In this document: piece by piece, positions 1-64,000 of the stretch
Numbering within the stretch: position 1 is the first letter of the stretch
Layout of the letters: each line of letters starts with the position of its first letter
Assembly: GCA_000092065.1 (NCBI GenBank)
Contig: CP000586.1
Direction: 5' to 3' (one strand)
DNA: 64,000 bases
Source: Ostreococcus lucimarinus
Taxonomy: Eukaryota
Made by a program: the position numbers and the translations under genes
The notes under the pieces: generated by a model
Told to the model about the DNA's origin: nothing
The model's database searches: none
Seen by the model: the letters and a program-made list of their open reading frames with translations, nothing else

Positions 1-753
1 TTATCGTCGCCCCCGCGGCGACCATTTCCCTGGCGTGTCGCACAGCCACGTCCACGCCGCCGTCGTACGCGCCGCCGTCGCTAAACGAATCCGGTGTCAC
101 GTTCAAAATACCCATCACCATCGTCTCTCGACCCCAGCTCCACAATCTGTCTCTCATCGGGATCACGCGCGCTATATCACCACTTTCCATCGCCGTAACC
201 TCTCCATCGGTGCCGTCCCAAATCCTCCGAGCCTCGAGCAGCCCTTCCGTCGTCGCGTCGCTCGTCGTCGCCGCCGTCGCTGCGCCCGTCAAATCTGCGA
301 GCGGCGCCAGCACGAACGGCCGCTCGGCGTAGCGCGCGTGCGGAACCGTCAATCTGTCGCACGAATGCGAGCCTTGCCCGTGGAATATGACGTCCAAATC
401 CATCGGCCTCGGTCCGTACCGCCGCGTCCCGAAGTCTCGCCCCAGCGCCGCCTCGATGGCTTTCAGCCCATCCAGCAGCGCCAGCGGATCTCGCGCGACG
501 TCGTCGGGAAAAGATCCGACGCACGCGGCGTTCAAAAACTTCCCCTGGTCCTCGACGTACGCCGGAGCGGTCTCGTAGAGCGAGGAATGCGCGTGAAGCT
601 CGAAACCGAGGTCACGCCTGAGTTTAGCGAACGCGTCGCGAAACAACCCGACGCGATCGCCTTGATTCGATCCGAGCGCGAGCACGGCGCGCGTGCGACC
701 GTCGGCGACGGTCGCGTGCGCTCGCGCGAGACGACGCGCGAGCGCGCGCGACA
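1..753 (-). CDS. Bifunctional HPPK-DHPS (6-hydroxymethyl-dihydropterin pyrophosphokinase / dihydropteroate synthase), 3'-partial (C-terminus beyond window start)
   Basis: Reverse-strand translation from ATG (~753) gives MSRALARRL...VLALGSNQGDRVGLFRDA (HPPK signature) followed by ...ETMVMGILNVTPDSFSDGGAYDGG (DHPS pterin-binding signature). The ORF runs off the window edge and is not in the ORF track for that reason. Confidence 0.8.
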
Positions 754-838
754 TGTCGCGTCGGCGTGTGCGGCGAAGCTTCGCGAGCTATAAACTTAAA
801 CTACAAATTCAACCGCTAATTCGCGCGCACTCCAGCGC

Positions 839-1435
839 CTACGACTCGTCCGCGCTGTCACCCGCGAACGTCTTCTTACCCTTCGCCGGCACTGGGTCCT
901 CGTTCACCGGATAGTCGCCGTAACAATACGCCGTGTCGTACGCGTACGTGTTCTCGTGAAACGTCACGCTCGGCTGCGTTCGACACCGACTCTTGCAGTA
1001 CTCGAACGCGTCTTCGAAAAAACCCGTCGCGATTTGATTCCTCCCTCGCGCGTGTCGCTTCATCGCCGCTTCCACGTCGTGCGTCGGTCCTTGACAACAC
1101 GCCGCGCACGTCTCGTAATCTCGACAGCACCGCGCGCTCTCGTCGCACCCGTCGCACGCGTACCGCGCCGCCGTCGTCGTCGTCGAGCAGCACCCGGTGA
1201 CGGAGTCCACCTCGTACCACGCGCACGCGCGCCCTCGATCGTCCACGACGCGCCGCGCGTCGACGTGCGCGTTTTCGCACGTCGCGCGCGCGTCGTCGCG
1301 CGCGCGCGCGCTCGACGTCGCCGCGCCGGCGTCGCGCGCGCCGATCGTCGCGGGATACTCGCGCGCGGTCGCGCCTCGCGCGAGCGCGGCGACGAGCGCG
1401 ACGACGACGTCGGCGCGTCGTCGTCGTCGTCCCAT
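839..1435 (-). CDS. Secreted cysteine-rich protein of unknown function (signal peptide + ~15 Cys)
   Basis: Internal ATG of ORF 839..1888(-) gives MGRRRRRADVVVALVAALARGATA (signal-peptide-like), then a Cys-rich domain (CCSTTT...CDGCDES..CCRDYETCAACC...YCKSRC...YCYGDYP). The upstream 150 codons of the track ORF are R/A-rich, low-complexity and overlap the divergent promoter. Confidence 0.5.
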   Translation of the reverse strand: MGRRRRRADVVVALVAALARGATAREYPATIGARDAGAATSSARARDDARATCENAHVDARRVVDDRGRACAWYEVDSVTGCCSTTTTAARYACDGCDESARCCRDYETCAACCQGPTHDVEAAMKRHARGRNQIATGFFEDAFEYCKSRCRTQPSVTFHENTYAYDTAYCYGDYPVNEDPVPAKGKKTFAGDSADES

Positions 1436-1573
1436 CGCGTCGCCGACTGCCGACAGAGGTTTGCCGACGCGCGTCGTCGCGCGCGCCGCACACATCGACG
1501 CCGCGGCGCGCGCCGTCGAGCGAGCGCTCGGAGAAAACGCGCGCGGGCGTCGCGCGGGCGTCGTCGGGCGATC

Positions 1574-2740
1574 ATGGCGCCCGGCGACGCGGAGGACGCG
1601 GCGAAGGCGCTCGAGCAGGTTTCGATCGGCGGCGACGGCGAGGGCGGTGGTGACGCGGCGAAGGCGAATCCCGTGCACGAGGCGAGCGGAATGACGCTCG
1701 ACGCGCGGCTCGAGCTCGCGCTGACGATCGCTGAGGAGTGCATACAGCCGGATGAACTGCGGAAGCTGCTGGAGAAGAAACCCACGCCGGTGTGCTACGA
1801 CGGCTTCGAGCCGAGCGGGCGGATGCACATCGCGCAGGGCGTCATGAAGGCGCTGAACGTGAATAAACTGACGAAGATTGGATGCCACTTTAAATTTTGG
1901 GTCGCCGATTGGTTCGCGCTGATGAATAATAAGATGGGCGGGGATTTAAAGAAGATTCAAAAAGTTGGGAAATACATGGTCGAGGTGTGGAAGGCGATTG
2001 GGATGGATTTGGACCACGTCGAATTCGTGTGGTCGAGCGAAGAGATCAACAAGAAGGCGGATGAATACTGGCCGTTGGTGTTGGATATCGCGCGTAAGAA
2101 TAAGCTCGCGCGGATTTTGAGGTGCTCGCAAATCATGGGGCGAAGCGAGAGCGACGAGTTGGCGGCGTCGCAAATTTTCTACCCGTGCATGCAGTGCGCG
2201 GACATCTTCTTTCTCAAGGCGGACATCTGCCAGCTCGGGATGGATCAACGCAAGGTGAATATGCTCGCGAGAGAGTACTGCGACGACATCAAGCGCAAGA
2301 ACAAGCCCATCATCTTGTCTCACCACATGCTCATGGGATTGAAGCAAGGCCAAGAGAAGATGTCCAAGTCCGATCCGGATTCGGCGATTTTCATGGAGGA
2401 CAGCGAGCAAGAGGTGAACACGAAGATCAAGAAGGCATATTGCCCGGAGAAGGAAATCGCGGGGAACCCGTGCATGGAGTACATCAAGTACGTCATCATT
2501 CCTTGGTCGAACAAGTTTGAGCTCAAGCGCAAGGAAGAGAACGGCGGCGACAAGACGTACGAGACGTACGATGAATTGGAGGCGGACTACGTCTCCGGTG
2601 CCGTGCACCCGGGCGACTTGAAGCCGTCTCTCGCGGCCATGCTTAACGAAATTTTGCAGCCCGTTCGCGATCACTTTAAGAACAACGCCGAAGCCAAGGC
2701 GCTGCTCGCGCAAATCAAGCAATACAAGGTGACGAAGTAG
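1574..2740 (+). CDS. YARS: Tyrosyl-tRNA synthetase, cytoplasmic type
   Basis: MAPGDAEDA...PTPVCYDGFEPSGRMHIAQG...KMSKS...GDKTYETYDELEADYVSGAVHPGDLK: class I Tyr-RS motifs and the eukaryotic C-terminal region. Start is the internal ATG of ORF 956..2740; the upstream part is Arg-rich junk. Confidence 0.9.
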   Translation: MAPGDAEDAAKALEQVSIGGDGEGGGDAAKANPVHEASGMTLDARLELALTIAEECIQPDELRKLLEKKPTPVCYDGFEPSGRMHIAQGVMKALNVNKLTKIGCHFKFWVADWFALMNNKMGGDLKKIQKVGKYMVEVWKAIGMDLDHVEFVWSSEEINKKADEYWPLVLDIARKNKLARILRCSQIMGRSESDELAASQIFYPCMQCADIFFLKADICQLGMDQRKVNMLAREYCDDIKRKNKPIILSHHMLMGLKQGQEKMSKSDPDSAIFMEDSEQEVNTKIKKAYCPEKEIAGNPCMEYIKYVIIPWSNKFELKRKEENGGDKTYETYDELEADYVSGAVHPGDLKPSLAAMLNEILQPVRDHFKNNAEAKALLAQIKQYKVTK

Positions 2741-2793
2741 CTCTCAAACGACTTGATCTAACGCAAACGATTGATTAAAAGAAACAATGAAAC

Positions 2794-3624
2794 CTAAAAT
2801 AATTTGTTCTTGAAGCTCACGAGCGCGCGCCCGATCTGCCCCCAGATGTTGTCTTGCAGAAATACATCAAACTTTTGAAAATCGCCGTTACCGACGTCCA
2901 AATCGGTGTGGAAATCCAACGTGCGAAGCTCGCAGTTCTGAAACTCGTCCCCCGTGAGCGAGTAACACACCCCCCAATGCGCGATGACGGCGATCGATTT
3001 CTCCGGTCTCGCGTCCAACCATCGTCGGAACTCTTGCATTCGTTCCTCGAACACGTCCACGGGCTCGAGCTCAGCCGTCGTGAACGGATCCTTCCCGTCC
3101 GGCGTGTACCACCACGTCGCGTCGTCGTCGCCCATCTCGGTCAAATCCCAATCCGGATGGTCCTCCCCGAGCTCGCGCGCGACTCGCCCGATATCGCTCC
3201 CGTGAAACACCCGCTCGCGCGCCAGCGCGCAGACCACGCGCGGGACGTCCCCGAGCGCGTCTTCGCCCGCGGCGCCGAACGCCAGCTCCGCCGTGCGCAG
3301 CGCTCGCCGCAGCGGACTCGCCACGATCAATTCAGGCGCCGGCTCCAGCGCCGTCGCGATCGTTCGCAGCGCGCGCGCCTGCGCCTCGCCCTCGCTCGTC
3401 AACCGCGTGTCGATCATCATCGGATCCACGAAATCCGGGTCCGCCCAGTGGTTCTCTCTGAGGTAATCATTCATCTCCGTGCGCCCGTGACGCACGAGAT
3501 GGATCGTCTTCGCGTCCCCGCGCGCGGGCGCTTTCGCGGACGCGCGCTTTCGCTTCGCGAAGGTCGACATCGACACGTTCCCGAGCTCGGGCGTGCCGGA
3601 CGCGGCGACGGCGATCCACCGCAT
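2794..3624 (-). CDS. Histidine phosphatase superfamily (phosphoglycerate-mutase-like) protein
   Basis: IHLVRHGRTEMN (RHG catalytic motif) ... IAHWGVCYSL; full ORF with ATG start. Confidence 0.75.
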   Translation of the reverse strand: MRWIAVAASGTPELGNVSMSTFAKRKRASAKAPARGDAKTIHLVRHGRTEMNDYLRENHWADPDFVDPMMIDTRLTSEGEAQARALRTIATALEPAPELIVASPLRRALRTAELAFGAAGEDALGDVPRVVCALARERVFHGSDIGRVARELGEDHPDWDLTEMGDDDATWWYTPDGKDPFTTAELEPVDVFEERMQEFRRWLDARPEKSIAVIAHWGVCYSLTGDEFQNCELRTLDFHTDLDVGNGDFQKFDVFLQDNIWGQIGRALVSFKNKLF

Positions 3625-3630
3625 GGCGCG

Positions 3631-3724
3631 ACGACGCGCGACGCGACGCGACGCGACGCGACGTGGCGCGACCGACCGACCGACCGACCGACCGACCGAC
3701 CGACCGACCGACCGACCGACCGAC
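3631..3724. repeat. Compound microsatellite (GCGAC)n followed by (GACC)13 in divergent promoter between PGAM-like and GBSS genes
   Basis: acgacgcgcgacgcgacgcgacgcgacgcgacg then gaccgaccgacc... (about 54 bp) read directly. Confidence 0.9.
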
Positions 3725-4359
3725 GCGTCGGCCCGCTCGTATCGATACGAGCTGATACCGTATTGGCGTATCGACGTATCAGACTTTTTGTATGGGCAAA
3801 CAGTGTAAAATCGCCGATTTCAATACGTATCGGGAAATTCCCAATACCGGATTCAAGCACCCCGACCGACGCGCGCGATCCGCGATCATCGTAAATCACA
3901 CCATCACTGTTTGCACACATACCGATTGTCCGAATACACCGACACCCCCCCCCCGACGACACCCGTATTCCGACCCCGAAAAAGCGCGGGAAATCGTCAT
4001 CCACCGCGGCGCCGCGTGCGCCACTCGTTCGGCGCTGAGTGACGCTGGCACTCGCGACGCGCGCGACGACCGCACTTTTGCACACACGCCGCGACGCACG
4101 CCATGCGCGCGCACACGACCTCCCGAACGTGCGTGAACGACGCGACGCGCGGACGCGAACGCGGACGCGGACGCGACGCCGCGCGGTGACGCCGCGCGGA
4201 CGCCGCGGATGCGATGGCGATCGAGATATTTTAATCGCGAACGCGCGCGTGACGTCGCGAAGACGCGATCGGGACGCGCGCGCGAGGGCGACGCGCGAAC
4301 GAACGCGGACGACGGCGGCGACGAGGCGACGCGCGAGGACTGGAGACTGACGGAGATTC

Positions 4360-6111
4360 GTGAGGTTTTATCGACGGCGTAGGTCGGTTCGAGCGACGTT
4401 CGCGTCCAAGACGCGCGCGGCGTCGTCGACCAAGCGCGCGACCGCGGTTCGCGCGGCGTCTAAATCCACGATGACCGTGGCGGAGATCGCGAAGAGCGAA
4501 CGACCGATGAAAATTGTTTTCGTGTCCGCGGAATGCGCGCCGTGGTCGAAGACCGGTGGCCTCGGTGACGTCGTGGGATCGTTGCCGGTGGAGCTCGCCA
4601 AGCGCGGGCACAAGGTGATGACGATCTCGCCGCGTTACGATCAGTACAAGGGCGCGTGGGACACCTCCGTGCACGTCGAAGCGCTCGGTAAGTCTGTTGG
4701 CTTCTTCCACGAGAAGAAGAAGGGCGTCGATCGCGTGTTCGTCGATCACCCCGACTTCTTGGCCAAGGTTTGGGGTAAAACCGGCTCCAAGCTTTACGGC
4801 GAAAAGTCTGGGCACGACTTCGCGGACAACCAAGATCGCTTCGCGATGTTCTGCCACGCCGCCATCAAGGCGCCGGCGGCGCTCACCGAACTCGGTTTCG
4901 GCGAAGACGTCGTCTTCGTCGCAAACGACTGGCACTCCGCGCTCGTCCCGGTCATCTTGAACAAGGTGATGAAGCCGGCGGGTCAATTCACCAAGGCCAA
5001 GTGCGCGATGACGATTCACAACATCGCGTTCCAAGGTCGCTTCTTCCCGCAACCGATGGCCACCTACGGCTTGCCGGACTCTGCGGCTGACGACTTCTTC
5101 TTCGAAGACGGTTACTCCAAAGTGTACGACGAAACCAACCCGGCCAAGGAAGACGGCAAGGAGGAATTCGACGGCAAGATTTACCGCAAGGCCAACTGGC
5201 TCAAGGCGGGCTTCATGAACGCCGACAAGAACTTGACCGTGTCCGAAAACTACGCCAAGGAGATCGCATCCAGCAAGGCTAAGGGCGTTGAGCTCGATGA
5301 CGTCATCCGTGAATTCGGTATGGAAGGCATCGTCAACGGCATGGACCCGACCGAGTGGAACCCGTCGAGCGACAAGTTCATCGACGTCCCGTACGACAAG
5401 ACCACCGTCGTCGAAGGTAAGGCTGCCGCCAAGCAAGCGCTCCAAGCTGAAGTTGGCTTGCCGCTCGATGCCGATGCGCCGGTCTTCGGCTACATCGGTC
5501 GCCTCGAAGAGCAAAAGGGCTGTGACATCATGATGGCTGCCATCCCGAAGCTTTTGAAGCAAGTGCCGAACGCGCAAGTCGTCATCTTGGGTACCGGTAA
5601 GAAGAGCATGGAAAAGGCTCTCGAAAAGCTCGACGAAGCCGAACCCATGTGCGCGGGTGTCGTGAAGTTCTCCGCCCCGTTGGCGCACTTCATCACCGCC
5701 GGTGCCGACTTCTTGATGGTTCCGTCCCGCTTCGAACCGTGCGGTTTGATCCAACTCCACGCCATGCAATACGGCACCGTCCCGGTCGTCGCCTCCACCG
5801 GCGGTCTCGTTGACACCGTCAAGGAAGGTGTCACCGGTTACCACATGGGCGCCATGGACGCCGACACCCTCCTCCCGGCGGATGTCGACGCGATGGTTGA
5901 GACGTGCGCCGCCGCCGCCGCCGATTACGGTACTCCGCTCTACACCAAGATGTCCTCCACGTGCATCTCCCAAGACTTGTCTTGGGCTGAGCCGGCGAAG
6001 AAGTGGGAAGGTGTGCTCGAAGAAATGTACTTCGGTACCCCGGAGGCGGTCAAGAAGGCTGAAGTCGTCGTCCCCATCGCCAAGGCCGACGCGATCGCCG
6101 CGACGGCTTAA
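4360..6111 (+). CDS. Granule-bound starch synthase (GBSSI-like, GT5), with R/S/T-rich N-terminal presequence
   Basis: KIVFVSAECAPWSKTGGLGDVVGSLP (KTGGL motif) ... STGGLVDTVKEGVTG; length 583 aa. The track start is GTG. The first in-frame ATG (MTVAEIAK...) is about 37 codons in, so the exact start is uncertain. Confidence 0.85.
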   Translation: MRFYRRRRSVRATFASKTRAASSTKRATAVRAASKSTMTVAEIAKSERPMKIVFVSAECAPWSKTGGLGDVVGSLPVELAKRGHKVMTISPRYDQYKGAWDTSVHVEALGKSVGFFHEKKKGVDRVFVDHPDFLAKVWGKTGSKLYGEKSGHDFADNQDRFAMFCHAAIKAPAALTELGFGEDVVFVANDWHSALVPVILNKVMKPAGQFTKAKCAMTIHNIAFQGRFFPQPMATYGLPDSAADDFFFEDGYSKVYDETNPAKEDGKEEFDGKIYRKANWLKAGFMNADKNLTVSENYAKEIASSKAKGVELDDVIREFGMEGIVNGMDPTEWNPSSDKFIDVPYDKTTVVEGKAAAKQALQAEVGLPLDADAPVFGYIGRLEEQKGCDIMMAAIPKLLKQVPNAQVVILGTGKKSMEKALEKLDEAEPMCAGVVKFSAPLAHFITAGADFLMVPSRFEPCGLIQLHAMQYGTVPVVASTGGLVDTVKEGVTGYHMGAMDADTLLPADVDAMVETCAAAAADYGTPLYTKMSSTCISQDLSWAEPAKKWEGVLEEMYFGTPEAVKKAEVVVPIAKADAIAATA

Positions 6112-6275
6112 GCTCTCAAGTCTCCTGATTCTGTTTCACACAATTCATGATTTTACCGCGAAAACATGACGAATGGAATGTTGTAATAATTTTACCTTCG
6201 CGATAGTGCGCAATCAGTTAACGTTCGTTCGTCGTATGAGTGTTACATCTTTCGTTTCGCGAGGGTCTCGTATGG

Positions 6276-7648
6276 CTAAGCTGCGCCGAAGGCGGCACCT
6301 TTCGAAATAGCGACGTCCCCGTACGTCATCAGCTGTTCGACTTTCAAGTACTCGTGCGCGTTGAGGACTAAAACCTGGTAGAACATGCGCGCCGCTTCGC
6401 CTCTCTTCTTCCCCACCGTGAGAGTATTGAGCGAAAGCGGGCGGTCTCCAGAAGCATCGAAAGCGCTCGTCAAGTGGTCGAGCATGAGCTTGGAGTTGAC
6501 GTTCCAATCCATGTCGCCTCCTTCCTCTTCGGCGCCGTCCTCCTCGACGTTCATTTCGAGGTTGAACTCTTCCGCACCGACATAGCCTCCATCATCGAAT
6601 CCGTTCTCGTTGTCGGCGTAGTCGAAGTTCATGGTGAACGGCTTGGCGTCCGCGTCGTCGTCGTTGGCTCGAGCAACACGCGGTTCGCCAGAGTCCGGAC
6701 GCCCCCAGCACGCGGCACTCGCCTTTCTATACGCGTCATTGAGCTTAGCACCGACATCACACGCCATGAGTCGTCCCCGTAGGCTCGCTTCTAAAGTTTC
6801 AGGATCGTTGAGCACGCCGTCGTCCTCCAACGGCGACGCGCGCTTGCTGACGATGTCGCGCGTATCCCTCAACTGCGCACGAATGTGATCGTTGGACAGA
6901 GTCACCGTGCGATCGAACACGACCACGCGATCGACCTTTCTGCGCTTACTCGCCGGACCGGGCTCACGATCATCCGGGCGATCACCCAATACGCTAGAAC
7001 CCGGGATGGACGGCAACGCGCCGCCGAACAAGCTCTCGCCGCCGACGCTTCTTCTCGCGGCGAACCCGTCGTCTTCATCCCCCATCAAATCCGCATCCAA
7101 CGCCAAAGGCAACACCCCTTCATCGCCGGCCCCGAATCCGTCGTCCATACCTCCATCGTATTCATCATCGTTAGGTGCTGTGTACTCGTCGTGCGCGTAG
7201 TCGTAATCCTCCAACTGCACGCCAGCCTCGACGACGGCGGAACGGAAAACTTCAACTTCAACGTCATCCTCGAGTCGTTCATCATCCACGGGTAATTGGT
7301 CGTTAAACTCAAACTGCGCGTCGAAGTCATCCACGTCCGGATCCGCCAGAGTGATGTTCTCTCTGCTCACGCTCGCTCGTCCCGTCGCGCCGTTCGCCAT
7401 GCCCGGGTCGAAGAAAAACTCCAAGTCGTCGTAGTTGTCCGGCAACGTAATCGTCGCATTCGGCGCCGTCGCCGCATCAGCGGGCAGATCAACCGTCCCA
7501 GGTCGGAAAACTTGCTTGATCTTCACCAACGCCTCGGAGCAATCTTGAAACAAGTAGTTCACCTTGCGACTGTAAATGCGAACCACCCCGAGCATCAATT
7601 GTCCCGAAAGCCTCAACGCCAGCGGCGCGTCGGGGTTAATGATGGATT
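6276..7648 (-). CDS. Cohesin kleisin Rad21/Rec8 family, exon 2 of 2
   Basis: ESIINPDAPLALRLSGQLMLGVVRIYSRKVNYLFQDCSEALVKIK (Rad21 N-terminal domain) ... C-terminal winged-helix FYQVLVLNAHEYLKVEQLMTYGDV. Acceptor cgaacAG at about 7649/7650; branch gatgACTGACgcg 28 nt upstream. Confidence 0.8.
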
Positions 7649-7791
7649 CTGTTCGCGTCACACATCGCACCACGCGTCAGTCATCGCGTTCGCGCGCTCT
7701 TCGCTCTCTCTCTCGCGCGCGCGTCGTCCGACGAGCCGTTCGCGTCCCGTCGGCTCGCGTCCGCGGTTTGAATTGAATTCCGAATACGTAC

Positions 7792-7915
7792 TCACTGACG
7801 AGACGATGTCCGTCTCCGCGATCTGATTCTTCCGCAGCTTGCGGTCCAAGTGCGCGGCGATCCAGATCGTCCCCAGCGGCCCGCGCTTGGCGAGAATGTA
7901 CTGCGAGTAGAACAT
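7792..7915 (-). CDS. Cohesin kleisin Rad21/Rec8 family, exon 1 of 2 (MFYSQYILAKRGPLGTIWIAAHLDRKLRKNQIAETDIVSSV)
   Basis: The canonical Rad21 N-terminus MFYSQ(F/Y)ILAKKGPL is in a separate track ORF (7658..7915). A GTACGT (or GTGAGT, 4 nt upstream) donor follows. The 143-bp intron joins it in phase 1 to exon 2. Confidence 0.7.
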
Positions 7916-8183
7916 CGCGCTCGATCGATCGCGTCTTCAGGGTGTCCCGCCCGTTTGAAAATCACGTTCGTCGCGCGGCGGTTTCGTCGCGCCGTGCGGC
8001 GATGGGCGCTCGCGCGCGGCTCGTGGACGCGCTCAAGGGCGTCGCGCACGACGCGAACGCGCGCGGTGAGGTGTGCGGCGGCGATCGACGCGCGTCGAGC
8101 TCTGGGACACGGATTGGGAGAGATTTCGAACGAACGGGACGTTTTTGCCATCATTAGGCGAAATCTCGATTGCGCGAGCGAAG

Positions 8184-9077
8184 CTACTCGGCGTCTACGA
8201 TGAAGGGCACGCCGTCGGACCTGAACCGAATTCTGTCTTCGCACATCGCGGCGACGACGCGAGGGAATAAGATGTGCTCCTGCGCCAAGACGCGCGCGGC
8301 GACGGCGCTCGCGTCGTCGTCGTCGAAGACGGGGACGACGGTTTGCGCTAAAATTTTACCCTCGTCGAACGCCTCGTTGACGAAATGAATCGTCGGACCG
8401 GTGAATCGAGCGCCCGATGCGACGACGGCTTTGTGAACGTTCTCACCGTGCATGCCCTTGCCGCCGAACGCGGGCAAGAGTGCGGGGTGGATGTTGACCA
8501 TTCGATTTTCGTACGCTCGACAAAGTTCGGGCGGAATCAGTCGTAAATATCCAGCCAACAGCACGAACTCGGCGCCGTGTTCGCGCGTCAGCGCGTCGAC
8601 GAGCGCGTCGGCGGTTAATCCACCCGTTTCGTTCTTCTTCGCTGGATAAATCAACACGGGAATTCCTCGTTCGCGCGCCCACTCGGCGCCGCCGCACGTC
8701 GCCGCGTTGGTCACCACGCACGCCACGCGCCCTCGCACCTCCCCTCGCTCGCACGCGTCGTGTATCGCGCGCATGTTCGACCCACCGCCGCTAACGAATA
8801 CGGCCAAGTTCGCGCGCGCGTCGTCGTCGCGCGCGCTCGACGACGCCGACGCGGAGGCACTGTTACGCGCGCGCAGCTGCCCTCGCGGCGGCTCCGTCGC
8901 GCCACCGTGCGCGCGCCGCACGCCTCTGCGCGCGCTCGCGCGCGCGCGCGCGGGAGCGACGAGATGTGCGCTCGCCGTGGACATGCCTTCGAGCGCGCCG
9001 AACGCTCGACGCGCGCGACTGTGACGCTCTCGCGCGGCGCGCCGCGCGACTCTTCCTCCGCTTAAACGCGTTCGCAT
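8184..9077 (-). CDS. purN: Phosphoribosylglycinamide formyltransferase (PurN/GART), with N-terminal presequence
   Basis: LAVFVSGGGSNMRAI ... NIHPALLPAFGGKGMHG ... FDEGKILAQ: GAR transformylase motifs. The first ATG (9077) lies 6 bp from the stop of the upstream gene; the alternative ATG at 8984 (MSTASAHLV...) is equally plausible. Confidence 0.8.
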   Translation of the reverse strand: MRTRLSGGRVARRAARERHSRARRAFGALEGMSTASAHLVAPARARASARRGVRRAHGGATEPPRGQLRARNSASASASSSARDDDARANLAVFVSGGGSNMRAIHDACERGEVRGRVACVVTNAATCGGAEWARERGIPVLIYPAKKNETGGLTADALVDALTREHGAEFVLLAGYLRLIPPELCRAYENRMVNIHPALLPAFGGKGMHGENVHKAVVASGARFTGPTIHFVNEAFDEGKILAQTVVPVFDDDDASAVAARVLAQEHILFPRVVAAMCEDRIRFRSDGVPFIVDAE

Positions 9078-9083
9078 ACAGGA

Positions 9084-9665
9084 CTAATCGCTATCGCTAC
9101 TTTCATCGCTATCGACGTACGTGCGCACCCGTCGTCGGTTTCTATTCGCCACGAGCGGCGGTAACCCGTCGTCCGAGCCCTCGTCGTCGTCTTCGTCCGC
9201 CGAGCCGTCGCGCGCCTCGCCGCCGTCCCGAGCCGTCGCGCGCGCCCGCGCCTCGTCCTCCTCCAGCGCTCCCGCGAGCTCGCGCAGCGCGCACCCCGTC
9301 CCGCGTTCTTCGCTCTCGAACGCTTTCGGCCACGTCCCGTCGTCCCTTCGTCGCATCTCCTTCACTTGTTCCGCGTACAGCACCCGCCGCAGCTCGCCCG
9401 TCACCTTGACGTCGTCCCGTCCCTCGAGCTCGCGCGCGTCCACGAACCTCGCCACCACGTGCGTCCCGGCGCGGAACCACGCGAGCTTTTTAAACTTATT
9501 CGGCACGCGCACGAGCGTCGTGCCGCCCGCGTCGTCGTCGCCGCGCTCGACCTCGACCAAGTTGGCGCCGCACACCGCCGTGACGCGGCACACGACGTCG
9601 CCGTCCTCGAGCGTCACCGCGAGCTCGTTCGCGAGCGCGTGCACGTGCTTGCGGCGGTGCGACAT
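9084..9665 (-). CDS. EIF1AD: EIF1AD-like (eIF1A domain-containing, probable RNA-binding protein)
   Basis: [16 protein letters not shown]...[16 protein letters not shown]...[21 protein letters not shown]...WPKAF...NRNRRRV + acidic Ser/Asp tail; colinear with human EIF1AD. Only the C-terminal 193 codons of track ORF 9084..10505 are real. Confidence 0.75.
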
Positions 9666-9932
9666 CACCGCGCGTTCGTCGCCGCGCGCGTCGCGCGCGC
9701 GTCGTCGCGGCGCGCGTCGTCGCGGCGCGTCGCGTCGTCGCGGCGCGCACTGCGGACGACCGCGCGCGCGACACACCGCGACGCGTCGACGCGTCGACGC
9801 GCGCGCGCGAGAGACGCGCGAGAGACGCGCGAACGCGCGACTGTCGACGCGAACGCGCGCGCGCGACGCGGGACGCGCGCGACGGCGGGTCGAGACTGGA
9901 TTGGATTGGCTGGCGTCTCCGCGACTCGATCG

Positions 9933-10508
9933 ATGAGCGCGCACGAGGCCGACCACGTGGCGCTGAAGTGCGTCGTCGTCGGCGACGGTGCGGTCGGGAA
10001 GACGTCCATGCTGATGTGCTACGCGACGAACACGTTCCCGACGGATCACATGCCGACGATTTTTGATAATTACAGTAAAAACGTGCGCGCGAGAGACGGG
10101 CGGACGGTGAGCGTGGGGCTGTGGGACACCGCTGGACAAGATGAGTACGCGGCGTTTCGACCGCTGAGCTATGAGAACGCGGATGCGATGTTGTTGGCGT
10201 TTTCGTGCGATTCTAAGGAGAGCTACGAGAGCGTGGAGACGAAGTGGGCGGAGGAGTTGCGCGCGAAGGCGCCGAAGACGCCCATCGTGTTGGTGTGCAC
10301 CAAGATTGATTTGCGAGACAGTGGGAAAGGGGTCGTGAGTCGCGCGCAGGGAGAGGCATTGGGTGATCGAATCGGCGCGACGGCGTACGTGGAGTGCAGT
10401 GCGCTGACGCAGAATGGATTGCCCGCGGTGTTTGACACCGTCATAGACGTGCACTTGCACCCAGAGCTGTTCGAAAAGTCGAAGCCTGGATGCTGCGTCG
10501 TTCAATAG
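9933..10508 (+). CDS. Rho-family small GTPase (Rac/Rop-like) with C-terminal CaaX-like CCVVQ
   Basis: [36 protein letters not shown]...WDTAGQDEY...TKIDLRD; TxFDNY is Rho-specific. Start is the internal ATG of ORF 9366..10508. Confidence 0.9.
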
Positions 10509-10535
10509 AAGCGATCGCGGGTTAGCATAGCTGTA

Positions 10536-10580
10536 TCTTTGTTCTTCTACTTCTACTTCTACAGTACTTCTACATTTCTA
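10536..10580. repeat. (CTTCTA)n-like tandem repeat in convergent 3' region between Rho GTPase and ADAL genes
   Basis: gttcttctacttctacttctacagtacttctacatttcta in a 75-bp AT-richer spacer. Confidence 0.8.
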
Positions 10581-10583
10581 ATA

Positions 10584-11627
10584 TCACGACGTTGAGTTGC
10601 GAATGTTCGCCAGGACGTTTAGCTTGACGTCTTCGTCGCAAAACGCAAAATCCATCGCGCGAGTCGACATGTCGCGAATTTCGTCATCCGTCAGCCCGAA
10701 CGTTTCCGCCGCGATGGCATACTCGCGCGATAGCGATGTCTGAAAGACCCACGTGTCGTCAGTGCACAAACAAATCGGGTGTCCCGCGCTTCTCAATTTG
10801 GCAAAGTGATGCTCCGCGAAGCCGGCGCACGAACGCGTCTTCACGTTGGACGTCAAACACAGCTCGACAGGAATCTTACTCGCGAGTAAATCTCGAAGCA
10901 AGCTCTCGTCACGAACAGTGTACACGCAGTGCCCTAATCTGTCAGGGCGAAACGCTATGAATGCTCGTTGTTCAGCCTCCGTATTCGCGACTTCGCCGTT
11001 GTGCAAGCTCGTCCCCAATCCATGCGCCCTCGCCTTTTCGAACGCGGCGACGTATCGATCCCAATGCCCGACCACGGGAGAACCGCTCAAATCCACACCG
11101 ACGACGCCTCTCTCTTTATATTTGATCGCCAAATCGATCGTCTCCATCGCCTTGCTCGCGTCGTCGTCTCGCGCGCGGTCCACGCTAAGAATGATCCTCG
11201 CCGCGAGCTCCCCATCCGCGCCGTCTCCACCGCACCGACCGCACGCGTCCTCCAATCCACTCAACACCGCCTCGACGTAGCGCTCCTTCCCGATCTGTTC
11301 CTTCGGCGTCGTGCGTAGCTCCAAGTATCGCGCTCCGTCCCGCGCAAAGTCTTCGCAGACTTCGCGCGTCACCCGTCGCAGCGCCGCCGCGTCGTCGACG
11401 CACGCGTGCACGAGCTTAAAAATCTCAAAGCACGCGAGGAGATCGCGATCGCTCGCGAGCGCGCGCTCGCACTCGCGCTCGAGCCCCCGCGCTGCCGCGA
11501 GTTCCAGTAGAGTGTCCTCGCGCACGCAACCGTTGACGTGCGCGTGCAGCTCGACGCCGCACCTCGCGCGCGCGAACGCCGCGGCGCGGCGCGCCCGCGC
11601 GTCGTTCTTCGCGTCGTCGCTCCGCAT
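10584..11627 (-). CDS. Adenosine/AMP deaminase-like protein (ADAL family metallo-dependent hydrolase)
   Basis: ELHAHVNGCV (HxHxxG), SLHNGE, CLCTDD: adenosine deaminase family motifs; full ORF, ATG start. Confidence 0.8.
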   Translation of the reverse strand: MRSDDAKNDARARRAAAFARARCGVELHAHVNGCVREDTLLELAAARGLERECERALASDRDLLACFEIFKLVHACVDDAAALRRVTREVCEDFARDGARYLELRTTPKEQIGKERYVEAVLSGLEDACGRCGGDGADGELAARIILSVDRARDDDASKAMETIDLAIKYKERGVVGVDLSGSPVVGHWDRYVAAFEKARAHGLGTSLHNGEVANTEAEQRAFIAFRPDRLGHCVYTVRDESLLRDLLASKIPVELCLTSNVKTRSCAGFAEHHFAKLRSAGHPICLCTDDTWVFQTSLSREYAIAAETFGLTDDEIRDMSTRAMDFAFCDEDVKLNVLANIRNSTS

Positions 11628-11708
11628 GCGCGCCGTCGCGCGTCGTCGCGCGCGACACTGCCGCCGCCGCCACTAAACTCCACGCACGCGCGAGCGCGCC
11701 GACGCGTC

Positions 11709-14700
11709 ATGTCGCCCGCCGCGCGCGCGCGCGACGCCGACGACGCCGACGACGCCGACGACGCGTCGCCGCGCGCGTTCAAGCGACACAAGACGGACGA
11801 AGACGCCGTGCTCGCCGCGGGCGGGCGCCGCATCGCGCCCACGGGCGGCGGGCACGGGTGTCTGCACGACGTCGTTCGACCGCGCGGTGACGCGAGCGCG
11901 ATGACGCGAGACGAGGGAAGGATCGAGGTCCCCGAAGTCCCGGCGAAGTCGTACGCGTTCGAGCTGGACACGTTTCAGCAAAAGGCGGTGGAGTGCTTGG
12001 AGCGGGGGGAGTCGGTGCTGGTGAGCGCGCACACGTCGGCGGGGAAGACGGTGGTGGCGGAATACGCGATCGCGATGGCGATACGAGACGGACAGCGCGT
12101 GGTGTACACGTCACCGTTGAAGGCGCTGAGTAATCAAAAGTATCGCGAGCTGAAGGAGGAGTTTGAGGACGTGGGATTGATGACGGGGGACGTGGTGATA
12201 AATCCGAGCGCGTCGTGCCTGGTGATGACGACGGAGGTTTTGCGATCGATGCTGTATCGGGGAGGGGAGGTGATGCGCGAGGTTGGGTGGGTGATTTATG
12301 ATGAGATTCATTACATGCGGGACAGCGAGCGAGGGGTGGTTTGGGAGGAGTCCATCGTGTTGTTGCCGGACATGGTCAAGTACGTGTTTCTATCGGCGAC
12401 GATTCCGAACGCTCGAGAGTTCGCGGAGTGGGTGTGCAAGACGCATAATCAACCGTGTCACATCGTGTACACTGACTTTCGTCCGACGCCGTTGGAGCAT
12501 TACGTCTTCCCGGCGAACGGAGAGGGGATATTTTTAGTCATGGATCGGCAGTCCAAGTTCAGGGACAGCAATTTCGAGCAAGCCGTCACCGTCATCGCCG
12601 ACGGCGGCGGCGCGGCGGCGGCACGCGTGGCCAATCGAGCGCGAGGTGATGATGGAAAAAAGGAGGCAGTTAACCAGGACATCTTTAAAATCATCCGTAT
12701 GGTCGTCGAGCGCAACTACGATCCTGTGATTGTGTTCGCGTTCAACAAACACGAGTGCGAAAAGATGGCTAACTCATTACACAAAGTTGATTTGTGCGAC
12801 GAAGACGAGAAAAAGCTCATCGACACGATTTATTGGAACGCCATGGACTCGTTGTCGGACGAAGACAAACGATTGCCTCAAGTCGCAAATTTGCCAAACC
12901 TTTTACGACGAGGTTTGGGTGTGCACCACTCGGGACTGCTGCCGATTTTGAAGGAGGTGATCGAGATTTTATTCCAGGAAGGCTTGATCAAAGTGCTCTT
13001 CGCCACGGAGACCATGTCGGTGGGACTGAACATGCCGGCTCGCACGGTCGTGTTTTGCTCTCCTCGAAAGTTCGACGGCGCTGGTTTTCGTTGGATCACG
13101 TCTGGCGAGTACATTCAAATGTCTGGTCGAGCCGGTCGTCGCGGCAAGGACGACCGCGGTTTGGTAATCTTGATGATGGATGAGCGTATGGATCCGCCGG
13201 TGGCGAAGAACATGTTACACGGGCAATCTGATACTCTTGATAGCGCATTTCACTTGAACTACGCAATGATTTTGAACCTGATGCGCGTCGAAGGTGCTGA
13301 GCCAGAGTCGCTCATTCAATCGTCGTTTGCGCAATTCCAAAACGATCGCGCGTTGCCGGGTCTGGAGGCGAAGATTGTCGAGATACAGAAGGATCGGGAC
13401 GCGGTGAAGATTCACGACGAAGACAGCGTCGACGAGTATGTCAAGCTCAAAGACGGCCTCGATGCCATGATTCGAGAACGTCGTGTCGTCACCAACACTC
13501 CAACGCACGCGGTGCCGTTTTTGCAGCCTGGTCGATTGGTGCGCGTGTGCACAAAATCGCCGTCGATTTCGTCTACGTATGACGAGGAAGACGATTCGAT
13601 TAGAATTCCCGTACCAGGAACGGAGCCGGGTGAAGAGGACGTCGTTTGGGGCATGATTGTGTCTTTCGAGCGCATCGGTGGCGGTGGAAAATCTGGGAAA
13701 GCGGCGTACGGGGTCGACGTTCTGGTGCGCACGCGCGAGAATAGTGACGGTAAGACTCCGTTATCATCAAAGAGTAAAAACGATAGATACGAGTTTTTGA
13801 ATGCGAACGAGGAGGACGATTCGTCGGAGCCGCGGGTGATTCGAGTGCCCCTCGAGCAGCTCGATGTATTGAGCAGCGTTCGCGTATACTTGCCGAAAGA
13901 CTTGCATCCACGCGAGGCGAGAGATCAGTGCATTAGCAGTGTGGGGGAGGTCATCAAGCGGTTCCCTGATGGCGTGCCGGTTTTGGATGCCACGCGAGAT
14001 CTGAAGATCGATAGTGAAAACTTCTCCAAGCTCTTAAAGCGAATCGACGGCATCAAGTCGATGATGAAGAAGCACCCCGTCGCCTCAAGTGAAAGGCTCG
14101 TCGAACAGCTCTCAGCGCACAAGAGAAAACGTGAGCTCTCCATCGCACTGAAGCAGGCGAAGAAAAACGCAAAGGCTGCCGCTGGACTGATCATGCGCAA
14201 TGAGCTGAAGCAGATGCGTCGCGTGCTCAAACGACTCGGGCACACGAGCGCTGAGGGCGTGGTACAAACGAAGGGAAGAGTGGCGTGCGAACTCGCCTCG
14301 GTCGACGAGCTCGTCACCGCGGAGCTCATCTTCAACGGTATGTTCAAAGAAGTCGATGTTGATATGCTCGTCGCTTTGGTTTCGTGCTTGGTGTGGCGCG
14401 AGAAGTCGCGCAACACACCCAAGCTTAGCGAAGAAACCGCGGAAGTGTTTTCGCGCCTGAAGGATGTTGCGCGCAAAGTCGGGAAACAAATGATGGAGTG
14501 TAGGATGAGCGTGGACGTCGAAGAGTACGTAGAGGGCTTTAGGAGCGAGCTCATGGAAATCATGCTCGCGTGGTGCAAAGGGAATAAATTTGCAGAGATT
14601 ATGAAAATGACAGATTTGTTCGAAGGTTCCATAGTGCGCGCCATTCGGCGTGTCGAGGAGGTTTTGCGCCAACTGTCTGACGCGTGTCGGGTCATAGGCG

Positions 14701-14783
14701 AGACTGAACTTCAAGAAAAGTTCACAATCGCGAGCGAAAAAGTGAAACGCGACATAGTGTTCGTCGCGAGCTTGTTCCTTTAG
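11709..14783 (+). CDS. MTR4: MTR4-type DExH RNA helicase (exosome cofactor, Ski2-like family)
   Basis: FELDTFQQKAV...SAHTSAGKTVVAEY...DEIHYMRD...; about 130 aa before the helicase core; C-terminal DSHCT ending DIVFVASLFL (Mtr4 ends DIVFAASLYL). Confidence 0.9.
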   Translation: MSPAARARDADDADDADDASPRAFKRHKTDEDAVLAAGGRRIAPTGGGHGCLHDVVRPRGDASAMTRDEGRIEVPEVPAKSYAFELDTFQQKAVECLERGESVLVSAHTSAGKTVVAEYAIAMAIRDGQRVVYTSPLKALSNQKYRELKEEFEDVGLMTGDVVINPSASCLVMTTEVLRSMLYRGGEVMREVGWVIYDEIHYMRDSERGVVWEESIVLLPDMVKYVFLSATIPNAREFAEWVCKTHNQPCHIVYTDFRPTPLEHYVFPANGEGIFLVMDRQSKFRDSNFEQAVTVIADGGGAAAARVANRARGDDGKKEAVNQDIFKIIRMVVERNYDPVIVFAFNKHECEKMANSLHKVDLCDEDEKKLIDTIYWNAMDSLSDEDKRLPQVANLPNLLRRGLGVHHSGLLPILKEVIEILFQEGLIKVLFATETMSVGLNMPARTVVFCSPRKFDGAGFRWITSGEYIQMSGRAGRRGKDDRGLVILMMDERMDPPVAKNMLHGQSDTLDSAFHLNYAMILNLMRVEGAEPESLIQSSFAQFQNDRALPGLEAKIVEIQKDRDAVKIHDEDSVDEYVKLKDGLDAMIRERRVVTNTPTHAVPFLQPGRLVRVCTKSPSISSTYDEEDDSIRIPVPGTEPGEEDVVWGMIVSFERIGGGGKSGKAAYGVDVLVRTRENSDGKTPLSSKSKNDRYEFLNANEEDDSSEPRVIRVPLEQLDVLSSVRVYLPKDLHPREARDQCISSVGEVIKRFPDGVPVLDATRDLKIDSENFSKLLKRIDGIKSMMKKHPVASSERLVEQLSAHKRKRELSIALKQAKKNAKAAAGLIMRNELKQMRRVLKRLGHTSAEGVVQTKGRVACELASVDELVTAELIFNGMFKEVDVDMLVALVSCLVWREKSRNTPKLSEETAEVFSRLKDVARKVGKQMMECRMSVDVEEYVEGFRSELMEIMLAWCKGNKFAEIMKMTDLFEGSIVRAIRRVEEVLRQLSDACRVIGETELQEKFTIASEKVKRDIVFVASLFL

Positions 14784-14953
14784 CGTGGTTGTAACTCACG
14801 CGTACGTAGTGATAGCAAGAATGTCCTTCCGTCTTCTTACAAGAGATAAACTCGGCTTCGTCTAACACGAAACCGCGAAATCCTAGTGAATGCAAACGGC
14901 TCACCACTGCGAGCGCTCGCGCCAACCCCCCATCTAGTCACGATATCGATCGT

Positions 14954-15505
14954 TTAGTTGCTCTTAGAGCCCGATCGAAGGCGCGCCTGTTGCTTGCGCG
15001 TGAGCTTCACCGGCTCCGCCTCGCGCTTGACGGCCTCCACCTTTTCGCTGAGCGTGATCTCAACGTGGCACGGGTTGGACATGTACGGGTTGATGCGACC
15101 GTGCGCACGGTACGTGCGCCGACGCTGCGGGATGGCCTTGTTGCACTGGATGTGCGACACGGACAAGTTCTCAATGTCCAAGCCCTTCGTCTCCGCGTTG
15201 CTCTTGGCGTTGGCGAGCAAACCGAGCACGGCTTCCGCCGCCTTCTTCGGCCAGCGGCCTTGACCGTTCGTCGAACCTTCGTTCTTCGCCTGCGCCGTGC
15301 GACCAACACCACCGCAGAAGCGACGGAAAACGACGCATCGCTTCATCGCGAGGACATCCTTCAAGTATTGCTCCGCGTCCTCGAGCTTCTTACCCTTCAA
15401 CATCATGCACGTCTCGCGCATGTTCTTGAACGAGATGCGAAGGTCCGACGCGCGCGCCTTGCACGACTTTTCGGCATCTTCCGGTTCTCTCGCGTACTTC
15501 ACCAT
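14954..15505 (-). CDS. RPL17: 60S ribosomal protein L17 (uL22)
   Basis: [32 protein letters not shown]...[21 protein letters not shown]: near-colinear with eukaryotic RPL17; 183 aa. Confidence 0.95.
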
Positions 15506-16116
15506 CTGTTTTTCAACCGCGCGTCCATCGCGTTCGTCGTCAGTCGTCGCGTTCGTCTTCGTCGCCCGATGCCGCTAGGGCTTTCTCAATAGGGTCACCG
15601 CCGCTCGCGCGCGCCTCCAGCGCCGCCATCTCGCGCGCGCCATCTCCCACGACGAACGCGCGCGCTCGATCGTAATCCTTCGCGCGATCCAAGCGCGCGC
15701 GCGTCGTCCACCCCCTTTCGCGCGCGCCGAGCCGCCGCATCGTAAAGCCCCGCGTCGTCGCCGTCGATCACCGCGCGTCGCGCCCTCCGCGCGCGTTCGC
15801 GTCGCCGACCGCGCGCGTCGCCGACCGCGCGCGCCACCGCGCGCGACGCGAATCATCGCGCGTCGCGCTCGCGCGCGTCGTCGCGTCGTCTCGCACCTTC
15901 TCGTCGTCGGCGTCGCGTAAAGGCGGACGGCGCGTCGCGCGCCCTCGACGCCTCGAGGCGCGCGCGGTGTGATTTCACTCAAAACGCACGCACATGGGCT
16001 CGATCGACGTACAAAGCGATGCACGAGTCGCATTCAAAGGAGTGAAAACGCTAAGATTTCGAACCTTTGGGTTTCGAACGTTGGCGGTCGTTCGCCGCAC
16101 TGCGCGACGGCGACGG

Positions 16117-19100
16117 ATGTCCATCTTCGGCGCGCCTTCGACGCCCGTCGCGGGCGCGAGCGCGCTTTTCGCGCCCGCGGTGACGACGCCGGCGAACGTC
16201 GGTGGGACGCCGCGCGCGACGGACGCGAACGGGGACGATGCGCGACGTAAAAGCGACGGATGGTCGCCGGCGTCGCGGTATCAAAATCTGCTCTCGAGCG
16301 TGCGCGCGCTCGAGCACGGACGCGCGAGTGAACGCGATCGAGAGCGCGCGCGGCGGGCGCTGAGGGTGAACGAGACGCGGTTGCGGGAGATGACGTTCTT
16401 TGAGGGACGGAACGCGGGAGACGCCGCGCGAGTGGCGAGCGGGCGGGCGACGCTCAGTCACGGGGGCGAGGCGCGGTTGGGGGAGCTGGACGTCGAACAC
16501 GCGAGCGCGATCGCGGTGGCGTTGGATTTGAATGAAATAGTGAGCGTTGAACTTATGGTGGGGGCGATAGAGCACGGCGCACCTGCGGATGACGTGGTGC
16601 CGGCGGCGATTGGGATTTACATGCGCGAACGCGCCGCGGCGCTCGAGTCGTTGCTGGCGGTGTTGCGATGCGCGGACGGGACGGCGCCGTTGGACGGGGT
16701 GATGGATGAAGAATTGAAAGATTACGCGGACGGTTTGTTGCGCGATGGCGCGCTGTTTGCGCGATTAGTGAAGCTCGTCACCGCGCCGCCGCCGGGTGGA
16801 CCATTTTTAGTCGCGCCGACCGTGCCGACGCAACACGTCGGCGGGCCATTGGCGCTCGCGGGGCAGCAGCAACAGGCGACGACGTCGTCATCATCACAAG
16901 AGCGCTTGCTCGGACCTTTAGACAAGTTAGTAGATATCCGCGGCCGTCCGATCTTACGGCAAGAGTGCGTGGCGCACGAGCGACGACTCGTCGTCGAGTG
17001 CCTGTTCCACTCGGCGCGAGTGTCAACAAGCTTGAGTTCGGAAAATGCGCAAGCACTCTTGGTGTTGGCGGGACGCTCTGCGGAAGCGATGCGAGACCTG
17101 GAGAAGGTTGCGGTGGAAGACATGCCGACGGGTTACGGTACGATTTTTGCCGCGGCTGCGATGTTTACGCCGACGCTATCCGGCGTCGAGGCGGCAGTAC
17201 CGAAGACAGACTTGGCCAAGGCAGTAGCGACAACGATCAACTCCCCGAACGCACCTCCGTTATTTTCATTCGTTCGATTTGCCTGGGCGATCTTAGCGCT
17301 TGATCTCGGTCTAAGCGAAGCCGAGGAGGCCATTAAGGAAAGTCTGAAGAATGACGCGCTCGAAGCCATCGATCTGGTGTTGAAGACTGGAGTTTTCCAA
17401 GACGATCACACTGTCGCGCGGACGCAAAACCTGGAGCTCGTGCACATCATACTTTCGCGATATCTTCATCACAATCTGCGGAAAACATCTTTGCATCGAA
17501 TGCTCACGGATGGTACTGCTGTTAGGGAGCCATTTGTCGAAAACGGGCTCACAATTGAAATCGACGCGGCAAAACCCATGGCGGATGTCTGCTCCGTCTT
17601 TGCCGAGCTGTACAAGCAAGAACCTAAACTCGCAAAGGCATGCGCTGGGTTGAAGAGCTTCCTTGAGATTTCTGGTGATAGCGAGCACTCCGTCGGTTCG
17701 CTCGTCAAGCTTCTCGAGCTTTGCACGACGATAGCTCAAACGAGCGAAGATGCTCGGCGTATTTTTGAGCTCTTACAGCGCAGCCAAGGCGCGGCAAACT
17801 GGGATCGCTTGCTAGGGGCATTAATTGGCTACGTTCAGCGCTTTATGTCGAGCCCCGATGATTTAATCGACGCCGGGGAAGAGTTCGATCCTCGCGAAGG
17901 CGATCCAGAAATGAACGAAGCCGACGCAGAGGGCTTGCGCGCGTATCTCGCCGTGTTCAAGGCGGTGATGGAGAATGCCGAGCGCGCCGAGGCGGCGCAC
18001 TGGCTGATGTGGTTAGAACACAGGATTGGGGCGGCTTTGATGGACGCCTTATTGCAGCTTTACATTAATCCCGTTCCACTGCACCTCAAAGCGGCGCTTC
18101 TCGACGCCATCGGTGCGTTATGCTGGGATCAAAACACCGCGTTTGACGTTTGGCAACTGCTCGACCAGGCTGGCATATTGCCGAACCCTATGCAAACAGG
18201 CTTGTTGCAAACGGCGACTTCGCAGCGTTCGGATGTCTCCTATATATACTCTATGATCGAGACGCACGAGCACAAGTACGAGAGCACCACTGGGTGGCTG
18301 CGATTGATTGGTAAACTTTTAGCGATGACGAGAGACATCGAAAACGGTCCTTGCGCCGATGGTGGTAGCCCATCGTGGTTCCACACTCGGTTCATTCGGG
18401 ATAGGCTTTTGGGGGAGTTGGGTACGCGAGTGCACGTCGACCAAACGGAGCGATGGGTCATGGCGCGCGACTGCGTCGATCACTTGCTCTTCATGTTGCG
18501 TTTGTACGAAGACACCATGATCTCATCCTTCACGGTCGAGGACGTGGATTCGGCGAGTTTGGATGCGCCACTTGCTATTGGTTACGGTGAACCGTCCAGT
18601 GTGCTCGCCCTTCGAAGTGCGGAGCACACGCGAGGCGACGTCGAGCGCCCCAGCACGCCGGGTGCTGATATCCTCACCGACTTTTTGACATCTGGATCAA
18701 CCTGTCAAATGGTGATGAACATTCTCTCCATCGGTGCCGAGTCGCTGAGTTTTGAGCGTCACGCGCGTCACGGTGATGCGTTGGAAGATTGCGTTCTGGG
18801 CGCGTTGCAACTTTTGGATTACATCCTTTCTATCGATCAGCGCGCGGTCGCAAAATTGCGCGCCAAGCACAAGGATGCAGTTTTTTATCGCACTTTAGAT
18901 GAGGTGCTCTCGGCAGACATGACGCAGATGGCGAACATCCTGGGGTACGTTCAGTACAAGTATAACCCGGAGATCACATACACGGCGTTGAAAATATTGC
19001 GCGTGCTCTGTCAACGAGTCGAGCACATCGTTGCGTTGCTTCCACCGGCGTCGCGTGCCGCCATCGTCGAGGGCTGCGCGAGCTGCTTGGAGCTTGCGTT

Positions 19101-22100
19101 CGCGATGGTGCCTCCGGGAGACGAAGAAATTCCTCTCGAGGAAAGCGCTTCGAGTGCGGTCGACTGTGCAACATTAGTTTTCGAACTGTTGCATGAAAAT
19201 CTCGAACGCGCTGGTGCGAATATGTCTCACCTGCTGCTCGGTTTTGACATCACGGGCGCATCGAGCGAAATCGAGGTTTCACCGTTCACTGAGTTCAACT
19301 GTTTGAGCGTCATACTCGAACTTCTTGAAGCAGCGCCACCGTCAATGCACGCGAGCGTCGTCTTGCCGTATCAAGCACCGGAGCTCGCGGCAGATCTTTT
19401 ACAGCGTTTGGCGACGTGCAAATCGACGGCGCCGCCTACCTTGGCTCTTCTCGAGCAATGGCCGCCGCACGCGCCAACGTTGGCGTTGTCTGATTTGCTC
19501 TCCGATGCGTTACGCACCGAGCTTCCAAAGGAGCCATCGAAGAGGCGATCGGTGATGCACCATCGCTCGAGCATTTTGCGCTTATGTGCAGAAGTTCTCG
19601 AGGTTGAGGCACCGCCAGCGAAGGGCCGAGTACCGGAAATGGCGCCAACGCTGGTGTTGGATATCATGAATGTGTTGTTGGACAACGGGCGCGAGGGTCT
19701 TGGTGCATACACACATGATCCCAACGTAGAGCACGGGCAGTTCGCTGTTCTGGAATTGCCGAAGAGCGTCACCCAATTGTCGGAGACGAGCACCGAGCTC
19801 GCACTTTTGGCGAGCTTTGGCGACGACGTGAATGAAATGAGAGAAGAGCTTTCGGCGACACAGCTTTTGGACGATTCCAGAAATGTCGCTGAAGGTGGTA
19901 TCATGACAACCAGTCGGCGGGGAGACAAGGTAATTGATGCAAGCGTCGTGAGAGCGAAGCTTCAGGCAGAGTGCAGGCGACTTGACTCTGAGTCGCACCA
20001 CATGCATGGTGTGAGACAAGACGCGATGGAATTCGTGAAGAGCCGTCGCGAGCGCGCAATCAACGCTACTTTGCGCATTGTCGAAGCTCGCAACAGTGTG
20101 ATCGAGGATGCCACGGCTAGATCCGAAATATTCCTCGCCTGGGAGAAGCTCGTCACTCTCGCAGTGTCCCGAGGTTTGTCCAGCATCGTGACCTATTTCG
20201 ATTTGCGAAACGCGTCTGTGACGACGGCGGCGGTTGACGACAGTCCCTTGAGCTCGCACAGCATTCTCTTCGAACTCGTTGATGGCATCTTAAGTGGCTT
20301 GTGTGAAGCCGAACCTTTTGGTGGTGGCTCTGACAGTGCCAAAGCGGCGCCGTTTTGTCGTCTGGTCCATGTCATTGTTTCACAGCTTCGTCAGCTTGGG
20401 GAACAGGATCGCGCGAAGGGCAACACGAGCGCCGTGCTTGCGCCGTCCAAGTGCCGAGCCTTGCTCCGTAGTCTGATTGCATCGATGCTCCATCGTACCC
20501 CCGTCCCTCAAGTGTCCCGTTTGGACATAATCAGCGCTTTACTAGACTATCTGGCATACTGCAGGCCTGACACTGACGGCGTCAGCCCAGTTACAAAGCA
20601 AGGTCAAGCCGTCGCCGGAACGAGCGTGGCGTTCTCGCAGGTGATGGACATTGATATCGAGAAGGGTAACGCCGCTATCATTCAACGCGATGCAACTGCG
20701 CTCGTTGATTTGATTTCGCGCGATGCCAAAGAAGGCTCGAATGACACGAAAGCGATTACCTTGGGGGCGCTCGAGGCCATGGTGGCGGTGTGTTCGGGCA
20801 CGGGCGTCGGCGGCATCGAAGTTTTGCTTTTGCAAAACGACATCGCAAAGTCGTGCTTGCGCGAATTAGAGTGTGTTTCGATGCCAGATTTGGTCTTGAA
20901 CACGCCGCGCGCTGCGGCGCATTCCAAAGCGATTGAAGCGTCGCTTTCTCTCTTGCTCCGAATGGCGCAAAGTGAACCGAGTCAAATGGTTGCTCTCGGT
21001 ACCCTCGTGTCGTTGACGCGCTGCCGCGCCATTGATGCGTATGCTGACATACACAGTGCGTCGGCAGCGACGGCGACCATGGCGGTCGATGCGCCGTTTT
21101 CAGATCTACCCATTCCGCGCGCGCGTCATCACAAGCTCTTGGTGAATGTGATTCGTCTCGTCGGTAGTCTTCTTGCCGCCGCGCCGCAACCAAAACCGGT
21201 GCCGTCGCCGACGCTCGGGCAATATCCGGGCGCTATCGTCGAAAGCGATGGCATCCCCGCGGTTATCTCTCAGACGCTTGAATTCGTAGAAGCTCACGCG
21301 GCGGTGATCCATCGCGTGCTTGCGGACCGAGCTTCGCGCCCACATCTCGCAGACTTGGCCGAGCTCGAAGCCACAGTGAACTTGGTGACGAGATTGCTCA
21401 AAGGTCCCGTCTTACCAGATCCAAAGCTGCGACTTCACGGCGCAATGGACGTGCTCACAATGACCGTATGTTCGGAGTCGAACAAATATGTAAAGTACGT
21501 GTCGAAGACGCTCGGAAAATCCTCCGCGGGCGACGACATGATGCTCGCGGCCTCCGATGACTTGCGCGCACTCGACGCCGCGGATCGCATGTGGAGGCGT
21601 TTCATCAGCATAAGAAGCATGATTCTCAGCGTACAACGCGTACTAGTCAATAAGGGTCTCACGAAGTTTACTTTTGCCGCTTCTGATGGCGTTGTTGGAG
21701 ACGAAAGACCGACGGTGCATTTATTCGGCACCGTCGTGATGCGCCTTTCGCTCGAGCTCAGCCAACTCGCCGATGCCAGGCGAGATGCGCTGAAATCGAT
21801 CGATCACTACAAAATTCTGCGCGATGGGAGCGTGACCGAATCCGACTTGCTCGCTCGAGTGGCGCTAGTCGAATCAGACATCCGCACAGTTGTCATCTCT
21901 ACGGAGAACGCTCTCGAGGTGCTGTACGCGCACCTTCAACCTCTAGTGTACAGTGGCGATGACGATAGCTTGGTCGCCCCTTCCATGGAACTGAACGGGG
22001 GTAAAACGCGAACGAGCGAGTTCGGTGTTTTGGCGTCGTTCATGCTCCCCGGGTTACATTCTCTCATCCAATTTGAGAAGTCCACGCTCGGTTTGGACAC

Positions 22101-22191
22101 GGAATTCATCAACATGCTCGCGAGGAGGGTGCGAGATTCACTGGAAACGAGTGACCCGACGGCGCACAGAAATCGATTTGGAATAGCCTAA
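16117..22191 (+). CDS. NUP205: Nuclear pore complex protein NUP205/Nup192 family, single about 6.1-kb exon
   Basis: Long alpha-solenoid protein. Colinear segments match plant NUP205: LRAYLAVFKAVMENAERAE...HLKAALLDAIGALC resembles LVAYLNVLQKVVENGN...YLKGALRKTIAAF, and SHLLLGFDITGASSEIEVSPFTEFNCLSVILELLE resembles THLLLKFDLDAPVEGTVLQPKFHYSCLKVILEMLE. Start taken at MSIFGAP; the track ORF begins 41 codons earlier. Confidence 0.7.
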   Translation: MSIFGAPSTPVAGASALFAPAVTTPANVGGTPRATDANGDDARRKSDGWSPASRYQNLLSSVRALEHGRASERDRERARRALRVNETRLREMTFFEGRNAGDAARVASGRATLSHGGEARLGELDVEHASAIAVALDLNEIVSVELMVGAIEHGAPADDVVPAAIGIYMRERAAALESLLAVLRCADGTAPLDGVMDEELKDYADGLLRDGALFARLVKLVTAPPPGGPFLVAPTVPTQHVGGPLALAGQQQQATTSSSSQERLLGPLDKLVDIRGRPILRQECVAHERRLVVECLFHSARVSTSLSSENAQALLVLAGRSAEAMRDLEKVAVEDMPTGYGTIFAAAAMFTPTLSGVEAAVPKTDLAKAVATTINSPNAPPLFSFVRFAWAILALDLGLSEAEEAIKESLKNDALEAIDLVLKTGVFQDDHTVARTQNLELVHIILSRYLHHNLRKTSLHRMLTDGTAVREPFVENGLTIEIDAAKPMADVCSVFAELYKQEPKLAKACAGLKSFLEISGDSEHSVGSLVKLLELCTTIAQTSEDARRIFELLQRSQGAANWDRLLGALIGYVQRFMSSPDDLIDAGEEFDPREGDPEMNEADAEGLRAYLAVFKAVMENAERAEAAHWLMWLEHRIGAALMDALLQLYINPVPLHLKAALLDAIGALCWDQNTAFDVWQLLDQAGILPNPMQTGLLQTATSQRSDVSYIYSMIETHEHKYESTTGWLRLIGKLLAMTRDIENGPCADGGSPSWFHTRFIRDRLLGELGTRVHVDQTERWVMARDCVDHLLFMLRLYEDTMISSFTVEDVDSASLDAPLAIGYGEPSSVLALRSAEHTRGDVERPSTPGADILTDFLTSGSTCQMVMNILSIGAESLSFERHARHGDALEDCVLGALQLLDYILSIDQRAVAKLRAKHKDAVFYRTLDEVLSADMTQMANILGYVQYKYNPEITYTALKILRVLCQRVEHIVALLPPASRAAIVEGCASCLELAFAMVPPGDEEIPLEESASSAVDCATLVFELLHENLERAGANMSHLLLGFDITGASSEIEVSPFTEFNCLSVILELLEAAPPSMHASVVLPYQAPELAADLLQRLATCKSTAPPTLALLEQWPPHAPTLALSDLLSDALRTELPKEPSKRRSVMHHRSSILRLCAEVLEVEAPPAKGRVPEMAPTLVLDIMNVLLDNGREGLGAYTHDPNVEHGQFAVLELPKSVTQLSETSTELALLASFGDDVNEMREELSATQLLDDSRNVAEGGIMTTSRRGDKVIDASVVRAKLQAECRRLDSESHHMHGVRQDAMEFVKSRRERAINATLRIVEARNSVIEDATARSEIFLAWEKLVTLAVSRGLSSIVTYFDLRNASVTTAAVDDSPLSSHSILFELVDGILSGLCEAEPFGGGSDSAKAAPFCRLVHVIVSQLRQLGEQDRAKGNTSAVLAPSKCRALLRSLIASMLHRTPVPQVSRLDIISALLDYLAYCRPDTDGVSPVTKQGQAVAGTSVAFSQVMDIDIEKGNAAIIQRDATALVDLISRDAKEGSNDTKAITLGALEAMVAVCSGTGVGGIEVLLLQNDIAKSCLRELECVSMPDLVLNTPRAAAHSKAIEASLSLLLRMAQSEPSQMVALGTLVSLTRCRAIDAYADIHSASAATATMAVDAPFSDLPIPRARHHKLLVNVIRLVGSLLAAAPQPKPVPSPTLGQYPGAIVESDGIPAVISQTLEFVEAHAAVIHRVLADRASRPHLADLAELEATVNLVTRLLKGPVLPDPKLRLHGAMDVLTMTVCSESNKYVKYVSKTLGKSSAGDDMMLAASDDLRALDAADRMWRRFISIRSMILSVQRVLVNKGLTKFTFAASDGVVGDERPTVHLFGTVVMRLSLELSQLADARRDALKSIDHYKILRDGSVTESDLLARVALVESDIRTVVISTENALEVLYAHLQPLVYSGDDDSLVAPSMELNGGKTRTSEFGVLASFMLPGLHSLIQFEKSTLGLDTEFINMLARRVRDSLETSDPTAHRNRFGIA

Positions 22192-22239
22192 AGATAGCCA
22201 TTTTGATACAATACAGCAGCTAGTTCTACAACGCACGTT

Positions 22240-23346
22240 CTACAGCGCATTATTGCCTTTAAACCTGTTCGAGTACTTCAACATGAAGGATTCGGCGGCG
22301 AGTCGACACCGCATCGGTTCGAGAGCCTTTTGCCCGCGCTCGTCGGCGTTTTTGCGCGTCAAGTACTCTATGACGGCTGGAGTGACTCGTTTTCGAACCC
22401 ACTTCATCACGGGCAGCACGACGTGTTGCTCGGCATCGTACGTGTTGTGCTCACACCCTTCTTGCACGAACAAATTCATGGACGCCGGTCGCGTCGGTTC
22501 GCCCTCGGCTCTGGCCTCGTTCGCCACGCGCATGGCCTCGAGTAAGTTTTGAGAATGCGAAAACGGAATCACGGTGTCTTTGTCTCCGTGCATCACCAGC
22601 ACTGGACATTCCACTTCCGCGAGGTTCTCCCGGTTATTCCACCTATCGGCGAGCAAGTAACTCGCCGTCGCGCCGATGTACCCGCTCGCGACGTCGCGAA
22701 TGGACGTGTACGGGCTCTGGAGCACCAAACCCGCGGGCGGTCCCCCCTGTGCGCACATCATTCGCGTGATCCAACACGCCGGTCCTGTGCCGATGGATCG
22801 ACCCATTATGATCATTCTCGACTGCGAAACGTTGAGATACTTTACGCAATACTTCACCGTAGCCTTGACGACGGCGTTGACGCTCTCCTCGTGCGCGACG
22901 CCTTCGGTGACGCCGTACCCTGGAAACTCCGGCACGATGACGTGTGCCTTCAGCCCGACCGCGATCTTCGTCGCCTCCATCGCGCAATCTCCCACATCGC
23001 ACGCGTTCCCGTGCGCGTACACCACGAAGTACTCTCCCGCGCACCTGTCGTCTCCGTTCGTCGCCCCCTTGGTTCGCATGATTCGCAGCGCGCACGTCGT
23101 CATCCCATCGCTCGTCCGTCCGTCCCCGACCGCGCTCGACCCTCCGCACGACGTGTGCGCCCTTCGTTCGCGAATCTCCAGCGCCACCAGCGTCCGTCTG
23201 TACGTCACGCTCGCGTCGATCGGATCCGCGACGTCGCCCGCGAACGGCGCGCCTCGCCAATCGTACGACGCCGCGCCCCCCTCGAGCGCCCTTCCCGGAA
23301 ACATCACCCATCGCACCGGATCCGCCCGCGCGCGCATCCACGTCAT
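22240..23346 (-). CDS. Alpha/beta-hydrolase, ABHD17/FAM108-like
   Basis: EYFVVYAHGNACDVGD...MIIMGRSIGTG (GxSxG)...VLVMHGDKDTVIPFSHS. Start set at internal ATG (MTWMRARADP...). The in-frame alternative is at 23652 (MARVRAARVDVATDATDATDAT..), which would put a (GTCGCGTCG)n-encoded TDA repeat in the CDS. Confidence 0.65.
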   Translation of the reverse strand: MTWMRARADPVRWVMFPGRALEGGAASYDWRGAPFAGDVADPIDASVTYRRTLVALEIRERRAHTSCGGSSAVGDGRTSDGMTTCALRIMRTKGATNGDDRCAGEYFVVYAHGNACDVGDCAMEATKIAVGLKAHVIVPEFPGYGVTEGVAHEESVNAVVKATVKYCVKYLNVSQSRMIIMGRSIGTGPACWITRMMCAQGGPPAGLVLQSPYTSIRDVASGYIGATASYLLADRWNNRENLAEVECPVLVMHGDKDTVIPFSHSQNLLEAMRVANEARAEGEPTRPASMNLFVQEGCEHNTYDAEQHVVLPVMKWVRKRVTPAVIEYLTRKNADERGQKALEPMRCRLAAESFMLKYSNRFKGNNAL

Positions 23347-23752
23347 CGCCGATCCCGTCGCCGTCGCGATCGGCGCCGTCGCCGTCGCCGCGTCGTCGCC
23401 GCGTCTCGTCTCGCGTCTCGCGCCGTCGCGCGCGTCCCGCGTCGGCGCTCCGCGCGCGCGCGCGCGCCGATCGCGCGCGTCCGCGCCGTCGACGACGGCG
23501 CGCGCGCGCCGACGCGCGTCGTCGTCGTCGGCGCGTTGTCCCGTCGGCGGTCGCGACGCGAGCGCGCGCGCGCGCGTCGTCGCGTCCGTCGCGTCGGTCG
23601 CGTCGGTCGCGTCGGTCGCGACGTCGACGCGCGCCGCTCGAACGCGCGCCATCGCGCGACGACGACGAGACGACGACGACGTCGTCGGACGCCGCGTCGG
23701 CGTGCGACGTCGGCGCGCGCGTCGCGCGCGCGTTCGTCGGTCGGTCGCGCTC

Positions 23753-23788
23753 GCCATCCATCCATCCATCCATCCGACCGACCGACCG
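23753..23788. repeat. (CCAT)5(CCGA)4 compound microsatellite in divergent promoter between ABHD and cold-shock genes
   Basis: ccatccatccatccatccatccgaccgaccgaccga read directly; the same CCGA unit as at 3671-3724. Confidence 0.9.
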
Positions 23789-24182
23789 ATCTCACACAAT
23801 ACCATCTCACAATACGACAAAGCTCACGTACTCTACGCCCACGAATACCAAAGAAGCGACGACGCGCACACGGAAACGCGCGCGGCACAGGACGCGCGCG
23901 CCCGCTCGTCGCGATTGCGCCGCGCGTCGACGCGCCGTCGCGCGCGATGGCGACGCGCGCGCGCGGGAAGGTGCGCGTGCGATGCGGATAAAAATGACGC
24001 GCGTCGTCGTCGACGCGGAGGACGCGGGACGCGCGAGACGACGACGCGAGATGCGCGCGATGGCGCGATTGACGTTGAAGCGCGCGATGGCGGACGCGCG
24101 CGAGGACGGACGACGACGGACGACGATGAGCGGACGCGCGACGGACGCGCGACGGCGAGGGCGGACGATTTGATCGCGCGCG

Positions 24183-24442
24183 CGATGGCGCGTCGTCGCG
24201 TCGCGCGGCGATGGGAGGGGCGGAGGGGAGGGGTCGTCGATTCCGAGAAAGCGAAAGCTGACGCGATCGCGGGCGAACGTCTCGGAGGCGGGACTGACGC
24301 GCCGCTGCGCGCCGCGACTGCGCAGGTGAAGTGGTTCAACGCGACCAAGGGATTCGGGTTCATCATACCGCACGATGGAAGCGAAGAGATATTCGTGCAT
24401 CAAACGGGGATCTCGTGCGCGGGATTCCGGTCGGTGTGGGAG
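24183..24442 (+). CDS. Cold-shock domain protein (Y-box/CSP-like), exon 1 (5' end uncertain)
   Basis: ...QVKWFNATKGFGFIIPHDGSEEIFVHQTGISCAGFRSVWE followed by a GTGAGG donor. This is the first half of a cold-shock domain (compare Chlamydomonas NAB1 VKWFNATKGFGFI). The in-frame upstream ATG at 24183 is used. An ACTGAC...GCGCAG acceptor-like site at 24325 hints at an alternative upstream exon. Confidence 0.6.
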
Positions 24443-24570
24443 GTGAGGCTGGAGCGAAAACACCAACCGGCGCAACCGGCGCGCAGGGGCCCCTGGCGTT
24501 TCGCAATTTCGAAATGGAAATATGAACGGTGATCCCGACTGACGGTGGATGCGTTTACGCGCGCGCGCAG

Positions 24571-24750
24571 GGTGAGGAGGTTGAATACGATGTCGACGAC
24601 ACCGACTTCGCGCCCAAGGCGGTGAACGTGACTGGGCCGGATGGCGTCGCGGTGAAAGGGGCGCCGAGGCGACGGCATCGGAACCGGTTGACGAAGCAGA
24701 AGGCGAAGACCGATACCACGGAACCCACGATCGCGGAGAAAACGGATTGA
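24571..24750 (+). CDS. Cold-shock domain protein, exon 2
   Basis: After acceptor GCGCGCAG: GEEVEYDVDDTDFAPKAVNVTGPDGVAVKGAPRRR...; this completes the CSD (GEEVEF..AVNVTGPGG consensus). 128-bp intron with ACTGAC branch. Confidence 0.7.
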   Translation, partial: GEEVEYDVDDTDFAPKAVNVTGPDGVAVKGAPRRRHRNRLTKQKAKTDTTEPTIAEKTD

Positions 24751-25076
24751 GTGATCTGATCGAATCATGAAAATAGTTGTGCGCATCTCCGCGAGAGGAA
24801 ATTTGAATTGACGCATCGTGGCGACGCCCGCGGGGCGCGGCGATACCCGGCGCGTCGCCGGGCGCGCGCGCGCGTTTACGACTTCGACGAGACACCGGCT
24901 TAACCATTAGCACCACCCATGAACACCCTGGCCGTAGCGCCATTCTCGTCGTTAGCACCGCTGACGCGCTCCGTAGACGCTGCTCGGCGCATATAATAAG
25001 CAGAACACGCGTGACTCGACGACGCGATTTTCGCCTCGCGCCGACTGCGCGCGCGGAGCGAGCGGGACGCGACGTC

Positions 25077-25264
25077 ATGACACCACCACCCCAGTCTCGC
25101 GCGCGTCCCGAGCTCCCGTCGACCACACATCGGTCGATGGTAACCGACGAAGTCTTGCGCGAGTTATGCGAGCGTTTTAAGACCAACGGCTACGTCGTCG
25201 TGGAGGATTACCTCGATGATTACGTCGTACGGGCGTGTTTGAACGAATTCGAAACCGTGCTCAG
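25077..25264 (+). CDS. Phytanoyl-CoA dioxygenase (PhyH) family 2OG-Fe(II) oxygenase, exon 1
   Basis: MTPPP...MVTDEVLRELCERFKTNGYVVVEDYLDDYVVRACLNEFETVLR then donor cAG|GTGCGC (phase 2). The track start is GTG at 25011; the first ATG is at 25077. Confidence 0.6.
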
Positions 25265-25341
25265 GTGCGCCGACGCGCTGGGTCTACGACGCCGAAAACG
25301 CGTACAGCGACATCAAACTGACGCGTTCATCGCGGGCGCAG

Positions 25342-26047
25342 GGCGAGAGTCGGGAACGAGGGCGATGAAGATGCGCGTTTCGGTCGATTGGAGGCGCTCG
25401 GTTGCGTGGCGCAGGTGAACGCGCCGCGAGAGGCGGACGCGTACGACGCAAACGTGAACCATCGCGCTCGAGGGCGGTCGAGCGTGTGCGATGCCATCGT
25501 TTCCGAGACGCTGACTCGAAAAGGAGCGATAGGATCGATCGCGATCGCGCTCCTGGGTCACGACGATACGCGACTCTTCAACGACCAGTACGTCGCCAAG
25601 CCGCCGGCGAGAGCAGATTCGGCGCTTCGTGCGTCGTGCTTTGAGTGGCATCGCGACAGCCAGTGGTGTGATGACGGGGAAGATGGTTCAAACGTGCCGT
25701 ATTTGAGTTGTTGGGTCGCGTTGGATGACGTGAGCGAGGAGAACGGGACGCTGCGCATGTTGCCGTATCCGCCAGCGGCGAGCGAGGCGACGCATAGAGA
25801 ACGAGCGAGTGCGTACCCTCCGATGAGTGATTTGCCATCGCCTATGTCCGGAGACGCGTGCGAGGATTGTGGTCGATTGTTGACTATCCGTGCCGGCTCG
25901 GTGGTGTTCTTCAGCGACGTCGTCTTTCACTGCAGCGGCCCGAATCTTAGCGAGTCGATTCGTCGTGCGTGGATGCCGCAGTTTTCTGCGGGTCCCATCG
26001 TGCGCGCAGACGGCTCCCCGGTGAGTCTAGTCGCGCGAATAGAGTAG
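25342..26047 (+). CDS. Phytanoyl-CoA dioxygenase (PhyH) family 2OG-Fe(II) oxygenase, exon 2
   Basis: Acceptor GCGCAG at 25336-25341 with ACTGAC branch 17 nt upstream. It joins in frame to ...WHRDSQW (HxD)...SVVFFSDVVFHCSGPN...RRAWMPQFS. This explains the frame shift between track ORFs 25011..25418 and 25388..26047. Confidence 0.6.
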
Positions 26048-26145
26048 CGTATATGTGTATTAGCTCATATTGATAGTCTAGAGTATTCGTTTAATCGTCT
26101 ATTTGGTATCGTCGTCATACAAAATTCAAATGCCGCCCTCGTTGA

Positions 26146-28266
26146 TCATGGCGATTTCCCCATATTATTCAACGCAGCTTGCTCGAGTCGTTTGCGATCC
26201 AGGGCGCGCTCTTTCTTCCCGCGCCGCTTAACCTTGGTGTGGTTCTTTCGTTTCTCGGTCTGCTCGTTCAGCGCTTCTTGCGCTTTCGCCGGCGTAGCGG
26301 GGGCATTGATCACGTGCGTGTCTGGTAATTCCGATCGGCGCATTTCTAATTCCGAACGCCCATGGAGTTTGGGCGGGACAGCCGGTGGTGGTCCTGGTGG
26401 CATTGGCGGTGATCCCGATCGCATGAGGTTTATCAACTGCTGAGACTTGCCCTTGTGCGGCGCGAAGTTCGGCATCGGCTGAGCGAACCCAGGAGAGAGC
26501 GCCGCGTGACCGCCTGGGACAGGGTGAGAACCGAAAAATTGCGGAGATGGCACCCGAGGGGGGTAACCATGCGGAGGCTGAATCATGGGAGGCATACCGG
26601 GTGGTGGTATTGGCACCGAATGCATCGGTGGATACAACACTGGAATCGGTTGCGCAGTCATCATCGGCGGCTGGTGCGCCCGGAGAGGTGGAGGAACGCC
26701 GTAAAGCGAAGCTTGAGGAATCGAAATCGGCACTTGCTGCGAACCCACGAGCGGTCGCGCGCGATCCTTACTCTTCGCCTTTTTCGTTTTCTTTTGAGCA
26801 CCGGTCACCTTACCATCACCTGTTGACTCGATTGCCAACATGGACACGTCCGGGATCTCGATCTCTGACTGTTGCTTTCTCCCTTCTCGCTTCTTGTCCT
26901 TTTGCTGTTTCGTCGCTGACGTCAGCGGCACCTCGCCAGATTCGATTTCCTTGGTCTGTGATGTTGGTTTCGGTTCCTTGACTATTTTCTGCTTGACTTT
27001 CTTATCCTTCACTCGGTTCTTCGCTGGTGGTTCTGGATCTTTCTTCTTCATACCGATCTGCTCCCATCCCCCTTCGTTGTCGGCGCCGCACGATTCTCGA
27101 CTCGCTGCAGCCGCTACTCGGCTCCTCTCAGCCTCCGCTTCTTCCGCCTTTCGAGCGCACTCGAGCGCCGCCTGCATTGCTATAGCGTCATCGCGCGCTT
27201 TCTGTCTCGCCGCCCGGCGCTGCGATGGCGAAGGTAACGGATCGTGCGCTTTCTTGGAGAATGGGTAATACAGTCTCGCCTTTTCGTCTCCGCGCGTGGG
27301 TTTGACCGCAAACGGACCAGACTTTGAGTTCTCATCTCGCACCATGTCGATCACCAGAACAGTTATGTCGTCTCTATTATCCTTTTGACTCTGGGCGAGC
27401 TTGTTCAGCGCCGTAGCCGCGTTCTGAACGTGCATCTTAGCCACACACGCCGACGCTTGCTTGGGCGTCGCTGCGTCCCACAACCCATCGCTCGCCAACA
27501 CCACCCTCGCTCCGTGGAAACGCTCGGGCACGACAACCATGCTCACCTCTGGCTCACTAATCACACCCCCTCGTTTTCCGTCTCTATCCCCGATCGAACG
27601 CGACACCGCGAGCCCACCCGGCCACACGCGCAACGGCCCGACGCCGACGCGTTCGCCATTCGGCCCGTCCTCGTACTCCGTCGGTCTAACTTCGCCGCCA
27701 GCCTCCTCGATCCGCTTCCGCTCGCTCTGCGACGTATCCAATCGATGTTCCGCGCTCAACCGCATCACCGGTATACCAGGCCCGAGATCGAGCGTCGCCA
27801 ACGAGTCCCCGACCGCCGCCGTCGTCACGCACCGCCCGCGAATGACGCAAATCGTCGCCGTCGCTCCACTGTGCACGTCTCGCGCCAAGAACGCCTCATC
27901 CACCGTGGCAAACGCTCTTTTCAACGCTTCCGGCAATCTTTGCTCGAACGCGTCGTCGGCGTCTTCGTGCTCCTCCAACGCTCCCGGCGCGTCCAGCGCC
28001 TCCGTCAGCGCCGATAAAAACGAATCCGCGCAGTGCTCCGCGCACGCCTTCCCACCGTGTCCATCGAACAGACCGAACATCGCAAACTCCACGCTCGCGT
28101 CGTTCGCGCCCTTCCCGCGTCGACCCGGCGTCCACAGCGCGCACACTTCGACGAGGTCGAAATCTTCACCCTTCTGCACCTTTCTCGAGTGCGCGATCGC
28201 GAGCGCGGGAAATCCCGCGCGATCGCCCGCCGCGGCGTCGCGCGGAACGTGCGTCGCGCCCACCAT
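26146..28266 (-). CDS. PP2C-type Ser/Thr protein phosphatase with long Pro-rich C-terminal tail
   Basis: FAMFGLFDGHGG...AVSRSIGD...LASDGLWD PP2C motifs; the C-terminal 350 aa are Lys/Pro/Gln-rich and low-complexity. Confidence 0.85.
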   Translation of the reverse strand: MVGATHVPRDAAAGDRAGFPALAIAHSRKVQKGEDFDLVEVCALWTPGRRGKGANDASVEFAMFGLFDGHGGKACAEHCADSFLSALTEALDAPGALEEHEDADDAFEQRLPEALKRAFATVDEAFLARDVHSGATATICVIRGRCVTTAAVGDSLATLDLGPGIPVMRLSAEHRLDTSQSERKRIEEAGGEVRPTEYEDGPNGERVGVGPLRVWPGGLAVSRSIGDRDGKRGGVISEPEVSMVVVPERFHGARVVLASDGLWDAATPKQASACVAKMHVQNAATALNKLAQSQKDNRDDITVLVIDMVRDENSKSGPFAVKPTRGDEKARLYYPFSKKAHDPLPSPSQRRAARQKARDDAIAMQAALECARKAEEAEAERSRVAAAASRESCGADNEGGWEQIGMKKKDPEPPAKNRVKDKKVKQKIVKEPKPTSQTKEIESGEVPLTSATKQQKDKKREGRKQQSEIEIPDVSMLAIESTGDGKVTGAQKKTKKAKSKDRARPLVGSQQVPISIPQASLYGVPPPLRAHQPPMMTAQPIPVLYPPMHSVPIPPPGMPPMIQPPHGYPPRVPSPQFFGSHPVPGGHAALSPGFAQPMPNFAPHKGKSQQLINLMRSGSPPMPPGPPPAVPPKLHGRSELEMRRSELPDTHVINAPATPAKAQEALNEQTEKRKNHTKVKRRGKKERALDRKRLEQAALNNMGKSP

Positions 28267-28435
28267 GACGGTCGACGCGCGCGACGACCGCGGCCGACGC
28301 GCGAGGCGCGGTCTGAGGCGCGGTCTGAGGCGCGGCGCGGCGACGAGGACGCCCGAGACCGAGTCGGCGACGACGCGGCGAAAGCGATGCGACGGACGCG
28401 CGCGCGCGACGCCGACGCGCGCGTTACAACCATGT

Positions 28436-29170
28436 CTAACGGAGTTGTTTCGCGGGCTCGTGCTCTAGAATCTCGACGTCGAGACCCATGTCGCGCTCGA
28501 GCGCGCGCAGCGAGGCGCCGAGCGCGTCGATCGACGCCGCGCCCGCGCTCAATCGCACCAGAGCGTCCACGAGAAACAAACGCTCGGTTCCGAACGGCGC
28601 AGGCGCGGTATCCGTGGTCATACTCTCAATGTTCACGTCCCGATCGAACAAAACGCGCGTGAACGCGTGAGTGATTCCCGGGAAATCGTTCCCGCGGAGC
28701 AATACTCGACGATGCGTCGAAACCGTTTTCGCCGCGTCATCCTCGCTCGACGCGCGCACCGACGTCGTCAACCCCTCGATGCGCGCCAAATCGCTCTTGA
28801 AGGCGTCGACGTCGCTCTGATCTCGCACGAACGAGACGAGCATGGTGATCGTGAAGTCGCCGCGCAGTCGCGCCATGCGACTCTCCTCGACGTTTCCTCG
28901 CGCCGCCAACACCGCGGCCGTGACTTCGTTCACGATGCCCTTGCGATCTCGACCGAACGACGTGATGACGTATCGCGACACCGCGCCGTGCGCCGGTTTG
29001 CGCGCGCGCGCGACGTACGACGCGGACGGCGTCGTCGTCGCCGCGAGCGTGTCGAGCGGTCGCGGGAACGCCGCGTTCGCGGGCGGCGCGGCGCGAGACG
29101 CGCGCGAAGCGAGGAACGGGAGCGAACGCGCGATGCGCGCGATCGCGAGCGGGTCGACGGCGCGCGACAT
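28436..29170 (-). CDS. Tandem ACT-domain protein (GcvR/ACR-like), presequence-bearing
   Basis: Two ACT-like ligand-binding repeats (YVITSFGRDRKGIVNEVTAAVLAARGNV...; RVLLRGNDFPGITHAFTRVLFDRDVNIE...); ATG verified. Confidence 0.6.
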   Translation of the reverse strand: MSRAVDPLAIARIARSLPFLASRASRAAPPANAAFPRPLDTLAATTTPSASYVARARKPAHGAVSRYVITSFGRDRKGIVNEVTAAVLAARGNVEESRMARLRGDFTITMLVSFVRDQSDVDAFKSDLARIEGLTTSVRASSEDDAAKTVSTHRRVLLRGNDFPGITHAFTRVLFDRDVNIESMTTDTAPAPFGTERLFLVDALVRLSAGAASIDALGASLRALERDMGLDVEILEHEPAKQLR

Positions 29171-29459
29171 GACGCGTGCGCGGTCGAACGCGCGCGCTGT
29201 GGGTGTCGGAGTGCGGCGAACGCGCCCAGAGCGGCGCGGTCGGCGGCCATCGACAATCTACGAGCTAATGGTGGTTTACAAGTGCGCAGTGCGCGTGAAC
29301 CCAAAGTTATCTTCGTCCGCTTGAGTTTCGTTCGCGGCTGGGCCGAGCGGATCGTAGGAACCCGTGTTCTTCTCAAACTGGGACGCGAGATTCGGTTAGT
29401 CGTCATCGGAGCGGATTGAAAGTGCCGTTGTTCTTCTCGAACTACGGGCGATCGCGACG

Positions 29460-30401
29460 TCAGTCGTGTCGTAAAACGCGCACGTCCGCATACGATCGCG
29501 CGCGCGTCACGAGACGTACCTGCGTTGCGATTCCTGGGTTTCTGCGAAGCGTCCAGCACGGATCCCCTCCAAACGTTTGCCGCAAGTCCTCGAGAAGCAT
29601 CTCGATGTCCATAAACAGCAACGACGGAAAGTCACTGAGCATCAGATCTATTCTACAGTCTTTCGGCATCGCCTTTCGCAGCGCGGAGACGGCGATGGCC
29701 GCCCTGGAGTACGCTCGATCCTCGAGACACAGCGCCGGCCGCCCTCGGAGCAGTTTGACGATGTCCGCGTCCGGCATGAGCGCTCGTAAACCCGTCACAC
29801 GCTCCAAGATCCCGTCCAACTCTTCCTGCGACGCGAGCAAACACGACGGAATCGTCGCGAACAACCCATCGGCGTCGCACGCGTCTCCTAATCGCTCCCT
29901 CGTCGACGCCGCGCGTTCCCGCACCCCCTCGAGCGCTTCCTCTCGAAGACGCAGCAATCTCGGCTCGCGCGCGCACACGTCTCCCGCGTCCACGTCCGCG
30001 CTCGCGAAAGTATTTTTAATCGCCAACATGGCCGCCATCGTCTCCCTCAGATCCACCGCGAGCTCCGCCGCGAGCGCTCGCTTCACCTCGCCTCTCGCCA
30101 CTCTTTCGCCGAGCCCCGGGCACAGCGCGAACAACCGATCGACGTCGCGCGCCAGCGCGTCCGCGTCCACGCCCCGCGCGTCCGCGACGACGTCCGCGGC
30201 CAATCGCCCGAGCGCGTCGTCCGCGCGTCCCTCCAGGATGTGTTTCACCTTCACCGTTCGCCCGAGCAGGTTCAGCGCCGGCCGCGTCGGCGTCGCGCGC
30301 GCGTCGTCCTCCGCCGCGCGTCTCGCGCCGCGCGCGCGTCGCGATGCGCGCGTCGCGAAACGCGCGTCGCGCGGCGCCGCGCGCGCCGTCGCGCGCGACA
30401 T
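29460..30401 (-). CDS. Hypothetical protein (conserved-looking, R/A/S/T-rich N-terminal presequence); function unknown
   Basis: Non-low-complexity body (..VKVKHILEGRADDALGRLAADVV...IDLMLSDFPSLLFMDIEMLLEDLRQTFGGDPCW...) with GC3-biased codons. The internal ATG is chosen so that it does not overlap the divergent HAD gene. Confidence 0.45.
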   Translation of the reverse strand: MSRATARAAPRDARFATRASRRARGARRAAEDDARATPTRPALNLLGRTVKVKHILEGRADDALGRLAADVVADARGVDADALARDVDRLFALCPGLGERVARGEVKRALAAELAVDLRETMAAMLAIKNTFASADVDAGDVCAREPRLLRLREEALEGVRERAASTRERLGDACDADGLFATIPSCLLASQEELDGILERVTGLRALMPDADIVKLLRGRPALCLEDRAYSRAAIAVSALRKAMPKDCRIDLMLSDFPSLLFMDIEMLLEDLRQTFGGDPCWTLRRNPGIATQVRLVTRARSYADVRVLRHD

Positions 30402-30432
30402 CGCGCGTCTCGTAGTCGCGAGTCGGCACTCG

Positions 30433-31206
30433 ATGGCGCGCGCGACGCCTCGCGCGGCGCGCGCCGTCGACGCGCGACCGCGCGCGCGCGCGACGAGGCG
30501 CGCGTCGACCGCGCGCGGGTCGAACTTCGACGCCCTCGTGTTCGACCTGGACGGCGTGCTGTACGACGGCGCGAACGGGTACCTCGCGCACGTGCGCGCG
30601 CGACAGCGCGCGTACCTGCGCGAACGGTTCGGCATGACGGCGGCGGAGGCGGCGGCGACGCGGAAAACGGCGTTCGCGAAGGCGAGTCAGTGCTACAAGG
30701 GCCTGCGCGATCTCGGGCTGGACGTCGAGTCGCAGGAGGCGTTCACGGCGTACTGCCGCGCGGGCGCGGAGACGTTTCTGAAGCCGGACGCGGCGCTCGC
30801 GGAATGCTTGCGAGCGATGCCGTATCGGAAGGTGGTGATGACGAACACGAGCGAGACGGAAGGGATGAAAGCGCTGACGGCGCTGGGACTGGACGCGTCG
30901 TCGAGCGATGCGTTCGAGAAGGTGTACGGGGGGATTTTCACGGCGCCGGCGTGCAAGCCGCAGCGCGAGGCGTTCGAGAAGGTGTTCGCAGATCTGGGAC
31001 GCGACGTGGACCCGCGGCGGTGCGTGATGTTTGAGGATTCGATGAAGAATGTAAAGGCGGCGAAGTCGTTCGGCATGACGACGGTGTTCGTGCGCACGCG
31101 AGGCGAGAGCGTGCTCGACGACGACGTCGAAGCGTGTTGCGACGCCGTCGTCGACGAGATCGAGTTCGAACAACTGCGCCGGCAACTGCCCGAGCTGTTC
31201 GATTAG
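30433..31206 (+). CDS. HAD-superfamily hydrolase, pyrimidine 5'-nucleotidase (SDT1/YjjG)-like
   Basis: ALVFDLDGVLYDG (motif I)...MTNTSE...KPQREAFEKV...MFEDSMKNV (motif IV-like). Confidence 0.7.
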   Translation: MARATPRAARAVDARPRARATRRASTARGSNFDALVFDLDGVLYDGANGYLAHVRARQRAYLRERFGMTAAEAAATRKTAFAKASQCYKGLRDLGLDVESQEAFTAYCRAGAETFLKPDAALAECLRAMPYRKVVMTNTSETEGMKALTALGLDASSSDAFEKVYGGIFTAPACKPQREAFEKVFADLGRDVDPRRCVMFEDSMKNVKAAKSFGMTTVFVRTRGESVLDDDVEACCDAVVDEIEFEQLRRQLPELFD

Positions 31207-31358
31207 GCGCGAGTCGCGATGCGCGCGACGAGCGAATTAGTGTACCGCCGCGCTTCAACCGGCGAAACGCGGTGGAATTATTTAAATGAAGATTGAGACT
31301 GTTGTAAAATGTTACACGGCGCCCGCCGACTAAAATAAAACGAGACGCGCGCGCGTCC

Positions 31359-31946
31359 CTACCACGTGTACGCCGCCAACGCCGCGCTCGCCGCCGCGCT
31401 CACCCCGAATATCGCCAACGAGCTCGCGTTCGCGCTTTCGTTATCGATCCCCTTCGTCGTCGAGTCCCACACCAAGTGTCGAAACCCGCCGAGCGTGTGA
31501 AACACGAACGGAAAACTCAGCGCAAACTTCACCGGCACCACCGCCAGCGGCGCGTTCGCTTTAAACATTTCCATCGTCATCGGCACCGCCTCCGCGCCTC
31601 CGACGAGCGCTATGATCCCCCCCGCGCTCATCGCTCCCGTGAGCGCGACGCCCGTGACGCGATTCGTGATCGAGCTCAGCGCCACCGCCGGAAACTTATA
31701 GTGCGCGCGCCAGCTCCCGTCCGCCGCGAACACGTCCGGCGACATCGGTCGCTTCTCCAGCAGCGCGCGGTGGTTCTTCGGCGTGCCCAGGAACCCGGTG
31801 CCGCCCGTCGCCGGTTGTCCGTAGTCGTCCGGGACACCGCGCGATCCGATCGCGCGCGTCGCCGTCGCCGCGCGCGTCGCCTCGACGATCGCGCGCGCCG
31901 TCGACGCGCGCCTCGCGCGATCCGCGATCGCGCGCGCCGCGGACAT
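31359..31946 (-). CDS. SDHC: Succinate dehydrogenase cytochrome b560 subunit (SDHC/SDH3), mitochondrial presequence
   Basis: HYKFPAVALSSITNRVTGVALTG...FALSFPFVFHTLGGFRHLVWDSTTKGIDN matches SDHC (..ICHRGTGIAL...HTWNGIRHLMWDLGKGL). Confidence 0.8.
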   Translation of the reverse strand: MSAARAIADRARRASTARAIVEATRAATATRAIGSRGVPDDYGQPATGGTGFLGTPKNHRALLEKRPMSPDVFAADGSWRAHYKFPAVALSSITNRVTGVALTGAMSAGGIIALVGGAEAVPMTMEMFKANAPLAVVPVKFALSFPFVFHTLGGFRHLVWDSTTKGIDNESANASSLAIFGVSAAASAALAAYTW

Positions 31947-32006
31947 GACCGCCGTCGTCGCGTCGCGTCGCGCTCTCGCGCGTCGGCGTCGGGCGATCGC
32001 GACACC

Positions 32007-32573
32007 ATGGCGCTCGCGCGCGCGCGAATCGCGCCCGTCGCGCCCGTCGCGCGCGACGCGCGGGCGACGCGCGCGACGACGTCGAGGCGCGAGCTCGCGG
32101 GCGCGGTCGCGCTCGTCGCGACGCTCGGGCGATGCGACGGCGCGCGCGCATCGCGCGATGCGATGGATTACGACGCCGACACGCTCGACGCGCTCGACGC
32201 GGCGACGCGGGTGGTGCGAGGGAAGGCGAGGGAGGGCGATCGCGCGCGGATCGACGGATGGTACGAGCGGAACAAGCGGCGGTACGATAACGCGACGCGA
32301 GGGAAGTCGTTCTTGATGACGACGAAGACGCTGCGATACGCCGCGGGACGCGAGCGGAGCGAGACGTTCGACGAGGCGAAGTTTGATGAATGGGTGAAGC
32401 TTTCGCGAGCGCTCACCGATGGGTCGATGAGCGTGAAAGAGCAGCGCGAGGCGTACGGCGCGGCGGTTTGGGCGAATAACGATAAGAGCGACGCGAAGAA
32501 TCGAATCGGGCTCTGCGCGTTCGGCGCGACGGGGCCGACGCGAGCGCTCGGTATCGATTGTTCGGGCTTTTAG
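32007..32573 (+). CDS. Hypothetical small protein (188 aa) with presequence-like N-terminus
   Basis: Internal ATG of ORF 31476..32573 (MALARARIAPV...). The globular C-terminal part is WYERNKRRYDNATRGKSFLMTTKTLRYAAG...GIDCSGF. No family recognised. Confidence 0.4.
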   Translation: MALARARIAPVAPVARDARATRATTSRRELAGAVALVATLGRCDGARASRDAMDYDADTLDALDAATRVVRGKAREGDRARIDGWYERNKRRYDNATRGKSFLMTTKTLRYAAGRERSETFDEAKFDEWVKLSRALTDGSMSVKEQREAYGAAVWANNDKSDAKNRIGLCAFGATGPTRALGIDCSGF

Positions 32574-32641
32574 ATTGTGATTGATTTATTGTTTTTGCGA
32601 GCTGTGATGCGTGAGATATAAAAAATGTGTGCGCGGTGTAT

Positions 32642-35389
32642 CTAACGGCCTCTTTGGAGACTCGGAGTTCGTCCCGGGATGGGGAACTTGCTCAAATCGT
32701 CTCGCGTGCGCTCGGCGAGACGCTGCTGGAATTTTTCTATAAACTTGTTCGACATGCGTTGAACGCCTGGCGCAACCGTGGGAAGGATGACGCGAATCGA
32801 GTCGGTTTCGATTCTCGACACACCGTTCGCCGCACCGGGAAGTTGCGCGAAGATTTTGTCCAAGGACTGAACAGAGCCGCCCGACGGGCCAGCCGCGAGC
32901 TCGACGAGCGCCCGCAACAGCGCTAAATTCTTCTTGTCGTCAAACGTGAGCGCGATGGCATCCTTGTTCTGAGACGCGAGGATGGACAGGAAAATAGACG
33001 CGTTCAATCCAGGGACCAAAGCCAAAGGAGTAATCGTTGCCAGCGTCGCGAATGGCGACGCGCTTCCAAGCAACTGCCACGCTTGCGCGGCGCCGTTTCT
33101 GCTAAGACTGTCCGCGGCGCGCACAGCTTCCTCCACGACGAGATCTTGCAAGTAATTGCCCTCGCCAGAGAATACGATGGACAGTGCATCGCGCGTCGCG
33201 GGATCGAGCTCAGAAAGCACCTTGGCGTCTTCAATCGTCAAACTTTCCGTGGCGCCCATCGAGTTCGTGAACTTGGAAAAACCTCCAGCAATGTCCTTCA
33301 CGCGCGACACCTTCAGACGATCGCTTCCACCGTACACAAAAGATCGGAGTGCCGCGCGCATCCTCGGAGAGTCATCCGACAATAAGCGCCGTGCGATGTA
33401 TGGAAAGCATTCGTCGACAATCGCGTAGTTGGAATCGACACTCAGTCCCAACCCTTCGAGCGTTCCGAACGCGCGCAAAATAAGGACAAAGTACGGGGGC
33501 AGCGACAGCGGGTATTGCTTCGCCAAATCGTCGAGCTTCTCTGAAAGTTCGCCGACGCGGGAGCTTTGTTGCGCATTAAGTGCGTCGGTCTTGGCGGTGA
33601 TTCCGCCGCCGGTACCGTAAAGCGTTTCCAACGTCTCCGCAAGGACGGGAACGACGATTGAACGACTCACCGGATCGTTCGCCAATTCTGGCGGAACGAA
33701 ACCGAGGTTGACCAAATCTCCTAGTGTTTTGTCGTATTCTTTCGCACTCAAATGCGCGATGTATTCCACGAAGGCAATTCGCTGTTCTTCGCTGATGGTC
33801 GTCATCATGCCGTAATCCAATATGCACAGGCGTCCGTTGTCTTCGAGCAGAAAATTTCCGGGGTGCGGATCGGCGTGCAAGAAACCTGTTTCCAAGAACT
33901 GCACCATGTAACTGTTGAGTAACGTCTCGACAAGCTTTTCTCGAGTCTCCTTGTTTGTGTTAGATGCCTCGATTTCGGTGAGCTTGCGACCCGCCACCCA
34001 CTCTTGCGTCAAGACTTTGCGAGTCGAGCACGAACGGAACACATGCGGCACCTTGATGGTGCCGCGAACGAAAGGCACGCTGTTCATGTCGGCCTCAAAG
34101 CGCGATGCGTTTGACGCTTCGAGTCCAAAGTCGAGTTCTTCCAAAAATCTCTCCGCCGCGACGTCCAGCACTGGCAGAAAACCCTCCGCGCCTTGCTGAA
34201 TTTGCCCAAGCGGTCCTTCCTTCGGCAAGGAAGCCAAGGACTCTAGCACGGAGCGAATCACCAGCAAGTCCAAAGTGACGACTTCTAAGATCGCCGGTCG
34301 CTGCACTTTGACCGCGACGTCCATACCCCAATCTCCCTGTTCTTTTTCCATGACTTTCGTGGCTTTCAGCCGTGCTTTGTACACTTGACCGATCGATGCT
34401 GCGGCGACCGGTTCCTCGAACGCACTCACGTCTTCAAACACATCCTCGAGCGGTTTTCCAAGCTCTTGTCGAATCAGCTCGCGTGCCTCGACGCTACTGA
34501 ATGGTTTTACGCCATCCAACAGCGTCTGCAGCGCCTCAAGGTACGCCGGAGGCAGCAAGTCTGGGCGAATCGCCACTGCTTGTCCAACCTTGACGAACGC
34601 CGGCCCTTGCTTAGCGATGATATCCTTCAACTGTCGAGCGCGTTCGACGGAGTTTTTTTCCACTTTACCCGTTTGAATATCGAGTAGTAAAGCCAAGACC
34701 CAGCCCATGACGTCGGCGAGCAAGCTGCCCGAACGCTTCGCGATGGCCGCTGGTCTACGACTCCAGTACGCTCGAATCTTCGCGACATCGTACGTCGTCG
34801 GCAAAGCATCGGATTCACCCCCACGCGCGAGACCTATCGCCGCCGCGCTTTCCTCAGCTTCATCGCCACTGTTTGTGATCGCTAATACGCCAGCCATCGA
34901 CACCGCGATCGCTTGTAACGCCGCGCCGACGGCGTCCTCCGGCAAGAGCTCGGCGACGCCAAACGTCTGGAACGCCGCGGTCGCCGCGCCGAACGCCTTG
35001 CTTTCGATAAAACGCCCCCTCGCCGCCTTCAGCGCCTCAACCGCGACATCTGTCGCACCTTGCCACTCGATCGAGCTCACGAGCTCCCCTGTTCCATCCT
35101 CGCGCTGCCCGAACGCTCTCAAGCGAAGCATCGGCTCCAGCGCCTCTCTCGTCGCCGCGTACAACTTCGCCGGCGACATCTCACGCAGGACGTGCAGACC
35201 GCTGTCGTCCAGCGCGCGATTCAAAACCTCCACATCGATGTGCGTCAGCGCGTCGACCGCGGCCGGGAGATCGGGGACGACGCGCGTGATGACTGTTGAT
35301 TTTCGCGTTGCGCGATGCGTCGACGTCGACGGGCGACCGGCGCGGCGCGGCGCGACGCCGCGCGCGAGCGACGCGCCGGCGAGCGACAT
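32642..35389 (-). CDS. ABC1/ADCK-family atypical kinase (ABC1K, plastid-type)
   Basis: AAASIGQVYKARL...VAVKVQRP...HADPHPGNFLLEDNGRLCILDYGMM: aarF/ABC1 kinase motifs; 915 aa with N-terminal presequence. Confidence 0.85.
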   Translation of the reverse strand: MSLAGASLARGVAPRRAGRPSTSTHRATRKSTVITRVVPDLPAAVDALTHIDVEVLNRALDDSGLHVLREMSPAKLYAATREALEPMLRLRAFGQREDGTGELVSSIEWQGATDVAVEALKAARGRFIESKAFGAATAAFQTFGVAELLPEDAVGAALQAIAVSMAGVLAITNSGDEAEESAAAIGLARGGESDALPTTYDVAKIRAYWSRRPAAIAKRSGSLLADVMGWVLALLLDIQTGKVEKNSVERARQLKDIIAKQGPAFVKVGQAVAIRPDLLPPAYLEALQTLLDGVKPFSSVEARELIRQELGKPLEDVFEDVSAFEEPVAAASIGQVYKARLKATKVMEKEQGDWGMDVAVKVQRPAILEVVTLDLLVIRSVLESLASLPKEGPLGQIQQGAEGFLPVLDVAAERFLEELDFGLEASNASRFEADMNSVPFVRGTIKVPHVFRSCSTRKVLTQEWVAGRKLTEIEASNTNKETREKLVETLLNSYMVQFLETGFLHADPHPGNFLLEDNGRLCILDYGMMTTISEEQRIAFVEYIAHLSAKEYDKTLGDLVNLGFVPPELANDPVSRSIVVPVLAETLETLYGTGGGITAKTDALNAQQSSRVGELSEKLDDLAKQYPLSLPPYFVLILRAFGTLEGLGLSVDSNYAIVDECFPYIARRLLSDDSPRMRAALRSFVYGGSDRLKVSRVKDIAGGFSKFTNSMGATESLTIEDAKVLSELDPATRDALSIVFSGEGNYLQDLVVEEAVRAADSLSRNGAAQAWQLLGSASPFATLATITPLALVPGLNASIFLSILASQNKDAIALTFDDKKNLALLRALVELAAGPSGGSVQSLDKIFAQLPGAANGVSRIETDSIRVILPTVAPGVQRMSNKFIEKFQQRLAERTRDDLSKFPIPGRTPSLQRGR

Positions 35390-35569
35390 GGCGCGCGCGC
35401 GAGGTGGTCGAGCGTCACTCTCGCGCGCGCGTGCGGTCGGGCGGGCCGTGCGTCACTGTCCCTCGCGCGCGGGCGCGGATAAGTGAGGAGTCCTCTGACA
35501 GGCAAAAAGCGTCCTCTGAGAGCGCGCGGCGATCGCGCGGTGACAACGCGGCTATGCTAATTTCAGGCG

Positions 35570-37681
35570 CTACCTTTTCTTCTTCTTCGTGACGCGAGAT
35601 TGCTTGCTCGCGAGCTTTGCGCGCTGCTTGGGCTTCGCACTCGAGGCGCGCGCGGTCTTTTTGCCGTTCTTCGCGTTGCCGGCGCCGCGCTCGCGAAACG
35701 CGCGCTGCTCGTCGGCGGCGCGGCGACGCTTGGCGCTCGGTGACGCCGGGGTGCCTCCGTAGCCGCGGTGGCCGTCGGAGGCCCACGCGCTAGCACCACG
35801 AGGACGTTTATTGTTACCGTTGCGCGGATCGTCGGTCCAATCGGATTTGTTCGGCGAGAAGCTGTTTTTCGCGTTCGCTTTGCGGAAATACTGATGGTTG
35901 TTCCGCCCGCTCCCCGAGGGCGAGGATTCGCGGCGGACCATAGTGTTCTGGCGAACCTTGATGAGTTGACCGCTCTTTGGGAACGCACCGAAACTGTTTC
36001 TAGGCGGTGGCGCGGCGACCTCGGAGAGTAACGAGAGCTCGCCGCTCACCGAGATGTGCTCCGCGGCGAGTCTAAACAGGTTCTGAACCTCTTTGAATCG
36101 ATACGCCGCCGCGGTAAAGCAACGCAGTCGCTCCTGCGGATCTTCTGCCATGATGTACGGCCGCGTCCCAAACGGTGGACCGGGGAGTTCCGCGGCGGAC
36201 ATCACGCCCGATTCGCGACCGGCGGCGACGGCGTTTGTTCTGTAATCAAACACAGAGCCGAATCGCCGGAGAAAACCGAGTAAGAGCTCGCCCAACAAAC
36301 CGGCTTTATTTACAGCTACCACTGAACCCGTTTGTTTCAAGTGCGAAACCACAAGCGACACGAGCAAGTAGCCCCCACACCCTCCAGTCGCGGCGTCGTT
36401 CAAGTGATGCGTGCTAAGAAGGCGCTTCAAGTAAAAGACCAATGGTTTCAACGCCGTGTACGTCTCGACTTGTTCGCGAATCCAGTACACGGCTTCGAGG
36501 CCGTTTGAAGTTCCTAAGGACAGATCCACGGCGATATATGGCGGCACAGCACTTTTCATTTTAATGATCGGAACCTTCGCCGAGGCGATGATCTCCGCTC
36601 GCGACACAGCGTTCACCTTGCGCAAGAATCGAGCCATTTTTCGCAAGTGGCCGACGATTTCGTCGCGTTCGCTTCGTGTAAACCCACCACCGCCGCCCTT
36701 GCGCGACTGCGGACCGACGCCGAGTAAAACTAAATCTAGATCGGCTCCTGCGAGCGCCAGCCCCGTGGCGCCGCTCCCGAATACGTGCAGAGAGCAATCT
36801 TTGTGATTAGCGTAATGTCGAGCGATGGCGGATTGAATGGCGTCGAAACACTGTTGTCGACGACTCGCTTCGTGCGTAGACATCTCGCTATGCTTCACGA
36901 AATCAATCACTTGCGAATGCAAAGAATCATCGCCGACGACTCGATCGCTCTCGATGTTGTTGAGCTCAGTCTCCTCGACGTTGAACGAAAAGTTATGATC
37001 GTCTTCCTCATCCGTGTATTCGTCGAATGAATCGTCGAAATGATCGTCTTCGGCATCGCTTTCATCGATCGTGTTGTCCTCGGCGCTCACGGAACCATCG
37101 CAACGCGCATCGCTCGCGCTTTCTTCGCTCGTCGCCGCACTCGCGGACGTCTCGATCCCGTTCATCTCGCGCATCGCGTCCGCCACGCCCTTGGCGAGCG
37201 TAAATTTCCTTTTAAACACCAACCGCTCCCTTTGACTCGACGGCAAGCGCTCTTCGCTCTTCGTTTCCACCACCCCTCGTCGCTGTAAATCACGCAGCGT
37301 CTCCAGAACCTCTGACTCAAAATCTACCGCCGTCCCCGTCGCCGCCTTTGTCTCCTCGTCCCAATTCGCCGCCCCCGCGCGAAGCGTCCCCACCAACGTC
37401 TGCGCGTCGCACGCCGTCGGCGCCGCTCGACTCATCGCCTCCACCACCAACTCCCGCCATCGCACGCGTCGATCCTCGTCGTCGTGCCTCTCCCTCCCGC
37501 GTCCCGTCGTCGTCGCCGCGCTCGTCGTCGCCGCGCTCCTCGTCGTCCCGCGCGCGTCGCCCGCCCCTCGCCCGCCGCGTCCGCCTCCCGCGCGCGCCGC
37601 CGTCGCCGGCGTCCCCCGCGACGTCGACGACGCGCCCCACCTCGCGGCGCGTCGCTCTTTCCTTCGCCTCGACGCGCTCAT
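35570..37681 (-). CDS. Non-canonical poly(A) polymerase / terminal nucleotidyltransferase (Trf4/Cid1 family)
   Basis: SLHVFGSGATGLALAGADLDLVLL (Pol-beta NTase GS...D.D) + PAP-associated region (YTALKPLVFYLKRLLSTHHLNDAATGG); basic C-tail. Confidence 0.75.
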   Translation of the reverse strand: MSASRRRKERRAARWGASSTSRGTPATAARAGGGRGGRGAGDARGTTRSAATTSAATTTGRGRERHDDEDRRVRWRELVVEAMSRAAPTACDAQTLVGTLRAGAANWDEETKAATGTAVDFESEVLETLRDLQRRGVVETKSEERLPSSQRERLVFKRKFTLAKGVADAMREMNGIETSASAATSEESASDARCDGSVSAEDNTIDESDAEDDHFDDSFDEYTDEEDDHNFSFNVEETELNNIESDRVVGDDSLHSQVIDFVKHSEMSTHEASRRQQCFDAIQSAIARHYANHKDCSLHVFGSGATGLALAGADLDLVLLGVGPQSRKGGGGGFTRSERDEIVGHLRKMARFLRKVNAVSRAEIIASAKVPIIKMKSAVPPYIAVDLSLGTSNGLEAVYWIREQVETYTALKPLVFYLKRLLSTHHLNDAATGGCGGYLLVSLVVSHLKQTGSVVAVNKAGLLGELLLGFLRRFGSVFDYRTNAVAAGRESGVMSAAELPGPPFGTRPYIMAEDPQERLRCFTAAAYRFKEVQNLFRLAAEHISVSGELSLLSEVAAPPPRNSFGAFPKSGQLIKVRQNTMVRRESSPSGSGRNNHQYFRKANAKNSFSPNKSDWTDDPRNGNNKRPRGASAWASDGHRGYGGTPASPSAKRRRAADEQRAFRERGAGNAKNGKKTARASSAKPKQRAKLASKQSRVTKKKKR

Positions 37682-38043
37682 CGCTTTCCGTCGTCCGTCG
37701 CGTCAATCGACCTCGGCGGCGCGCGTCGCGTCGACGCGCGCCCGGCGCGCTCGCGCGCGCGCGCGCGCGGCGTCGACCGGTCGAGGCGCGACCGCGCGCG
37801 CGTCGTCGCGTCGCGTCGGTCGTTCGCGTCGCGCGCGCGCGTGTGGCGCGCCGACCGACGCGACGCGCCGAGACTCGACTCGACGGCGCGCGACGCGCGC
37901 GTTCGCCGCACACGCGCGCGCGGCGGCGCGGCGACGACGCGAGCGGCGACCGCGCGAGCGTCGACGCGCGCTCGGAGCGCGCCGCTCGCGGCGTGAAACG
38001 CCGATCGCGCGCGCGCGGGACGTCGAACGCGCGGGTGGATAAA

Positions 38044-41000
38044 ATGCGCGCGACGACGCGCGCGGACGCGCGCGACGCGCGCCTCGCGACGGCGCGCGCT
38101 CGAGAGGGACTCGCGCGCGCGCGTCGACGCGCGCGCCCCTCGCGCGCGCGCGCGTCGACGCGGACGCGCGCGAGGGCGGCGGTGGAGGGCGACGCGGGCG
38201 AGGACGTCGCGGCGCGAGCGCGCGAGGCGAGACGACGCGCGGAGGCGCGCGCGGAGGCGCGATTGGCGGAGACGTGGGCGCGGCGCGAGGGCGAGAGAGA
38301 CGCGCGGGCGGACGCCGCTGAAGCGCGGGATGGCGCGCTGTCGGAGCTGGAGTCGGCGCGCGAGGCGTTGAGGCGCGCGCGCGAGGACAAGGAAATCGTC
38401 GAGGCGACGTTGGCGCGGACGCGCGAGGACTCGGCGCGGCGCGCGGATGCGGCCGCGACGGAAACGGAAACGCTGCGACGCGAGCTCGAGAAGGTGCTGG
38501 ACGCGCTCGACGGCGAGAAAAAGGAAAAGGCGCTCGTCGAAGAGCGCTTCGCGAGCGAGCGCGAGCGCTTGTCCGACGAGGCGGTCGACGAAGCGAAGCG
38601 CCTCCAAGCGAAGCTTGACGATGCATCCGTCGCAATTGAGCGAGCGACGCAGGCGAGGGACGCCATTAAAGAGCAGATGGCTGACGCTGTGGCTAGCAAC
38701 GCTGCGACAAAGGACGAGACGCTCCAGTTGAAGAAACAACTTGACGACGCAGTTCATGCGCTATCGGATGCCATCATTGAAAAGTCAAGCGCGGAGTCGA
38801 AAATCGCGGAGACGGAGGCCCGAAACCAGGAGTTGGAGAAGGCCAAGGCGTCGATGGTGTCCAAAGCGGAGCTGGATTGCGTGAAAAATGAACTCAAACA
38901 AGCCACACTCGGTCGCACCGCAGCGGTTGAAGACTCGGAACGGCTCGCAGACATGCTCCAAGCAGCAAAACGCGAGCTGGAAATACTTGCGCTTGACAAA
39001 AAAAACCTGCAGCAGGAGCTCGCAGAGGCAGTGGCGAAGCCGCCGCAGGTCTCCGCGGGGGACATTGAGTTGTTTGAACAGCTTGTGGCGTCGCAAAAAG
39101 AAGAACTCGCCACGCTCCGCGATCTCGCGGACACGTCTATGGCGAAAGTGAACGAGTTGGAGGAGGAAATCGACCGACTTTTGGACCAACTGGAAGAGCG
39201 CGACGCCGAGCTCGAAGAAAAGAACCGTGCCACGACGTCGCCACCAGGGCTGATTGAGTCCCCCATCGTGGTCACAGATGGAGTCGTCGTCAACCAAGAA
39301 GCGAGATCCTACGCGGATCTGGTTGAAGAAACCGTTCGAGCGCAATTGATGGACACTATTGAGGTGGAAGCCACGAGTTATATCGACGAGCAAGATAAAC
39401 GTTTGGTGGAACAAGCGTCGGGTGACGCGCGGAAAACAACTGATGGAGTGTATTACTTTGTCGGCGACGTCCGACCTTCAACACGAGTTCGCCTGATATA
39501 TAATCGCGAAACCACATCTCGAATGTCGCGCGATGGTCAAGTATTTGCACACGTTGGATTCAACGGATGGAGTCTGGGTGTGTCCAAAAAAATTGGCATG
39601 ACTCCACTGGCGCACGACGCCAAAGAGCGCGATATCGATCACAGAGTACGCGACCAAGGGAGCTGGTGGATCTGCGAAGTTGAAATTCCACCAGGCGCGA
39701 GCACGGTTGAGTTTGTGTTTAGCGACGCCAACGGTTTTTACGATAACAATAGCGGCAAAGATTACCACTGCCCGGTTGATGTTGAGAATTTACCGCGTGA
39801 ACACAGAATCTCAGCCCGGATCAAAGCGGAGACGGAGCGACGTCGAGACGCGATTGAAAAGTGCGCTAAGAGAGCTGGCAAACGCGCAGCACGCCATGCA
39901 GAAATGCGCGCCACTGCGTTAGTACGAGCAAGTGAGGGGGCAGCACTGATGCGTGTGCACACTGTGCCGTATCAAGGGAAAGCGGGCGGTGAAATGACGA
40001 TCGTTTATCGCGCCGAAGGCGGTCCACTGGGAGATGCACAGAATATCTTCTGCGAGGGCTCGTGGAATAGATGGAACCACGGCGCTTCGTTCGGCCCTAG
40101 TGTCATGCAGCGCGGTGACACCCCGGGGACGCTGGAACTTACAGTGAATGTGCCCGCGGATGCGCACGTCATGGATTTTAAGTTCCTCAACGAAGACGTC
40201 GCATCGCCGCAAACGAGATATGATTCCAACAACGGTGCGGACTACCACGCACCGGTGACTGGTGGCTCAGGAGCGGCTCCGAAGTTGAACGTCGTCCACA
40301 TCGCAGTCGAGATGGCGCCCATTTGCAAAGTTGGCGGCATGGGTGACGTCGTCACCGCCCTCGCGCGTGCGACTCAAGAAGACGGGCACAACGTCGAGGT
40401 CATAGTGCCGCACTACGATTGCATGCTCTTCGATGCGGTGGATGGTTACCATCGCGCTGGCAGCTGCGTTCACCACGATGTTCAAGTTGACGTGTTTAAA
40501 GGATGGGTTGAAGACGTTCCAGTGACGCTACTTCGTCCCAAAAATGGACATTTTGACGTCGGTTGTATATACGGACGCCACGACGATCACGTGAGGTTTG
40601 GCTTTTTCACTGAAGCAGCGTTGACGTGGATGCGATCAAAGAATAAAGAGGTTGATATCATTCACGCGCACGACTGGCAGACCGCACCCGCGACCTGGGG
40701 TAATTATCCAAACGCAGCGACGGCGCTCACGCTTCACAATTTACAGTTTGGAGTCGACCTGATACGCCGTGGAATGGAGTCATGCGACATTGCAACCACG
40801 GTGAGTCCGACGTACGCCGACGAGGTGCGTTCACACCACGCCGTCGCGCCGTCGCAGGACAAATTCGTTGGGATACGAAACGGTATCGATACCGACATTT
40901 GGAACCCATCAGCAGATGAATTCTTGCCGTTAGTGTACGACTCCTCTAACGCGATTGCGGGCAAGGCGGCAGCGGCGGCCGAGCTGTGCAGGCGACTCGG

Positions 41001-41631
41001 TATCCAGCACCCCGAAGGCGCGCCAATCGTTGGTGTCGTTTCACGACTTACGGCGCAAAAGGGAATACATCTCATCAAGCACGCGTGTCATCGCGCGCTT
41101 GAGCGCGGTGCAACGTTTGTTCTGCTAGGAAGCGCGCCTGATCCGGCGCATCAACACGAGTTCAACGCTCTCGCGGACGAGATGAAGCGCAAGTATCCAG
41201 GACGAAGCTGCTTTATGTTCAAGTACGACGAGCCGCTGTCGCACTTGATTTATGCCGGCTGTGATTTCCTTCTCGTGCCATCAATGTTCGAGCCGTGTGG
41301 GTTGACACAAATGATCGCCATGCGTTACGGCACTGTCCCAGTGGTTCGCCGAACCGGCGGCTTGCGCGACACCGTCTTCGACGTCGAAAACGACGGCGAG
41401 CGGAGCGCAATGACCGGAGTTCCCCTAAATGGTTTTGTTTTCGACGGCACCGAAACCCCCGATATCGACTACGCGCTTAATCGTGCCTTGGACGCCTTTT
41501 ACGACCGTCCCCGTTGGCAATCGCTCAACCTCGTCGAGCGCACGCTGAATCTAGATTGGTCTTGGTTCGAGCCAGCCAAGCGATACGAAGACCTGTACTG
41601 GGCATCTCTGCGACACAAACGCGGCCGCTAA
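38044..41631 (+). CDS. Starch synthase III-like (coiled-coil N-terminus, 2 x CBM53 starch-binding domains, GT5 catalytic domain)
   Basis: CBM53-like repeats (GVYYFVGDVRP...WSLGVSK...DNNSGKDYHCPV; MTIVYRAEGGPL...WNRWNHG...DSNNGADYHAPV), then KLNVVHIAVEMAPICKVGGMGDVVTALARA (KxGGL motif)...RTGGLRDTV. Start at internal ATG 38044; the track ORF start 37348 would overlap the divergent upstream gene. Confidence 0.85.
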   Translation: MRATTRADARDARLATARAREGLARARRRARPSRARASTRTRARAAVEGDAGEDVAARAREARRRAEARAEARLAETWARREGERDARADAAEARDGALSELESAREALRRAREDKEIVEATLARTREDSARRADAAATETETLRRELEKVLDALDGEKKEKALVEERFASERERLSDEAVDEAKRLQAKLDDASVAIERATQARDAIKEQMADAVASNAATKDETLQLKKQLDDAVHALSDAIIEKSSAESKIAETEARNQELEKAKASMVSKAELDCVKNELKQATLGRTAAVEDSERLADMLQAAKRELEILALDKKNLQQELAEAVAKPPQVSAGDIELFEQLVASQKEELATLRDLADTSMAKVNELEEEIDRLLDQLEERDAELEEKNRATTSPPGLIESPIVVTDGVVVNQEARSYADLVEETVRAQLMDTIEVEATSYIDEQDKRLVEQASGDARKTTDGVYYFVGDVRPSTRVRLIYNRETTSRMSRDGQVFAHVGFNGWSLGVSKKIGMTPLAHDAKERDIDHRVRDQGSWWICEVEIPPGASTVEFVFSDANGFYDNNSGKDYHCPVDVENLPREHRISARIKAETERRRDAIEKCAKRAGKRAARHAEMRATALVRASEGAALMRVHTVPYQGKAGGEMTIVYRAEGGPLGDAQNIFCEGSWNRWNHGASFGPSVMQRGDTPGTLELTVNVPADAHVMDFKFLNEDVASPQTRYDSNNGADYHAPVTGGSGAAPKLNVVHIAVEMAPICKVGGMGDVVTALARATQEDGHNVEVIVPHYDCMLFDAVDGYHRAGSCVHHDVQVDVFKGWVEDVPVTLLRPKNGHFDVGCIYGRHDDHVRFGFFTEAALTWMRSKNKEVDIIHAHDWQTAPATWGNYPNAATALTLHNLQFGVDLIRRGMESCDIATTVSPTYADEVRSHHAVAPSQDKFVGIRNGIDTDIWNPSADEFLPLVYDSSNAIAGKAAAAAELCRRLGIQHPEGAPIVGVVSRLTAQKGIHLIKHACHRALERGATFVLLGSAPDPAHQHEFNALADEMKRKYPGRSCFMFKYDEPLSHLIYAGCDFLLVPSMFEPCGLTQMIAMRYGTVPVVRRTGGLRDTVFDVENDGERSAMTGVPLNGFVFDGTETPDIDYALNRALDAFYDRPRWQSLNLVERTLNLDWSWFEPAKRYEDLYWASLRHKRGR

Positions 41632-41764
41632 TACTCGCCGTCATTATAATACGAAATAATACGAAATGTACCATTGAAACCATTAGAACCGTTCTACGTC
41701 ACAGCGCGGGAAGTGCGGCACGCGCCGCTGCACTATCCCCACAGCGCGCCGCGGATCTGTGAAA

Positions 41765-41857
41765 ATGCCCTTGATTTACGCCTTCGTCGCTCGTCGAACG
41801 ACCGTGCTCGCGGAGTTTACGAACTACAGCGGGAACTTTAGCACGATCGCGATCCAG
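41765..41857 (+). CDS. VAMP7-like longin R-SNARE, exon 1
   Basis: MPLIYAFVARRTTVLAEFTNYSGNFSTIAIQ (matches the VAMP7 longin N-terminus MAILFAVVARGTTILA...GNF); GTGAGC donor. Confidence 0.75.
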
Positions 41858-42037
41858 GTGAGCGCGCGAGCGAACGATGCGCGACGCGCGCGCGATACCG
41901 TCGCGAGGGGGTCGAACGAGGGCGATGCCCAGTGCGCGTGTGCGCGAATTTCATCGCGTGCGCGCGCGCGATGACGGTGCGAACGCGACGCGAACGCGAG
42001 ACTGATGACGGCGTTGATGGTTTCGCGCGCTACGTAG

Positions 42038-42592
42038 GCGTTGGAGAAGCTTTCAGACGATAACACGCGATTTACGTACACGGCGGATGGGCACACGTTC
42101 AACTACGTCGTCGAAAACGGGTTCACGTATCTCGTCGTGGCCGACTCAGAGCTCGGACGCCACGTCCCATTCGCGTGCTTGGATCGGATCAAGTCCGAGT
42201 TCACGCGCGATCATGCGTCGGAGGCGCAGGATGCCATCGCGCACTCGCTGAATAAATCGTTCGCGCCGAGGTTGAAGGAACACTTGGAGTTTTGCTCGGC
42301 GAACCCAGAGGCGGTGAGTAAAGTGAGCGCGGTGCAGCAACAGGTGAGTCAAGTGAAGGAAATCATGATGGATAACATCGAGAAGGTGCTCGATAGAGGG
42401 GAGAAGATTGAGTTGTTGGTCGATAAAAGCGACGCGTTGCGGTTCGAAGCTGCGAATTTTCACAAGACGGGAAGAGCGTTGAGACGGAATTTGTGGTGCC
42501 AGAACATGAAGATCAAAGTTGCTTTTGGCTTGATCATCTTCGCGCTCCTATTGACGCTCATTTTTACTCTATGCGGGAAGAAGTGTCGTTGA
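42038..42592 (+). CDS. VAMP7-like longin R-SNARE, exon 2
   Basis: Acceptor tacgtAG; ALEKLSDDNTRFTYTADGHTFNYVVENGF... SNARE motif VSQVKEIMMDNIEKVLDRGEKIELLVDKSDAL + C-terminal TM. 180-bp intron with CTGAT branch. Confidence 0.8.
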   Translation, partial: ALEKLSDDNTRFTYTADGHTFNYVVENGFTYLVVADSELGRHVPFACLDRIKSEFTRDHASEAQDAIAHSLNKSFAPRLKEHLEFCSANPEAVSKVSAVQQQVSQVKEIMMDNIEKVLDRGEKIELLVDKSDALRFEAANFHKTGRALRRNLWCQNMKIKVAFGLIIFALLLTLIFTLCGKKCR

Positions 42593-42690
42593 TGAAGTGA
42601 CGATTTTAGTGCTCTCGCCATCTGGTGTAAACGCTTTGTAAAATCATCCATTTCAAACGCAAACAAAAGTACACGCGTGCTAGCAACTTA

Positions 42691-44721
42691 CTACTCATCG
42701 TCGAACTTCAAAGCTTCACGAACGTCTTTCGTAGACGCTCGTCTGAAATCGAGCGACCCTCTACGACTTTTTCGATTCTCAGCTTTGGCGTGCGCCTCCT
42801 TCGCGTCACGCAAAAGTTCACGATGCCATACTTCCATTCTAAATAAAATTTCTCCAGCTCGTGTGGACGAGCAGAAACACAGCGGTTGCCCGTCCATGAT
42901 TTTAATCAAGTTGAAAGTTCCGACCCCGAGGTCTATTTTGTACGACAGGAAGTTGATTTGCGACTGCCAGAAACCAAAAGTCCACACGCGTTCGGTGTCG
43001 AACATCGGCATGTCGGCGAGCCCTTTCTTGCTCTTTCGCAACAGCGCCTTTAAGATTTTCTGTCGTCTGCTTGGGCTCGTACCCGGGGGAAATATGTCGG
43101 ACCTAGCGTCGACGTTTTCGATGATTGAGCCTTCGATATCTTGCACGTCGCCCTCGTATTCGCAACTCATCGCCTGCGCTGCGAGCGCTATGGGTGCCAA
43201 CATGAAGGGGCGCTCGTCCGTCGGCATGGAGAGTTCGATGCCCCATTTCTCACCGAATCCGCGCACGACGCGCGCGCACAGCGCCAACAACCAGCGAGAC
43301 GGGAGGTTTTGCAACGGGCGCGATAAACACTGACCGATGACACAGTCGTTCATGGCGATCGGACGCTTGAACTTGCCCTGTATGGCGAGTTGAATCGTTC
43401 GCGCCTTGCCCTCAAAAATCTCAGGTGGCGTGTTTTCCAAACCACGCAAGTACACAATCATTCTGCCTTTGAAGATATCTGAATCGATTTCGAACGGCAC
43501 TTGCGCGCGAATCATACTGTCTGGAAGCTGATCCTCTTGCGTGATGGCTTGTGAATCCGCTGGCGTGAACCGAAGAGCGCACGGCGAGTCAGGCCACCTG
43601 GCCGGATCGACGCACGGCGGCGGTCCCGCTCTGTCTTCCGGACGGGTCGATTTTCGCTGCATGTTTATCAGCCGCGACGCCGTGCGCTGAATCGAAATCG
43701 CTGATGCTTGCAGAAATGAGGGCGTTCGCTCGAGGTTGATTTCTCCGCCATCATGAAGCGTCGATCGATGTTTCGCCGGCGAATCATCGACAAACGCGTT
43801 CAAGCCCGATTCGGACGACTGTCGCTTTGTGGTGCCCTCGAAGACTGATTGACGAGTCAAATCTGCCACGTAAAAGAACCCCAGTAGACTCGAAATCCCG
43901 ACCGCCACGGCCGCACAGGCTGCGATGACCATCAAAAGTGAATCTAACGACATTCGAACCCCAACGAACGACGTGAGCGCCATCGCATCCGTCTTAAAAA
44001 AAGGCAAAATAGCGTACGCGATGAGCGCCACGACGCTCGCGCGCAACACGCTCAACTCCATTTTCAACGCCGACATCACGTCTTCGACTCTTTCCATCGC
44101 CGACGCGTGTTCACTCGACAGCGCCTCCACCGCTGCCGTGTGCCTATCCACCACCGTCCGCACATTCTTCATCCGCGATTCCATCGCGAGCATCTCCGTC
44201 GACACGTAATACCTCGCCGCCGATATTCCCGGTCCAACCCCCAAATGATAGCTATACAAGTGTGACCGCTTTTCAAACTTGATCTTCGCCGACTTCGTCA
44301 CCCCTACGATCAACTTCGCCGCCATGAGTTCGTTTCCGAGTCTCACCGCCGCGTCGCTGTCCCGCACCGTCCGACTCGCCACGAGCCACTGCACCGCCTC
44401 GCGTCCCGTGAAGCAATTTCTATGTTTGGTAAATCTTCTTCTGTGCTTACCCCCGCCCAGCGACTTTCGCATCTTCACCACGACGTCGAACAATTCATTT
44501 TCGCGCTCGAGCGCGCTCAGCGCGTCGAGCGATCGCGCGTTCGAGTCGAGAAACGCGGCGTCGGCGTCGGCATCTCGCGCGTCGTTGAATTCAGAAAATT
44601 CACTCTCGAGGTCGTCGTCGAGCGTCATGCTGATCACGCTGTCGGTCTCGATCGCGTCCACGGACGCGCGCGCGACGTGCGTCGAGGTCGCGTGCGGCGC
44701 GGCGTCGTTCGCAGCGCGCAT
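42691..44721 (-). CDS. DEP-domain membrane protein with C-terminal conserved domain of unknown function (DUF1769-like)
   Basis: N-terminal DEP (RRFTKHRNCFTGREAVQWLVAS), two predicted TM helices (VVALIAYAILPFF...; LMVIAACAAVAVGISSLLGFFYV), C-terminal conserved block PFEIDSDIFKGRMIVYLRGL...FEGKARTIQLAIQGKFK. Confidence 0.6.
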   Translation of the reverse strand: MRAANDAAPHATSTHVARASVDAIETDSVISMTLDDDLESEFSEFNDARDADADAAFLDSNARSLDALSALERENELFDVVVKMRKSLGGGKHRRRFTKHRNCFTGREAVQWLVASRTVRDSDAAVRLGNELMAAKLIVGVTKSAKIKFEKRSHLYSYHLGVGPGISAARYYVSTEMLAMESRMKNVRTVVDRHTAAVEALSSEHASAMERVEDVMSALKMELSVLRASVVALIAYAILPFFKTDAMALTSFVGVRMSLDSLLMVIAACAAVAVGISSLLGFFYVADLTRQSVFEGTTKRQSSESGLNAFVDDSPAKHRSTLHDGGEINLERTPSFLQASAISIQRTASRLINMQRKSTRPEDRAGPPPCVDPARWPDSPCALRFTPADSQAITQEDQLPDSMIRAQVPFEIDSDIFKGRMIVYLRGLENTPPEIFEGKARTIQLAIQGKFKRPIAMNDCVIGQCLSRPLQNLPSRWLLALCARVVRGFGEKWGIELSMPTDERPFMLAPIALAAQAMSCEYEGDVQDIEGSIIENVDARSDIFPPGTSPSRRQKILKALLRKSKKGLADMPMFDTERVWTFGFWQSQINFLSYKIDLGVGTFNLIKIMDGQPLCFCSSTRAGEILFRMEVWHRELLRDAKEAHAKAENRKSRRGSLDFRRASTKDVREALKFDDE

Positions 44722-44958
44722 CGCGCGACCGAACGGGCGGCGCCGAGGCGCGGCGGAGTCGCGCTCTGACGACCGGGCGAGCGAAGCGCGAACTCGAAAT
44801 CGACGCGAGTCCTCTCGACGATATTATTAAACGCGCGCGCGATTACTGGGATGTACTTACTGAGGTGTCGTGATCGGGTGTGGTGCGCGCGCCGCGCGCG
44901 CGACAGCCGCGGCTGACTCGCCGCGGCGCTCTCGCGAAGACGTTCGCGCCGAATTCGC

Positions 44959-45615
44959 TCAATCCATATCCATGTCGACGACGTCCGCCGCCGCCGCGTC
45001 CATCATCCCCGCCTGATCGATCGTCGCGTCGATCGGCGCCTCGACGTTCGCGCTCGCGTCTTCCGCCGCGGACGCGCCCCACGCCGCCGCCGCCGCCGCC
45101 GCCTTCATCTCCTCCGTCACCGCATCGACGTCCGTCCCGTCCGACCCCGTCGCGCGCACCGCGGACATGTCGAACGCCACGCTCGCGTCTTCTTTCCCCA
45201 GCGCGCCGTCGCCCGCGGCTTTCGCGCGCTTCGACGGCGTCGCGCCCGTCGCCGCGTCCTCGAGCGGCTTTTCGATCTCGTCGCGCAGCGTGTCCTGAAA
45301 CTCGCGCGACACGTCCTGCAGCTCGCGAATCGTGGGCTGGAACTCGCGCAGCGTCGCGCCGAGCTGCTTGGCGATGTCCGCCAGCCCCTTGGGGCCGAAC
45401 ACGAGCAGCGAGACGACGCCGATGACGAGCGCCTCGGGCGCGCCCACGCCGAAGAGAGAATTCGCGCGCTGAAGCGCACCGCGCCGACGCGCGTCGCGCG
45501 CCGCCAGCGGCGTCGCGCGCGCGGCGCCTTTGCGCGCGCCGCGCGCCGCGCCGGCGCGCCGCAGCGCGACCGGCGGCGTCGTTCGCATCGTCGCGAACGC
45601 CATCGCGCGCGCCAT
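44959..45615 (-). CDS. Sec-independent translocase TatB/Hcf106-like (plastid Tat pathway)
   Basis: LFGVGAPEALVIGVVSLLVFGPKGLADIAKQLGATLREFQ: TatA/B TM + amphipathic helix; acidic C-tail. Start ambiguous (ATGs at 45654, 45615, 45603, 45588); 45615 (MARAMAFATM..) is chosen. Confidence 0.7.
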   Translation of the reverse strand: MARAMAFATMRTTPPVALRRAGAARGARKGAARATPLAARDARRRGALQRANSLFGVGAPEALVIGVVSLLVFGPKGLADIAKQLGATLREFQPTIRELQDVSREFQDTLRDEIEKPLEDAATGATPSKRAKAAGDGALGKEDASVAFDMSAVRATGSDGTDVDAVTEEMKAAAAAAAWGASAAEDASANVEAPIDATIDQAGMMDAAAADVVDMDMD

Positions 45616-45856
45616 CGAATGCGGCGTCCGAACGCGGCGCGTCGCGTCGCGCATGCGCGTCGACGGCGCGGACGACCGCGCGCGAACGCCCGCGCGCGGG
45701 GCGCTGAGCACGAGCGCGGTCGCGCGCTTCGACGAGCTCGACGAGGACGACGTCGGCGATGTCGATTTTCAACACGACGACGACGAGGACGCGCGCGGCG
45801 ACGGCGCGCGCGACGACGACGGCGCGCGCGACGGCGTGGTCGGACGGTACAGAAAG

Positions 45857-47857
45857 ATGCGCGCGCGGTTCGATTCGTTCAGCGGCGCGCTGAGCGACGC
45901 GCGAGGGGCGTTCGACGCGTTCGCGTTCACGGGCTGGAGCGAAGAGCAGAAGAAAATCGTCGTCAAGCTCGCGTTCCTGGCGACGTTCGCGGTGATGTTT
46001 TACGCGACGATGGCGGTGATATTCGCGCACGTGTGGATCGGGATGGCGAAGGCGATCGGGGTGCGAGTGCTGTGGGGGGTGGGGGTGTCGATCGGGCTGG
46101 CCATGGCGCCGCCGGTGTTTCCGAACGCGGCGGCGCACGCGTTGGCGCTGGTGCTGATGGCGGCGGAGGTGGCGCTGTTGAGCGTGAACGCGATACTGTT
46201 GGGATTGGTGCATTTAGCGATCGTGCTGAACAAGCACGTGCTGCCGTCGTGGTTTCATCGGGCGAAGGTGGCGCTGCGCGAGAGCGCGGGCGGCGTCGAC
46301 CATCGCGGGCGCGCGAACGCGCACTTCGTCGAGCATCGGCAAGAGACGTTGTCCGAGCTCGAGCGGGCGAAGGACTACCGAGAGTGGATCGCGGTGGCGA
46401 ATAAGCTCGACGCGTTTCCCGCGGACGTCGGTGAGGGTGGGTCGCGTTGGAAGGCGGATGAAAAATCGGACGTGTACGACAGGCAGCTCGTCAAGGTATA
46501 TTTGAACACGATGAGGACCGCGCGCGAGCGCGACGATCTCACGGCGCTCGGGTTGTGCTTGCGAACGGTGTTACACCGAAACTTTGCCGGGATCGATAGG
46601 TTGCTCCACCTGAGATTTTCTCGAGTCGGAACGAAGAAACTCGTGCAAGATTTCAACGACGAAATCGTCGCCGTCATCAAGCACATAGCCGAAACCGCAG
46701 ATGACGAGCAGGCGATGGAGATGCTTCAAGTGTTAAAAGAGTCGTACCGTTCGCTCGGACGCACGGCGCTGTGCTTATCTGGCGGCGGCGCACTGGCGAT
46801 GTATCATTTCGGAGTCTTGCGAACGTTGTTGCAAGAGGGACTGTGCCCGCAAGTCATCTCGGGTACGAGTGGTGGCTCGATCGTCGCCGCGTTTTTGAGC
46901 TGTCATTCGCCCGAAGATATCTTGCAAGCGATTCGCCCGGACGTGTCCACTCGTTACGGGCGCCGATGGTTCCCACGTCCGCTGAAAATGGCGCTACACT
47001 TTTTGAAGCACGGCGTTTTGATGGACGCCGAGGGGTTTTCGAAGACCACAAAGGCATACTTTGGCGACACGACGTTTGAGGAAGCGCTAGCGATATCCGG
47101 AAGAGCAGTCTCTATTCAAGTGTCCATTGGCTCACAAACCGGTTACGTTCTCAATCACCTGACTTCTCCCAACGTGCTCATTCGCACCGCGGTGTGCGCG
47201 TCGTGCGCGCTACCTGGTTTGATGCGCCCTGTGGAGATTCTCGCCAAAGACAAGCACGGAAATTTAGTGCCATTTCATCCACCCGATGTGAAGTCGTACG
47301 ATGGCACCATCACCCAAGACATCCCGTCAGCACGCATGACGGAGCTTTTCAACTGCAACAACTTCATCGTTTCGCAGGTGAACCCGCACCTAAACTTCGT
47401 GCTACACCTCGCCGAGGAATCACACGGGCGACGGCAGAAGACCGCGCGTAGTTATCAGCGTCGTAATGCGGTTCAGAAGCTGTTGCGTGTCGCCAACTTC
47501 TTGCTGCTGAACATCAAGTACTCTATTCAAAAACTTCTCGAAGTTGATTTGCTCGACATTCGGTTCGTTCGCACGCTGCAAGGAGTGTTGATGCAAGACT
47601 TCAGAGGCCACATCACCATTCTGCCATCGCTTCGTTGGACGGATTACTCCAGAATCTCCAGCAACCCAACTGAGAAGGATATGGATCGTTACATCTCGCG
47701 AGGCGAGCAATCCACTTGGCCGCATGTCGAGTCGATTCGCTACACGATGAAAATTGAAACCACGCTCGTCGACAGCATCCGCGCTTTGTCCAAGCGCGTC
47801 GACGCTACGGGCGAAAAGATCAAACGAACGAACTCACATGGGTTCTTAGAACATTAA
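45857..47857 (+). CDS. SDP1/TGL-like patatin-domain triacylglycerol lipase (DUF3336 + patatin)
   Basis: YREWIAVANKLDAF...RQLVKVYLNTMRTARERDD (DUF3336), LCLSGGGALAMYHFGVLRTLLQ...ISGTSGGS (patatin GxSxG). Start ambiguity: an in-frame ATG at 45653 would add an acidic 68-aa N-terminus but abuts the TatB start. Confidence 0.7.
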   Translation: MRARFDSFSGALSDARGAFDAFAFTGWSEEQKKIVVKLAFLATFAVMFYATMAVIFAHVWIGMAKAIGVRVLWGVGVSIGLAMAPPVFPNAAAHALALVLMAAEVALLSVNAILLGLVHLAIVLNKHVLPSWFHRAKVALRESAGGVDHRGRANAHFVEHRQETLSELERAKDYREWIAVANKLDAFPADVGEGGSRWKADEKSDVYDRQLVKVYLNTMRTARERDDLTALGLCLRTVLHRNFAGIDRLLHLRFSRVGTKKLVQDFNDEIVAVIKHIAETADDEQAMEMLQVLKESYRSLGRTALCLSGGGALAMYHFGVLRTLLQEGLCPQVISGTSGGSIVAAFLSCHSPEDILQAIRPDVSTRYGRRWFPRPLKMALHFLKHGVLMDAEGFSKTTKAYFGDTTFEEALAISGRAVSIQVSIGSQTGYVLNHLTSPNVLIRTAVCASCALPGLMRPVEILAKDKHGNLVPFHPPDVKSYDGTITQDIPSARMTELFNCNNFIVSQVNPHLNFVLHLAEESHGRRQKTARSYQRRNAVQKLLRVANFLLLNIKYSIQKLLEVDLLDIRFVRTLQGVLMQDFRGHITILPSLRWTDYSRISSNPTEKDMDRYISRGEQSTWPHVESIRYTMKIETTLVDSIRALSKRVDATGEKIKRTNSHGFLEH

Positions 47858-47971
47858 TTAAATTCGACGGCGGCGGCGTTACCGCCCGCCGTCTCCGCTA
47901 GACCTGTACAAGTGTATTACGAAACGCAGCTGTTGTCCTTCACTCTCGGTCGGCCTCACTTACCCGCGCCG

Positions 47972-48601
47972 ATGACACGTCTACCCGCGGCGCAAATCAC
48001 CAAGTTCTGGTTCGGGTACGCGAGGCACGAGCTCAGGGCGCTCGCGCGACCGAACAAGGCGCAGATGGCGCTTTGGTTCGGCTCGAGAGAAGAGGACGAC
48101 ATCGTCATCCATCGAACTTTCGGTGCGCATTTGCGCGCCACGAGCGAGCTTTACGCGAGCCAACCCGCAGACGAGACGATCGCGCTCGAGTCGTTCGAGG
48201 ACGTGCTCGCAGATATCATCACGCTCGATCAGTTCTCGCGCGTGATTCATCGCAAAACCGCAAAGGCTTTCAGCAACGACGCCGCCGCCGCGTCTCTGGC
48301 GAGACGAGCGCTGAGCGACGACGCGTTCATGAAACAAGCGGCACCGCTGGAACGTATGTTCATAGAAATGCCGCTCATGCACAGTGAGGATGTCGCCGAC
48401 CACGAGTCGTTGTTGGCGATGCGAGGCATCGACGTGAGCGGGATCGATGTCGACGGTGCGCACGACGACTTCGCGGTGAAACACTACTGCGTCGTGCGAA
48501 AATTCGGAAGGTATCCGTACCGCAACAAAGTATTAGGACGCGTTAACACACCCGAGGAGCAGGTGTACCTAGATAGCAGGCCGAGCACGTACGGCCAATA
48601 G
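47972..48601 (+). CDS. DUF924-family protein
   Basis: ITKFWFGYARHELRALARPNKAQMALWFG...FGRYPYRNKVLGR pattern typical of DUF924. The track start is GTG; the first ATG is at 47972. Confidence 0.55.
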   Translation: MTRLPAAQITKFWFGYARHELRALARPNKAQMALWFGSREEDDIVIHRTFGAHLRATSELYASQPADETIALESFEDVLADIITLDQFSRVIHRKTAKAFSNDAAAASLARRALSDDAFMKQAAPLERMFIEMPLMHSEDVADHESLLAMRGIDVSGIDVDGAHDDFAVKHYCVVRKFGRYPYRNKVLGRVNTPEEQVYLDSRPSTYGQ

Positions 48602-48638
48602 TAGTCATCGTCGATAGCCGTGTATTTGAGGACGCGCC

Positions 48639-48716
48639 GCTCCCCAGTTCACCGCGCGCGAGAGCGTTCACTCGTTCGCTCCCCAGTTCACCGCGCGCGA
48701 GAGCGTTCACTCGTTC
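48639..48716. repeat. Perfect 39-bp tandem duplication in the 5' region of the ferredoxin gene
   Basis: gctccccagttcaccgcgcgcgagagcgttcactcgttc x2, read directly. Confidence 0.85.
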
Positions 48717-48844
48717 GCGCACACGAAGCGAGTTCAAAACACTCGCACTCGCGAGATCGCTCTCACTTTACGCGCCGTCCTCGTCGCTCCGTGAACGCGT
48801 CGAAACGCCGTCGTCCACGTCACAAGTTTATCCAAAAATTAAAC

Positions 48845-49282
48845 ATGCGAGCTTCCGTGACCGCGCGCTCGAGCGCGTTCGTCGGCGCCAGGGCTTTGGT
48901 TTCGAAGACGCGTGCGACGAAGTTCTCGCGCGCGGCGACGCGGGCGTCCAGAACGTTCCTGCGCGTCGATGCGGTGGCGGTCGAGATTCGCCACGAAGGC
49001 AAGACGTACAATCTGGAGGTGGCGGACGGGGACAACATCCTGGACGTCGCGCTCGACGCTGGGATCGATCTGCGGTACGATTGCAAGATGGGCGTGTGCA
49101 TGATGTGCCCGGCCAAGGTTGTCGCGGGGGCGATCGACCAGTCGGGGTCGATGCTGAGCGACGACGTCGAGGAGAAGGGCTACGCGCTCCTCTGCTGCGC
49201 CGTGCCGCAGGGCGAAGACGTGGTGATTCAGACCGTGAGCGAGGATGAGTTGCTCGAGGAGCAATTGTGCTCGAGCGATTAG
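48845..49282 (+). CDS. Plant-type [2Fe-2S] ferredoxin-like protein with transit peptide
   Basis: CKMGVCMMCPAKV (Cx4Cx2C) ... LLCCAVP (4th Cys); R/S/T/A-rich presequence MRASVTARSSAFVGARALV. Confidence 0.8.
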   Translation: MRASVTARSSAFVGARALVSKTRATKFSRAATRASRTFLRVDAVAVEIRHEGKTYNLEVADGDNILDVALDAGIDLRYDCKMGVCMMCPAKVVAGAIDQSGSMLSDDVEEKGYALLCCAVPQGEDVVIQTVSEDELLEEQLCSSD

Positions 49283-49353
49283 GCGATGCGGATGTTAGCA
49301 AGATACACGATAATGTTACTTTACAGAGATACACATTCGTCGTACGATGCGTT

Positions 49354-50595
49354 TCACTTCTTTCCTCGCGACGCCACGCGCTTCGATCGCCGCGACGGCG
49401 TCACCGGATCCTTCGAGCGACCAGACCTTCGCGATGGCGTCGTCGGGTCAACTGCGGATTTCTCGTTGTTCACGACGACCGATTTACGTCGCGAACTTCG
49501 ACGCGACGGCGTCGTCGGCTCCGTGACATTCGTCCGCCGTTCAGGGATTTCGGTGACTGGCACGACGTCGAGCGACGCGCTTATCTCTTCAATTGTATCC
49601 GAAATCACCTTTCCCATCATGCGCGCAAACACGTCTATGTGGCTGACGATGTCATCTGTCAACGACACTGGCGCCGCCGCCGTTGCTGCGTCTTCATCGT
49701 TCAACATCGCGCTCGCGTCGAATCCGGGAGGCAACGACGGTTGCGACGTCACCTCTTCGTCGCACGCGGCGTCATCCGTCATCACTTGGTTTTCTTGAAC
49801 CAACATACTTTCAGTCGCCGTCGAATCTGCGAGTATAGACATCGGGACGCCGGGAACGACTCGGTCCATCTGCACTGGCGCCGGGGACCGCAACGGCGAT
49901 CGAAGTGCCTTTTTCGGCGTCGCCAACTTCTTCGCCGAACGAAGCAGCATCTCCGTTGCTTCGCGCGCCGCTTCCCTATCCAACGAAGATGTCGTCGCAC
50001 TCACCGTCGGTGACGGCGCGCTCTTTCGTACCACCGGACTCTCCGCGGCGCCTGCGTCGCTAAAATTCAGCCCACGACCGTGACTCTTGACCAATTCCTC
50101 CAGCCTCGATCGCCCCTTCGTGAGCGACGTCATCGCATTCTTCACCAACGTGCGCACGTGTTTCGACATCGGCGTCGTCGCTGCGAAGTCGGGCGTCGTT
50201 TTCGTCGGCGTCGTGTTCGTCGCCGCTTCGTCTCGCGGCGACGGCGGTGACGCCAGCGCGCTCGACGCGAACGTCCGGTGCGTCGTCGCTCGCAGCATGC
50301 GTGACGCCTGCTCCACGGGCGAAATGGGGGCGTTAGCGCGCGGTGACGCCGTCGTCGACGGGAAAAGCGCTCGTTTCGCGCGCGTCGGCGCGAGGCGCGA
50401 CGACCCATCTTCGTCGGACTTCGACATTTTCTTGGGCGTCGCCGAACGCCGCGGCGAGCGCACGAGCGCGCGTCGGTCGGCCGAGGACATGCGCGGGGAT
50501 ACGGTCGACGCGTGCGTCGTGCGCGCGGGGTCCATTGCGTTCGGGACGAGGACGGGGCGCGTTGGACTGCGGACGTGGCGGAATCGACGATTCAT
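49354..50595 (-). CDS. Ser/Thr/Pro-rich intrinsically disordered protein with C-terminal TPSRRS repeats; function unknown
   Basis: The long ORF has S/T/P-rich composition rather than the Arg/Ala-rich noise composition; ATG at 50595. A weak call. Confidence 0.35.
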   Translation of the reverse strand: MNRRFRHVRSPTRPVLVPNAMDPARTTHASTVSPRMSSADRRALVRSPRRSATPKKMSKSDEDGSSRLAPTRAKRALFPSTTASPRANAPISPVEQASRMLRATTHRTFASSALASPPSPRDEAATNTTPTKTTPDFAATTPMSKHVRTLVKNAMTSLTKGRSRLEELVKSHGRGLNFSDAGAAESPVVRKSAPSPTVSATTSSLDREAAREATEMLLRSAKKLATPKKALRSPLRSPAPVQMDRVVPGVPMSILADSTATESMLVQENQVMTDDAACDEEVTSQPSLPPGFDASAMLNDEDAATAAAPVSLTDDIVSHIDVFARMMGKVISDTIEEISASLDVVPVTEIPERRTNVTEPTTPSRRSSRRKSVVVNNEKSAVDPTTPSRRSGRSKDPVTPSRRSKRVASRGKK

Positions 50596-50679
50596 CTTAC
50601 CCCTCTTGGGGACGCGCGAAGCGTGTGATTCGTTTGAATGCGAATACAACGCGCTAATGAGCTAATACGCGAGTGAATG

Positions 50680-52686
50680 CTAAACGTCGAACGCGTCGTC
50701 GGAGTCGTCGTCGAGCCACTCGGCGTCGTCGGCGTCGACGGCGCCGAGGAGGTCGGTAAGACCAGTGGCGTCTTCGAGCGTTTTGGGATCGTCGAAGACG
50801 GCGGTGAGAAATCCGTCGCGATCGTCGCGGTATTTCGCGACGACAGCGGTGGAGCACGCGGTGCATCGAGGGAAGCACGGGGCGTCAAATAGGGTTTGAG
50901 TAAACCCGGCGACGCTGCCACGAATTTGATGCGGGACGACGCCCAAGGGCGAGGAGTCGGCTTCGCGCTCCGCGCTCACGTCTTGTTCGCGAGTCGGAGG
51001 CGACGTCGTGACGCCATTTTCGGCGTGAAGTAAGGCCACCATGAGTTCGGCGGCGAGCGCACTTGCGATGGGAGCAAGACCTGGGCGTGTCACCGTGCAT
51101 TGCTGATCTAGCGTGCGGTCCTTTGTGCTATTCGCCGGAGCCATGACGTCGTTGCAGAAGTAGCATCCAAGCCGCGATGACGACGCATGGTCGACGCCGC
51201 ATCCGTGCCGCATAACGAGATAAGTGTTGAAACCGAGCGCGGTATTAATGCAAAGCTTCCCCTTATCGGCGCAAATCAACGTTGGAAGCCATCTCGATTC
51301 GCGTGTGTCCGTGAGCACGTACACGACGTCGTGCGCGTCGATCAACGCCTCGATATCGTCGACGTCTTTGAACACCGATGCTTTCAGTTTCTCGCTGACG
51401 CTGTGTCCGGGCATGGGAATACTCATCAGAACTCCTTTGGCAAACATGCCCGGGAAAATTTCTGTGAGCTTTTTCGCCGCCGCCGCAGCCTTGGGCGCGC
51501 CGCCGTCGAGACAGTCTTCGAACTCAAACAGCGACTGTCGAACTGGGTTAGAATACGAAACTCGCCCCGAGTCGACGAACGTGATGTGTTTGACACCCCA
51601 GCCCATGAGCGTGCGAGCGACTGCGCACCCTAGCGTTCCCGCGCCGATGAGCAAGCACTTAGTGGCTGCGAGTTTTTCTTGGTCCAGTTCCGGAAGCAAA
51701 CGCCATCGCATGAGTTTTAGATTCAGATCCACTGCCTGCGACGCGAGTTGATTTGGATCCATGCTCGCCCCGAGATCGACCGTGCGCGGGCCCATCTTTC
51801 CGCGTGCGTTACGCTCCCAGCCAACCACTTTCATCGTCTCCACATCGAACTTTGGAAAAGACATCGTAAACTTCACACATGCCTCGGCGGCGACCCGCCC
51901 TTTGCGCGCTCGTACGCATACCACGTCCAACGCGCTCGCACCCCAACGTGCTGACGCCAACACTGCCAAGTTGCGCAAAGTCCAGCCCGGATGCGTCATC
52001 GCGCAGCACGCATCCGCGAACGCGAGCCGCGGCTTCGCACCAGCTCGCGTCCTCGCCTCGTACTCCGTCAAAGCGTACGCCTCGCGGCCGTCCTCGCTCA
52101 CCAACCACGCAGACGCCCCCCCGCTCGCGATCCATCGCTCACACGTCGCCGCGATGTCGCCATCCACGCCCTCGTTCGTCATTCCCGTGACGGCTGACGA
52201 CATAATCTTAAACTCCGCGCTCGCGAGCGCCGGAAACGCGAACCAATACGTAAACGACCAACTCTTCAAACACGCGTACGCCACCACCGCGAACGCCCTC
52301 AATCGTTCGGGCTCGCGTTCGGCGTCGCCATTCATCACGCTCTCGAGCATCTCTCGTCCCATCGCGCGCATCGCACCGTCGCGATCGAACGTCGCCAACG
52401 CCTCGCGCGTGTTCGCGCACGTCAACCGCCCGCGCGTCGTCCACGTCCCTCGTCCTCCCGCCGCCTCCTCGCCCTCGCTCGTCGCGTCGTCGAACGCGAG
52501 CGCATCCAACGACACCGCGCTCGACACCTCGGCGTTCTGCGCGCAGCACACGCGCGCGCGGACGTCGATGGGCGTTTCATCCAGTTTCGCCTCGTGCAGC
52601 TTCACGCGCGCCGCCTCGCGCCAGAACCCCCCGTCCGGCGCGCTGCACGGCGGTTCGAACATCAGCGGCGTCGTCGCGTCCGCCAT
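50680..52686 (-). CDS. ATG7: Autophagy E1-like enzyme ATG7
   Basis: MADATTPLMFEPPCSAP...LNLKLMRWRLLPELDQEKLAATKCLLIGAGTLGCAVARTLMGWGVKHITFVDSGRVSYSNPVRQSLFEFEDC: ATG7 N-terminal domain + ThiF/MoeB-like adenylation domain with catalytic Cys region. Confidence 0.9.
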   Translation of the reverse strand: MADATTPLMFEPPCSAPDGGFWREAARVKLHEAKLDETPIDVRARVCCAQNAEVSSAVSLDALAFDDATSEGEEAAGGRGTWTTRGRLTCANTREALATFDRDGAMRAMGREMLESVMNGDAEREPERLRAFAVVAYACLKSWSFTYWFAFPALASAEFKIMSSAVTGMTNEGVDGDIAATCERWIASGGASAWLVSEDGREAYALTEYEARTRAGAKPRLAFADACCAMTHPGWTLRNLAVLASARWGASALDVVCVRARKGRVAAEACVKFTMSFPKFDVETMKVVGWERNARGKMGPRTVDLGASMDPNQLASQAVDLNLKLMRWRLLPELDQEKLAATKCLLIGAGTLGCAVARTLMGWGVKHITFVDSGRVSYSNPVRQSLFEFEDCLDGGAPKAAAAAKKLTEIFPGMFAKGVLMSIPMPGHSVSEKLKASVFKDVDDIEALIDAHDVVYVLTDTRESRWLPTLICADKGKLCINTALGFNTYLVMRHGCGVDHASSSRLGCYFCNDVMAPANSTKDRTLDQQCTVTRPGLAPIASALAAELMVALLHAENGVTTSPPTREQDVSAEREADSSPLGVVPHQIRGSVAGFTQTLFDAPCFPRCTACSTAVVAKYRDDRDGFLTAVFDDPKTLEDATGLTDLLGAVDADDAEWLDDDSDDAFDV

Positions 52687-52751
52687 CGCGTCCGTCGCCG
52701 CGCGCGGTCGCCCCGCGTCCGCGCGCGCGCGTGTGCCGTCACTTCGCGACG

Positions 52752-53771
52752 ATGTTTCGTCTCGCGCGCGCGCTCTCATCGCGCGCCGCCGCGCCCGCGC
52801 GCGCGCATCGCGCCGGGTCCGTCAGGCGCGCCAAGGCGCGCGCGTCGGTCGTCGCGCGCGCCGCGGCGAGCGCGCCGGACGAGGTGTATCGCGTCATGAG
52901 CGCGAACCAAGAGGTCGCCGTCATCGCCGTCGTCGGCACGTCGCTCGTGCGCGACGCCGCGACGCGGCATCGCACGGCGCCCACGGCGACGGCGGCGCTT
53001 GGACGGTCGCTCATGTGCGCGCTCCTGCTCGGGACGTTCAAGGGAGAGGACGAGACGACGCAGCTGACGTTCAAGGGCGACGGGCCGCTCGGGCAAATCG
53101 TCGCCGTCGCGACGCACGACGGACGAGCGAAAGGGTTCTGTTCGAACCCGAACGCGGATCCGCCGCTGCGGAGCGATGGAAAATTGAACGTGGGGGCGGC
53201 GGTCGGGAGAGGGGTGCTCACGGTGAGCCGGGCGCATCCTTCGATGAAGACGCCGTTTAGCGGGTCGGTGGCTATTAGAACCGGGGAAATCGCGGAGGAC
53301 GTGGCGGGGTACCTGAGCGAGAGCGAACAGGTCGGGTCTGCCATCGCCGTGGGCGTCGCGATCGATCGCGAGTGCGAGGTGATCGCGGCGGGGGGGTTCA
53401 TGGTGCAAATTTTGCCGTTCGCGAGCGACGAGACGATTGAGATTTTGGAGCGAATCATACCGTCGCTGCCGTCGTCGACGGCGCTCGTGCAGGAGGGGTT
53501 GACGGCGGAACAGATCGCGCAGCGCGTGCTGGGCGAGCTCGGCGAGCAGAAGGATCTCATCACGAGGATGACGCCCGAGTACGGACCGTGCGAACCGACC
53601 GAGTTGCGCGGACGAATGTTGCGCGCGGTGGCTTCTCTGGGTAAGGAAGAGGTGGCTAAAATTTTAGCCGAAGACGGCCAAATCGAAATCACGTGCGAGT
53701 TTTGCAAGGTGACTAGCGTGCTGAAGGAAGCAGATTTAGCCAAGGCCCAGGGCGAGGTGGACGCAAGGTGA
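52752..53771 (+). CDS. Hsp33-like redox chaperone (HslO family), plastid presequence
   Basis: Hsp33 fold region plus C-terminal ILAEDGQIEITCEFC (compare E. coli ILAEDGEIDMHCDYC). Only 3 of the 4 zinc-centre cysteines are apparent. Confidence 0.65.
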   Translation: MFRLARALSSRAAAPARAHRAGSVRRAKARASVVARAAASAPDEVYRVMSANQEVAVIAVVGTSLVRDAATRHRTAPTATAALGRSLMCALLLGTFKGEDETTQLTFKGDGPLGQIVAVATHDGRAKGFCSNPNADPPLRSDGKLNVGAAVGRGVLTVSRAHPSMKTPFSGSVAIRTGEIAEDVAGYLSESEQVGSAIAVGVAIDRECEVIAAGGFMVQILPFASDETIEILERIIPSLPSSTALVQEGLTAEQIAQRVLGELGEQKDLITRMTPEYGPCEPTELRGRMLRAVASLGKEEVAKILAEDGQIEITCEFCKVTSVLKEADLAKAQGEVDAR

Positions 53772-53872
53772 CGGGAAAGCGATCTGGCTTCATTGGATTT
53801 TTAATGAACAATAACAATTTATTTTTGCGACATTACTTTACAAAGTGGCAGAGCGCCACACTAAATCACCCT

Positions 53873-55402
53873 CTAACGAGAGCGAATGGAAAGAATTGCT
53901 TTGGAAAGTTGCGGTATCGGCGTTTCCCTCGACTTTTTTGGAGAAGTTGAGGGTTCGTAGATATCCGCTAATGGTACACGCGTGGGCTGGTTCTCGATCG
54001 TATCGCGAATGATGGCGACGTAGCGATACATGCGATGACTGTCGAGTCGTTCAACGCGCTCCTCTGGAGAGTACTGACGAAGCGCCCAGAGGCGTTCGAA
54101 AATCGTCGGCCCTATTCGCTGCGTCGCGGTTTCGTTTTGATCTTCAAAAACCCCGGGCGATGCCGAGCTGGCATCGAATTCTTCTTGAATCGACAAGAAA
54201 GACTCTTTCGATTCGGTTGCGGCGATTAAGTCCTTCACCTCCGCTTCGAGTTCAATTTCGTTCGTTGGCATGCTAAACGCCGCAAGGAAAGACGTCCTCG
54301 CCCGCTTCGCAGCCGTGATAGGCTTGGAAAGCCCCTTGGCCACGCCTTTGGCGACGTTCGAGACTTGCCTCGTAACCTGACTCGCCTCCATCGTCGACAT
54401 CGTCGTGGTGTTCATCACGCTTTCAATCGACACACGCTGGCGCCATAGAATTCCAGCTGCACCCCACTCGCGCGGTAAGTCCGCAAACACCCCGGGTCGA
54501 TCGTTGTCGAGAACCAAGCCTTCGCCGACGTGGCAATATGGTCTGCGAACCAACGGACGCGACATCGGCAGCAAAGGGATGATGTCATCCTTTTGTACGA
54601 CGCGCAAGATATCAATTTCCTCGATAGCTTGCGCGGTCTCCTTCGGTCCGAGTTTTGGTGAGCCAAACGTGACGACGCGACGAATCTTCGTCTTCTTCTT
54701 TTGATGCAGCAACAAAGCGAGCGCGACCGCTGCGGCGCCTCCGAGCGAGTGGCCCGTGAGTTGAAGCTCGTAGCCATCCAATAGCAAAGGCTCGATCGCC
54801 TCCAAGCATCGTTGCGCAATGTTTCGGTACCCTCTGTGCATCGGCACCGGCACATCTTCCGCTCTTCCAGTCGGCGCCGTGCCCAATCGCAAGTTTTGCG
54901 CCACATTCTTGATATTCTTTGTTCCGCGAAGCGACACGGTGTGCGTACGGTTTCTATGATCCGTCGTCACGATGGCTCTCTGCTCGCACGAACTCAACTC
55001 TAACACGCGCACGTCCTCTTTACCCCTGAAAAACTCTTCAATCTCCTCTAATGGTTGCCCATTCAAGCAAGCGATCTGCGCTATTCTGTACAACTCCTCG
55101 AACGACCCCACGACTGGTATCACGCTTCCGGGTGACGTCCCCGGCGGCATCTGTATCTGCTTCAACCAACTCGGCGCGAAGCGCATCGCCTCCACCGCTC
55201 GATTTCTCAGCTCCCCCAACCGTCGCTGCGATACCCCGTTCACAGCGTCCACGTCAACGCTCGCCTCCGCGTCACTCTCAGTCGTCGCTCGCGCCGTCGA
55301 CGACGGCCGGCCGAAACGCGCTCTTCTCGCATCTTGCGCGCGTATCCCGCGTTCAATCGCCTGTTCATCCGTCGACCGCGTCGCGTCGTCAGTCATAATC
55401 AT
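53873..55402 (-). CDS. Class 3 (fungal-type) lipase / alpha-beta hydrolase
   Basis: LTGHSLGGAAAVALALLL (GHSLGG nucleophile elbow); the internal ATG (MIMTDD) is used because the track start is GTG. Confidence 0.75.
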   Translation of the reverse strand: MIMTDDATRSTDEQAIERGIRAQDARRARFGRPSSTARATTESDAEASVDVDAVNGVSQRRLGELRNRAVEAMRFAPSWLKQIQMPPGTSPGSVIPVVGSFEELYRIAQIACLNGQPLEEIEEFFRGKEDVRVLELSSCEQRAIVTTDHRNRTHTVSLRGTKNIKNVAQNLRLGTAPTGRAEDVPVPMHRGYRNIAQRCLEAIEPLLLDGYELQLTGHSLGGAAAVALALLLHQKKKTKIRRVVTFGSPKLGPKETAQAIEEIDILRVVQKDDIIPLLPMSRPLVRRPYCHVGEGLVLDNDRPGVFADLPREWGAAGILWRQRVSIESVMNTTTMSTMEASQVTRQVSNVAKGVAKGLSKPITAAKRARTSFLAAFSMPTNEIELEAEVKDLIAATESKESFLSIQEEFDASSASPGVFEDQNETATQRIGPTIFERLWALRQYSPEERVERLDSHRMYRYVAIIRDTIENQPTRVPLADIYEPSTSPKKSRETPIPQLSKAILSIRSR

Positions 55403-55769
55403 CGCCGTCGTCGTGGACGGCGGATGCCGCGGTCCATCGCGCGTCGCCGACACCGCGCGCGCGAGAACACGCGACGATCAGACGTCATCGTGGCTCCAGC
55501 ACTCGACACGTTTTCGTTCGGTTCGTCGCGCGCACGTCGTGCGAACGCACCGTGAACCGAGAAACGAGCGCGCGCGTCGTCGGCGCGTGCATGGCTCGCG
55601 CCGTCGCGAGCCGCCGCCGCGCACCGCGTCTGTGTCTGAAGCTCTCGCGCGGCGGCGGTTGTGTATTCAGGAAACGAATGAAACTCGCGCGGCGTTGCAA
55701 TTGAAAAGTGCGTAAAACAAGGGCGAAAATGTGCGTAAAGCGCTAACTCGCGCGCTGACTCGTGATCGA

Positions 55770-56369
55770 TTAAGCCGCCGCGGATTGCGCGGCGACGTCT
55801 TCGCTCGCGTGGTGCGAGACGTACACTTCGCGTATTCGATCGAGCGAGACGGCGCGGCGAACCTCGGCGATGGCTTCGTGAAGCTCCGAGTCCTTTCCGA
55901 TGAGCGGAACTTCGCCCTGGGACCACTCGAACTCGCCCATCACCACCTCGATGAGGCGTAACATCATGCGACGCGCCGTCATCGTCGTCGGGTTGTCCAA
56001 TCGGTTCTCGCCGCGTTCGACGGTCTGGGTCGCCATCGTCCCGAGAAGTCTCCAGAGCTCGTCGTGCTCCGCGCTCGTGGTGCTCCATTTCCGCAACTCG
56101 AAGAAGTGCCCCTTCTCCAACGATGGGTGTGGATCGCGTTGATTGCGCTGCAAGAAGTTGAAGAGTCGGTAACTCGCGCAAACGTTCAACGCGTCTTGGT
56201 CCAGAGTTTCGTCAAACTTTAACGCGCCTCGTTCCTCGAGCTGAACCGCAAAGGCCTCGACGAAGTCTTCACCGAACGCCAAGTCGAGATCTTTTCTCGA
56301 CACACTGGGCTGCCGCGATTCGGCGAGGAGTTTTTGTAAGTTTTCGGTGTATTCTTTTGCGTCCGTCAT
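55770..56369 (-). CDS. Hypothetical protein, 199 aa, no recognised family
   Basis: MTDAKEYTENLQKLLAES... non-repetitive, GC3-biased. Start is the internal ATG of ORF 55770..56477. Confidence 0.4.
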   Translation of the reverse strand: MTDAKEYTENLQKLLAESRQPSVSRKDLDLAFGEDFVEAFAVQLEERGALKFDETLDQDALNVCASYRLFNFLQRNQRDPHPSLEKGHFFELRKWSTTSAEHDELWRLLGTMATQTVERGENRLDNPTTMTARRMMLRLIEVVMGEFEWSQGEVPLIGKDSELHEAIAEVRRAVSLDRIREVYVSHHASEDVAAQSAAA

Positions 56370-56664
56370 GATCGGGTCGCGAGCTGGGATGTGACGTTCG
56401 GTTCTGCGTCGTTGCGCGCGGCGACGCCGTCGAGCGTCGTGGACGGAAACAAAGAGAGTGTCAAATCGCGCGGACAAATGTGAGTCATGCTAATCATGTG
56501 TGTATTATTACGTCGCACGACGCTCGAGGAGACGTACGTCACCTCTCGCGCGCGTACGGGCAAGAATGGAGCTACAAATGCAAGTGCGTGCGAATGCGAA
56601 ACCGCGTCGGCGAGTGCGCGATGGAAGATCGCGCGTCCAGAGGACGCGCGATTATCGGATGCAG

Positions 56665-58158
56665 TTATTGCGCCGCGCGGCGACGACGCATATCGTTCAA
56701 CTCGCTAGCCATCAAAAACGCAAGCTCGATGGCTTGGCTCGCGTTCAAGCGCGGATCACAATGGGTGAGGTAGCGCTTTTCCAAATCAGACACCGAAACG
56801 TCCATGATGCCGCCCGTGCACTCGGTGACGTTTTGCCCCGTCATCTCTAAGTGAACCCCACCAGGATAAGTACCCATCTTTTCGTGCACTTCAAAGAATG
56901 CCATAATTTCGTCGCGCACCGCCTCGAACGGACGCGTCTTGAAACCGTTATCAGTCTTGATGGTGTTCCCGTGCATGGGATCCGTAACCCACAACACGTT
57001 GAGCCCGGCGTCTTCAATGGCGGTGATGAGACGCGGAAGATGCTCGCGCAACTTGGCAGCACCCATGCGAGAGATGAGGGTGATGCGACCCGGGACGTTG
57101 TCCGGGTTCAACTTCTTCACCAAGCTCACCACACCCTCGCCGTCGCTCTTGTCGGAAATCTTGATGCCGATCGGGTTGGAAATACCGCGGAAGTATTCCA
57201 TGTGTGCGCCTTCGGGTTGGCGCGTGCGCTCACCACACCACAAGAAATGCGCGGAACAGCCGTAATGCTCCTCGGTCGTGGAGTCCAAACGCGTGAGCGA
57301 TTCTTCATAACCCAGGTGAAGAGCTTCGTGCGCCGTGAAGAAGGATGTCTCTTGCATCGACGGATGAGTTTCGTCGATGCCGCACGCCGCCATAAAGTCA
57401 ATCGCGGCGTCGACGCGCTGCGCAAGATCCTCATATTGACTGCCTCGTTCGGTGTTTTCCATAAAATCCAAATTCCAATCGCTCACGCGCGTCATCGCGG
57501 CGTACCCTCCGTTACTGAAAGCTCGCAGCAAGTTGAGCGTGGCGCACGACTGATCGTACGCCTTGACCAAACGCGAAGGGTCCGGCCGACGCGCTTCCGG
57601 GGTGAACTCACAGCTGTTGATGTTATCGCCTCTGTACGACGGCAACGAGAGCCCATCGATCGTTTCCAAGTCTTCGGAACGGGGTTTGGCGAACTGGCCA
57701 GCCATTCGTCCCAGCTTCACCACGGGCACGCCCGAGCCGTACATCAACACGACGGACATTTGCAGCAAAACCCGGTACGTATCCCGCACGTTATCCGACG
57801 TGAAATCTCTAAAACTTTCCGCACAATCACCACCGAACAAGACGAACGCGTTACCAGCCGCCGCGTTCGCGAGCTTTTCCTGCAAGTCGCGCGCTTCTCC
57901 CGCGAACACGAGCGGCGGCCGGTTGGCGATCACCTTCAGCGCCTCCTCCAGCTCAGCCTGATTTTCATAGTTCGGTTGTTGCAGCGCCTCGCGCTGTCGC
58001 CAAGACTTCGGGTTCCACTCCTTCAAATTCGCCCCCGTCGCGCTGACGTCCGCGCTCCTCGCCTTCGACTTGCTCGCCGTCGCCTGCGCCCTGCTCGCGT
58101 CGCGCGCGCCGCGCTCCGGGTTAGTCCTCGCGTTCGTCGTCGTTCGCCCTCGTCCCAT
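56665..58158 (-). CDS. 3-deoxy-D-arabino-heptulosonate-7-phosphate (DAHP) synthase, class II (plant/plastid type)
   Basis: [19 protein letters not shown]...GDCAESF...class II AroA signature throughout; about 500 aa with presequence. Start is the internal ATG; my position reading here may be off by 1 nt. Confidence 0.85.
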
Positions 58159-58804
58159 CCGCGCGTCCCTCGCGCGCGTCGCCTCGAACGATCCACCATC
58201 CCTCCCCACCGATCCGCGCGTCTCGCGCTCGCGCGCGCGCGTCGCGCGCGTCTCGCGCCGTCGTCGCGTAACCCTCGACTCGATCGTCCGCCGTCGTCAT
58301 CCACCCGATCGCGCGCGCGCGTCGTCGTTCGCGCCGCGCCGCGCACCTCGTCACCGTCGTCACCGATCGTCGCGCGCCCGCGCGCGTCGTTCGCGCGCGC
58401 GTCGGCGTCGCCGCGCGTCGGACGCACGCCATGTCGAGCGATCGATTGTGCCGCCGCCGACGGCGCGCGCGTCCCAAGCGCGCGTGGTTCCGAATGTCCG
58501 AACTTTCCCATCGCGATCGCGTTCTGATGGCATCGCGAGGCTTACTGTACGGCACTCGCGCGTTCGACGTATTCTGTGTGCGCACTGTTTGCGCACACAG
58601 AACGGGTGGTTTTTATGCGTCGCGCATCGGTGTGGATAGAATGTCCGGTGTGAAGGTTTGAATCGCGACGCTTCGCGCGATGGATGAAACGACGCGCGAC
58701 CGCAGAGCGACGCGCGACGCGCGGCGCGACGCGGCGACGCGCGGAGCCGCGCATAAGAATTATCGTCGACCGCGGCGCGAGGCGCGAGGCGCGCGCGACG
58801 CGGG

Positions 58805-58916
58805 ATGACGACGATGGGACGGGGGATGACGACGACGTCGACGACGACGGCCGTTAACGGCGCGCGCGCGCGCGCGGGACGACGCGCGCGAGCGACGCGC
58901 GCGGTGACGTCGAGAG
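58805..58916 (+). CDS. Ycf45-like ATPase, predicted exon 1 (transit-peptide exon)
   Basis: ATG...MTTMGRGMTTTSTTTAVNGARARAGRRARATRAVTSR ends on a phase-1 donor aG|GTGCGC. A 238-bp intron with ACTGAC branch (59124-59129) and GCGCAG acceptor (59149-59154) joins in frame to exon 2. Inference only. Confidence 0.45.
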
Positions 58917-59154
58917 GTGCGCGCGACGCGGGATGACGGGGAGGGGAGGTGGACGCGACGGGCGGGGGGGGGGACGCGCGGCGCGGACGGAGGGGGGGAC
59001 GCGAGCGACGCGAGCGATGACATCGAAATCGAAACGGCACGATTTTTTTTGAAATGTCGCGGCGCGCGGCGCGACGGGTCGGTCGGACGCGTTCGGCGCG
59101 CGCGCGACGATCGGGGGAGGGTGGACTGACGTGTATTCGTTCGACGCGGCGCAG

Positions 59155-60482
59155 CGGTGGAGATCGATGACGATGGGTACGACGTCGACGATGGGATGAT
59201 TTCGAGCACGGAGTTTGAAGACGACGACGAGCAAGTCACCGTGCGAGACGACTTGACGCGTTTGTACGGCGTCTTGCCCGCGGACGTTCGGGACGCGGTG
59301 AAGAATCATCCGGAACGGAAACATCTGTTGGAGGTGGTGTTGGATCTCGGTCGAGCGCCCGAGGCGAGATTTCTGGGGGAAATTGGGTCGATGTTCCTGC
59401 GCGAGGCGCCAGTGGTGGAAGCTGAGCTCGTCGCGGCGGCGAAGGCGGTGGGGGAGTTTGGTGGGGATAACCGAGCGGGCATCGAAGGCACGTTACATCG
59501 CATTTCGTGCATTCGAAACAGGCGTGGTCACATCGTCGGCATGACGTGTCGCGTTGGACGAGCTGTGACGGGGCATATCGATATGATTCGAGATATTTTA
59601 CCGAGCGGCGAGAGCGTGTTGTTTTTGGGACGTCCGGGTGTCGGAAAGACGACGGTCATCCGCGAAATGGCGCGTGTGTTGAGCGATGAGCTCAAAAAAC
59701 GCGTGGTGATCATCGACACCAGCAACGAGATCGGCGGTGATGGCGACATCCCGCACCCCGCCATCGGGGGCGCGCGGCGAATGCAAGTTCCGGATCCGTC
59801 CATGCAACACCGCGTCATGATCGAAGCCGTGGAGAATCACATGCCCGAGGTGATCATCGTCGATGAAATCGGTACCGAAGCCGAAGCGCTGGCGTGTCGA
59901 ACGATCGCCGAGCGTGGTGTTCAGCTCATTGGTACCGCGCACGGGCAGTTGCTGGAGAACTTGATCAAGAACCCGACGCTGACCGATTTGGTCGGCGGCG
60001 TCCAGACTGTCACGCTCGGCGACGACGAAGCGCGCGCGAGAGGGTGCCAAAAGTCCATCCTCGAGCGTCAAGGTCCGCCGACGTTTCCAATTTTGATCGA
60101 AATGCACGAACGCAACATGTGGGTCGCGCACAACGTCGCTGAAAGCGTCGATGAAGTGCTCAGCGGGGCGCGACCAGTCGTGCAGCTTCGCACTCGCGAT
60201 GGCGAAGGCGAAGTGACGGTGCATCGCACCGTTTACGATATGGACGTCAGTCTTGGCACTGCGAACGTGAGCCATACGCTCGGGGCCATGGGTGGCATAA
60301 TCGCCCCCACGAGTCGTCTGAACAACCGAGCAGATAGCTCGGTCGATGACCCATATGCTTGGGCCCAAACCATCGGCAACGTTCCGGACAAGGACGCTTT
60401 GGACAACGTTTACGGAGGCACGGCGTTCAAGGAAAACAAGAAGCGCGGCAAAAAGACGCGTGCGAACGCCTCCAAGCGTTGA
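59155..60482 (+). CDS. Ycf45-like AAA/P-loop ATPase (SpoIIIAA homologue), main exon
   Basis: LLEVVLDLGRAPEARF...DNRAGIEGTLHRISCIRNRRGHIVGMTCRVGRAV...LFLGRPGVGKTTVIREMARVLS...VIIVDEIGTEAEA; the track ORF starts with GTG at 59157, and the first in-frame ATG (59196) yields an acidic N-terminus without a presequence. Confidence 0.8.
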
Positions 60483-60731
60483 TTCAGGTCAGCGCACCAC
60501 TTTCTACACTAGTACCATCAGAGTATTACCGCACATTACGCTATCATCGCCCGCGACTTACTCATTGCGGGTTTGTATCATATTCAAGATCTCGAGCCGT
60601 CGACATCGACGGCTTCCGCTGTTGTACTTGGAGGCTGTACTATCACGCGGCGCGACACATGCAATGTTATAAAATACGAGATATGTCGTTAAGTTATTAC
60701 ACGTACGAGCGGCCGCCGCTCCATTACTAAA

Positions 60732-62435
60732 TTATCCGCGACCAAACGCGCGTAAAGATTCCGTACCACCGCCGCCGCTCGCTCGAGCGGACGCGGTGAC
60801 GACGTTCTCCTCGGGCGCTGTCACGGGTACTTCTTCTTCAAGCGGAATGTACGCGGGAACTTGCACCGGGATTTTCGACCGACCAACTTTCGTCGGCGTT
60901 CGATGTCTCTGTTCCGCCGGTGTGGTGGACAGTTTCGCGCTCACCGCCGCCCAGCGCACGGCGAAGGCCGACCATCCCTTGGCGACGTGTACTCGGACGT
61001 TTTCGTAGACGCTCGTAACGATTTGACGCGTCTTTAGCGCACGATCTCCCGGTCCGACGCTCAAGGAGATCACCGCCGTAAAGCATCCGAGCTGAATAAG
61101 GCGCGCGAGCGCCCGGATGAGGTGTCTACGCTCCTTACCATCGGGGTCGATCTTGAACTCGTCTTCCTCGTCTTCATCCGAGGCGTACTCGACATTGGAA
61201 TAAATGGTGTGACGCGTGATCGCGGATCGCACCGAGCCCGCGATACTGTAGCGCTTGTGCGCGCCGTGCGCACGCTGCGTAGTCGCGCCCAGCGGCCACC
61301 GGCGATTGGAGTGAAAGGATGAAACATCGGACTTGGCGTCTGGGGAAAACGGCGCCGCGGCGACGGACGCAGGCCCTCGTCGAGGTGGCTTCGTCGGCGA
61401 GGTTATCTTGAACTCGCGGTACTCCTCGACCGTTTGCTCTGCAGTGTGCTTCCTCTTTTGTCTGAAAACCGTACGACCGACGCGATTGATGATGAAGAAC
61501 GGCGAACCTAAAGTAAAGTTCACCGTCTTCCACGCTGCGCCAAACGTATTCGCGAACAATCCCACGATTGGTGCCGCTAGCTTCTTCCCGCCTCGCGGCC
61601 CGATCGAAAGCGTCATGTCGATGCCATTTTCGTTCGCCTCCTCGTACTTCTCAACAAAATCTTCCCCGTACTCCGCACACATCATCTCGCGCGCCGTCGA
61701 CGACATCGTCACCCTCGACACCAACTCTCGATCCGCCGCTTCGATGACTTCCTCAAACGCTCGCGACTGCCTCGTCAACGCGCGTCTCGCCCGCGCTCGA
61801 AACTCCTCCTCCGCCTCCGCGCTCAATCCCGCGCTTTCCAACGCATCGTGCAACCTTCGCGCCACGAATTCATCCGAATTCCGCTCAAACGCCATGACTT
61901 TCGCCTCCACCCTCTCCACCGTCTTGCGCGCGCTATCCTCCAGCGTCCTCGCGCGCGCCCCCGCGCGTTCGCTCGCGTACGCCACCGCGCTCAGCGCTCG
62001 CTCCCCGTCCCGCCGCACCACCGATTCCGCGTGTTCAAACGATTCAAAATTCACGTAATCTTCCATCATCAGCGCTCTGCTCGCCTTACTCGTCGTCTTC
62101 GGTCGTCGTCTCGTCGCCCGATCGAGTCGCGGCGACATCACCCCCGCGCGCATCGCCCGCCAATCTCTCGCCTCTTCGTCCTCGCTCTCCCCCGTCCCGT
62201 CGCCCTCGCGCGCGATCGCCGCGTCATCGACGTTGTTTTCTTTCCCATCGTCGCTCGCGTCGTCGTCCTCGTCGTCGTCGTCGTCCTCGTCGTCGTCGGA
62301 TTCCATCCGTCGCGCGTACGCCCTCGCGAACGCGTCGAGTCGTCCGCGCTTCGCCCGCTGCGCCCGCGCCGGCGACGGGTCCTCGCCGCGCGCGTCGTCG
62401 TATCCTCGCAGCACCGCCGCCGCGACGGTCGCCAT
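60732..62435 (-). CDS. Hypothetical protein (acidic poly-D/E stretch, helical middle region, hydrophobic C-terminal region); function unknown
   Basis: Internal ATG (MATVAAAVLRGY...) chosen so as not to overlap divergent gene at 62548; contains DDDEDDDDDEDDDASDD and ...HLIRALARLIQLGCFTAVISLSVGPG... No family recognised. Confidence 0.4.
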   Translation of the reverse strand: MATVAAAVLRGYDDARGEDPSPARAQRAKRGRLDAFARAYARRMESDDDEDDDDDEDDDASDDGKENNVDDAAIAREGDGTGESEDEEARDWRAMRAGVMSPRLDRATRRRPKTTSKASRALMMEDYVNFESFEHAESVVRRDGERALSAVAYASERAGARARTLEDSARKTVERVEAKVMAFERNSDEFVARRLHDALESAGLSAEAEEEFRARARRALTRQSRAFEEVIEAADRELVSRVTMSSTAREMMCAEYGEDFVEKYEEANENGIDMTLSIGPRGGKKLAAPIVGLFANTFGAAWKTVNFTLGSPFFIINRVGRTVFRQKRKHTAEQTVEEYREFKITSPTKPPRRGPASVAAAPFSPDAKSDVSSFHSNRRWPLGATTQRAHGAHKRYSIAGSVRSAITRHTIYSNVEYASDEDEEDEFKIDPDGKERRHLIRALARLIQLGCFTAVISLSVGPGDRALKTRQIVTSVYENVRVHVAKGWSAFAVRWAAVSAKLSTTPAEQRHRTPTKVGRSKIPVQVPAYIPLEEEVPVTAPEENVVTASARASGGGGTESLRAFGRG

Positions 62436-62547
62436 CGCGCGCGCGTCGCGTTCGGCCGCGGCGAACGGCTCGCGCGCGCGGTTTAAATTTAAATTCAAAA
62501 TCGTTCGCGACGGCGCGTCGGGTCGGCGCACGCGCGCGCGCGCCGCG

Positions 62548-63162
62548 ATGCCGCGCGTCGCGTCCGCGCTGGACAACTGCGGTCTCATCGCCGCGTTCGT
62601 CGCCGTCGTCGCGGCGCAGGCGCTGAAGCCGCTGACGGCGCGCGTCGCCGGCGGCGCGTGGAGGCCCGCGCTCGCGCTCGCGAGCGGTGGATTTCCGAGC
62701 TCGCACAGCGCGTTCGTCACCGCGCTCGCCGCGGGCGTGGGCGCGCAGTGGGGATACGACTCGGGATCGTTCGCGTGCGCGTGCGCGGTGAGCGCGGTGG
62801 TGATGTACGACGCGATGGGGGTGCGAAGACAGGCTGGATTCCACGCGACGGCGATCAACACGCTGGTGGCGAACGCGTACGGGACGCGAGGCGAAGGCGC
62901 GACGACGACGGGGACGACGCGCGAGGAGATGGACGAGGACGGAGGAAGGTATCGAGGCGACGCGGAGAGCGGGGCGCCGCAGGCGGGGGAGTCGCTCACG
63001 GACACGCTGTTCGACGAAGGATTCGACGCGTTCGTCGGGCGGTTGCAAGAGCGACCGCTGCGAGAGCACATCGGGCACACGCCCGTGCAGGTCGTCGCGG
63101 GGGCGGTGACGGGGATCGTGATAGGGATCGCCGTCAGTTTTAGCGTGGTGGGCCCGGAGTGA
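62548..63162 (+). CDS. PAP2-like membrane protein (DUF212 / acid-phosphatase-vanadium-haloperoxidase-related family)
   Basis: GGFPSSHSAFVTALAAGVG...VVMYDAMGVRRQAGFHA...: signature of the divergent-PAP2 DUF212 family; internal ATG of ORF 62233..63162. Confidence 0.7.
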   Translation: MPRVASALDNCGLIAAFVAVVAAQALKPLTARVAGGAWRPALALASGGFPSSHSAFVTALAAGVGAQWGYDSGSFACACAVSAVVMYDAMGVRRQAGFHATAINTLVANAYGTRGEGATTTGTTREEMDEDGGRYRGDAESGAPQAGESLTDTLFDEGFDAFVGRLQERPLREHIGHTPVQVVAGAVTGIVIGIAVSFSVVGPE

Positions 63163-63273
63163 GGCGTTCGGGGGCGGGGAGTCGCTTCTATGTATTGGAA
63201 TCTTATTTTACTAGCCGTCGCGGAAACTGGACAGCTGTCGAATCGCGTCTTCGTCGAATCGAAGACGATCGCA

Positions 63274-64000
63274 CTAAGCCTTCATGCCGATGACGACGAA
63301 CGTCATGAAAATCACCATGACGAGCAAAATGTAAATGCACACGATGGCGACGCTGTGCTTTTGCGACTTCTCGGCTTGTACCAACTCTTTTCGTCCTTGC
63401 TCGACGGACGCCGCCACCTCTTGACAGTTATAGTCGATGCGGTCTAAAATCGTCCCTTGGTCGATGATCAGGGCGGATAAGTCCTTCATCACCGCCCCGA
63501 GGTCTTGCACGGACTCCAAAATTTTCATCACCTCGCGATCGCGCTCGATGCTCACCGTCTCGGCGCGATTCAACATCTCCATACGCAGCATCGACTCGCC
63601 GCCGCCGCCCGCGCTCGCGCCCGCGCCGGCGCCGCTGAACTGCGCGTACGAGTCCAGACCCGCCGCTCCCGGTCCTCGATCTTGCTGCGACTTCAATTTG
63701 GCTAAATAATCCTTCTGCTGTTTCCTAAAATCCTGCGAAAGCTTGTTCAACTCCATCGCCAACTTTCTCTGCGCGTTGACGCGCACGCGCTCCTCCCCAT
63801 CTCCTTCCCCCGTCTCGCTCACGCTCCGTATTGCGACATCGCACCGCTTAAACAGTTTCGTCACTTCCTTCGTCAGCGCCTCCGCGACGACGTCCTCGCC
63901 CGCGACGTCGTCGAAATTTGGCAGCAACGCCTTGGCGTGCGCCTCGCGCAACCCGCGCAGGCTCGTCCGTATCGCCTCCACGTCCCTCGCCGCGTCATCG
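63274..64000 (-). CDS. Qa-SNARE syntaxin (syntaxin-16/Tlg2-like), 5'-partial (N-terminus beyond window end)
   Basis: SNARE motif ALIIDQGTILDRIDYNCQEVAASVEQGRKEL + C-terminal TM (VAIVCIYILLVMVIFMTFVVI). The track start is GTG and the reading frame stays open to the window end. Confidence 0.75.
   Translation of the reverse strand, partial: DDAARDVEAIRTSLRGLREAHAKALLPNFDDVAGEDVVAEALTKEVTKLFKRCDVAIRSVSETGEGDGEERVRVNAQRKLAMELNKLSQDFRKQQKDYLAKLKSQQDRGPGAAGLDSYAQFSGAGAGASAGGGGESMLRMEMLNRAETVSIERDREVMKILESVQDLGAVMKDLSALIIDQGTILDRIDYNCQEVAASVEQGRKELVQAEKSQKHSVAIVCIYILLVMVIFMTFVVIGMKA

Follow-up and report, generated by a model that had tools for sequence, protein, structure and literature searches.

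The window analysed here is a stretch of 64,000 nucleotides of the Ostreococcus lucimarinus genome (contig CP000586.1). It carries genes for a cold-shock-domain (CSD) protein, a phytanoyl-CoA dioxygenase family (PhyH) protein, Rad21/Scc1, a VAMP7-type R-SNARE, a Ycf45/SpoIIIAA-like ATPase, a starch synthase (Glyco_transf_5), a Lipase_3 protein and RPL17 (Ribosomal_L22 family), as well as an uncharacterised gene, g29464. Ten introns, one of them a putative 5'UTR intron, were catalogued in these genes. The spliced CSD, PhyH, VAMP7 and g29464 models are identical to proteins of strain CCE9901, which identifies the window as nuclear DNA of that strain. Comparison of EukProt indices 2903-3158 with the numbers of genes per chromosome given by Lanier et al. 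(2008) makes chromosome 6, and not the atypical chromosome 2, its probable location.

The CSD gene and its introns

The focal feature is intron 2 of the CSD gene (24443-24570, + strand; 128 nt, phase 0), which opens with the donor GTGAGG and closes with the acceptor GCGCAG, its end reading GCGCGCGCAG. The junction left by its removal falls between ...FRSVWE and GEEVEY..., and the spliced CSD protein aligns to homologues over this junction without a gap. P0303, a 145-aa ORF among the MMETSP transcripts of a close strain, is likewise contiguous across it. Inside the intron, the element GACTGACG (24537-24544, +; cccGACTGACGg within) matches the published extended motif and puts the presumed branch A at 24542, 28 nt from the last intron base. 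The orthologous intron in the related genome L038 has the donor GTGCGTG, a GACTGAC element and, again, the acceptor GCGCAG.

Intron 1 (23971-24325, +; 355 nt) is preceded by a very short exon (23947-23970, +), ATGGCGACGCGCGCGCGCGGGAAG, which encodes MATRARGK and runs into the donor GTGCGCGTG. The intron begins with GTGCGCG, contains GACTGACG at 24292-24299 and ends in GCGCAG. Removal of 23971-24325 joins MATRARGK to VKWFN and produces an N-terminus of the ...RARGKVKWFN kind, as in homologues and in the NCBI protein; the resulting two-intron model of 106 aa is identical to XP_001418260.1. Of two related genomes examined, one (L038) conserves the intron, which there measures 394 nt, follows the exon MGTRSSGK, extends from the donor GTGCGCA to the acceptor TTCTAG and carries gagACTGACga 31 nt from its end. 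Judged by the NCBI model and by this conservation, CSD intron 1 is real. Scans of metagenome contigs with 24-mers spanning the spliced CSD junctions (exon 1-2 and exon 2-3) gave 0 matches for each.

The MMETSP ORF begins inside intron 1, which would reflect either retention of the intron or an alternative/internal start. The last 140 nt of the intron (24186-24325, +) constitute a frame that is open into exon 2 (MARRRVARRWEGRRG...AQ/VKWFN), and P0303 uses this frame while intron 2 is spliced out. Such a structure suggests that retention of intron 1, or internal transcription start, gives rise to an N-terminally extended isoform.

On the metagenome scaffold L009 (5499-5819 and 6052-6372), two tandem CSD copies without any intron share about 74% identity with the window protein. 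The GC content of this scaffold is 55%, GACTGAYG is absent from its 12 kb, and the neighbouring genes are epimerase, DegT and GT90 sugar-modification genes. L009 may be a region of the small outlier chromosome of Ostreococcus, or its CSD copies may be retrocopies. We considered the 74% homologues (P0001-P0004) as intron-free orthologues and rejected them: since L009, the scaffold of P0002, is not syntenic with the window and holds two tandem intronless copies, it offers a paralogous context and not a case of orthologous intron loss. One might also imagine that intron 1 is retained or bypassed to give a MARRRVARR... protein beside the MATRARGK form, and that the L009 copies are retrocopies of spliced mRNA. 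We hold this combined scenario to be rather unlikely; if true, it would make the L009 copies direct evidence for reverse-transcription-mediated gene copying in Ostreococcus. Among viral contigs (IMG/VR) there was no close relative, only relatives at 35-43%.

The surroundings of the gene deserve two further remarks. In a second related genome (L040), the upstream neighbour of the CSD-PhyH pair is not the one seen in the window: at a distance of about 500 bp stands a 757-aa MULE-transposase ORF (235-2508, - strand), a lineage-specific insertion or rearrangement. In the window itself, the divergent intergenic region between the gene at 22240-23820 (-) and the CSD gene contains runs of (CCAT)x4 and (CGAC)x3-4 (23760-23790, +).

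Other introns of the window and their splicing

Downstream of the CSD gene, the PhyH intron (25265-25341, +; 77 nt) has the donor GTGCGC, aACTGACg at 25317 and the acceptor GCGCAG. The spliced model of 277 aa, starting with MVTDEV, is identical to XP_001418261.1; a model of 297 aa from the first ATG was discarded, being absent from the protein collection in which the 277-aa form is present. The PhyH junction aligns with distant homologues, and in close relatives one finds at this place either an in-frame read-through insertion or an ORF comprising exon 2 only. We found no transcript contig for this intron. In L038 (1750-2676; P0333, P0338 and P0340), the PhyH intron has a length divisible by 3 and lacks a stop, and gene callers read through it. 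Database proteins consequently carry a spurious insertion of about 26 aa, whose 'VTD' residues are the translated branch element GTGACTGAC.

The Rad21/Scc1 intron (7649-7791, -; 143 nt, phase 1) displays the donor GTACGT, GACTGACG at 7682-7675 and the acceptor GAACAG. The exact spliced protein (498 aa) is encoded on 85 contigs, all of them no longer than 4.4 kb, and the unspliced ORF of 461 aa occurs on contigs of up to 108 kb. Contigs L010-L013 align to the window with precisely 7791-7649 missing. In the VAMP7-type R-SNARE gene, the intron (41858-42037, +; 180 nt, phase 0) is delimited by GTGAGC and ACGTAG and contains GACTGATG at 42000-42007. The spliced VAMP7 is identical (100%, full length) to a protein predicted for O. 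lucimarinus CCE9901, and six transcript-like contigs (L003-L008) lack precisely 41858-42037. The intron of the Ycf45/SpoIIIAA-like ATPase gene (58917-59154, +; 238 nt, phase 1) runs from GTGCGC to GCGCAG, with GACTGACG at 59124-59131. Its exact spliced protein (476 aa, start MGRGMTTT) is present on 13 contigs of at most 3.3 kb, and contigs L014-L018 are devoid of precisely 58917-59154. The alternative starts MTTMGRG and MTTTSTTT were absent from the protein collection that contains the MGRGMTTT form.

Inspection of ACTGAC sites led us to four more introns. In the starch synthase gene, the intron (4129-4382, +; 254 nt) follows a first exon of 9 codons and has the donor GTGCGTG, GACTGACG at 4345-4352 and the acceptor GCGTAG; two contigs (L011 and L012) carry the exact spliced junction ...CCCGAAC/GTCGGTTCG... 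The Lipase_3 intron (55361-55550, -; 190 nt; GTGCGT, GACTGACG, GAACAG) comes after a first exon of 14 codons (MHAPTTRALVSRFT). The exact spliced Lipase_3 protein of 509 aa is present in Logan, and contig L019 lacks precisely 55361-55550. In this part of the window (55361-55592, -), the NCBI protein XP_001418515.1 (Lipase_3, 507 aa) begins with MTDDATRSTDEQ, which corresponds to the ATG of 'ATGACTGAC' within the intron. The annotated N-terminus is thus probably derived from the intron, the real start being MHAPTTRALVSRFT in the upstream 14-codon exon.

The third additional intron (29442-29519, -; 78 nt) is located near the 3' end of g29464 and is defined by GTACGT, GACTGACG and CCGTAG; the spliced model of this gene, located at 29.4 kb, measures 306 aa and is identical to NCBI XP_001418507.1, a match to annotation, and no transcript contig was found for the intron. 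The last is the putative 5'UTR intron of RPL17 (15506-15896, -; 391 nt), with GTGCGAG, GACTGACG at 15545-15538 and AAACAG, whose acceptor directly abuts the ATG (aaaaacag/ATGGTGAAG). All ten contigs retrieved for RPL17 are long and genomic, nearly identical to the window except for one SNP and an indel in a CG repeat. On the strength of the sequence, we consider this 5'UTR intron likely. Consecutive ORFs on the + strand at 47.9-50.0 kb, which we also examined as a possible split gene, were rejected, as Pfam assigns them to separate and complete DUF924 and Fer2 genes.

When the spliced proteins were looked up, Logan, JGI and ENA yielded short contigs. These transcript-like contigs are 96.4-100% identical to the window for kilobases, except that the predicted segment is missing to the base, and in this manner five introns are exactly absent: those of Rad21, VAMP7, Ycf45, starch synthase and lipase. 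For the PhyH, g29464, CSD intron 1 and RPL17 5'UTR introns, the basis is annotation, homology or sequence. About 21 kb of the window (3.9-9.2, 38.4-44.8 and 52.7-62.3 kb) is represented in transcript-like contigs, with only five discontinuities, all of them with the motif.

We infer that the short contigs represent spliced RNA, given that the spliced Rad21 ORF occurs on short contigs only and the unspliced one on contigs of up to 108 kb. Another reading would be that the contigs lacking these segments are genomic DNA from strains that have lost the introns. The sample type (DNA or RNA) of the Logan, JGI and ENA sequences is indeed unstated, and some of the contigs in question span several genes on both strands. 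Intron loss would nevertheless have to explain how five different introns were removed to the base at GT...AG with flanks 96.4-100% identical, and why contigs with spliced Rad21 all stay within 5 kb (94 index blocks) when unspliced ones attain 108 kb. Besides, long genomic contigs (L001, L020-L029) match the window gaplessly over the intron regions that they cover, and the MMETSP ORF, which shows the CSD junction, comes from a transcriptome. We therefore regard intron loss as very improbable and treat the short contigs as spliced RNA. As to genomic sequence, a 33.7-kb Logan contig is 100% identical to the window over the 20,076 bases compared. Three transcript-like contigs, namely L003 (38388-44704), L010 (4707-9204) and L019 (52741-58228), each take in three or four adjacent genes from both strands, from which it follows that transcripts overlap or abut in this very compact genome; this is also the reason for the merging of genes in RNA assemblies.

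An earlier note, made from the sequence alone, had inferred five complete introns (Rad21, CSD intron 2, PhyH, VAMP7 and Ycf45) and a possible extra CSD site at 24290-24325. All six proved to be real GT-AG spliceosomal introns on the combined testimony of transcript-like contigs, the MMETSP ORF, NCBI models and homologue alignments; their coordinates, donors, acceptors and motifs had been read correctly, and the extra site forms the 3' part of an intron, 23971-24325, that is annotated and conserved in L038. The note had also held that each intron rescues a conserved protein, and this was borne out: excision restores the frame or deletes an in-frame stop, as the lengths of 143, 128, 77 and 238 nt are not divisible by 3 and the 180-nt VAMP7 intron has an in-frame TGA. 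Conserved ORFs are restored with gapless CSD and PhyH junctions, and spliced models equal database proteins exactly.

The branch-point signal

All ten introns begin with GT and end with AG, as expected of U2-type GT-AG introns. Their donors fall into three types, GTGCG (six introns), GTGAG (two) and GTACG (two); the complete GTGCGTG donor occurs in the starch synthase intron only. This distribution is compatible with a GTGCGTG consensus, ten introns being too few for a logo. Lengths vary between 77 and 391 nt with a mean of 203 nt (n=10), and nine of the ten introns are found either in the 5'UTR or no more than ~50 codons into the coding sequence. Several follow first exons of just 8-14 codons, which gene finders easily miss.

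Every one of the ten introns contains exactly one ACTGAY, followed by G, although four of them were discovered by inspecting ACTGAC sites, so that this figure of ten out of ten is ascertainment-biased, the published 87% being the unbiased estimate. The hexamer is ACTGAC in nine introns and ACTGAT in the VAMP7 intron alone. G also precedes it in nine cases, and the complete GACTGACG is present in eight. From the presumed branch A to the last intron base there are 18-34 nt in all ten introns. From the branch element to the acceptor, pyrimidines make up a fraction of only 0.30-0.57, which means that there is no pyrimidine tract, and in nine of the ten introns the acceptor is the first AG 3' of the branch element. 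From the motif and its position, the A of ACTGAC would be the branch nucleotide.

These observations agree well with the earlier note, which had described an ACTGAC element (once with a final T) close to the acceptor of each of its six introns, where the branch A now proves to lie 20-32 nt from the last intron base, and had called the consensus unusually strong; the published analysis of the same species concurs (PMC2483917). Its proposal that GCGCAG forms part of the shared signal fared less well. The ending does occur in three of its five full introns, or four when the extra CSD site is added. Among all ten introns, it is found in four, and the introns are 62-73% GC and rich in CGCG runs; GCGCAG is thus the ending of a minority and probably reflects composition, not a signal. 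Likewise, the search pattern proposed there recovered seven of the ten introns when run on the window, at the cost of one false positive, and missed the 355-nt intron, the 78-nt intron and the one with the ACTGAT variant. The false positive, an ACTGAC at 10763 (-), was rejected since it lies inside a continuous ORF ('ICLCTDD...'). The 8-mer GACTGAYG is a sharper handle, with nine of its ten matches being intronic.

Could the presence of ACTGAC be a coincidence, due to chance or to the composition of a GC-rich genome, with no role in splicing? Over the window as a whole the hexamer is not enriched (19 observed against 22.05 +/- 5.23 in shuffles), nor is the loose regular expression GT[GA][CA]G...ACTGAY...YAG (13 against 10.8 +/- 3.4), and both results speak for such a coincidence. 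The non-randomness is positional relative to introns, not global. Nine of the 19 ACTGAC sites and nine of the ten GACTGAYG sites are intronic, even though introns account for about 2.0 kb of the 128 kb of strand-space, i.e., ~1.6%. Furthermore, in each intron the element occurs just once, within a zone of 17 nt that precedes the acceptor. With an ACTGAY frequency of ~2.5e-4 per position, simple arithmetic puts the chance of finding it in this zone of all five introns defined by transcript contigs at ~1e-12. Taken together with the persistence of the motif in VAMP7 orthologues and its presence in 87% of EST-confirmed introns genome-wide (PMC2483917), this leaves coincidence with next to no credibility.

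Conservation in related genomes points in the same direction. In three Ostreococcus-like genomes, the VAMP7 intron measures 226, 232 and 206 nt, as against 180 nt in the window, and all three of these diverged introns keep ACTGAC 25-31 nt from the acceptor. L038 retains ACTGAC in both CSD introns and in the PhyH intron. L040 has ACTGAT in CSD intron 2, and gCTGAT and gCTGAC in CSD intron 1 and the PhyH intron, respectively. The orthologues of the VAMP7 intron and of CSD intron 2 maintain ACTGAY at the same distance. Judging from these sequences, the CTGAY core is the most conserved part of the element, and only this core is strict across species.

The same orthologues bear on the idea that the shared motif reflects common descent from a mobile family of repeated introns, like the introner elements of Micromonas, and not selection on a splicing signal. 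Related Mamiellales do have introner families, and the GC-rich introns of the window, with their CGCG/GACG low-complexity runs, give short mutual matches in blastn. An all-against-all blastn of the ten introns, however, showed that they share only splice signals and low-complexity runs: the best match extends over 69 nt at 81%, and there is no collinear similarity. A common mobile origin is also hard to reconcile with lengths of 77-391 nt, or with VAMP7 orthologues of 180-232 nt that nonetheless keep the motif. The VAMP7 intron and CSD intron 2 occupy the same gene position in related genomes, and CSD intron 1 and the PhyH intron are conserved in L038; these introns are therefore old and not recent insertions. 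We accordingly give very little credence to an introner origin.

A subtler possibility is that ACTGAC is a conserved intronic signal of another kind, e.g., a splicing-factor site, and that the lariat forms at a different adenosine nearby. CTGAC- or TGAC-like sequences do occur nearer to the acceptor, such as tgtgacgcg in the Rad21 intron and ctCTGACgc in CSD intron 2 of L040. On the other hand, ACTGAC differs by one base from UACUAAC and fits CTRAY, its distance to the acceptor is typical of branch points, and Irimia and Roy treat the hexamer as the branch point across 50 species (PMC2483917). We think it quite improbable that the lariat forms elsewhere.

What remains as by far the most probable interpretation, and one that we hold with high confidence, is that these are the normal cis-signals of U2-type introns of O. 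lucimarinus outside chromosome 2, with a near-invariant branch box. This signal set consists of a GT[G/A][C/A]G donor, most commonly GTGCG, and a near-invariant (G)ACUGAY(G) in which the penultimate A is the presumed branch nucleotide; it includes no pyrimidine tract, and a downstream YAG serves as the 3' splice site. U2 snRNA carries a conserved GUAGUA box, and the branch box is recognised by SF1/BBP. ACUGAC may be viewed as a yeast-type UACUAAC box (CTRAY) with a single A-to-G change that puts G before the branch A. It would pair with GUAGUA of U2 snRNA through A-U, C-G, U-A, G.U, a bulged A and C-G, and SF1/BBP would read it as well. A scan of the window with Rfam detected neither U2 snRNA nor any other Rfam family. 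If no pyrimidine tract is there to recruit U2AF, the branch site would carry most of the 3' definition, and the motif may be near-invariant for the very reason that recognition leans on it. A strict branch site without a pyrimidine tract is a pattern typical of intron-poor genomes.

Comparison with known systems

The interpretation of the earlier note is thus supported, and the signal that it described is not new, having already been published for O. lucimarinus. Described in 2008, the ACTGAC signal is already in use to illustrate how intron-poor genomes converge on a strict structure of the 3' part of the intron, and our analysis brings little new to the field in this respect. Its value is rather practical: GACTGAYG 18-34 nt before YAG can be relied upon when gene models of O. 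lucimarinus are to be corrected. In the window, it exposes a lipase start codon inside an intron, missed first exons of 8-14 codons and a likely 5'UTR intron of RPL17. The case also shows that real splice signals can be recovered by a reader who has nothing but the raw sequence.

Among other organisms, a close parallel is offered by hemiascomycete yeasts (S. cerevisiae, Candida, Kluyveromyces; UACUAAC), which similarly combine a near-invariant branch box with an intron-poor genome and introns clustered at the 5' end; in yeasts, 94-100% of the introns contain ACTAAC (Table 2, PMC2483917). The two boxes differ in that O. lucimarinus has G instead of A before the branch A, which would form a G.U wobble with U2, and in that the base 5' of ACTGAC is G, where yeast has T. 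The genome of O. lucimarinus, with ~61% GC and the intron composition given above, also differs from that of yeast. ACTGAC is the commonest branch hexamer in Aspergillus fumigatus and Ustilago maydis, too (Table 2, PMC2483917). In these fungi, which have a CTRAC/CTGAC motif, it is present in only about 11% of introns, compared with about 87% in O. lucimarinus.

Introns of chromosome 2 of Ostreococcus (the 'big outlier') belong to the same genome and are served by the same spliceosome, but are 40-65 bp long and have no branch or splice consensus; the introns of the window, at 77-391 nt and all with the motif, do not conform to this short class. Micromonas, another picoalga of the Mamiellales, has introner elements that likewise possess recognisable branch points. 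These form repeated families with high identity between copies, whereas the introns of the window have only splice signals and low-complexity sequence in common, and high identity among many copies was not seen among the ten.

The introns of the window correspond, finally, to those described by Irimia and Roy (2008, PLoS Genet 4:e1000148, PMC2483917) in their section "The Peculiar Case of Ostreococcus". For EST-confirmed introns of O. lucimarinus outside chromosome 2, these authors reported ACTGAC in 87.15% and GACTGACG in 66.5%, along with an atypical 5' consensus, GTGCGTG, and weak signals on chromosome 2. Species, hexamer, extended GACTGACG and GTGCG-type donor are the same, and the lengths are similar, with a mean of 203 nt here and an average intron of 188 bp in Lanier et al. 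(2008). The introns of the window show every testable feature of this strong-consensus class, from which nothing substantive sets them apart. To that published description, the window adds individual examples, confirmation by transcript contigs, conservation of the motif across species and details of annotation.

Follow-up and report, generated by a model that had tools for sequence, protein, structure and literature searches.

A Compact Divergent Gene Pair in Ostreococcus lucimarinus: Predicted Starts of a TatB/Hcf106-Like Gene and a Patatin-Domain Lipase Gene Around a Palindromic ATG

The Locus and Its Two Genes

Two genes of Ostreococcus lucimarinus CCE9901, whose nuclear genome is compact, lie with their 5' ends facing each other, a TatA_B_E gene on the minus strand and a DUF3336/patatin gene on the plus strand. 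The window, meaning the whole stretch of 64,000 nucleotides that was analysed, contains the following features at this locus:

44959..45615, minus strand: TatB/Hcf106-like coding sequence with its predicted start at MARAMAFAT..., 218 aa (Pfam, homologues, alignments)
45616..45652: non-coding spacer of 37 bp, or 49 bp if counted from the ATG at 45603
45619..45621, plus strand: upstream ATG within the spacer, 3 nt from the TatB ATG at 45615
45651..45656: GCATGC palindrome, the core of the 12-bp perfect palindrome CGCGCATGCGCG at 45648-45659
45652..45654, minus strand: ATG of the palindrome, here in frame with TatB, to which it would add MRDATRRVRTPHS
45653..47857, plus strand: predicted lipase coding sequence, 734 aa, DUF3336 and patatin domains, SDP1/TGL-like (Pfam, N-terminal motif, indels, codon usage)
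45653..45856, plus strand: the N-terminal 68 lipase codons, low-complexity and acidic, probably coding rather than 5' UTR
45857..45859, plus strand: internal Met69 of the lipase, proposed earlier as an alternative start, not a conserved start

The minus-strand open reading frame 44959..45711 includes RMRDATRRVRTPHSMARAMAFATMRTT and a TatA_B_E domain (PF02416, mttA/Hcf106), which is matched at 6.1e-18 by residues 89-138 of the long frame. The block FGVGAPEALVIGVV...FGPKGLA is invariant in the alignment of TatB proteins, and the best named homologues are nearly all plant proteins listed as 'TATB, chloroplastic' or HCF106. The product is predicted to carry a TatA_B_E domain with an N-terminal transmembrane helix and an amphipathic helix. 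Its N-terminus of about 70 residues is rich in R, A and T and poorly conserved, which is consistent with a cleavable transit peptide.

On the plus strand, the reading frame is open from 45530 to 47857 and includes ...SRMRVDGADD.... Its translation matches PF11815 (DUF3336) at 9.6e-30, followed by PF01734 (patatin) at 1.7e-28. Patatins have a catalytic dyad that consists of the Ser in GXSXG and the Asp in DG[A/G/T], and both motifs are present, as GTSGG and YDGT. Members of the lipase cluster bear JGI names of the type 'TAG lipase/steryl ester hydrolase...', and the gene is predicted to encode an SDP1/TGL-type patatin-domain TAG lipase. Pfam matches and homologues thus uphold the identities given in a preliminary description of this DNA, which named a TatB/Hcf106-like gene and an SDP1-like patatin lipase. 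Elsewhere in the window, 42691-44721 encodes a DEP/Duc1 product identical to XP_001418511.1 of O. lucimarinus CCE9901.

The locus was compared with seven related loci. The same neighbours in the same orientation are found in L001, L002-4, L005-7, L008, L010 and L011, and seven lineages retain the head-to-head order, their called spacers measuring 37 to 435 bp. The start-to-start distance of 37 or 49 bp lies under the 1-kb threshold that is usual for bidirectional gene pairs. The other divergent pairs in the window have 60-846 bp between their first ATGs, with three of them at 60, 78 and 81 bp. The bidirectional promoter had been described as extremely compact; the spacer is indeed very short, but the wording is overstated, as spacers of 60-81 bp occur three more times in 64 kb.

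The Start Codons of the Two Genes

The predicted lipase begins MRVDGADD... at the ATG at 45653. No other in-frame ATG lies between the upstream stop and RGAxSTSAVAxF[DE]E, an N-terminal motif common to other Ostreococcus lineages. Lineages that share this motif have only about 50% identity over the N-terminal ~200 residues and 71-82% over the whole lipase. The exact 734-aa product is present on 25 metagenomic contigs. In the sister clade, both the ATG and its palindromic context are kept, and an independent gene call also begins a 734-aa product there. The context of this ATG is weak, with C at -3 and C at +4. Taken together, translation of the lipase probably starts at the palindromic plus-strand ATG at 45653.

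The preliminary description had asked whether the acidic stretch behind this ATG aligns in orthologues, and it does: the sister clade has an almost unchanged N-terminal stretch, the acidic DELDEDDVGDVDFQHDDDED included, and the motif immediately 5' of the acidic segment persists in lineages further removed. Acidic repeats of this triplet-like type may gain or lose units of 3 nt by slippage whether they are coding or not. The codon-usage log-likelihood of 45653-45856 in the lipase frame is +30.2 bits, the highest of the six frames, and the per-codon score is similar to that of the undisputed lipase coding sequence further 3'. Comparison of the 68 codons with the sister clade gave a pN/pS ratio of about 1 (only 14 differences, of which 3 are synonymous and 11 non-synonymous), so that residue-level constraint is weak here and it is frame, codon usage and the deeper conservation of the motif that speak for coding. 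As a coding test for the N-terminal extension, this ratio was set aside, since it points neither way.

For TatB, gene models and alignment converge on starts at MARAMAFAT (45615) or MAFAT (45603). The ATG at 45603 is the start conserved in the sister clade, and the surrounding DNA is invariant across two clades. It also has a better context than 45615, with G at -3 and G at +4; G is the commonest base at -3, being present in 13 of the 29 predicted starts in the window. The minus-strand ATG at 45654, which begins MRDATRR..., has C at -3 and C at +4. These observations suggest that TatB starts at 45615 or at the conserved 45603, and not at 45654. All downstream ATGs listed earlier are found at their places (45615, 45603 and 45588 on the minus strand and 45857 on the plus strand), and their proposed use holds for TatB, at 45615 or 45603, but not for the lipase at 45857, because Met69 is not conserved and the N-terminal motif upstream of it is kept.

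The Palindrome and the Spacer

The palindrome GCATGC provides an ATG to both strands, at 45653-45655 on the plus strand and with its A at 45654 on the minus strand, which confirms the coordinates (45651-45656) given before. In the sister clade (L005-L007), it is kept as the perfect 16-bp palindrome GGCGCGCATGCGCGCC. GCATGC is under-represented in the window (8 sites, 23.6 expected), and a second site, 11624-11629, likewise forms the first ATG of a predicted gene. Perfect palindromes of at least 12 bp are abundant, with 134 in the window versus 45 +/- 7 in first-order Markov simulations, and three further ones lie within 170 bp of 45648-45659. The palindrome with its two ATGs is no more than what is expected by chance, as CG-rich palindromes are abundant in this genome. 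The chance of the minus-strand ATG falling into the TatB frame is 1 in 3, and the relation is not kept among strains.

The spacer has 78% G+C and no TATA-like stretch. Its right part is a pentanucleotide repeat (GCGTC/CGCGA) with a variable copy number. The distance from the ATG at 45603 to the lipase ATG is 49 nt in the window, 61 nt in the strain of P0262, 66 nt in three haplotypes (L008, L018 and L022) and 56 nt in L005-7 and L016, and therefore the frame between the minus-strand ATG and TatB is not preserved. Across the relatives, the plus-strand ATG is kept in frame, whereas in the 66- and 56-nt alleles the minus-strand ATG is out of frame and opens reading frames of 184-273 codons; a conserved frame relation of the two palindrome ATGs was thus not found. 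This agrees with the earlier view that both cannot be the starts of divergent genes. The upstream plus-strand ATG at 45619 is out of frame with the lipase in the window and opens a 261-codon reading frame. It shares the lipase frame in the 66-nt alleles, where gene callers begin the lipase with it (751-aa models). A search for a promoter motif common to the spacers of seven lineages found none; ACGT/TGACGTCA cores are present in the spacers of some lineages and absent from the window and the sister clade.

Interpretation and Alternative Explanations

The locus is most probably an ordinary divergent gene pair of a compact genome, with the lipase starting from 45653 and TatB from 45615 or 45603, and the starts therefore 37-49 bp apart. 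The spacer and its immediate flanks would drive both genes. Both mRNAs may start inside the spacer, which would leave them leaders of under about 40 nt, or they may run slightly into each other at their 5' ends. Leaders that start within the spacer are favoured over overlapping 5' ends, because a longer leader would gain an upstream ATG that opens a long out-of-frame reading frame in many strains. The minus-strand ATG at 45654 is probably a by-product of a lipase start codon set in CG-alternating sequence, because the context GCGC-ATG-CGCG is self-complementary. If transcribed in the TatB mRNA, it would be tolerated, lengthening the transit peptide in this strain by 13 residues, and its weak context makes leaky scanning plausible.

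Public data on the 5' ends were also considered. Three Logan contigs with the exact TatB protein (SRR1179203, SRR1179204 and SRR847307) were tried as transcript 5' ends and rejected: they are genomic, 100% identical to the genome, and all stop at 45800-45834 in the G+C-rich acidic repeat, indicating assembly breaks and not transcription start sites. A literature search for Ostreococcus transcription start sites, CAGE or 5' UTR data found only general statements. These concern overlapping UTRs, short intergenic regions and methylation minima at the ATG.

It is unlikely, though worth weighing, that both palindrome ATGs are used in this strain. TatB would then be made from 45654 as a 231-aa precursor with a transit peptide that is 13 residues longer, the coding sequences would overlap by 2 nt, the transcripts would overlap in antisense, and the TatB mRNA would start inside the 5' coding region of the lipase. 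In the window and in the 61-nt allele, the frame runs on from this ATG into TatB without a stop, the 13 added residues are rich in R, T and S, like transit peptides, and overlapping UTRs are reported to be common in O. tauri (PMC4378021). However, neither the sister clade nor the three 66-nt haplotypes, which belong to this species, keep that frame; their copies of the ATG would open the long out-of-frame reading frames mentioned above, and the context of the ATG at 45654 is weak. The 39-nt TatB extension gives no coding signal, but at this length the test says little. Between 45655 and 46103 there is no other minus-strand ATG, which would suit a TatB leader in this region, but scarcity of antisense ATGs is general, with 1.48 CAT versus 3.35 per 300 nt in the first 300 nt of coding sequences. 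The depletion in the 5' coding region of the lipase (none in 449 nt) was set aside as a sign of a long TatB leader, as it is equal in head-to-head and other genes. A start of the lipase at Met 45857 or later, as in the 566-aa GenBank model, is highly improbable; it would turn 45653-45856 into 5' UTR and promoter DNA shared with TatB and widen the spacer to about 240 bp. A 666-aa lipase from MRARFDSF is given by some metagenomic gene calls, the RefSeq protein XP_001418266.1 begins still later, at MAAEVALL, ATG 45857 has an A at -3, and the pN/pS of the 68 codons 5' of Met69 would suit a non-coding region. On the other hand, in six other lineages W, F, F, L, I or a gap takes the place of Met69, and the lineages with W, F, F, L or I keep long N-terminal regions with the STSA motif. 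In addition, the indels downstream of the ATG at 45653 (9 and 9 nt relative to the sister clade, 6 nt in another strain) keep the lipase frame, codon usage scores +30 bits in that frame, and the first-AUG rule holds for any lipase leader that contains 45653. The 566-aa model also lacks the conserved transmembrane segments of the FPNAAAH region and is therefore clearly truncated.

Two further proposals concern the DNA between the starts. The least probable of all is that CGCGCATGCGCG is a functional cis-element, being the site of a dimeric factor or the structural core of a bidirectional promoter, instead of incidental start-codon context. Its growth to 16 bp in the sister clade, while the adjoining spacer varies, and the deficit of GCATGC in the window both fit this idea. 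Against it, the right arm of the palindrome is constrained as coding sequence (ATG CGC G..), the left arm closes a (GCGTC)n/CG run, an ATG placed within alternating CG is automatically palindromic, and long perfect palindromes are in excess throughout the window. Also, the palindrome is missing from the lipase start in more distant lineages that have this gene pair, and the spacers share no common motif. It would be a long shot, too, that the 37-bp spacer is a complete minimal bidirectional core promoter in which the (GCGTC)n copy number tunes or couples both genes and toggles the frames of the upstream ATGs, giving strain-specific N-terminal isoforms or uORF repression. If true, the variation in (GCGTC)n among natural O. 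lucimarinus strains (49, 61 and 66 nt) would link the expression of a thylakoid Tat-pathway component with that of a storage-lipid lipase.

Implications and Comparison with Known Systems

The main value of the ordinary divergent-pair reading is practical and lies in annotation. The GenBank lipase model XP_001418266.1 (566 aa) is short of 168 N-terminal residues, including conserved membrane segments, and the start given to TatB/Hcf106 differs among public calls, with three or more in use. The locus adds to the cases that show how far Ostreococcus compresses divergent promoters. With its 37 bp and natural length alleles, it is also a convenient test case for minimal bidirectional promoters or 5' leader lengths. 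The locus opens no new question.

Piganeau et al. (2009), cited in PMC2850359, reportedly deal with phylogenetic footprints by gene orientation. Overlapping UTRs and transcripts are also found in the compact genomes of microsporidia and nucleomorphs. Intergenic regions of Ostreococcus are shorter than 200 bp (PMC2850359), and in O. tauri 2288 bidirectional transcript pairs have been described (PMC4035068) and overlapping UTRs concatenate RNA-seq assemblies (PMC4378021).

Like the head-to-head pairs of Ostreococcus and other Mamiellophyceae, the neighbours studied here lie far less than 200 bp apart, with a G+C-rich, TATA-less spacer and a conserved order. What sets them apart is their distance of 37-49 bp, at the short end of the range in the window, and the length polymorphism of the spacer through the pentanucleotide repeat. 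As in genomes with overlapping UTRs, the space is so small that the 5' ends must be very short or overlap each other or the coding sequence of the partner; here, however, the pattern of upstream ATGs argues for short leaders starting within the spacer. The locus also resembles known cases of N-terminal mis-annotation by longest-frame extension or by truncation, as public gene calls give TatB 216/218, 229 or 233 aa and the lipase 566, 666, 734 or 751 aa, and the apparent shared start arises because the longest reading frame is taken on both strands. Unlike plain mis-annotation of this kind, one of the two longest-frame starts, that of the lipase, is probably real. Finally, the longest-frame reading gives a 2-nt overlap at the palindromic ATG, similar to the overlapping divergent coding sequences of viruses and organelles. 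Unlike in those systems, the overlap would not be a maintained feature, since the frame relation of the minus-strand ATG is not conserved among strains.

Two ATGs in one palindrome

The sequence GCATGC, which lies between the divergent TatB/Hcf106-like gene (TatB) and the SDP1-like lipase gene, provides an ATG on either strand, as the preliminary description had noted. The other ATGs it named are also present (45615, 45603 and 45588 on the minus strand and 45857 on the plus strand), and its statement that both palindromic ATGs cannot be true starts holds: the plus-strand ATG is the predicted lipase start, the minus-strand ATG appears incidental, and TatB probably initiates further inward.

Features between TatB and the lipase
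45648-45659, both strands: perfect 12-bp palindrome CGCGCATGCGCG, with GCATGC (45651-45656) as its core
45653, plus strand: ATG encoding MRVDGADD..., in an ORF open from 45530 to 47857 (Pfam DUF3336 and Patatin)
45654 (A of the ATG), minus strand: ATG encoding MRDATRRVRTPHSMARAMAFATMRTT..., in the ORF 44959..45711 (Pfam TatA_B_E, mttA/Hcf106)
45637-45652: pentanucleotide repeat GCGTC/CGCGA, also in L018 (4841-4876), L008 and L022

Orthologous regions of other lineages were found in metagenomes (loci with L numbers), with L009 and L012 covering the lipase side only. TatB and the lipase are head to head in every related locus with both genes, and the order Longin/synaptobrevin, DEP/Duc1, TatB, lipase, DUF924 and ferredoxin is kept across the relatives. 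The synteny block (about 41900-49300; window, L001, L002, L005, L010 and L011) runs past the 2Fe-2S ferredoxin gene into an unknown gene and then an ATG7-like gene.

Relatives and called start-to-start spacers
Window: 37 bp
L008, strain 98% identical to the window: 54 bp
L005, L006, L007 and L016, sister clade, TatB 81-89% identical: 56 bp
L001, L010, L011 and L002-4, four more distant Ostreococcus-like lineages, lipase 71-79% identical: 110 bp (L010), 114 bp (L001), 199 bp (L011) and 435 bp (L002)

Lipase start codon

Between the upstream stop and the N-terminal motif RGA(L/SV)STSAVA(R/S)F(D/E)E, 45653 is the sole in-frame lipase ATG in the window. The motif is also found in L001 (DDHARSPTFARGASVSTSAVASFEE) and, in a weaker form, in L010, L011 and L012. 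The downstream ATG at 45857, proposed earlier as an alternative, is not borne out: the six other lineages have W, F, F, L, I or a gap at the position of the corresponding Met69, which therefore cannot be the start of the family. Downstream of 45653, two 9-nt indels separate the window from the sister clade and another strain (P0245) has a 6-nt insertion, all with the frame kept. In a codon-usage log-likelihood model trained on 13 long genes within the window, the lipase frame of 45653-45856 scores +30.2 bits, the best of six frames, or 0.44 bits/codon versus 0.53 for the undisputed downstream coding sequence.

Whether the acidic stretch of this N-terminus aligns in orthologues had also been asked. 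It is nearly identical in the sister clade (DELEDDDVGDVDFQHDDDDD), but in deeper lineages it is acidic without being alignable residue by residue. Against the sister clade, 11 non-synonymous and 3 synonymous changes give a pN/pS of about 1, so the low-complexity N-terminus is loosely constrained at the residue level. A G+C-rich GAC/GGC repeat (45800-45834) encodes the acidic N-terminus and is a weak spot for assembly and coverage: contigs of three independent SRA assemblies (SRR1179203, SRR1179204 and SRR847307; one of 33.7 kb) all stop there. The short-read contigs with this TatB are genomic, with their breaks in this repeat.

TatB start codon and spacer alleles

Judged from sequence comparison, TatB has its conserved start elsewhere than at the minus-strand ATG at 45654. 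For O. lucimarinus strains, gene models and alignment agree on MARAMAFATMR (45615); for the sister clade, which is without the 45615 ATG, they agree on MAFATAR (45603 equivalent). These starts lie 39-51 nt inward of the palindromic ATG (A to A). The 24 bp surrounding ATG 45603 are invariant in the O. lucimarinus and sister clades and were used as bait for further metagenome haplotypes. At -3, the base is G for ATG 45603, T for 45615 and C for 45654; at +4, it is G for 45603 and C for 45654. G is the commonest -3 base among predicted starts in the window (13/29).

Measured from the 45603 ATG or its equivalent, the lipase ATG lies 49 nt away in the window and, through a 12-nt insertion, 61 nt away in the strain of P0262; the sister clade has 56 nt, and three distinct haplotypes (L008, L018 and L022) have 66 nt. 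The variation originates from the pentanucleotide repeat, whose copy number (6.8 in L018, with a period of 5) differs among natural O. lucimarinus populations, giving the 49-, 61- and 66-nt alleles. For the minus-strand ATG to share the TatB frame, the length has to equal 1 modulo 3, as it does at 49 and 61 nt; at 66 and 56 nt the ATG falls outside that frame and begins ORFs of 184-273 codons overlapping TatB. As length and frame vary, the spacer is non-coding, and the in-frame ATG of the reference strain is a one-in-three coincidence. This loss of frame, together with models and alignment, favors the earlier suggestion that a downstream TatB ATG, 45615 or 45603, is in use.

Status of the palindrome

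The palindrome is probably not a special element, since alternating C and G on both sides of an ATG (CGCGC-AT-GCGCG) make the sequence self-complementary by default. Perfect palindromes of at least 12 bp number 134 in the window versus 45 +/- 7 in first-order Markov simulations, about three times the prediction, and three others sit within 170 bp of this GCATGC. They are mostly (CG)n runs and CGCG/GTCGAC-type motifs (e.g., 9779-9801, 37752-37769 and 38115-38136). At the lipase start, the palindrome is absent in the more distant lineages carrying the same gene pair. Another predicted gene likewise has its first ATG in a GCATGC (11624-11629). GCATGC itself is rarer than expected in the window, with 8 sites versus 23.6 +/- 4.9 in dinucleotide-preserving shuffles (all 100 had at least 8); codon bias against CAT/ATG or avoidance of a restriction-like site are possible causes.

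Gene models

The practical use of this analysis lies in gene model correction. The lipase cluster includes XP_001418266.1 (O. lucimarinus CCE9901), a GenBank/RefSeq model of 566 aa that begins at an internal Met (MAAEVALL, near 46157). It is without 168 N-terminal residues (45653-46156), among them the conserved membrane-spanning FPNAAAH region; this model and the 666-aa metagenomic lipase models are truncated. The reference genome may lack an annotation of TatB, as no NCBI accession occurs among the 40 of 91 cluster members listed. Next to TatB, the DEP/Duc1 gene (42691-44721) encodes a protein identical to XP_001418511.1 from the same strain. The 456-codon minus-strand ORF 44843-46213, antisense over the lipase 5' end and the frame-shifted region of TatB, was rejected as a gene and is considered a G+C-rich shadow ORF; its product is Arg/His-rich and without homologues, and its codon-usage score is poor.

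Transcription and compactness of the gene pair

The 37-bp spacer, together with its flanks, would have to drive transcription of both genes. This spacer has 78% G+C and no TATA-like stretch. The pattern of upstream ATGs favors very short leaders for both putative mRNAs: a lipase transcript starting left of 45619 takes in the ATG of a 261-codon out-of-frame ORF (in the window strain), and a TatB transcript starting right of 45654 takes in the palindromic ATG, and in most haplotypes this ATG is not in frame. The two 5' ends may overlap antisense, as has been reported in general terms for UTRs in O. tauri (PMC4378021). A single base, the C at position -1 of the lipase, sustains the minus-strand ATG, and one non-coding substitution could abolish it; its persistence in the O. 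lucimarinus and sister clades suggests that it is harmless, being either untranscribed in the TatB mRNA or bypassed through leaky scanning. Across 25 predicted coding sequences of the window, antisense ATGs (CAT on the coding strand) are scarcer in the first 300 nt (1.48 vs 3.35 per 300 nt in the rest), whatever the orientation of the neighbor.

The spacing had been described as extremely compact. The 37-49 bp between the start codons (from 45615 or 45603) are indeed at the short end, but they are no outlier for this genome: in a crude gene map of the window built on codon usage, the other head-to-head first-ATG gaps are 60, 78, 81, 267, 362, 434, 763 and 846 bp. In two further divergent pairs, the longest first-ATG ORFs apparently overlap, probably through over-extended ORFs of the same kind as in the TatB-lipase case.

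Divergent pairs with apparent ORF overlap
15575-16033 (minus) and 15994-22191 (plus): 40 nt
50680-52779 (minus) and 52752-53771 (plus): 28 nt

Intergenic regions below 200 bp have been described for the O. lucimarinus nuclear genome (PMC2850359). In O. tauri, RNA-seq assemblies were concatenated by overlapping UTRs (PMC4378021), and 2288 bidirectional transcript pairs have been reported (PMC4035068). The TatB-lipase locus is an ordinary compact divergent gene pair, of a kind already known in this genome.

Follow-up and report, generated by a model that had tools for sequence, protein, structure and literature searches.

An open reading frame for a Ycf45-like ATPase, which a mechanical ORF listing starts at a GTG codon at 59157, lies near the end of the 64-kb stretch of DNA analysed here (the window; all parts of the gene described below are on its plus strand). 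Read from that codon without splicing, the protein has an acidic N-terminus, with a net charge of -12 over its first 30 residues, and the first in-frame ATG falls at 59196. The locus raises the question of whether the ATPase is made with a targeting sequence that is encoded further upstream. A sequence-only reading had proposed exactly this: ATG 58805 would open a 37-codon ORF rich in Ser, Thr, Arg and Ala which, on removal of a 238-bp intron, is joined in frame to the ATPase and supplies it with a transit peptide. Our analysis indicates that the locus is, very probably, a two-exon nuclear gene of an O. lucimarinus-type alga, encoding an ATPase with a likely transit peptide.

RNA contigs join a short first exon to the ATPase reading frame

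Among the proteins that cluster with the ORF product at 90% identity is one of 476 residues (P0131), which begins MGRGMTTTSTTT...TSRAVEIDDDGY, reads MGRGMTTTSTTTAVNGARARAGRRARATRAVTSRAVEIDDDGY..., and is identical to the predicted spliced protein from residue 4 onwards. It is encoded on 15 contigs from public sequencing-run assemblies, ten of which (L003-L012) were aligned to the window. All ten align in two blocks, the first ending at 58916 and the second resuming at 59153 or 59155 (the AG is ambiguous between the blocks), with 99.3-100% identity across exon 2. The exact 40-nt junction sequence is present in every one of them, with bases 58917-59154 precisely missing. The hidden 5' exon and the 238-bp intron are confirmed by this exact 58916/59155 junction in ten independent assemblies of RNA. 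Four of the contigs (L006, L009, L010 and L012) end with 23-24 A residues directly after position 60692, where the genome reads G. At the other end, L007 starts with GTGGTATCAACGCAGAGTACGGG, the SMART template-switch oligo, which runs directly into position 58704, and L006 with GGG followed by 58704 onward, a template-switch-oligo remnant. The intron is kept in metagenomic DNA contigs that are collinear with the window (L001, L002 and L033-L040, several of them labelled METAG) and was retained in 12 of the 12 metagenomic DNA copies examined.

These alignments define the gene from end to end. A 5' UTR of about 101 nt (58704-58804, from the 5' ends of L006 and L007) is followed by the coding part of exon 1 (58805-58916; 112 nt, or 37 codons plus one nucleotide), encoding the presequence-like peptide MTTMGRGMTTTSTTTAVNGARARAGRRARATRAVTSR(A). 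The phase-1 intron occupies 58917-59154, and the coding part of exon 2 (59155-60482) specifies an acidic linker and then the ATPase, ending in a TGA at 60480-60482. The 3' UTR of about 210 nt (60483-60692) carries the poly(A) addition site at about 60690-60692. Transcripts are collinear with exon 2, and there is no second intron. Joining 58916 to 59155 in frame gives MTTMGRGMTTTSTTTAVNGARARAGRRARATRAVTSR-A-VEIDDDGY..., as had been claimed, and a CDS (58805-58916 plus 59155-60482) of 479 amino acids. Counting from the mapped transcription start (~58704), its start codon is the first ATG that the transcript offers, and an in-frame TAA at 58754 precedes it with no other start codon in between; two upstream ATGs, at 58680 and 58684, are out of frame and lie upstream of 58704. 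Other contigs reach 58443-58774 at the 5' side. Candidate ATGs are found at 58805, 58814 and 58826, and the gene caller behind P0131 took the second. Exact-sequence look-up of the 479-residue model from ATG 58805 gave no match in the protein collection, where P0131 represents the 476-residue version from ATG 58814. The sequence-only reading had named contiguous transcripts across 58917-59154, or a transcription start downstream of 58916, as evidence against itself; the ten junction contigs contradict the former and the 5' end at 58704 the latter.

In unspliced RNA, the frame opened by AUG 58805 stops after 43 codons (stop at 58934-58936) and the intron holds two more AUG-initiated short ORFs, suggesting that splicing would be needed for efficient translation of the ATPase. 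In the gene model that these data show, transcription begins close to 58704, and the 37-codon exon opens at 58805 with the first AUG that the mRNA carries. Removal of the U2-type GT-AG intron (58917-59154) fuses this exon in frame to the ORF that the listing starts at GTG 59157. The mRNA is polyadenylated at about 60692, and its product is a 479-residue Ycf45/SpoIIIAA-like P-loop ATPase.

The intron is an ordinary spliceosomal intron

The splice signals are canonical. The donor AG/GTGCGC consists of an AG at 58915-58916 and GTGCGC at 58917-58922, with the RNA block boundary at 58916 in all contigs, and the intron ends with the acceptor GCGCAG at 59149-59154, giving GT-AG termini. At a distance of 19 nt before the acceptor block lies ACTGAC, a putative branch-point motif that matches the CTRAC consensus expected 10-40 nt before an acceptor; it had been placed from 59124 but occupies 59125-59130. 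The intron has a G+C content of 72% and contains the G10 and T8 runs that had been noted within it, at 58964-58973 and 59043-59050, as well as an AT-rich island, TTTGAAAT, at 59048-59055.

The arrangement ACTGAC-N(10-30)-GCGCAG occurs four times in the window against an expectation of 0.27, a count that none of 100 shuffled sequences reached. The other three copies lie at the apparent intron ends of a cold-shock-domain gene and a PhyH-like gene (from 23971 or 24293 to 25341), bearing out the suggestion that other introns of the window use the same signals. The donor octamer AGGTGCGC taken alone showed no significant enrichment in the window (seven found, 3.7 expected). The intron is a canonical, ordinary U2-type spliceosomal intron. 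A Micromonas-type repeated intron (introner element) was considered and is not supported, as matches to the intron elsewhere in the 64-kb window are confined to low-complexity, CG-rich sequence at 61-78% identity. An Rfam scan of 57500-61000 returned nothing meaningful (best E = 0.84).

The ATPase product and its public gene models

The product is a Ycf45/SpoIIIAA-like AAA ATPase whose activity and role in the plastid are predicted. Residues 151-318 match the Pfam family PF19568 (Spore_III_AA) with 53.1 bits, where the curated cut-off is 27; the match to PF00004 (AAA) reaches 25.5 bits, where it is 21.2. The Walker A motif GRPGVGKT lies at residues 196-203 (59628-59651) and the Walker B motif VIIVDE at residues 270-275 (59850-59867). 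Between the ORF product and its named homologues in chlorophytes and plants, identity is 57-80%, and several of these homologues are named 'ycf45' by NCBI. It shares the P-loop core and the Walker motifs with Ycf45/SpoIIIAA-like ATPases generally (PF19568), whether plastid-encoded, cyanobacterial or of the plant nuclear 'ycf45'/SPD1 type. It differs from the plastid-encoded and cyanobacterial versions in that the gene here is nuclear with an added presequence exon, of which those versions have no need.

The public model for this gene is XP_001418270.1 of O. lucimarinus CCE9901 ('predicted protein, partial', 335 aa). Its whole sequence recurs unchanged within the spliced model, which implies that the window is O. 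lucimarinus or indistinguishable from it at this locus. The public model spans residues 61-395 (59223-60227); exon 1 and the intron are missing from it, as are 60 residues at the N-terminus and 84 at the C-terminus. The 441-residue ORF product occurs verbatim in hundreds of marine metagenome contigs. Several related proteins were rejected as real N-termini, since they contain translated intron: P0007, P0152 and P0158 start with 'VTDEKT...', which is GTGACTGACGAGAAGACG, that is the branch site, and P0140 and P0141 likewise translate intron sequence.

Annotated and predicted exons and introns in related algae

We identified syntenic loci from four other Ostreococcus-type lineages (L013, L021, L024 and the O. 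tauri-like L027), each with a DAHP synthase gene upstream on the opposite strand and genes for a protein of about 570 residues and a DUF212 protein downstream. A blind scan for donor, branch and acceptor signals found a GAG/GT[GA]CG donor and a GACTGAC branch motif upstream of the acceptor at all four loci, and candidate phase-1 joins to a basic first exon in each. The predicted join is unambiguous for L013, with the junction GTCGAGGAGGGAG/GGTCGATGGAACGC. There are four donor/acceptor combinations in L021 and many in L024, for which the GAG/GTGCG-type donor was picked. For L027, the scan predicted a donor GAG/GTGCGAGC, a GACTGAC branch motif and a phase-1 intron of 306 nt, giving a 466-residue product, MASWVGPTPMMGARVRRETFARRAWTRGTSARAWGGVRG/AGARREECECDD. 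The O. tauri RefSeq protein (XP_022839259.1 / CEF98438.1, 466 aa; MASSLRPTPMMGARGRRETFARRAWTRGTGARARAGVRG/AEARREECECDD) has the same length and structure as this prediction and so confirms it; in this sister species, the counterparts of exon 1 and the intron are therefore part of the existing annotation. The model from another O. tauri strain (OUS48364.1, 432 aa) misses them.

The O. tauri gene, annotated as a 'P-loop containing nucleoside triphosphate hydrolase', shares with the gene described here the synteny, a short basic exon 1, and a phase-1 GT-AG intron with GACTGAC, placed just upstream of the conserved DDL..LP..VR block. Its exon-1 peptide is unrelated residue by residue, its intron is longer (306 nt at the O. 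tauri-like locus versus 238 nt here) and its acidic linker is much shorter. When the five orthologous introns are aligned globally they are essentially unalignable except at the splice signals. The splices in the L013, L021 and L024 clades are predictions. Exact look-up of ten predicted spliced proteins from the four other clades found none of them, a search that one strain-differing residue defeats. When the representatives of the 90% clusters were searched with a composite N-terminal sequence, they yielded genomic read-through ORFs only, the spliced forms sitting as non-representative members. Neither the exact look-up nor the representative search found spliced transcripts for L013, L021 or L024. 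The Tara record behind P0166, considered as a possible transcript, is a metagenome contig and was rejected.

Comparable extensions were seen more widely. Complete transcript ORFs of O. mediterraneus begin MMMMSTTATAPRRATVRAG..., and a Micromonas transcript ORF begins MLTLARLLTAASGVRAERASLK.... At a Micromonas-type locus (L041), the transcript protein P0222 is reproduced exactly once two introns near the 5' end are removed, a phase-1 intron of 197 nt and another of 164 nt. Micromonas (MMETSP Micromonas pusilla P0216; Logan P0222; L041) has the same DAHP synthase synteny and a presequence-like extension; its introns are of the GT-AG type and contain CTGAC branch motifs, the first being in phase 1. 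Its two introns lie elsewhere, however, one inside the extension, which is about 116 residues long, and the other between IIE and MLPDDV. The comparison with Ostreococcus and Micromonas that the sequence-only reading had called for shows an equivalent exon and intron in O. tauri and, in Micromonas, an extension with differently placed introns. Across predicted Ostreococcus first exons, transcript-based sequences and annotated chlorophyte and plant orthologues, N-terminal extensions of 45-119 residues precede the conserved block; all are basic and most are Ser/Thr-rich. In the complete transcript ORFs of O. mediterraneus and Micromonas and the annotated chlorophyte and plant orthologues, these extensions measure 50-119 residues. 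They show no sequence conservation, as is usual for targeting peptides.

The exon 1 peptide as a putative transit peptide

Composition argues for a targeting role of the residues added by exon 1. Residues 1-38 include 12 Ser/Thr, 8 Ala and 8 Arg with no Asp or Glu, giving a net charge of +8; acidic residues first appear at position 40, and the net charge over residues 39-68 is -12. In all, 68 residues precede the conserved DDL..LP..VR core, which begins at residue 69. These are the features by which transit peptides are recognised compositionally, namely an N-terminal extension that is rich in Ser, Thr and Ala, positively charged and free of acidic residues. Exon 1 is invariant in eight metagenome copies, and this is too little variation for a population test of coding constraint.

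We take Arabidopsis SPD1 to be the homologue of Ycf45. When the plastidial acetyltransferase GNAT1 was pulled down, SPD1, a member of the NTP-hydrolase superfamily, was enriched 60-fold (PMC11585782); in the SPD1 mutant, plastid development is affected (PMC6460958). In red-lineage algae, ycf45 is a gene of the plastid genome according to the literature.

On these grounds exon 1 is likely to encode a chloroplast transit peptide and the protein to be targeted to the plastid, and the peptide is most likely cleavable. The 38 basic residues, rich in Ser, Thr, Ala and Arg, would deliver the ATPase to the plastid, and the protein of cyanobacterial ancestry would begin with the strongly acidic segment that lies behind the peptide. 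The earlier proposal that the hidden exon supplies a transit peptide is well supported by composition and by the orthologues (the O. tauri model and the transcripts of O. mediterraneus and Micromonas), although the role remains an inference.

Alternative explanations

If the contigs that lack 58917-59154 came from an intron-less genomic allele or strain, the window copy might be translated from within exon 2. The Logan contigs bear no DNA or RNA label, which is compatible with such an origin, but four of them carry non-genomic poly(A) tails of 23-24 nt, one a template-switch oligo and one a GGG remnant, which identifies these contigs as capped, spliced and polyadenylated mRNA rather than copies of an intron-less allele. 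The missing segment is moreover bounded exactly by GT...AG, and the 12 metagenomic DNA copies examined all keep it; the tails and the oligo exclude this explanation. It is also very unlikely that exon 1 is a 5' leader or uORF with the protein starting at GTG 59157 or ATG 59196, or that both forms are made through intron retention or an internal start. Prokaryote-style gene callers and the partial RefSeq model do begin downstream, and the AT-rich island, which is present in four of five orthologous introns, could in principle be promoter-like. Against this, the first AUG of the spliced mRNA is 58805, in frame with the ATPase and with no stop between, and scanning ribosomes should use it. Among the contigs examined, no RNA contig begins within the intron and none combines intron retention with a poly(A) tail, and the transcript-based orthologous ORFs all have a presequence. 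Short contigs that bear the 441-residue ORF and start inside the intron (L001, L002, L031 and L032) were considered as intron-retaining or internally started mRNAs and rejected, being metagenome assemblies (two METAG and two unlabelled megahit) that are interrupted at the G10 and T8 homopolymers. A further contig, L030 from JGI, has its first base at a position matching 59153 and carries no 5' information.

With the exon and intron taken as real, the peptide might still direct the protein to mitochondria or to both organelles. In green algae, presequences that are basic and hydroxylated resemble mitochondrial ones, and composition makes it hard to distinguish chloroplast from mitochondrial transit peptides; the ARAGRRARATRAVTSRAV segment is rich in Arg and Ala, as in a mitochondrial presequence, and its helical hydrophobic moment reaches a maximum of 0.36 over residues 22-39. 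That moment is modest, however, nine of the first 16 residues are Ser or Thr, and the 38-residue presequence is without any Leu. The family is also cyanobacterial and plastidial, with ycf45 plastid-encoded in red-lineage algae and SPD1 tied to plastid proteins. A mitochondrial or dual destination is accordingly judged unlikely, and a chloroplast transit peptide is preferred. The position of the intron, exactly where the presequence gives way to the acidic N-terminus, is apparently conserved in the sampled Ostreococcus clades, a phase-1 boundary intron being annotated in O. tauri and predicted from splice signals in three further clades. It may be a relic of the recruitment of a transit-peptide exon after nuclear transfer of ycf45, or the AT-rich island (TTTGAAAT / GGAATATTT) may be a regulatory element or internal promoter for an untargeted isoform; we consider these ideas speculative and rather improbable.

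Implications

With a canonical intron, and an O. tauri orthologue whose existing annotation has the same form, the result is an ordinary annotation correction and involves no new biology. It also illustrates a pitfall: when ORFs are called in prokaryote style on metagenome contigs of picoeukaryotes, the protein is systematically truncated or has translated intron appended to it, as in P0007, P0140 and P0141. For O. lucimarinus it completes one gene model, extending a RefSeq fragment of 335 residues to a protein of 479 with a targeting-type N-terminus, and the predicted location of this ATPase, previously unknown or cytosolic, becomes an organelle, most likely the plastid.

Genes flanking the Ycf45-like gene

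The Ycf45-like gene lies head-to-head with a class-II DAHP synthase gene on the minus strand (56665-58209), the two being separated by a region that extends from 58210 to the nucleotide before the Ycf45-like start codon (58804). This divergent pair is kept in all of the Ostreococcus clades examined and also in Micromonas. The N-terminus of the DAHP synthase (34 residues) has a presequence-like composition, as does that of the Ycf45-like protein. On the other side, two assembled RNA contigs that are spliced in the Ycf45-like gene run on continuously into a convergent minus-strand gene, reaching 62268 (L003) and 61705 (L004). The Ycf45-like poly(A) site, at ~60692, is just ~40 nt from the stop codon of this convergent gene (60732-60734, minus strand, within the region 60483-60760), and the 3' untranslated regions of the two genes therefore probably overlap.

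Strain differences and database gene calls

At 58753-58756 the window reads ATAA, placing an in-frame TAA upstream of the Ycf45-like start codon, while GAGG or GAGA is found there in all eight environmental genomic copies and in most of the RNA contigs covering the site. Similarly, the G at 58972 that completes the G10 run is replaced by C in 8/8 environmental genomic copies. At these non-coding sites, the window strain thus differs from the population commonly found in nature.

The N-termini of the metagenome protein calls P0007, P0152, P0158, P0140, P0141, P0003 and P0168 are translated intron, and arise from prokaryote-style gene calling applied to picoeukaryote contigs. The N-terminus VTDEKT, for example, is a translation of the branch site GTGACTGACGAGAAGACG, and in a strain whose intron has no stops, the calls of 547 and 623 amino acids extend across its full length. 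Many translated-intron calls are misleadingly named 'stage III sporulation protein SpoIIIAA'.

A cold-shock-domain gene and an intronic AT-rich island

A cold-shock-domain gene on the plus strand (23948-24750) has a seemingly similar architecture. Its apparent first coding exon is tiny (ATGGCGACGCGCGCGCGCGGGAAG, 8 codons, then AG|GTGCGC) and is followed by an apparent intron of 355 nt ending in ACTGAC...GCGCAG at 24325, after which the sequence continues VKWFNATKGFGFI. The apparent second intron ends at 24570 and contains TTTCGAAATGGAAATATG (~24500-24530), similar to the AT-rich motifs described below. The start of this gene would escape mechanical ORF calling.

Every orthologous Ycf45-like intron contains TTT[GC]AAAT and/or GGAATATTT within a short AT-rich island, located at 59035-59055 in the window (with TTTGAAAT at 59048-59055) and, in the syntenic loci of other Ostreococcus clades, at 2835-2880 (L013), ~2405-2420 (L021), ~2200-2215 (L024) and ~2248-2290 (the O. 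tauri-like L027). Outside the island these introns are 62-72% G+C and unalignable. TTTSAAAT occurs only twice across the whole 64-kb window. Possibly the island is an intronic or regulatory element that is general in Ostreococcus.
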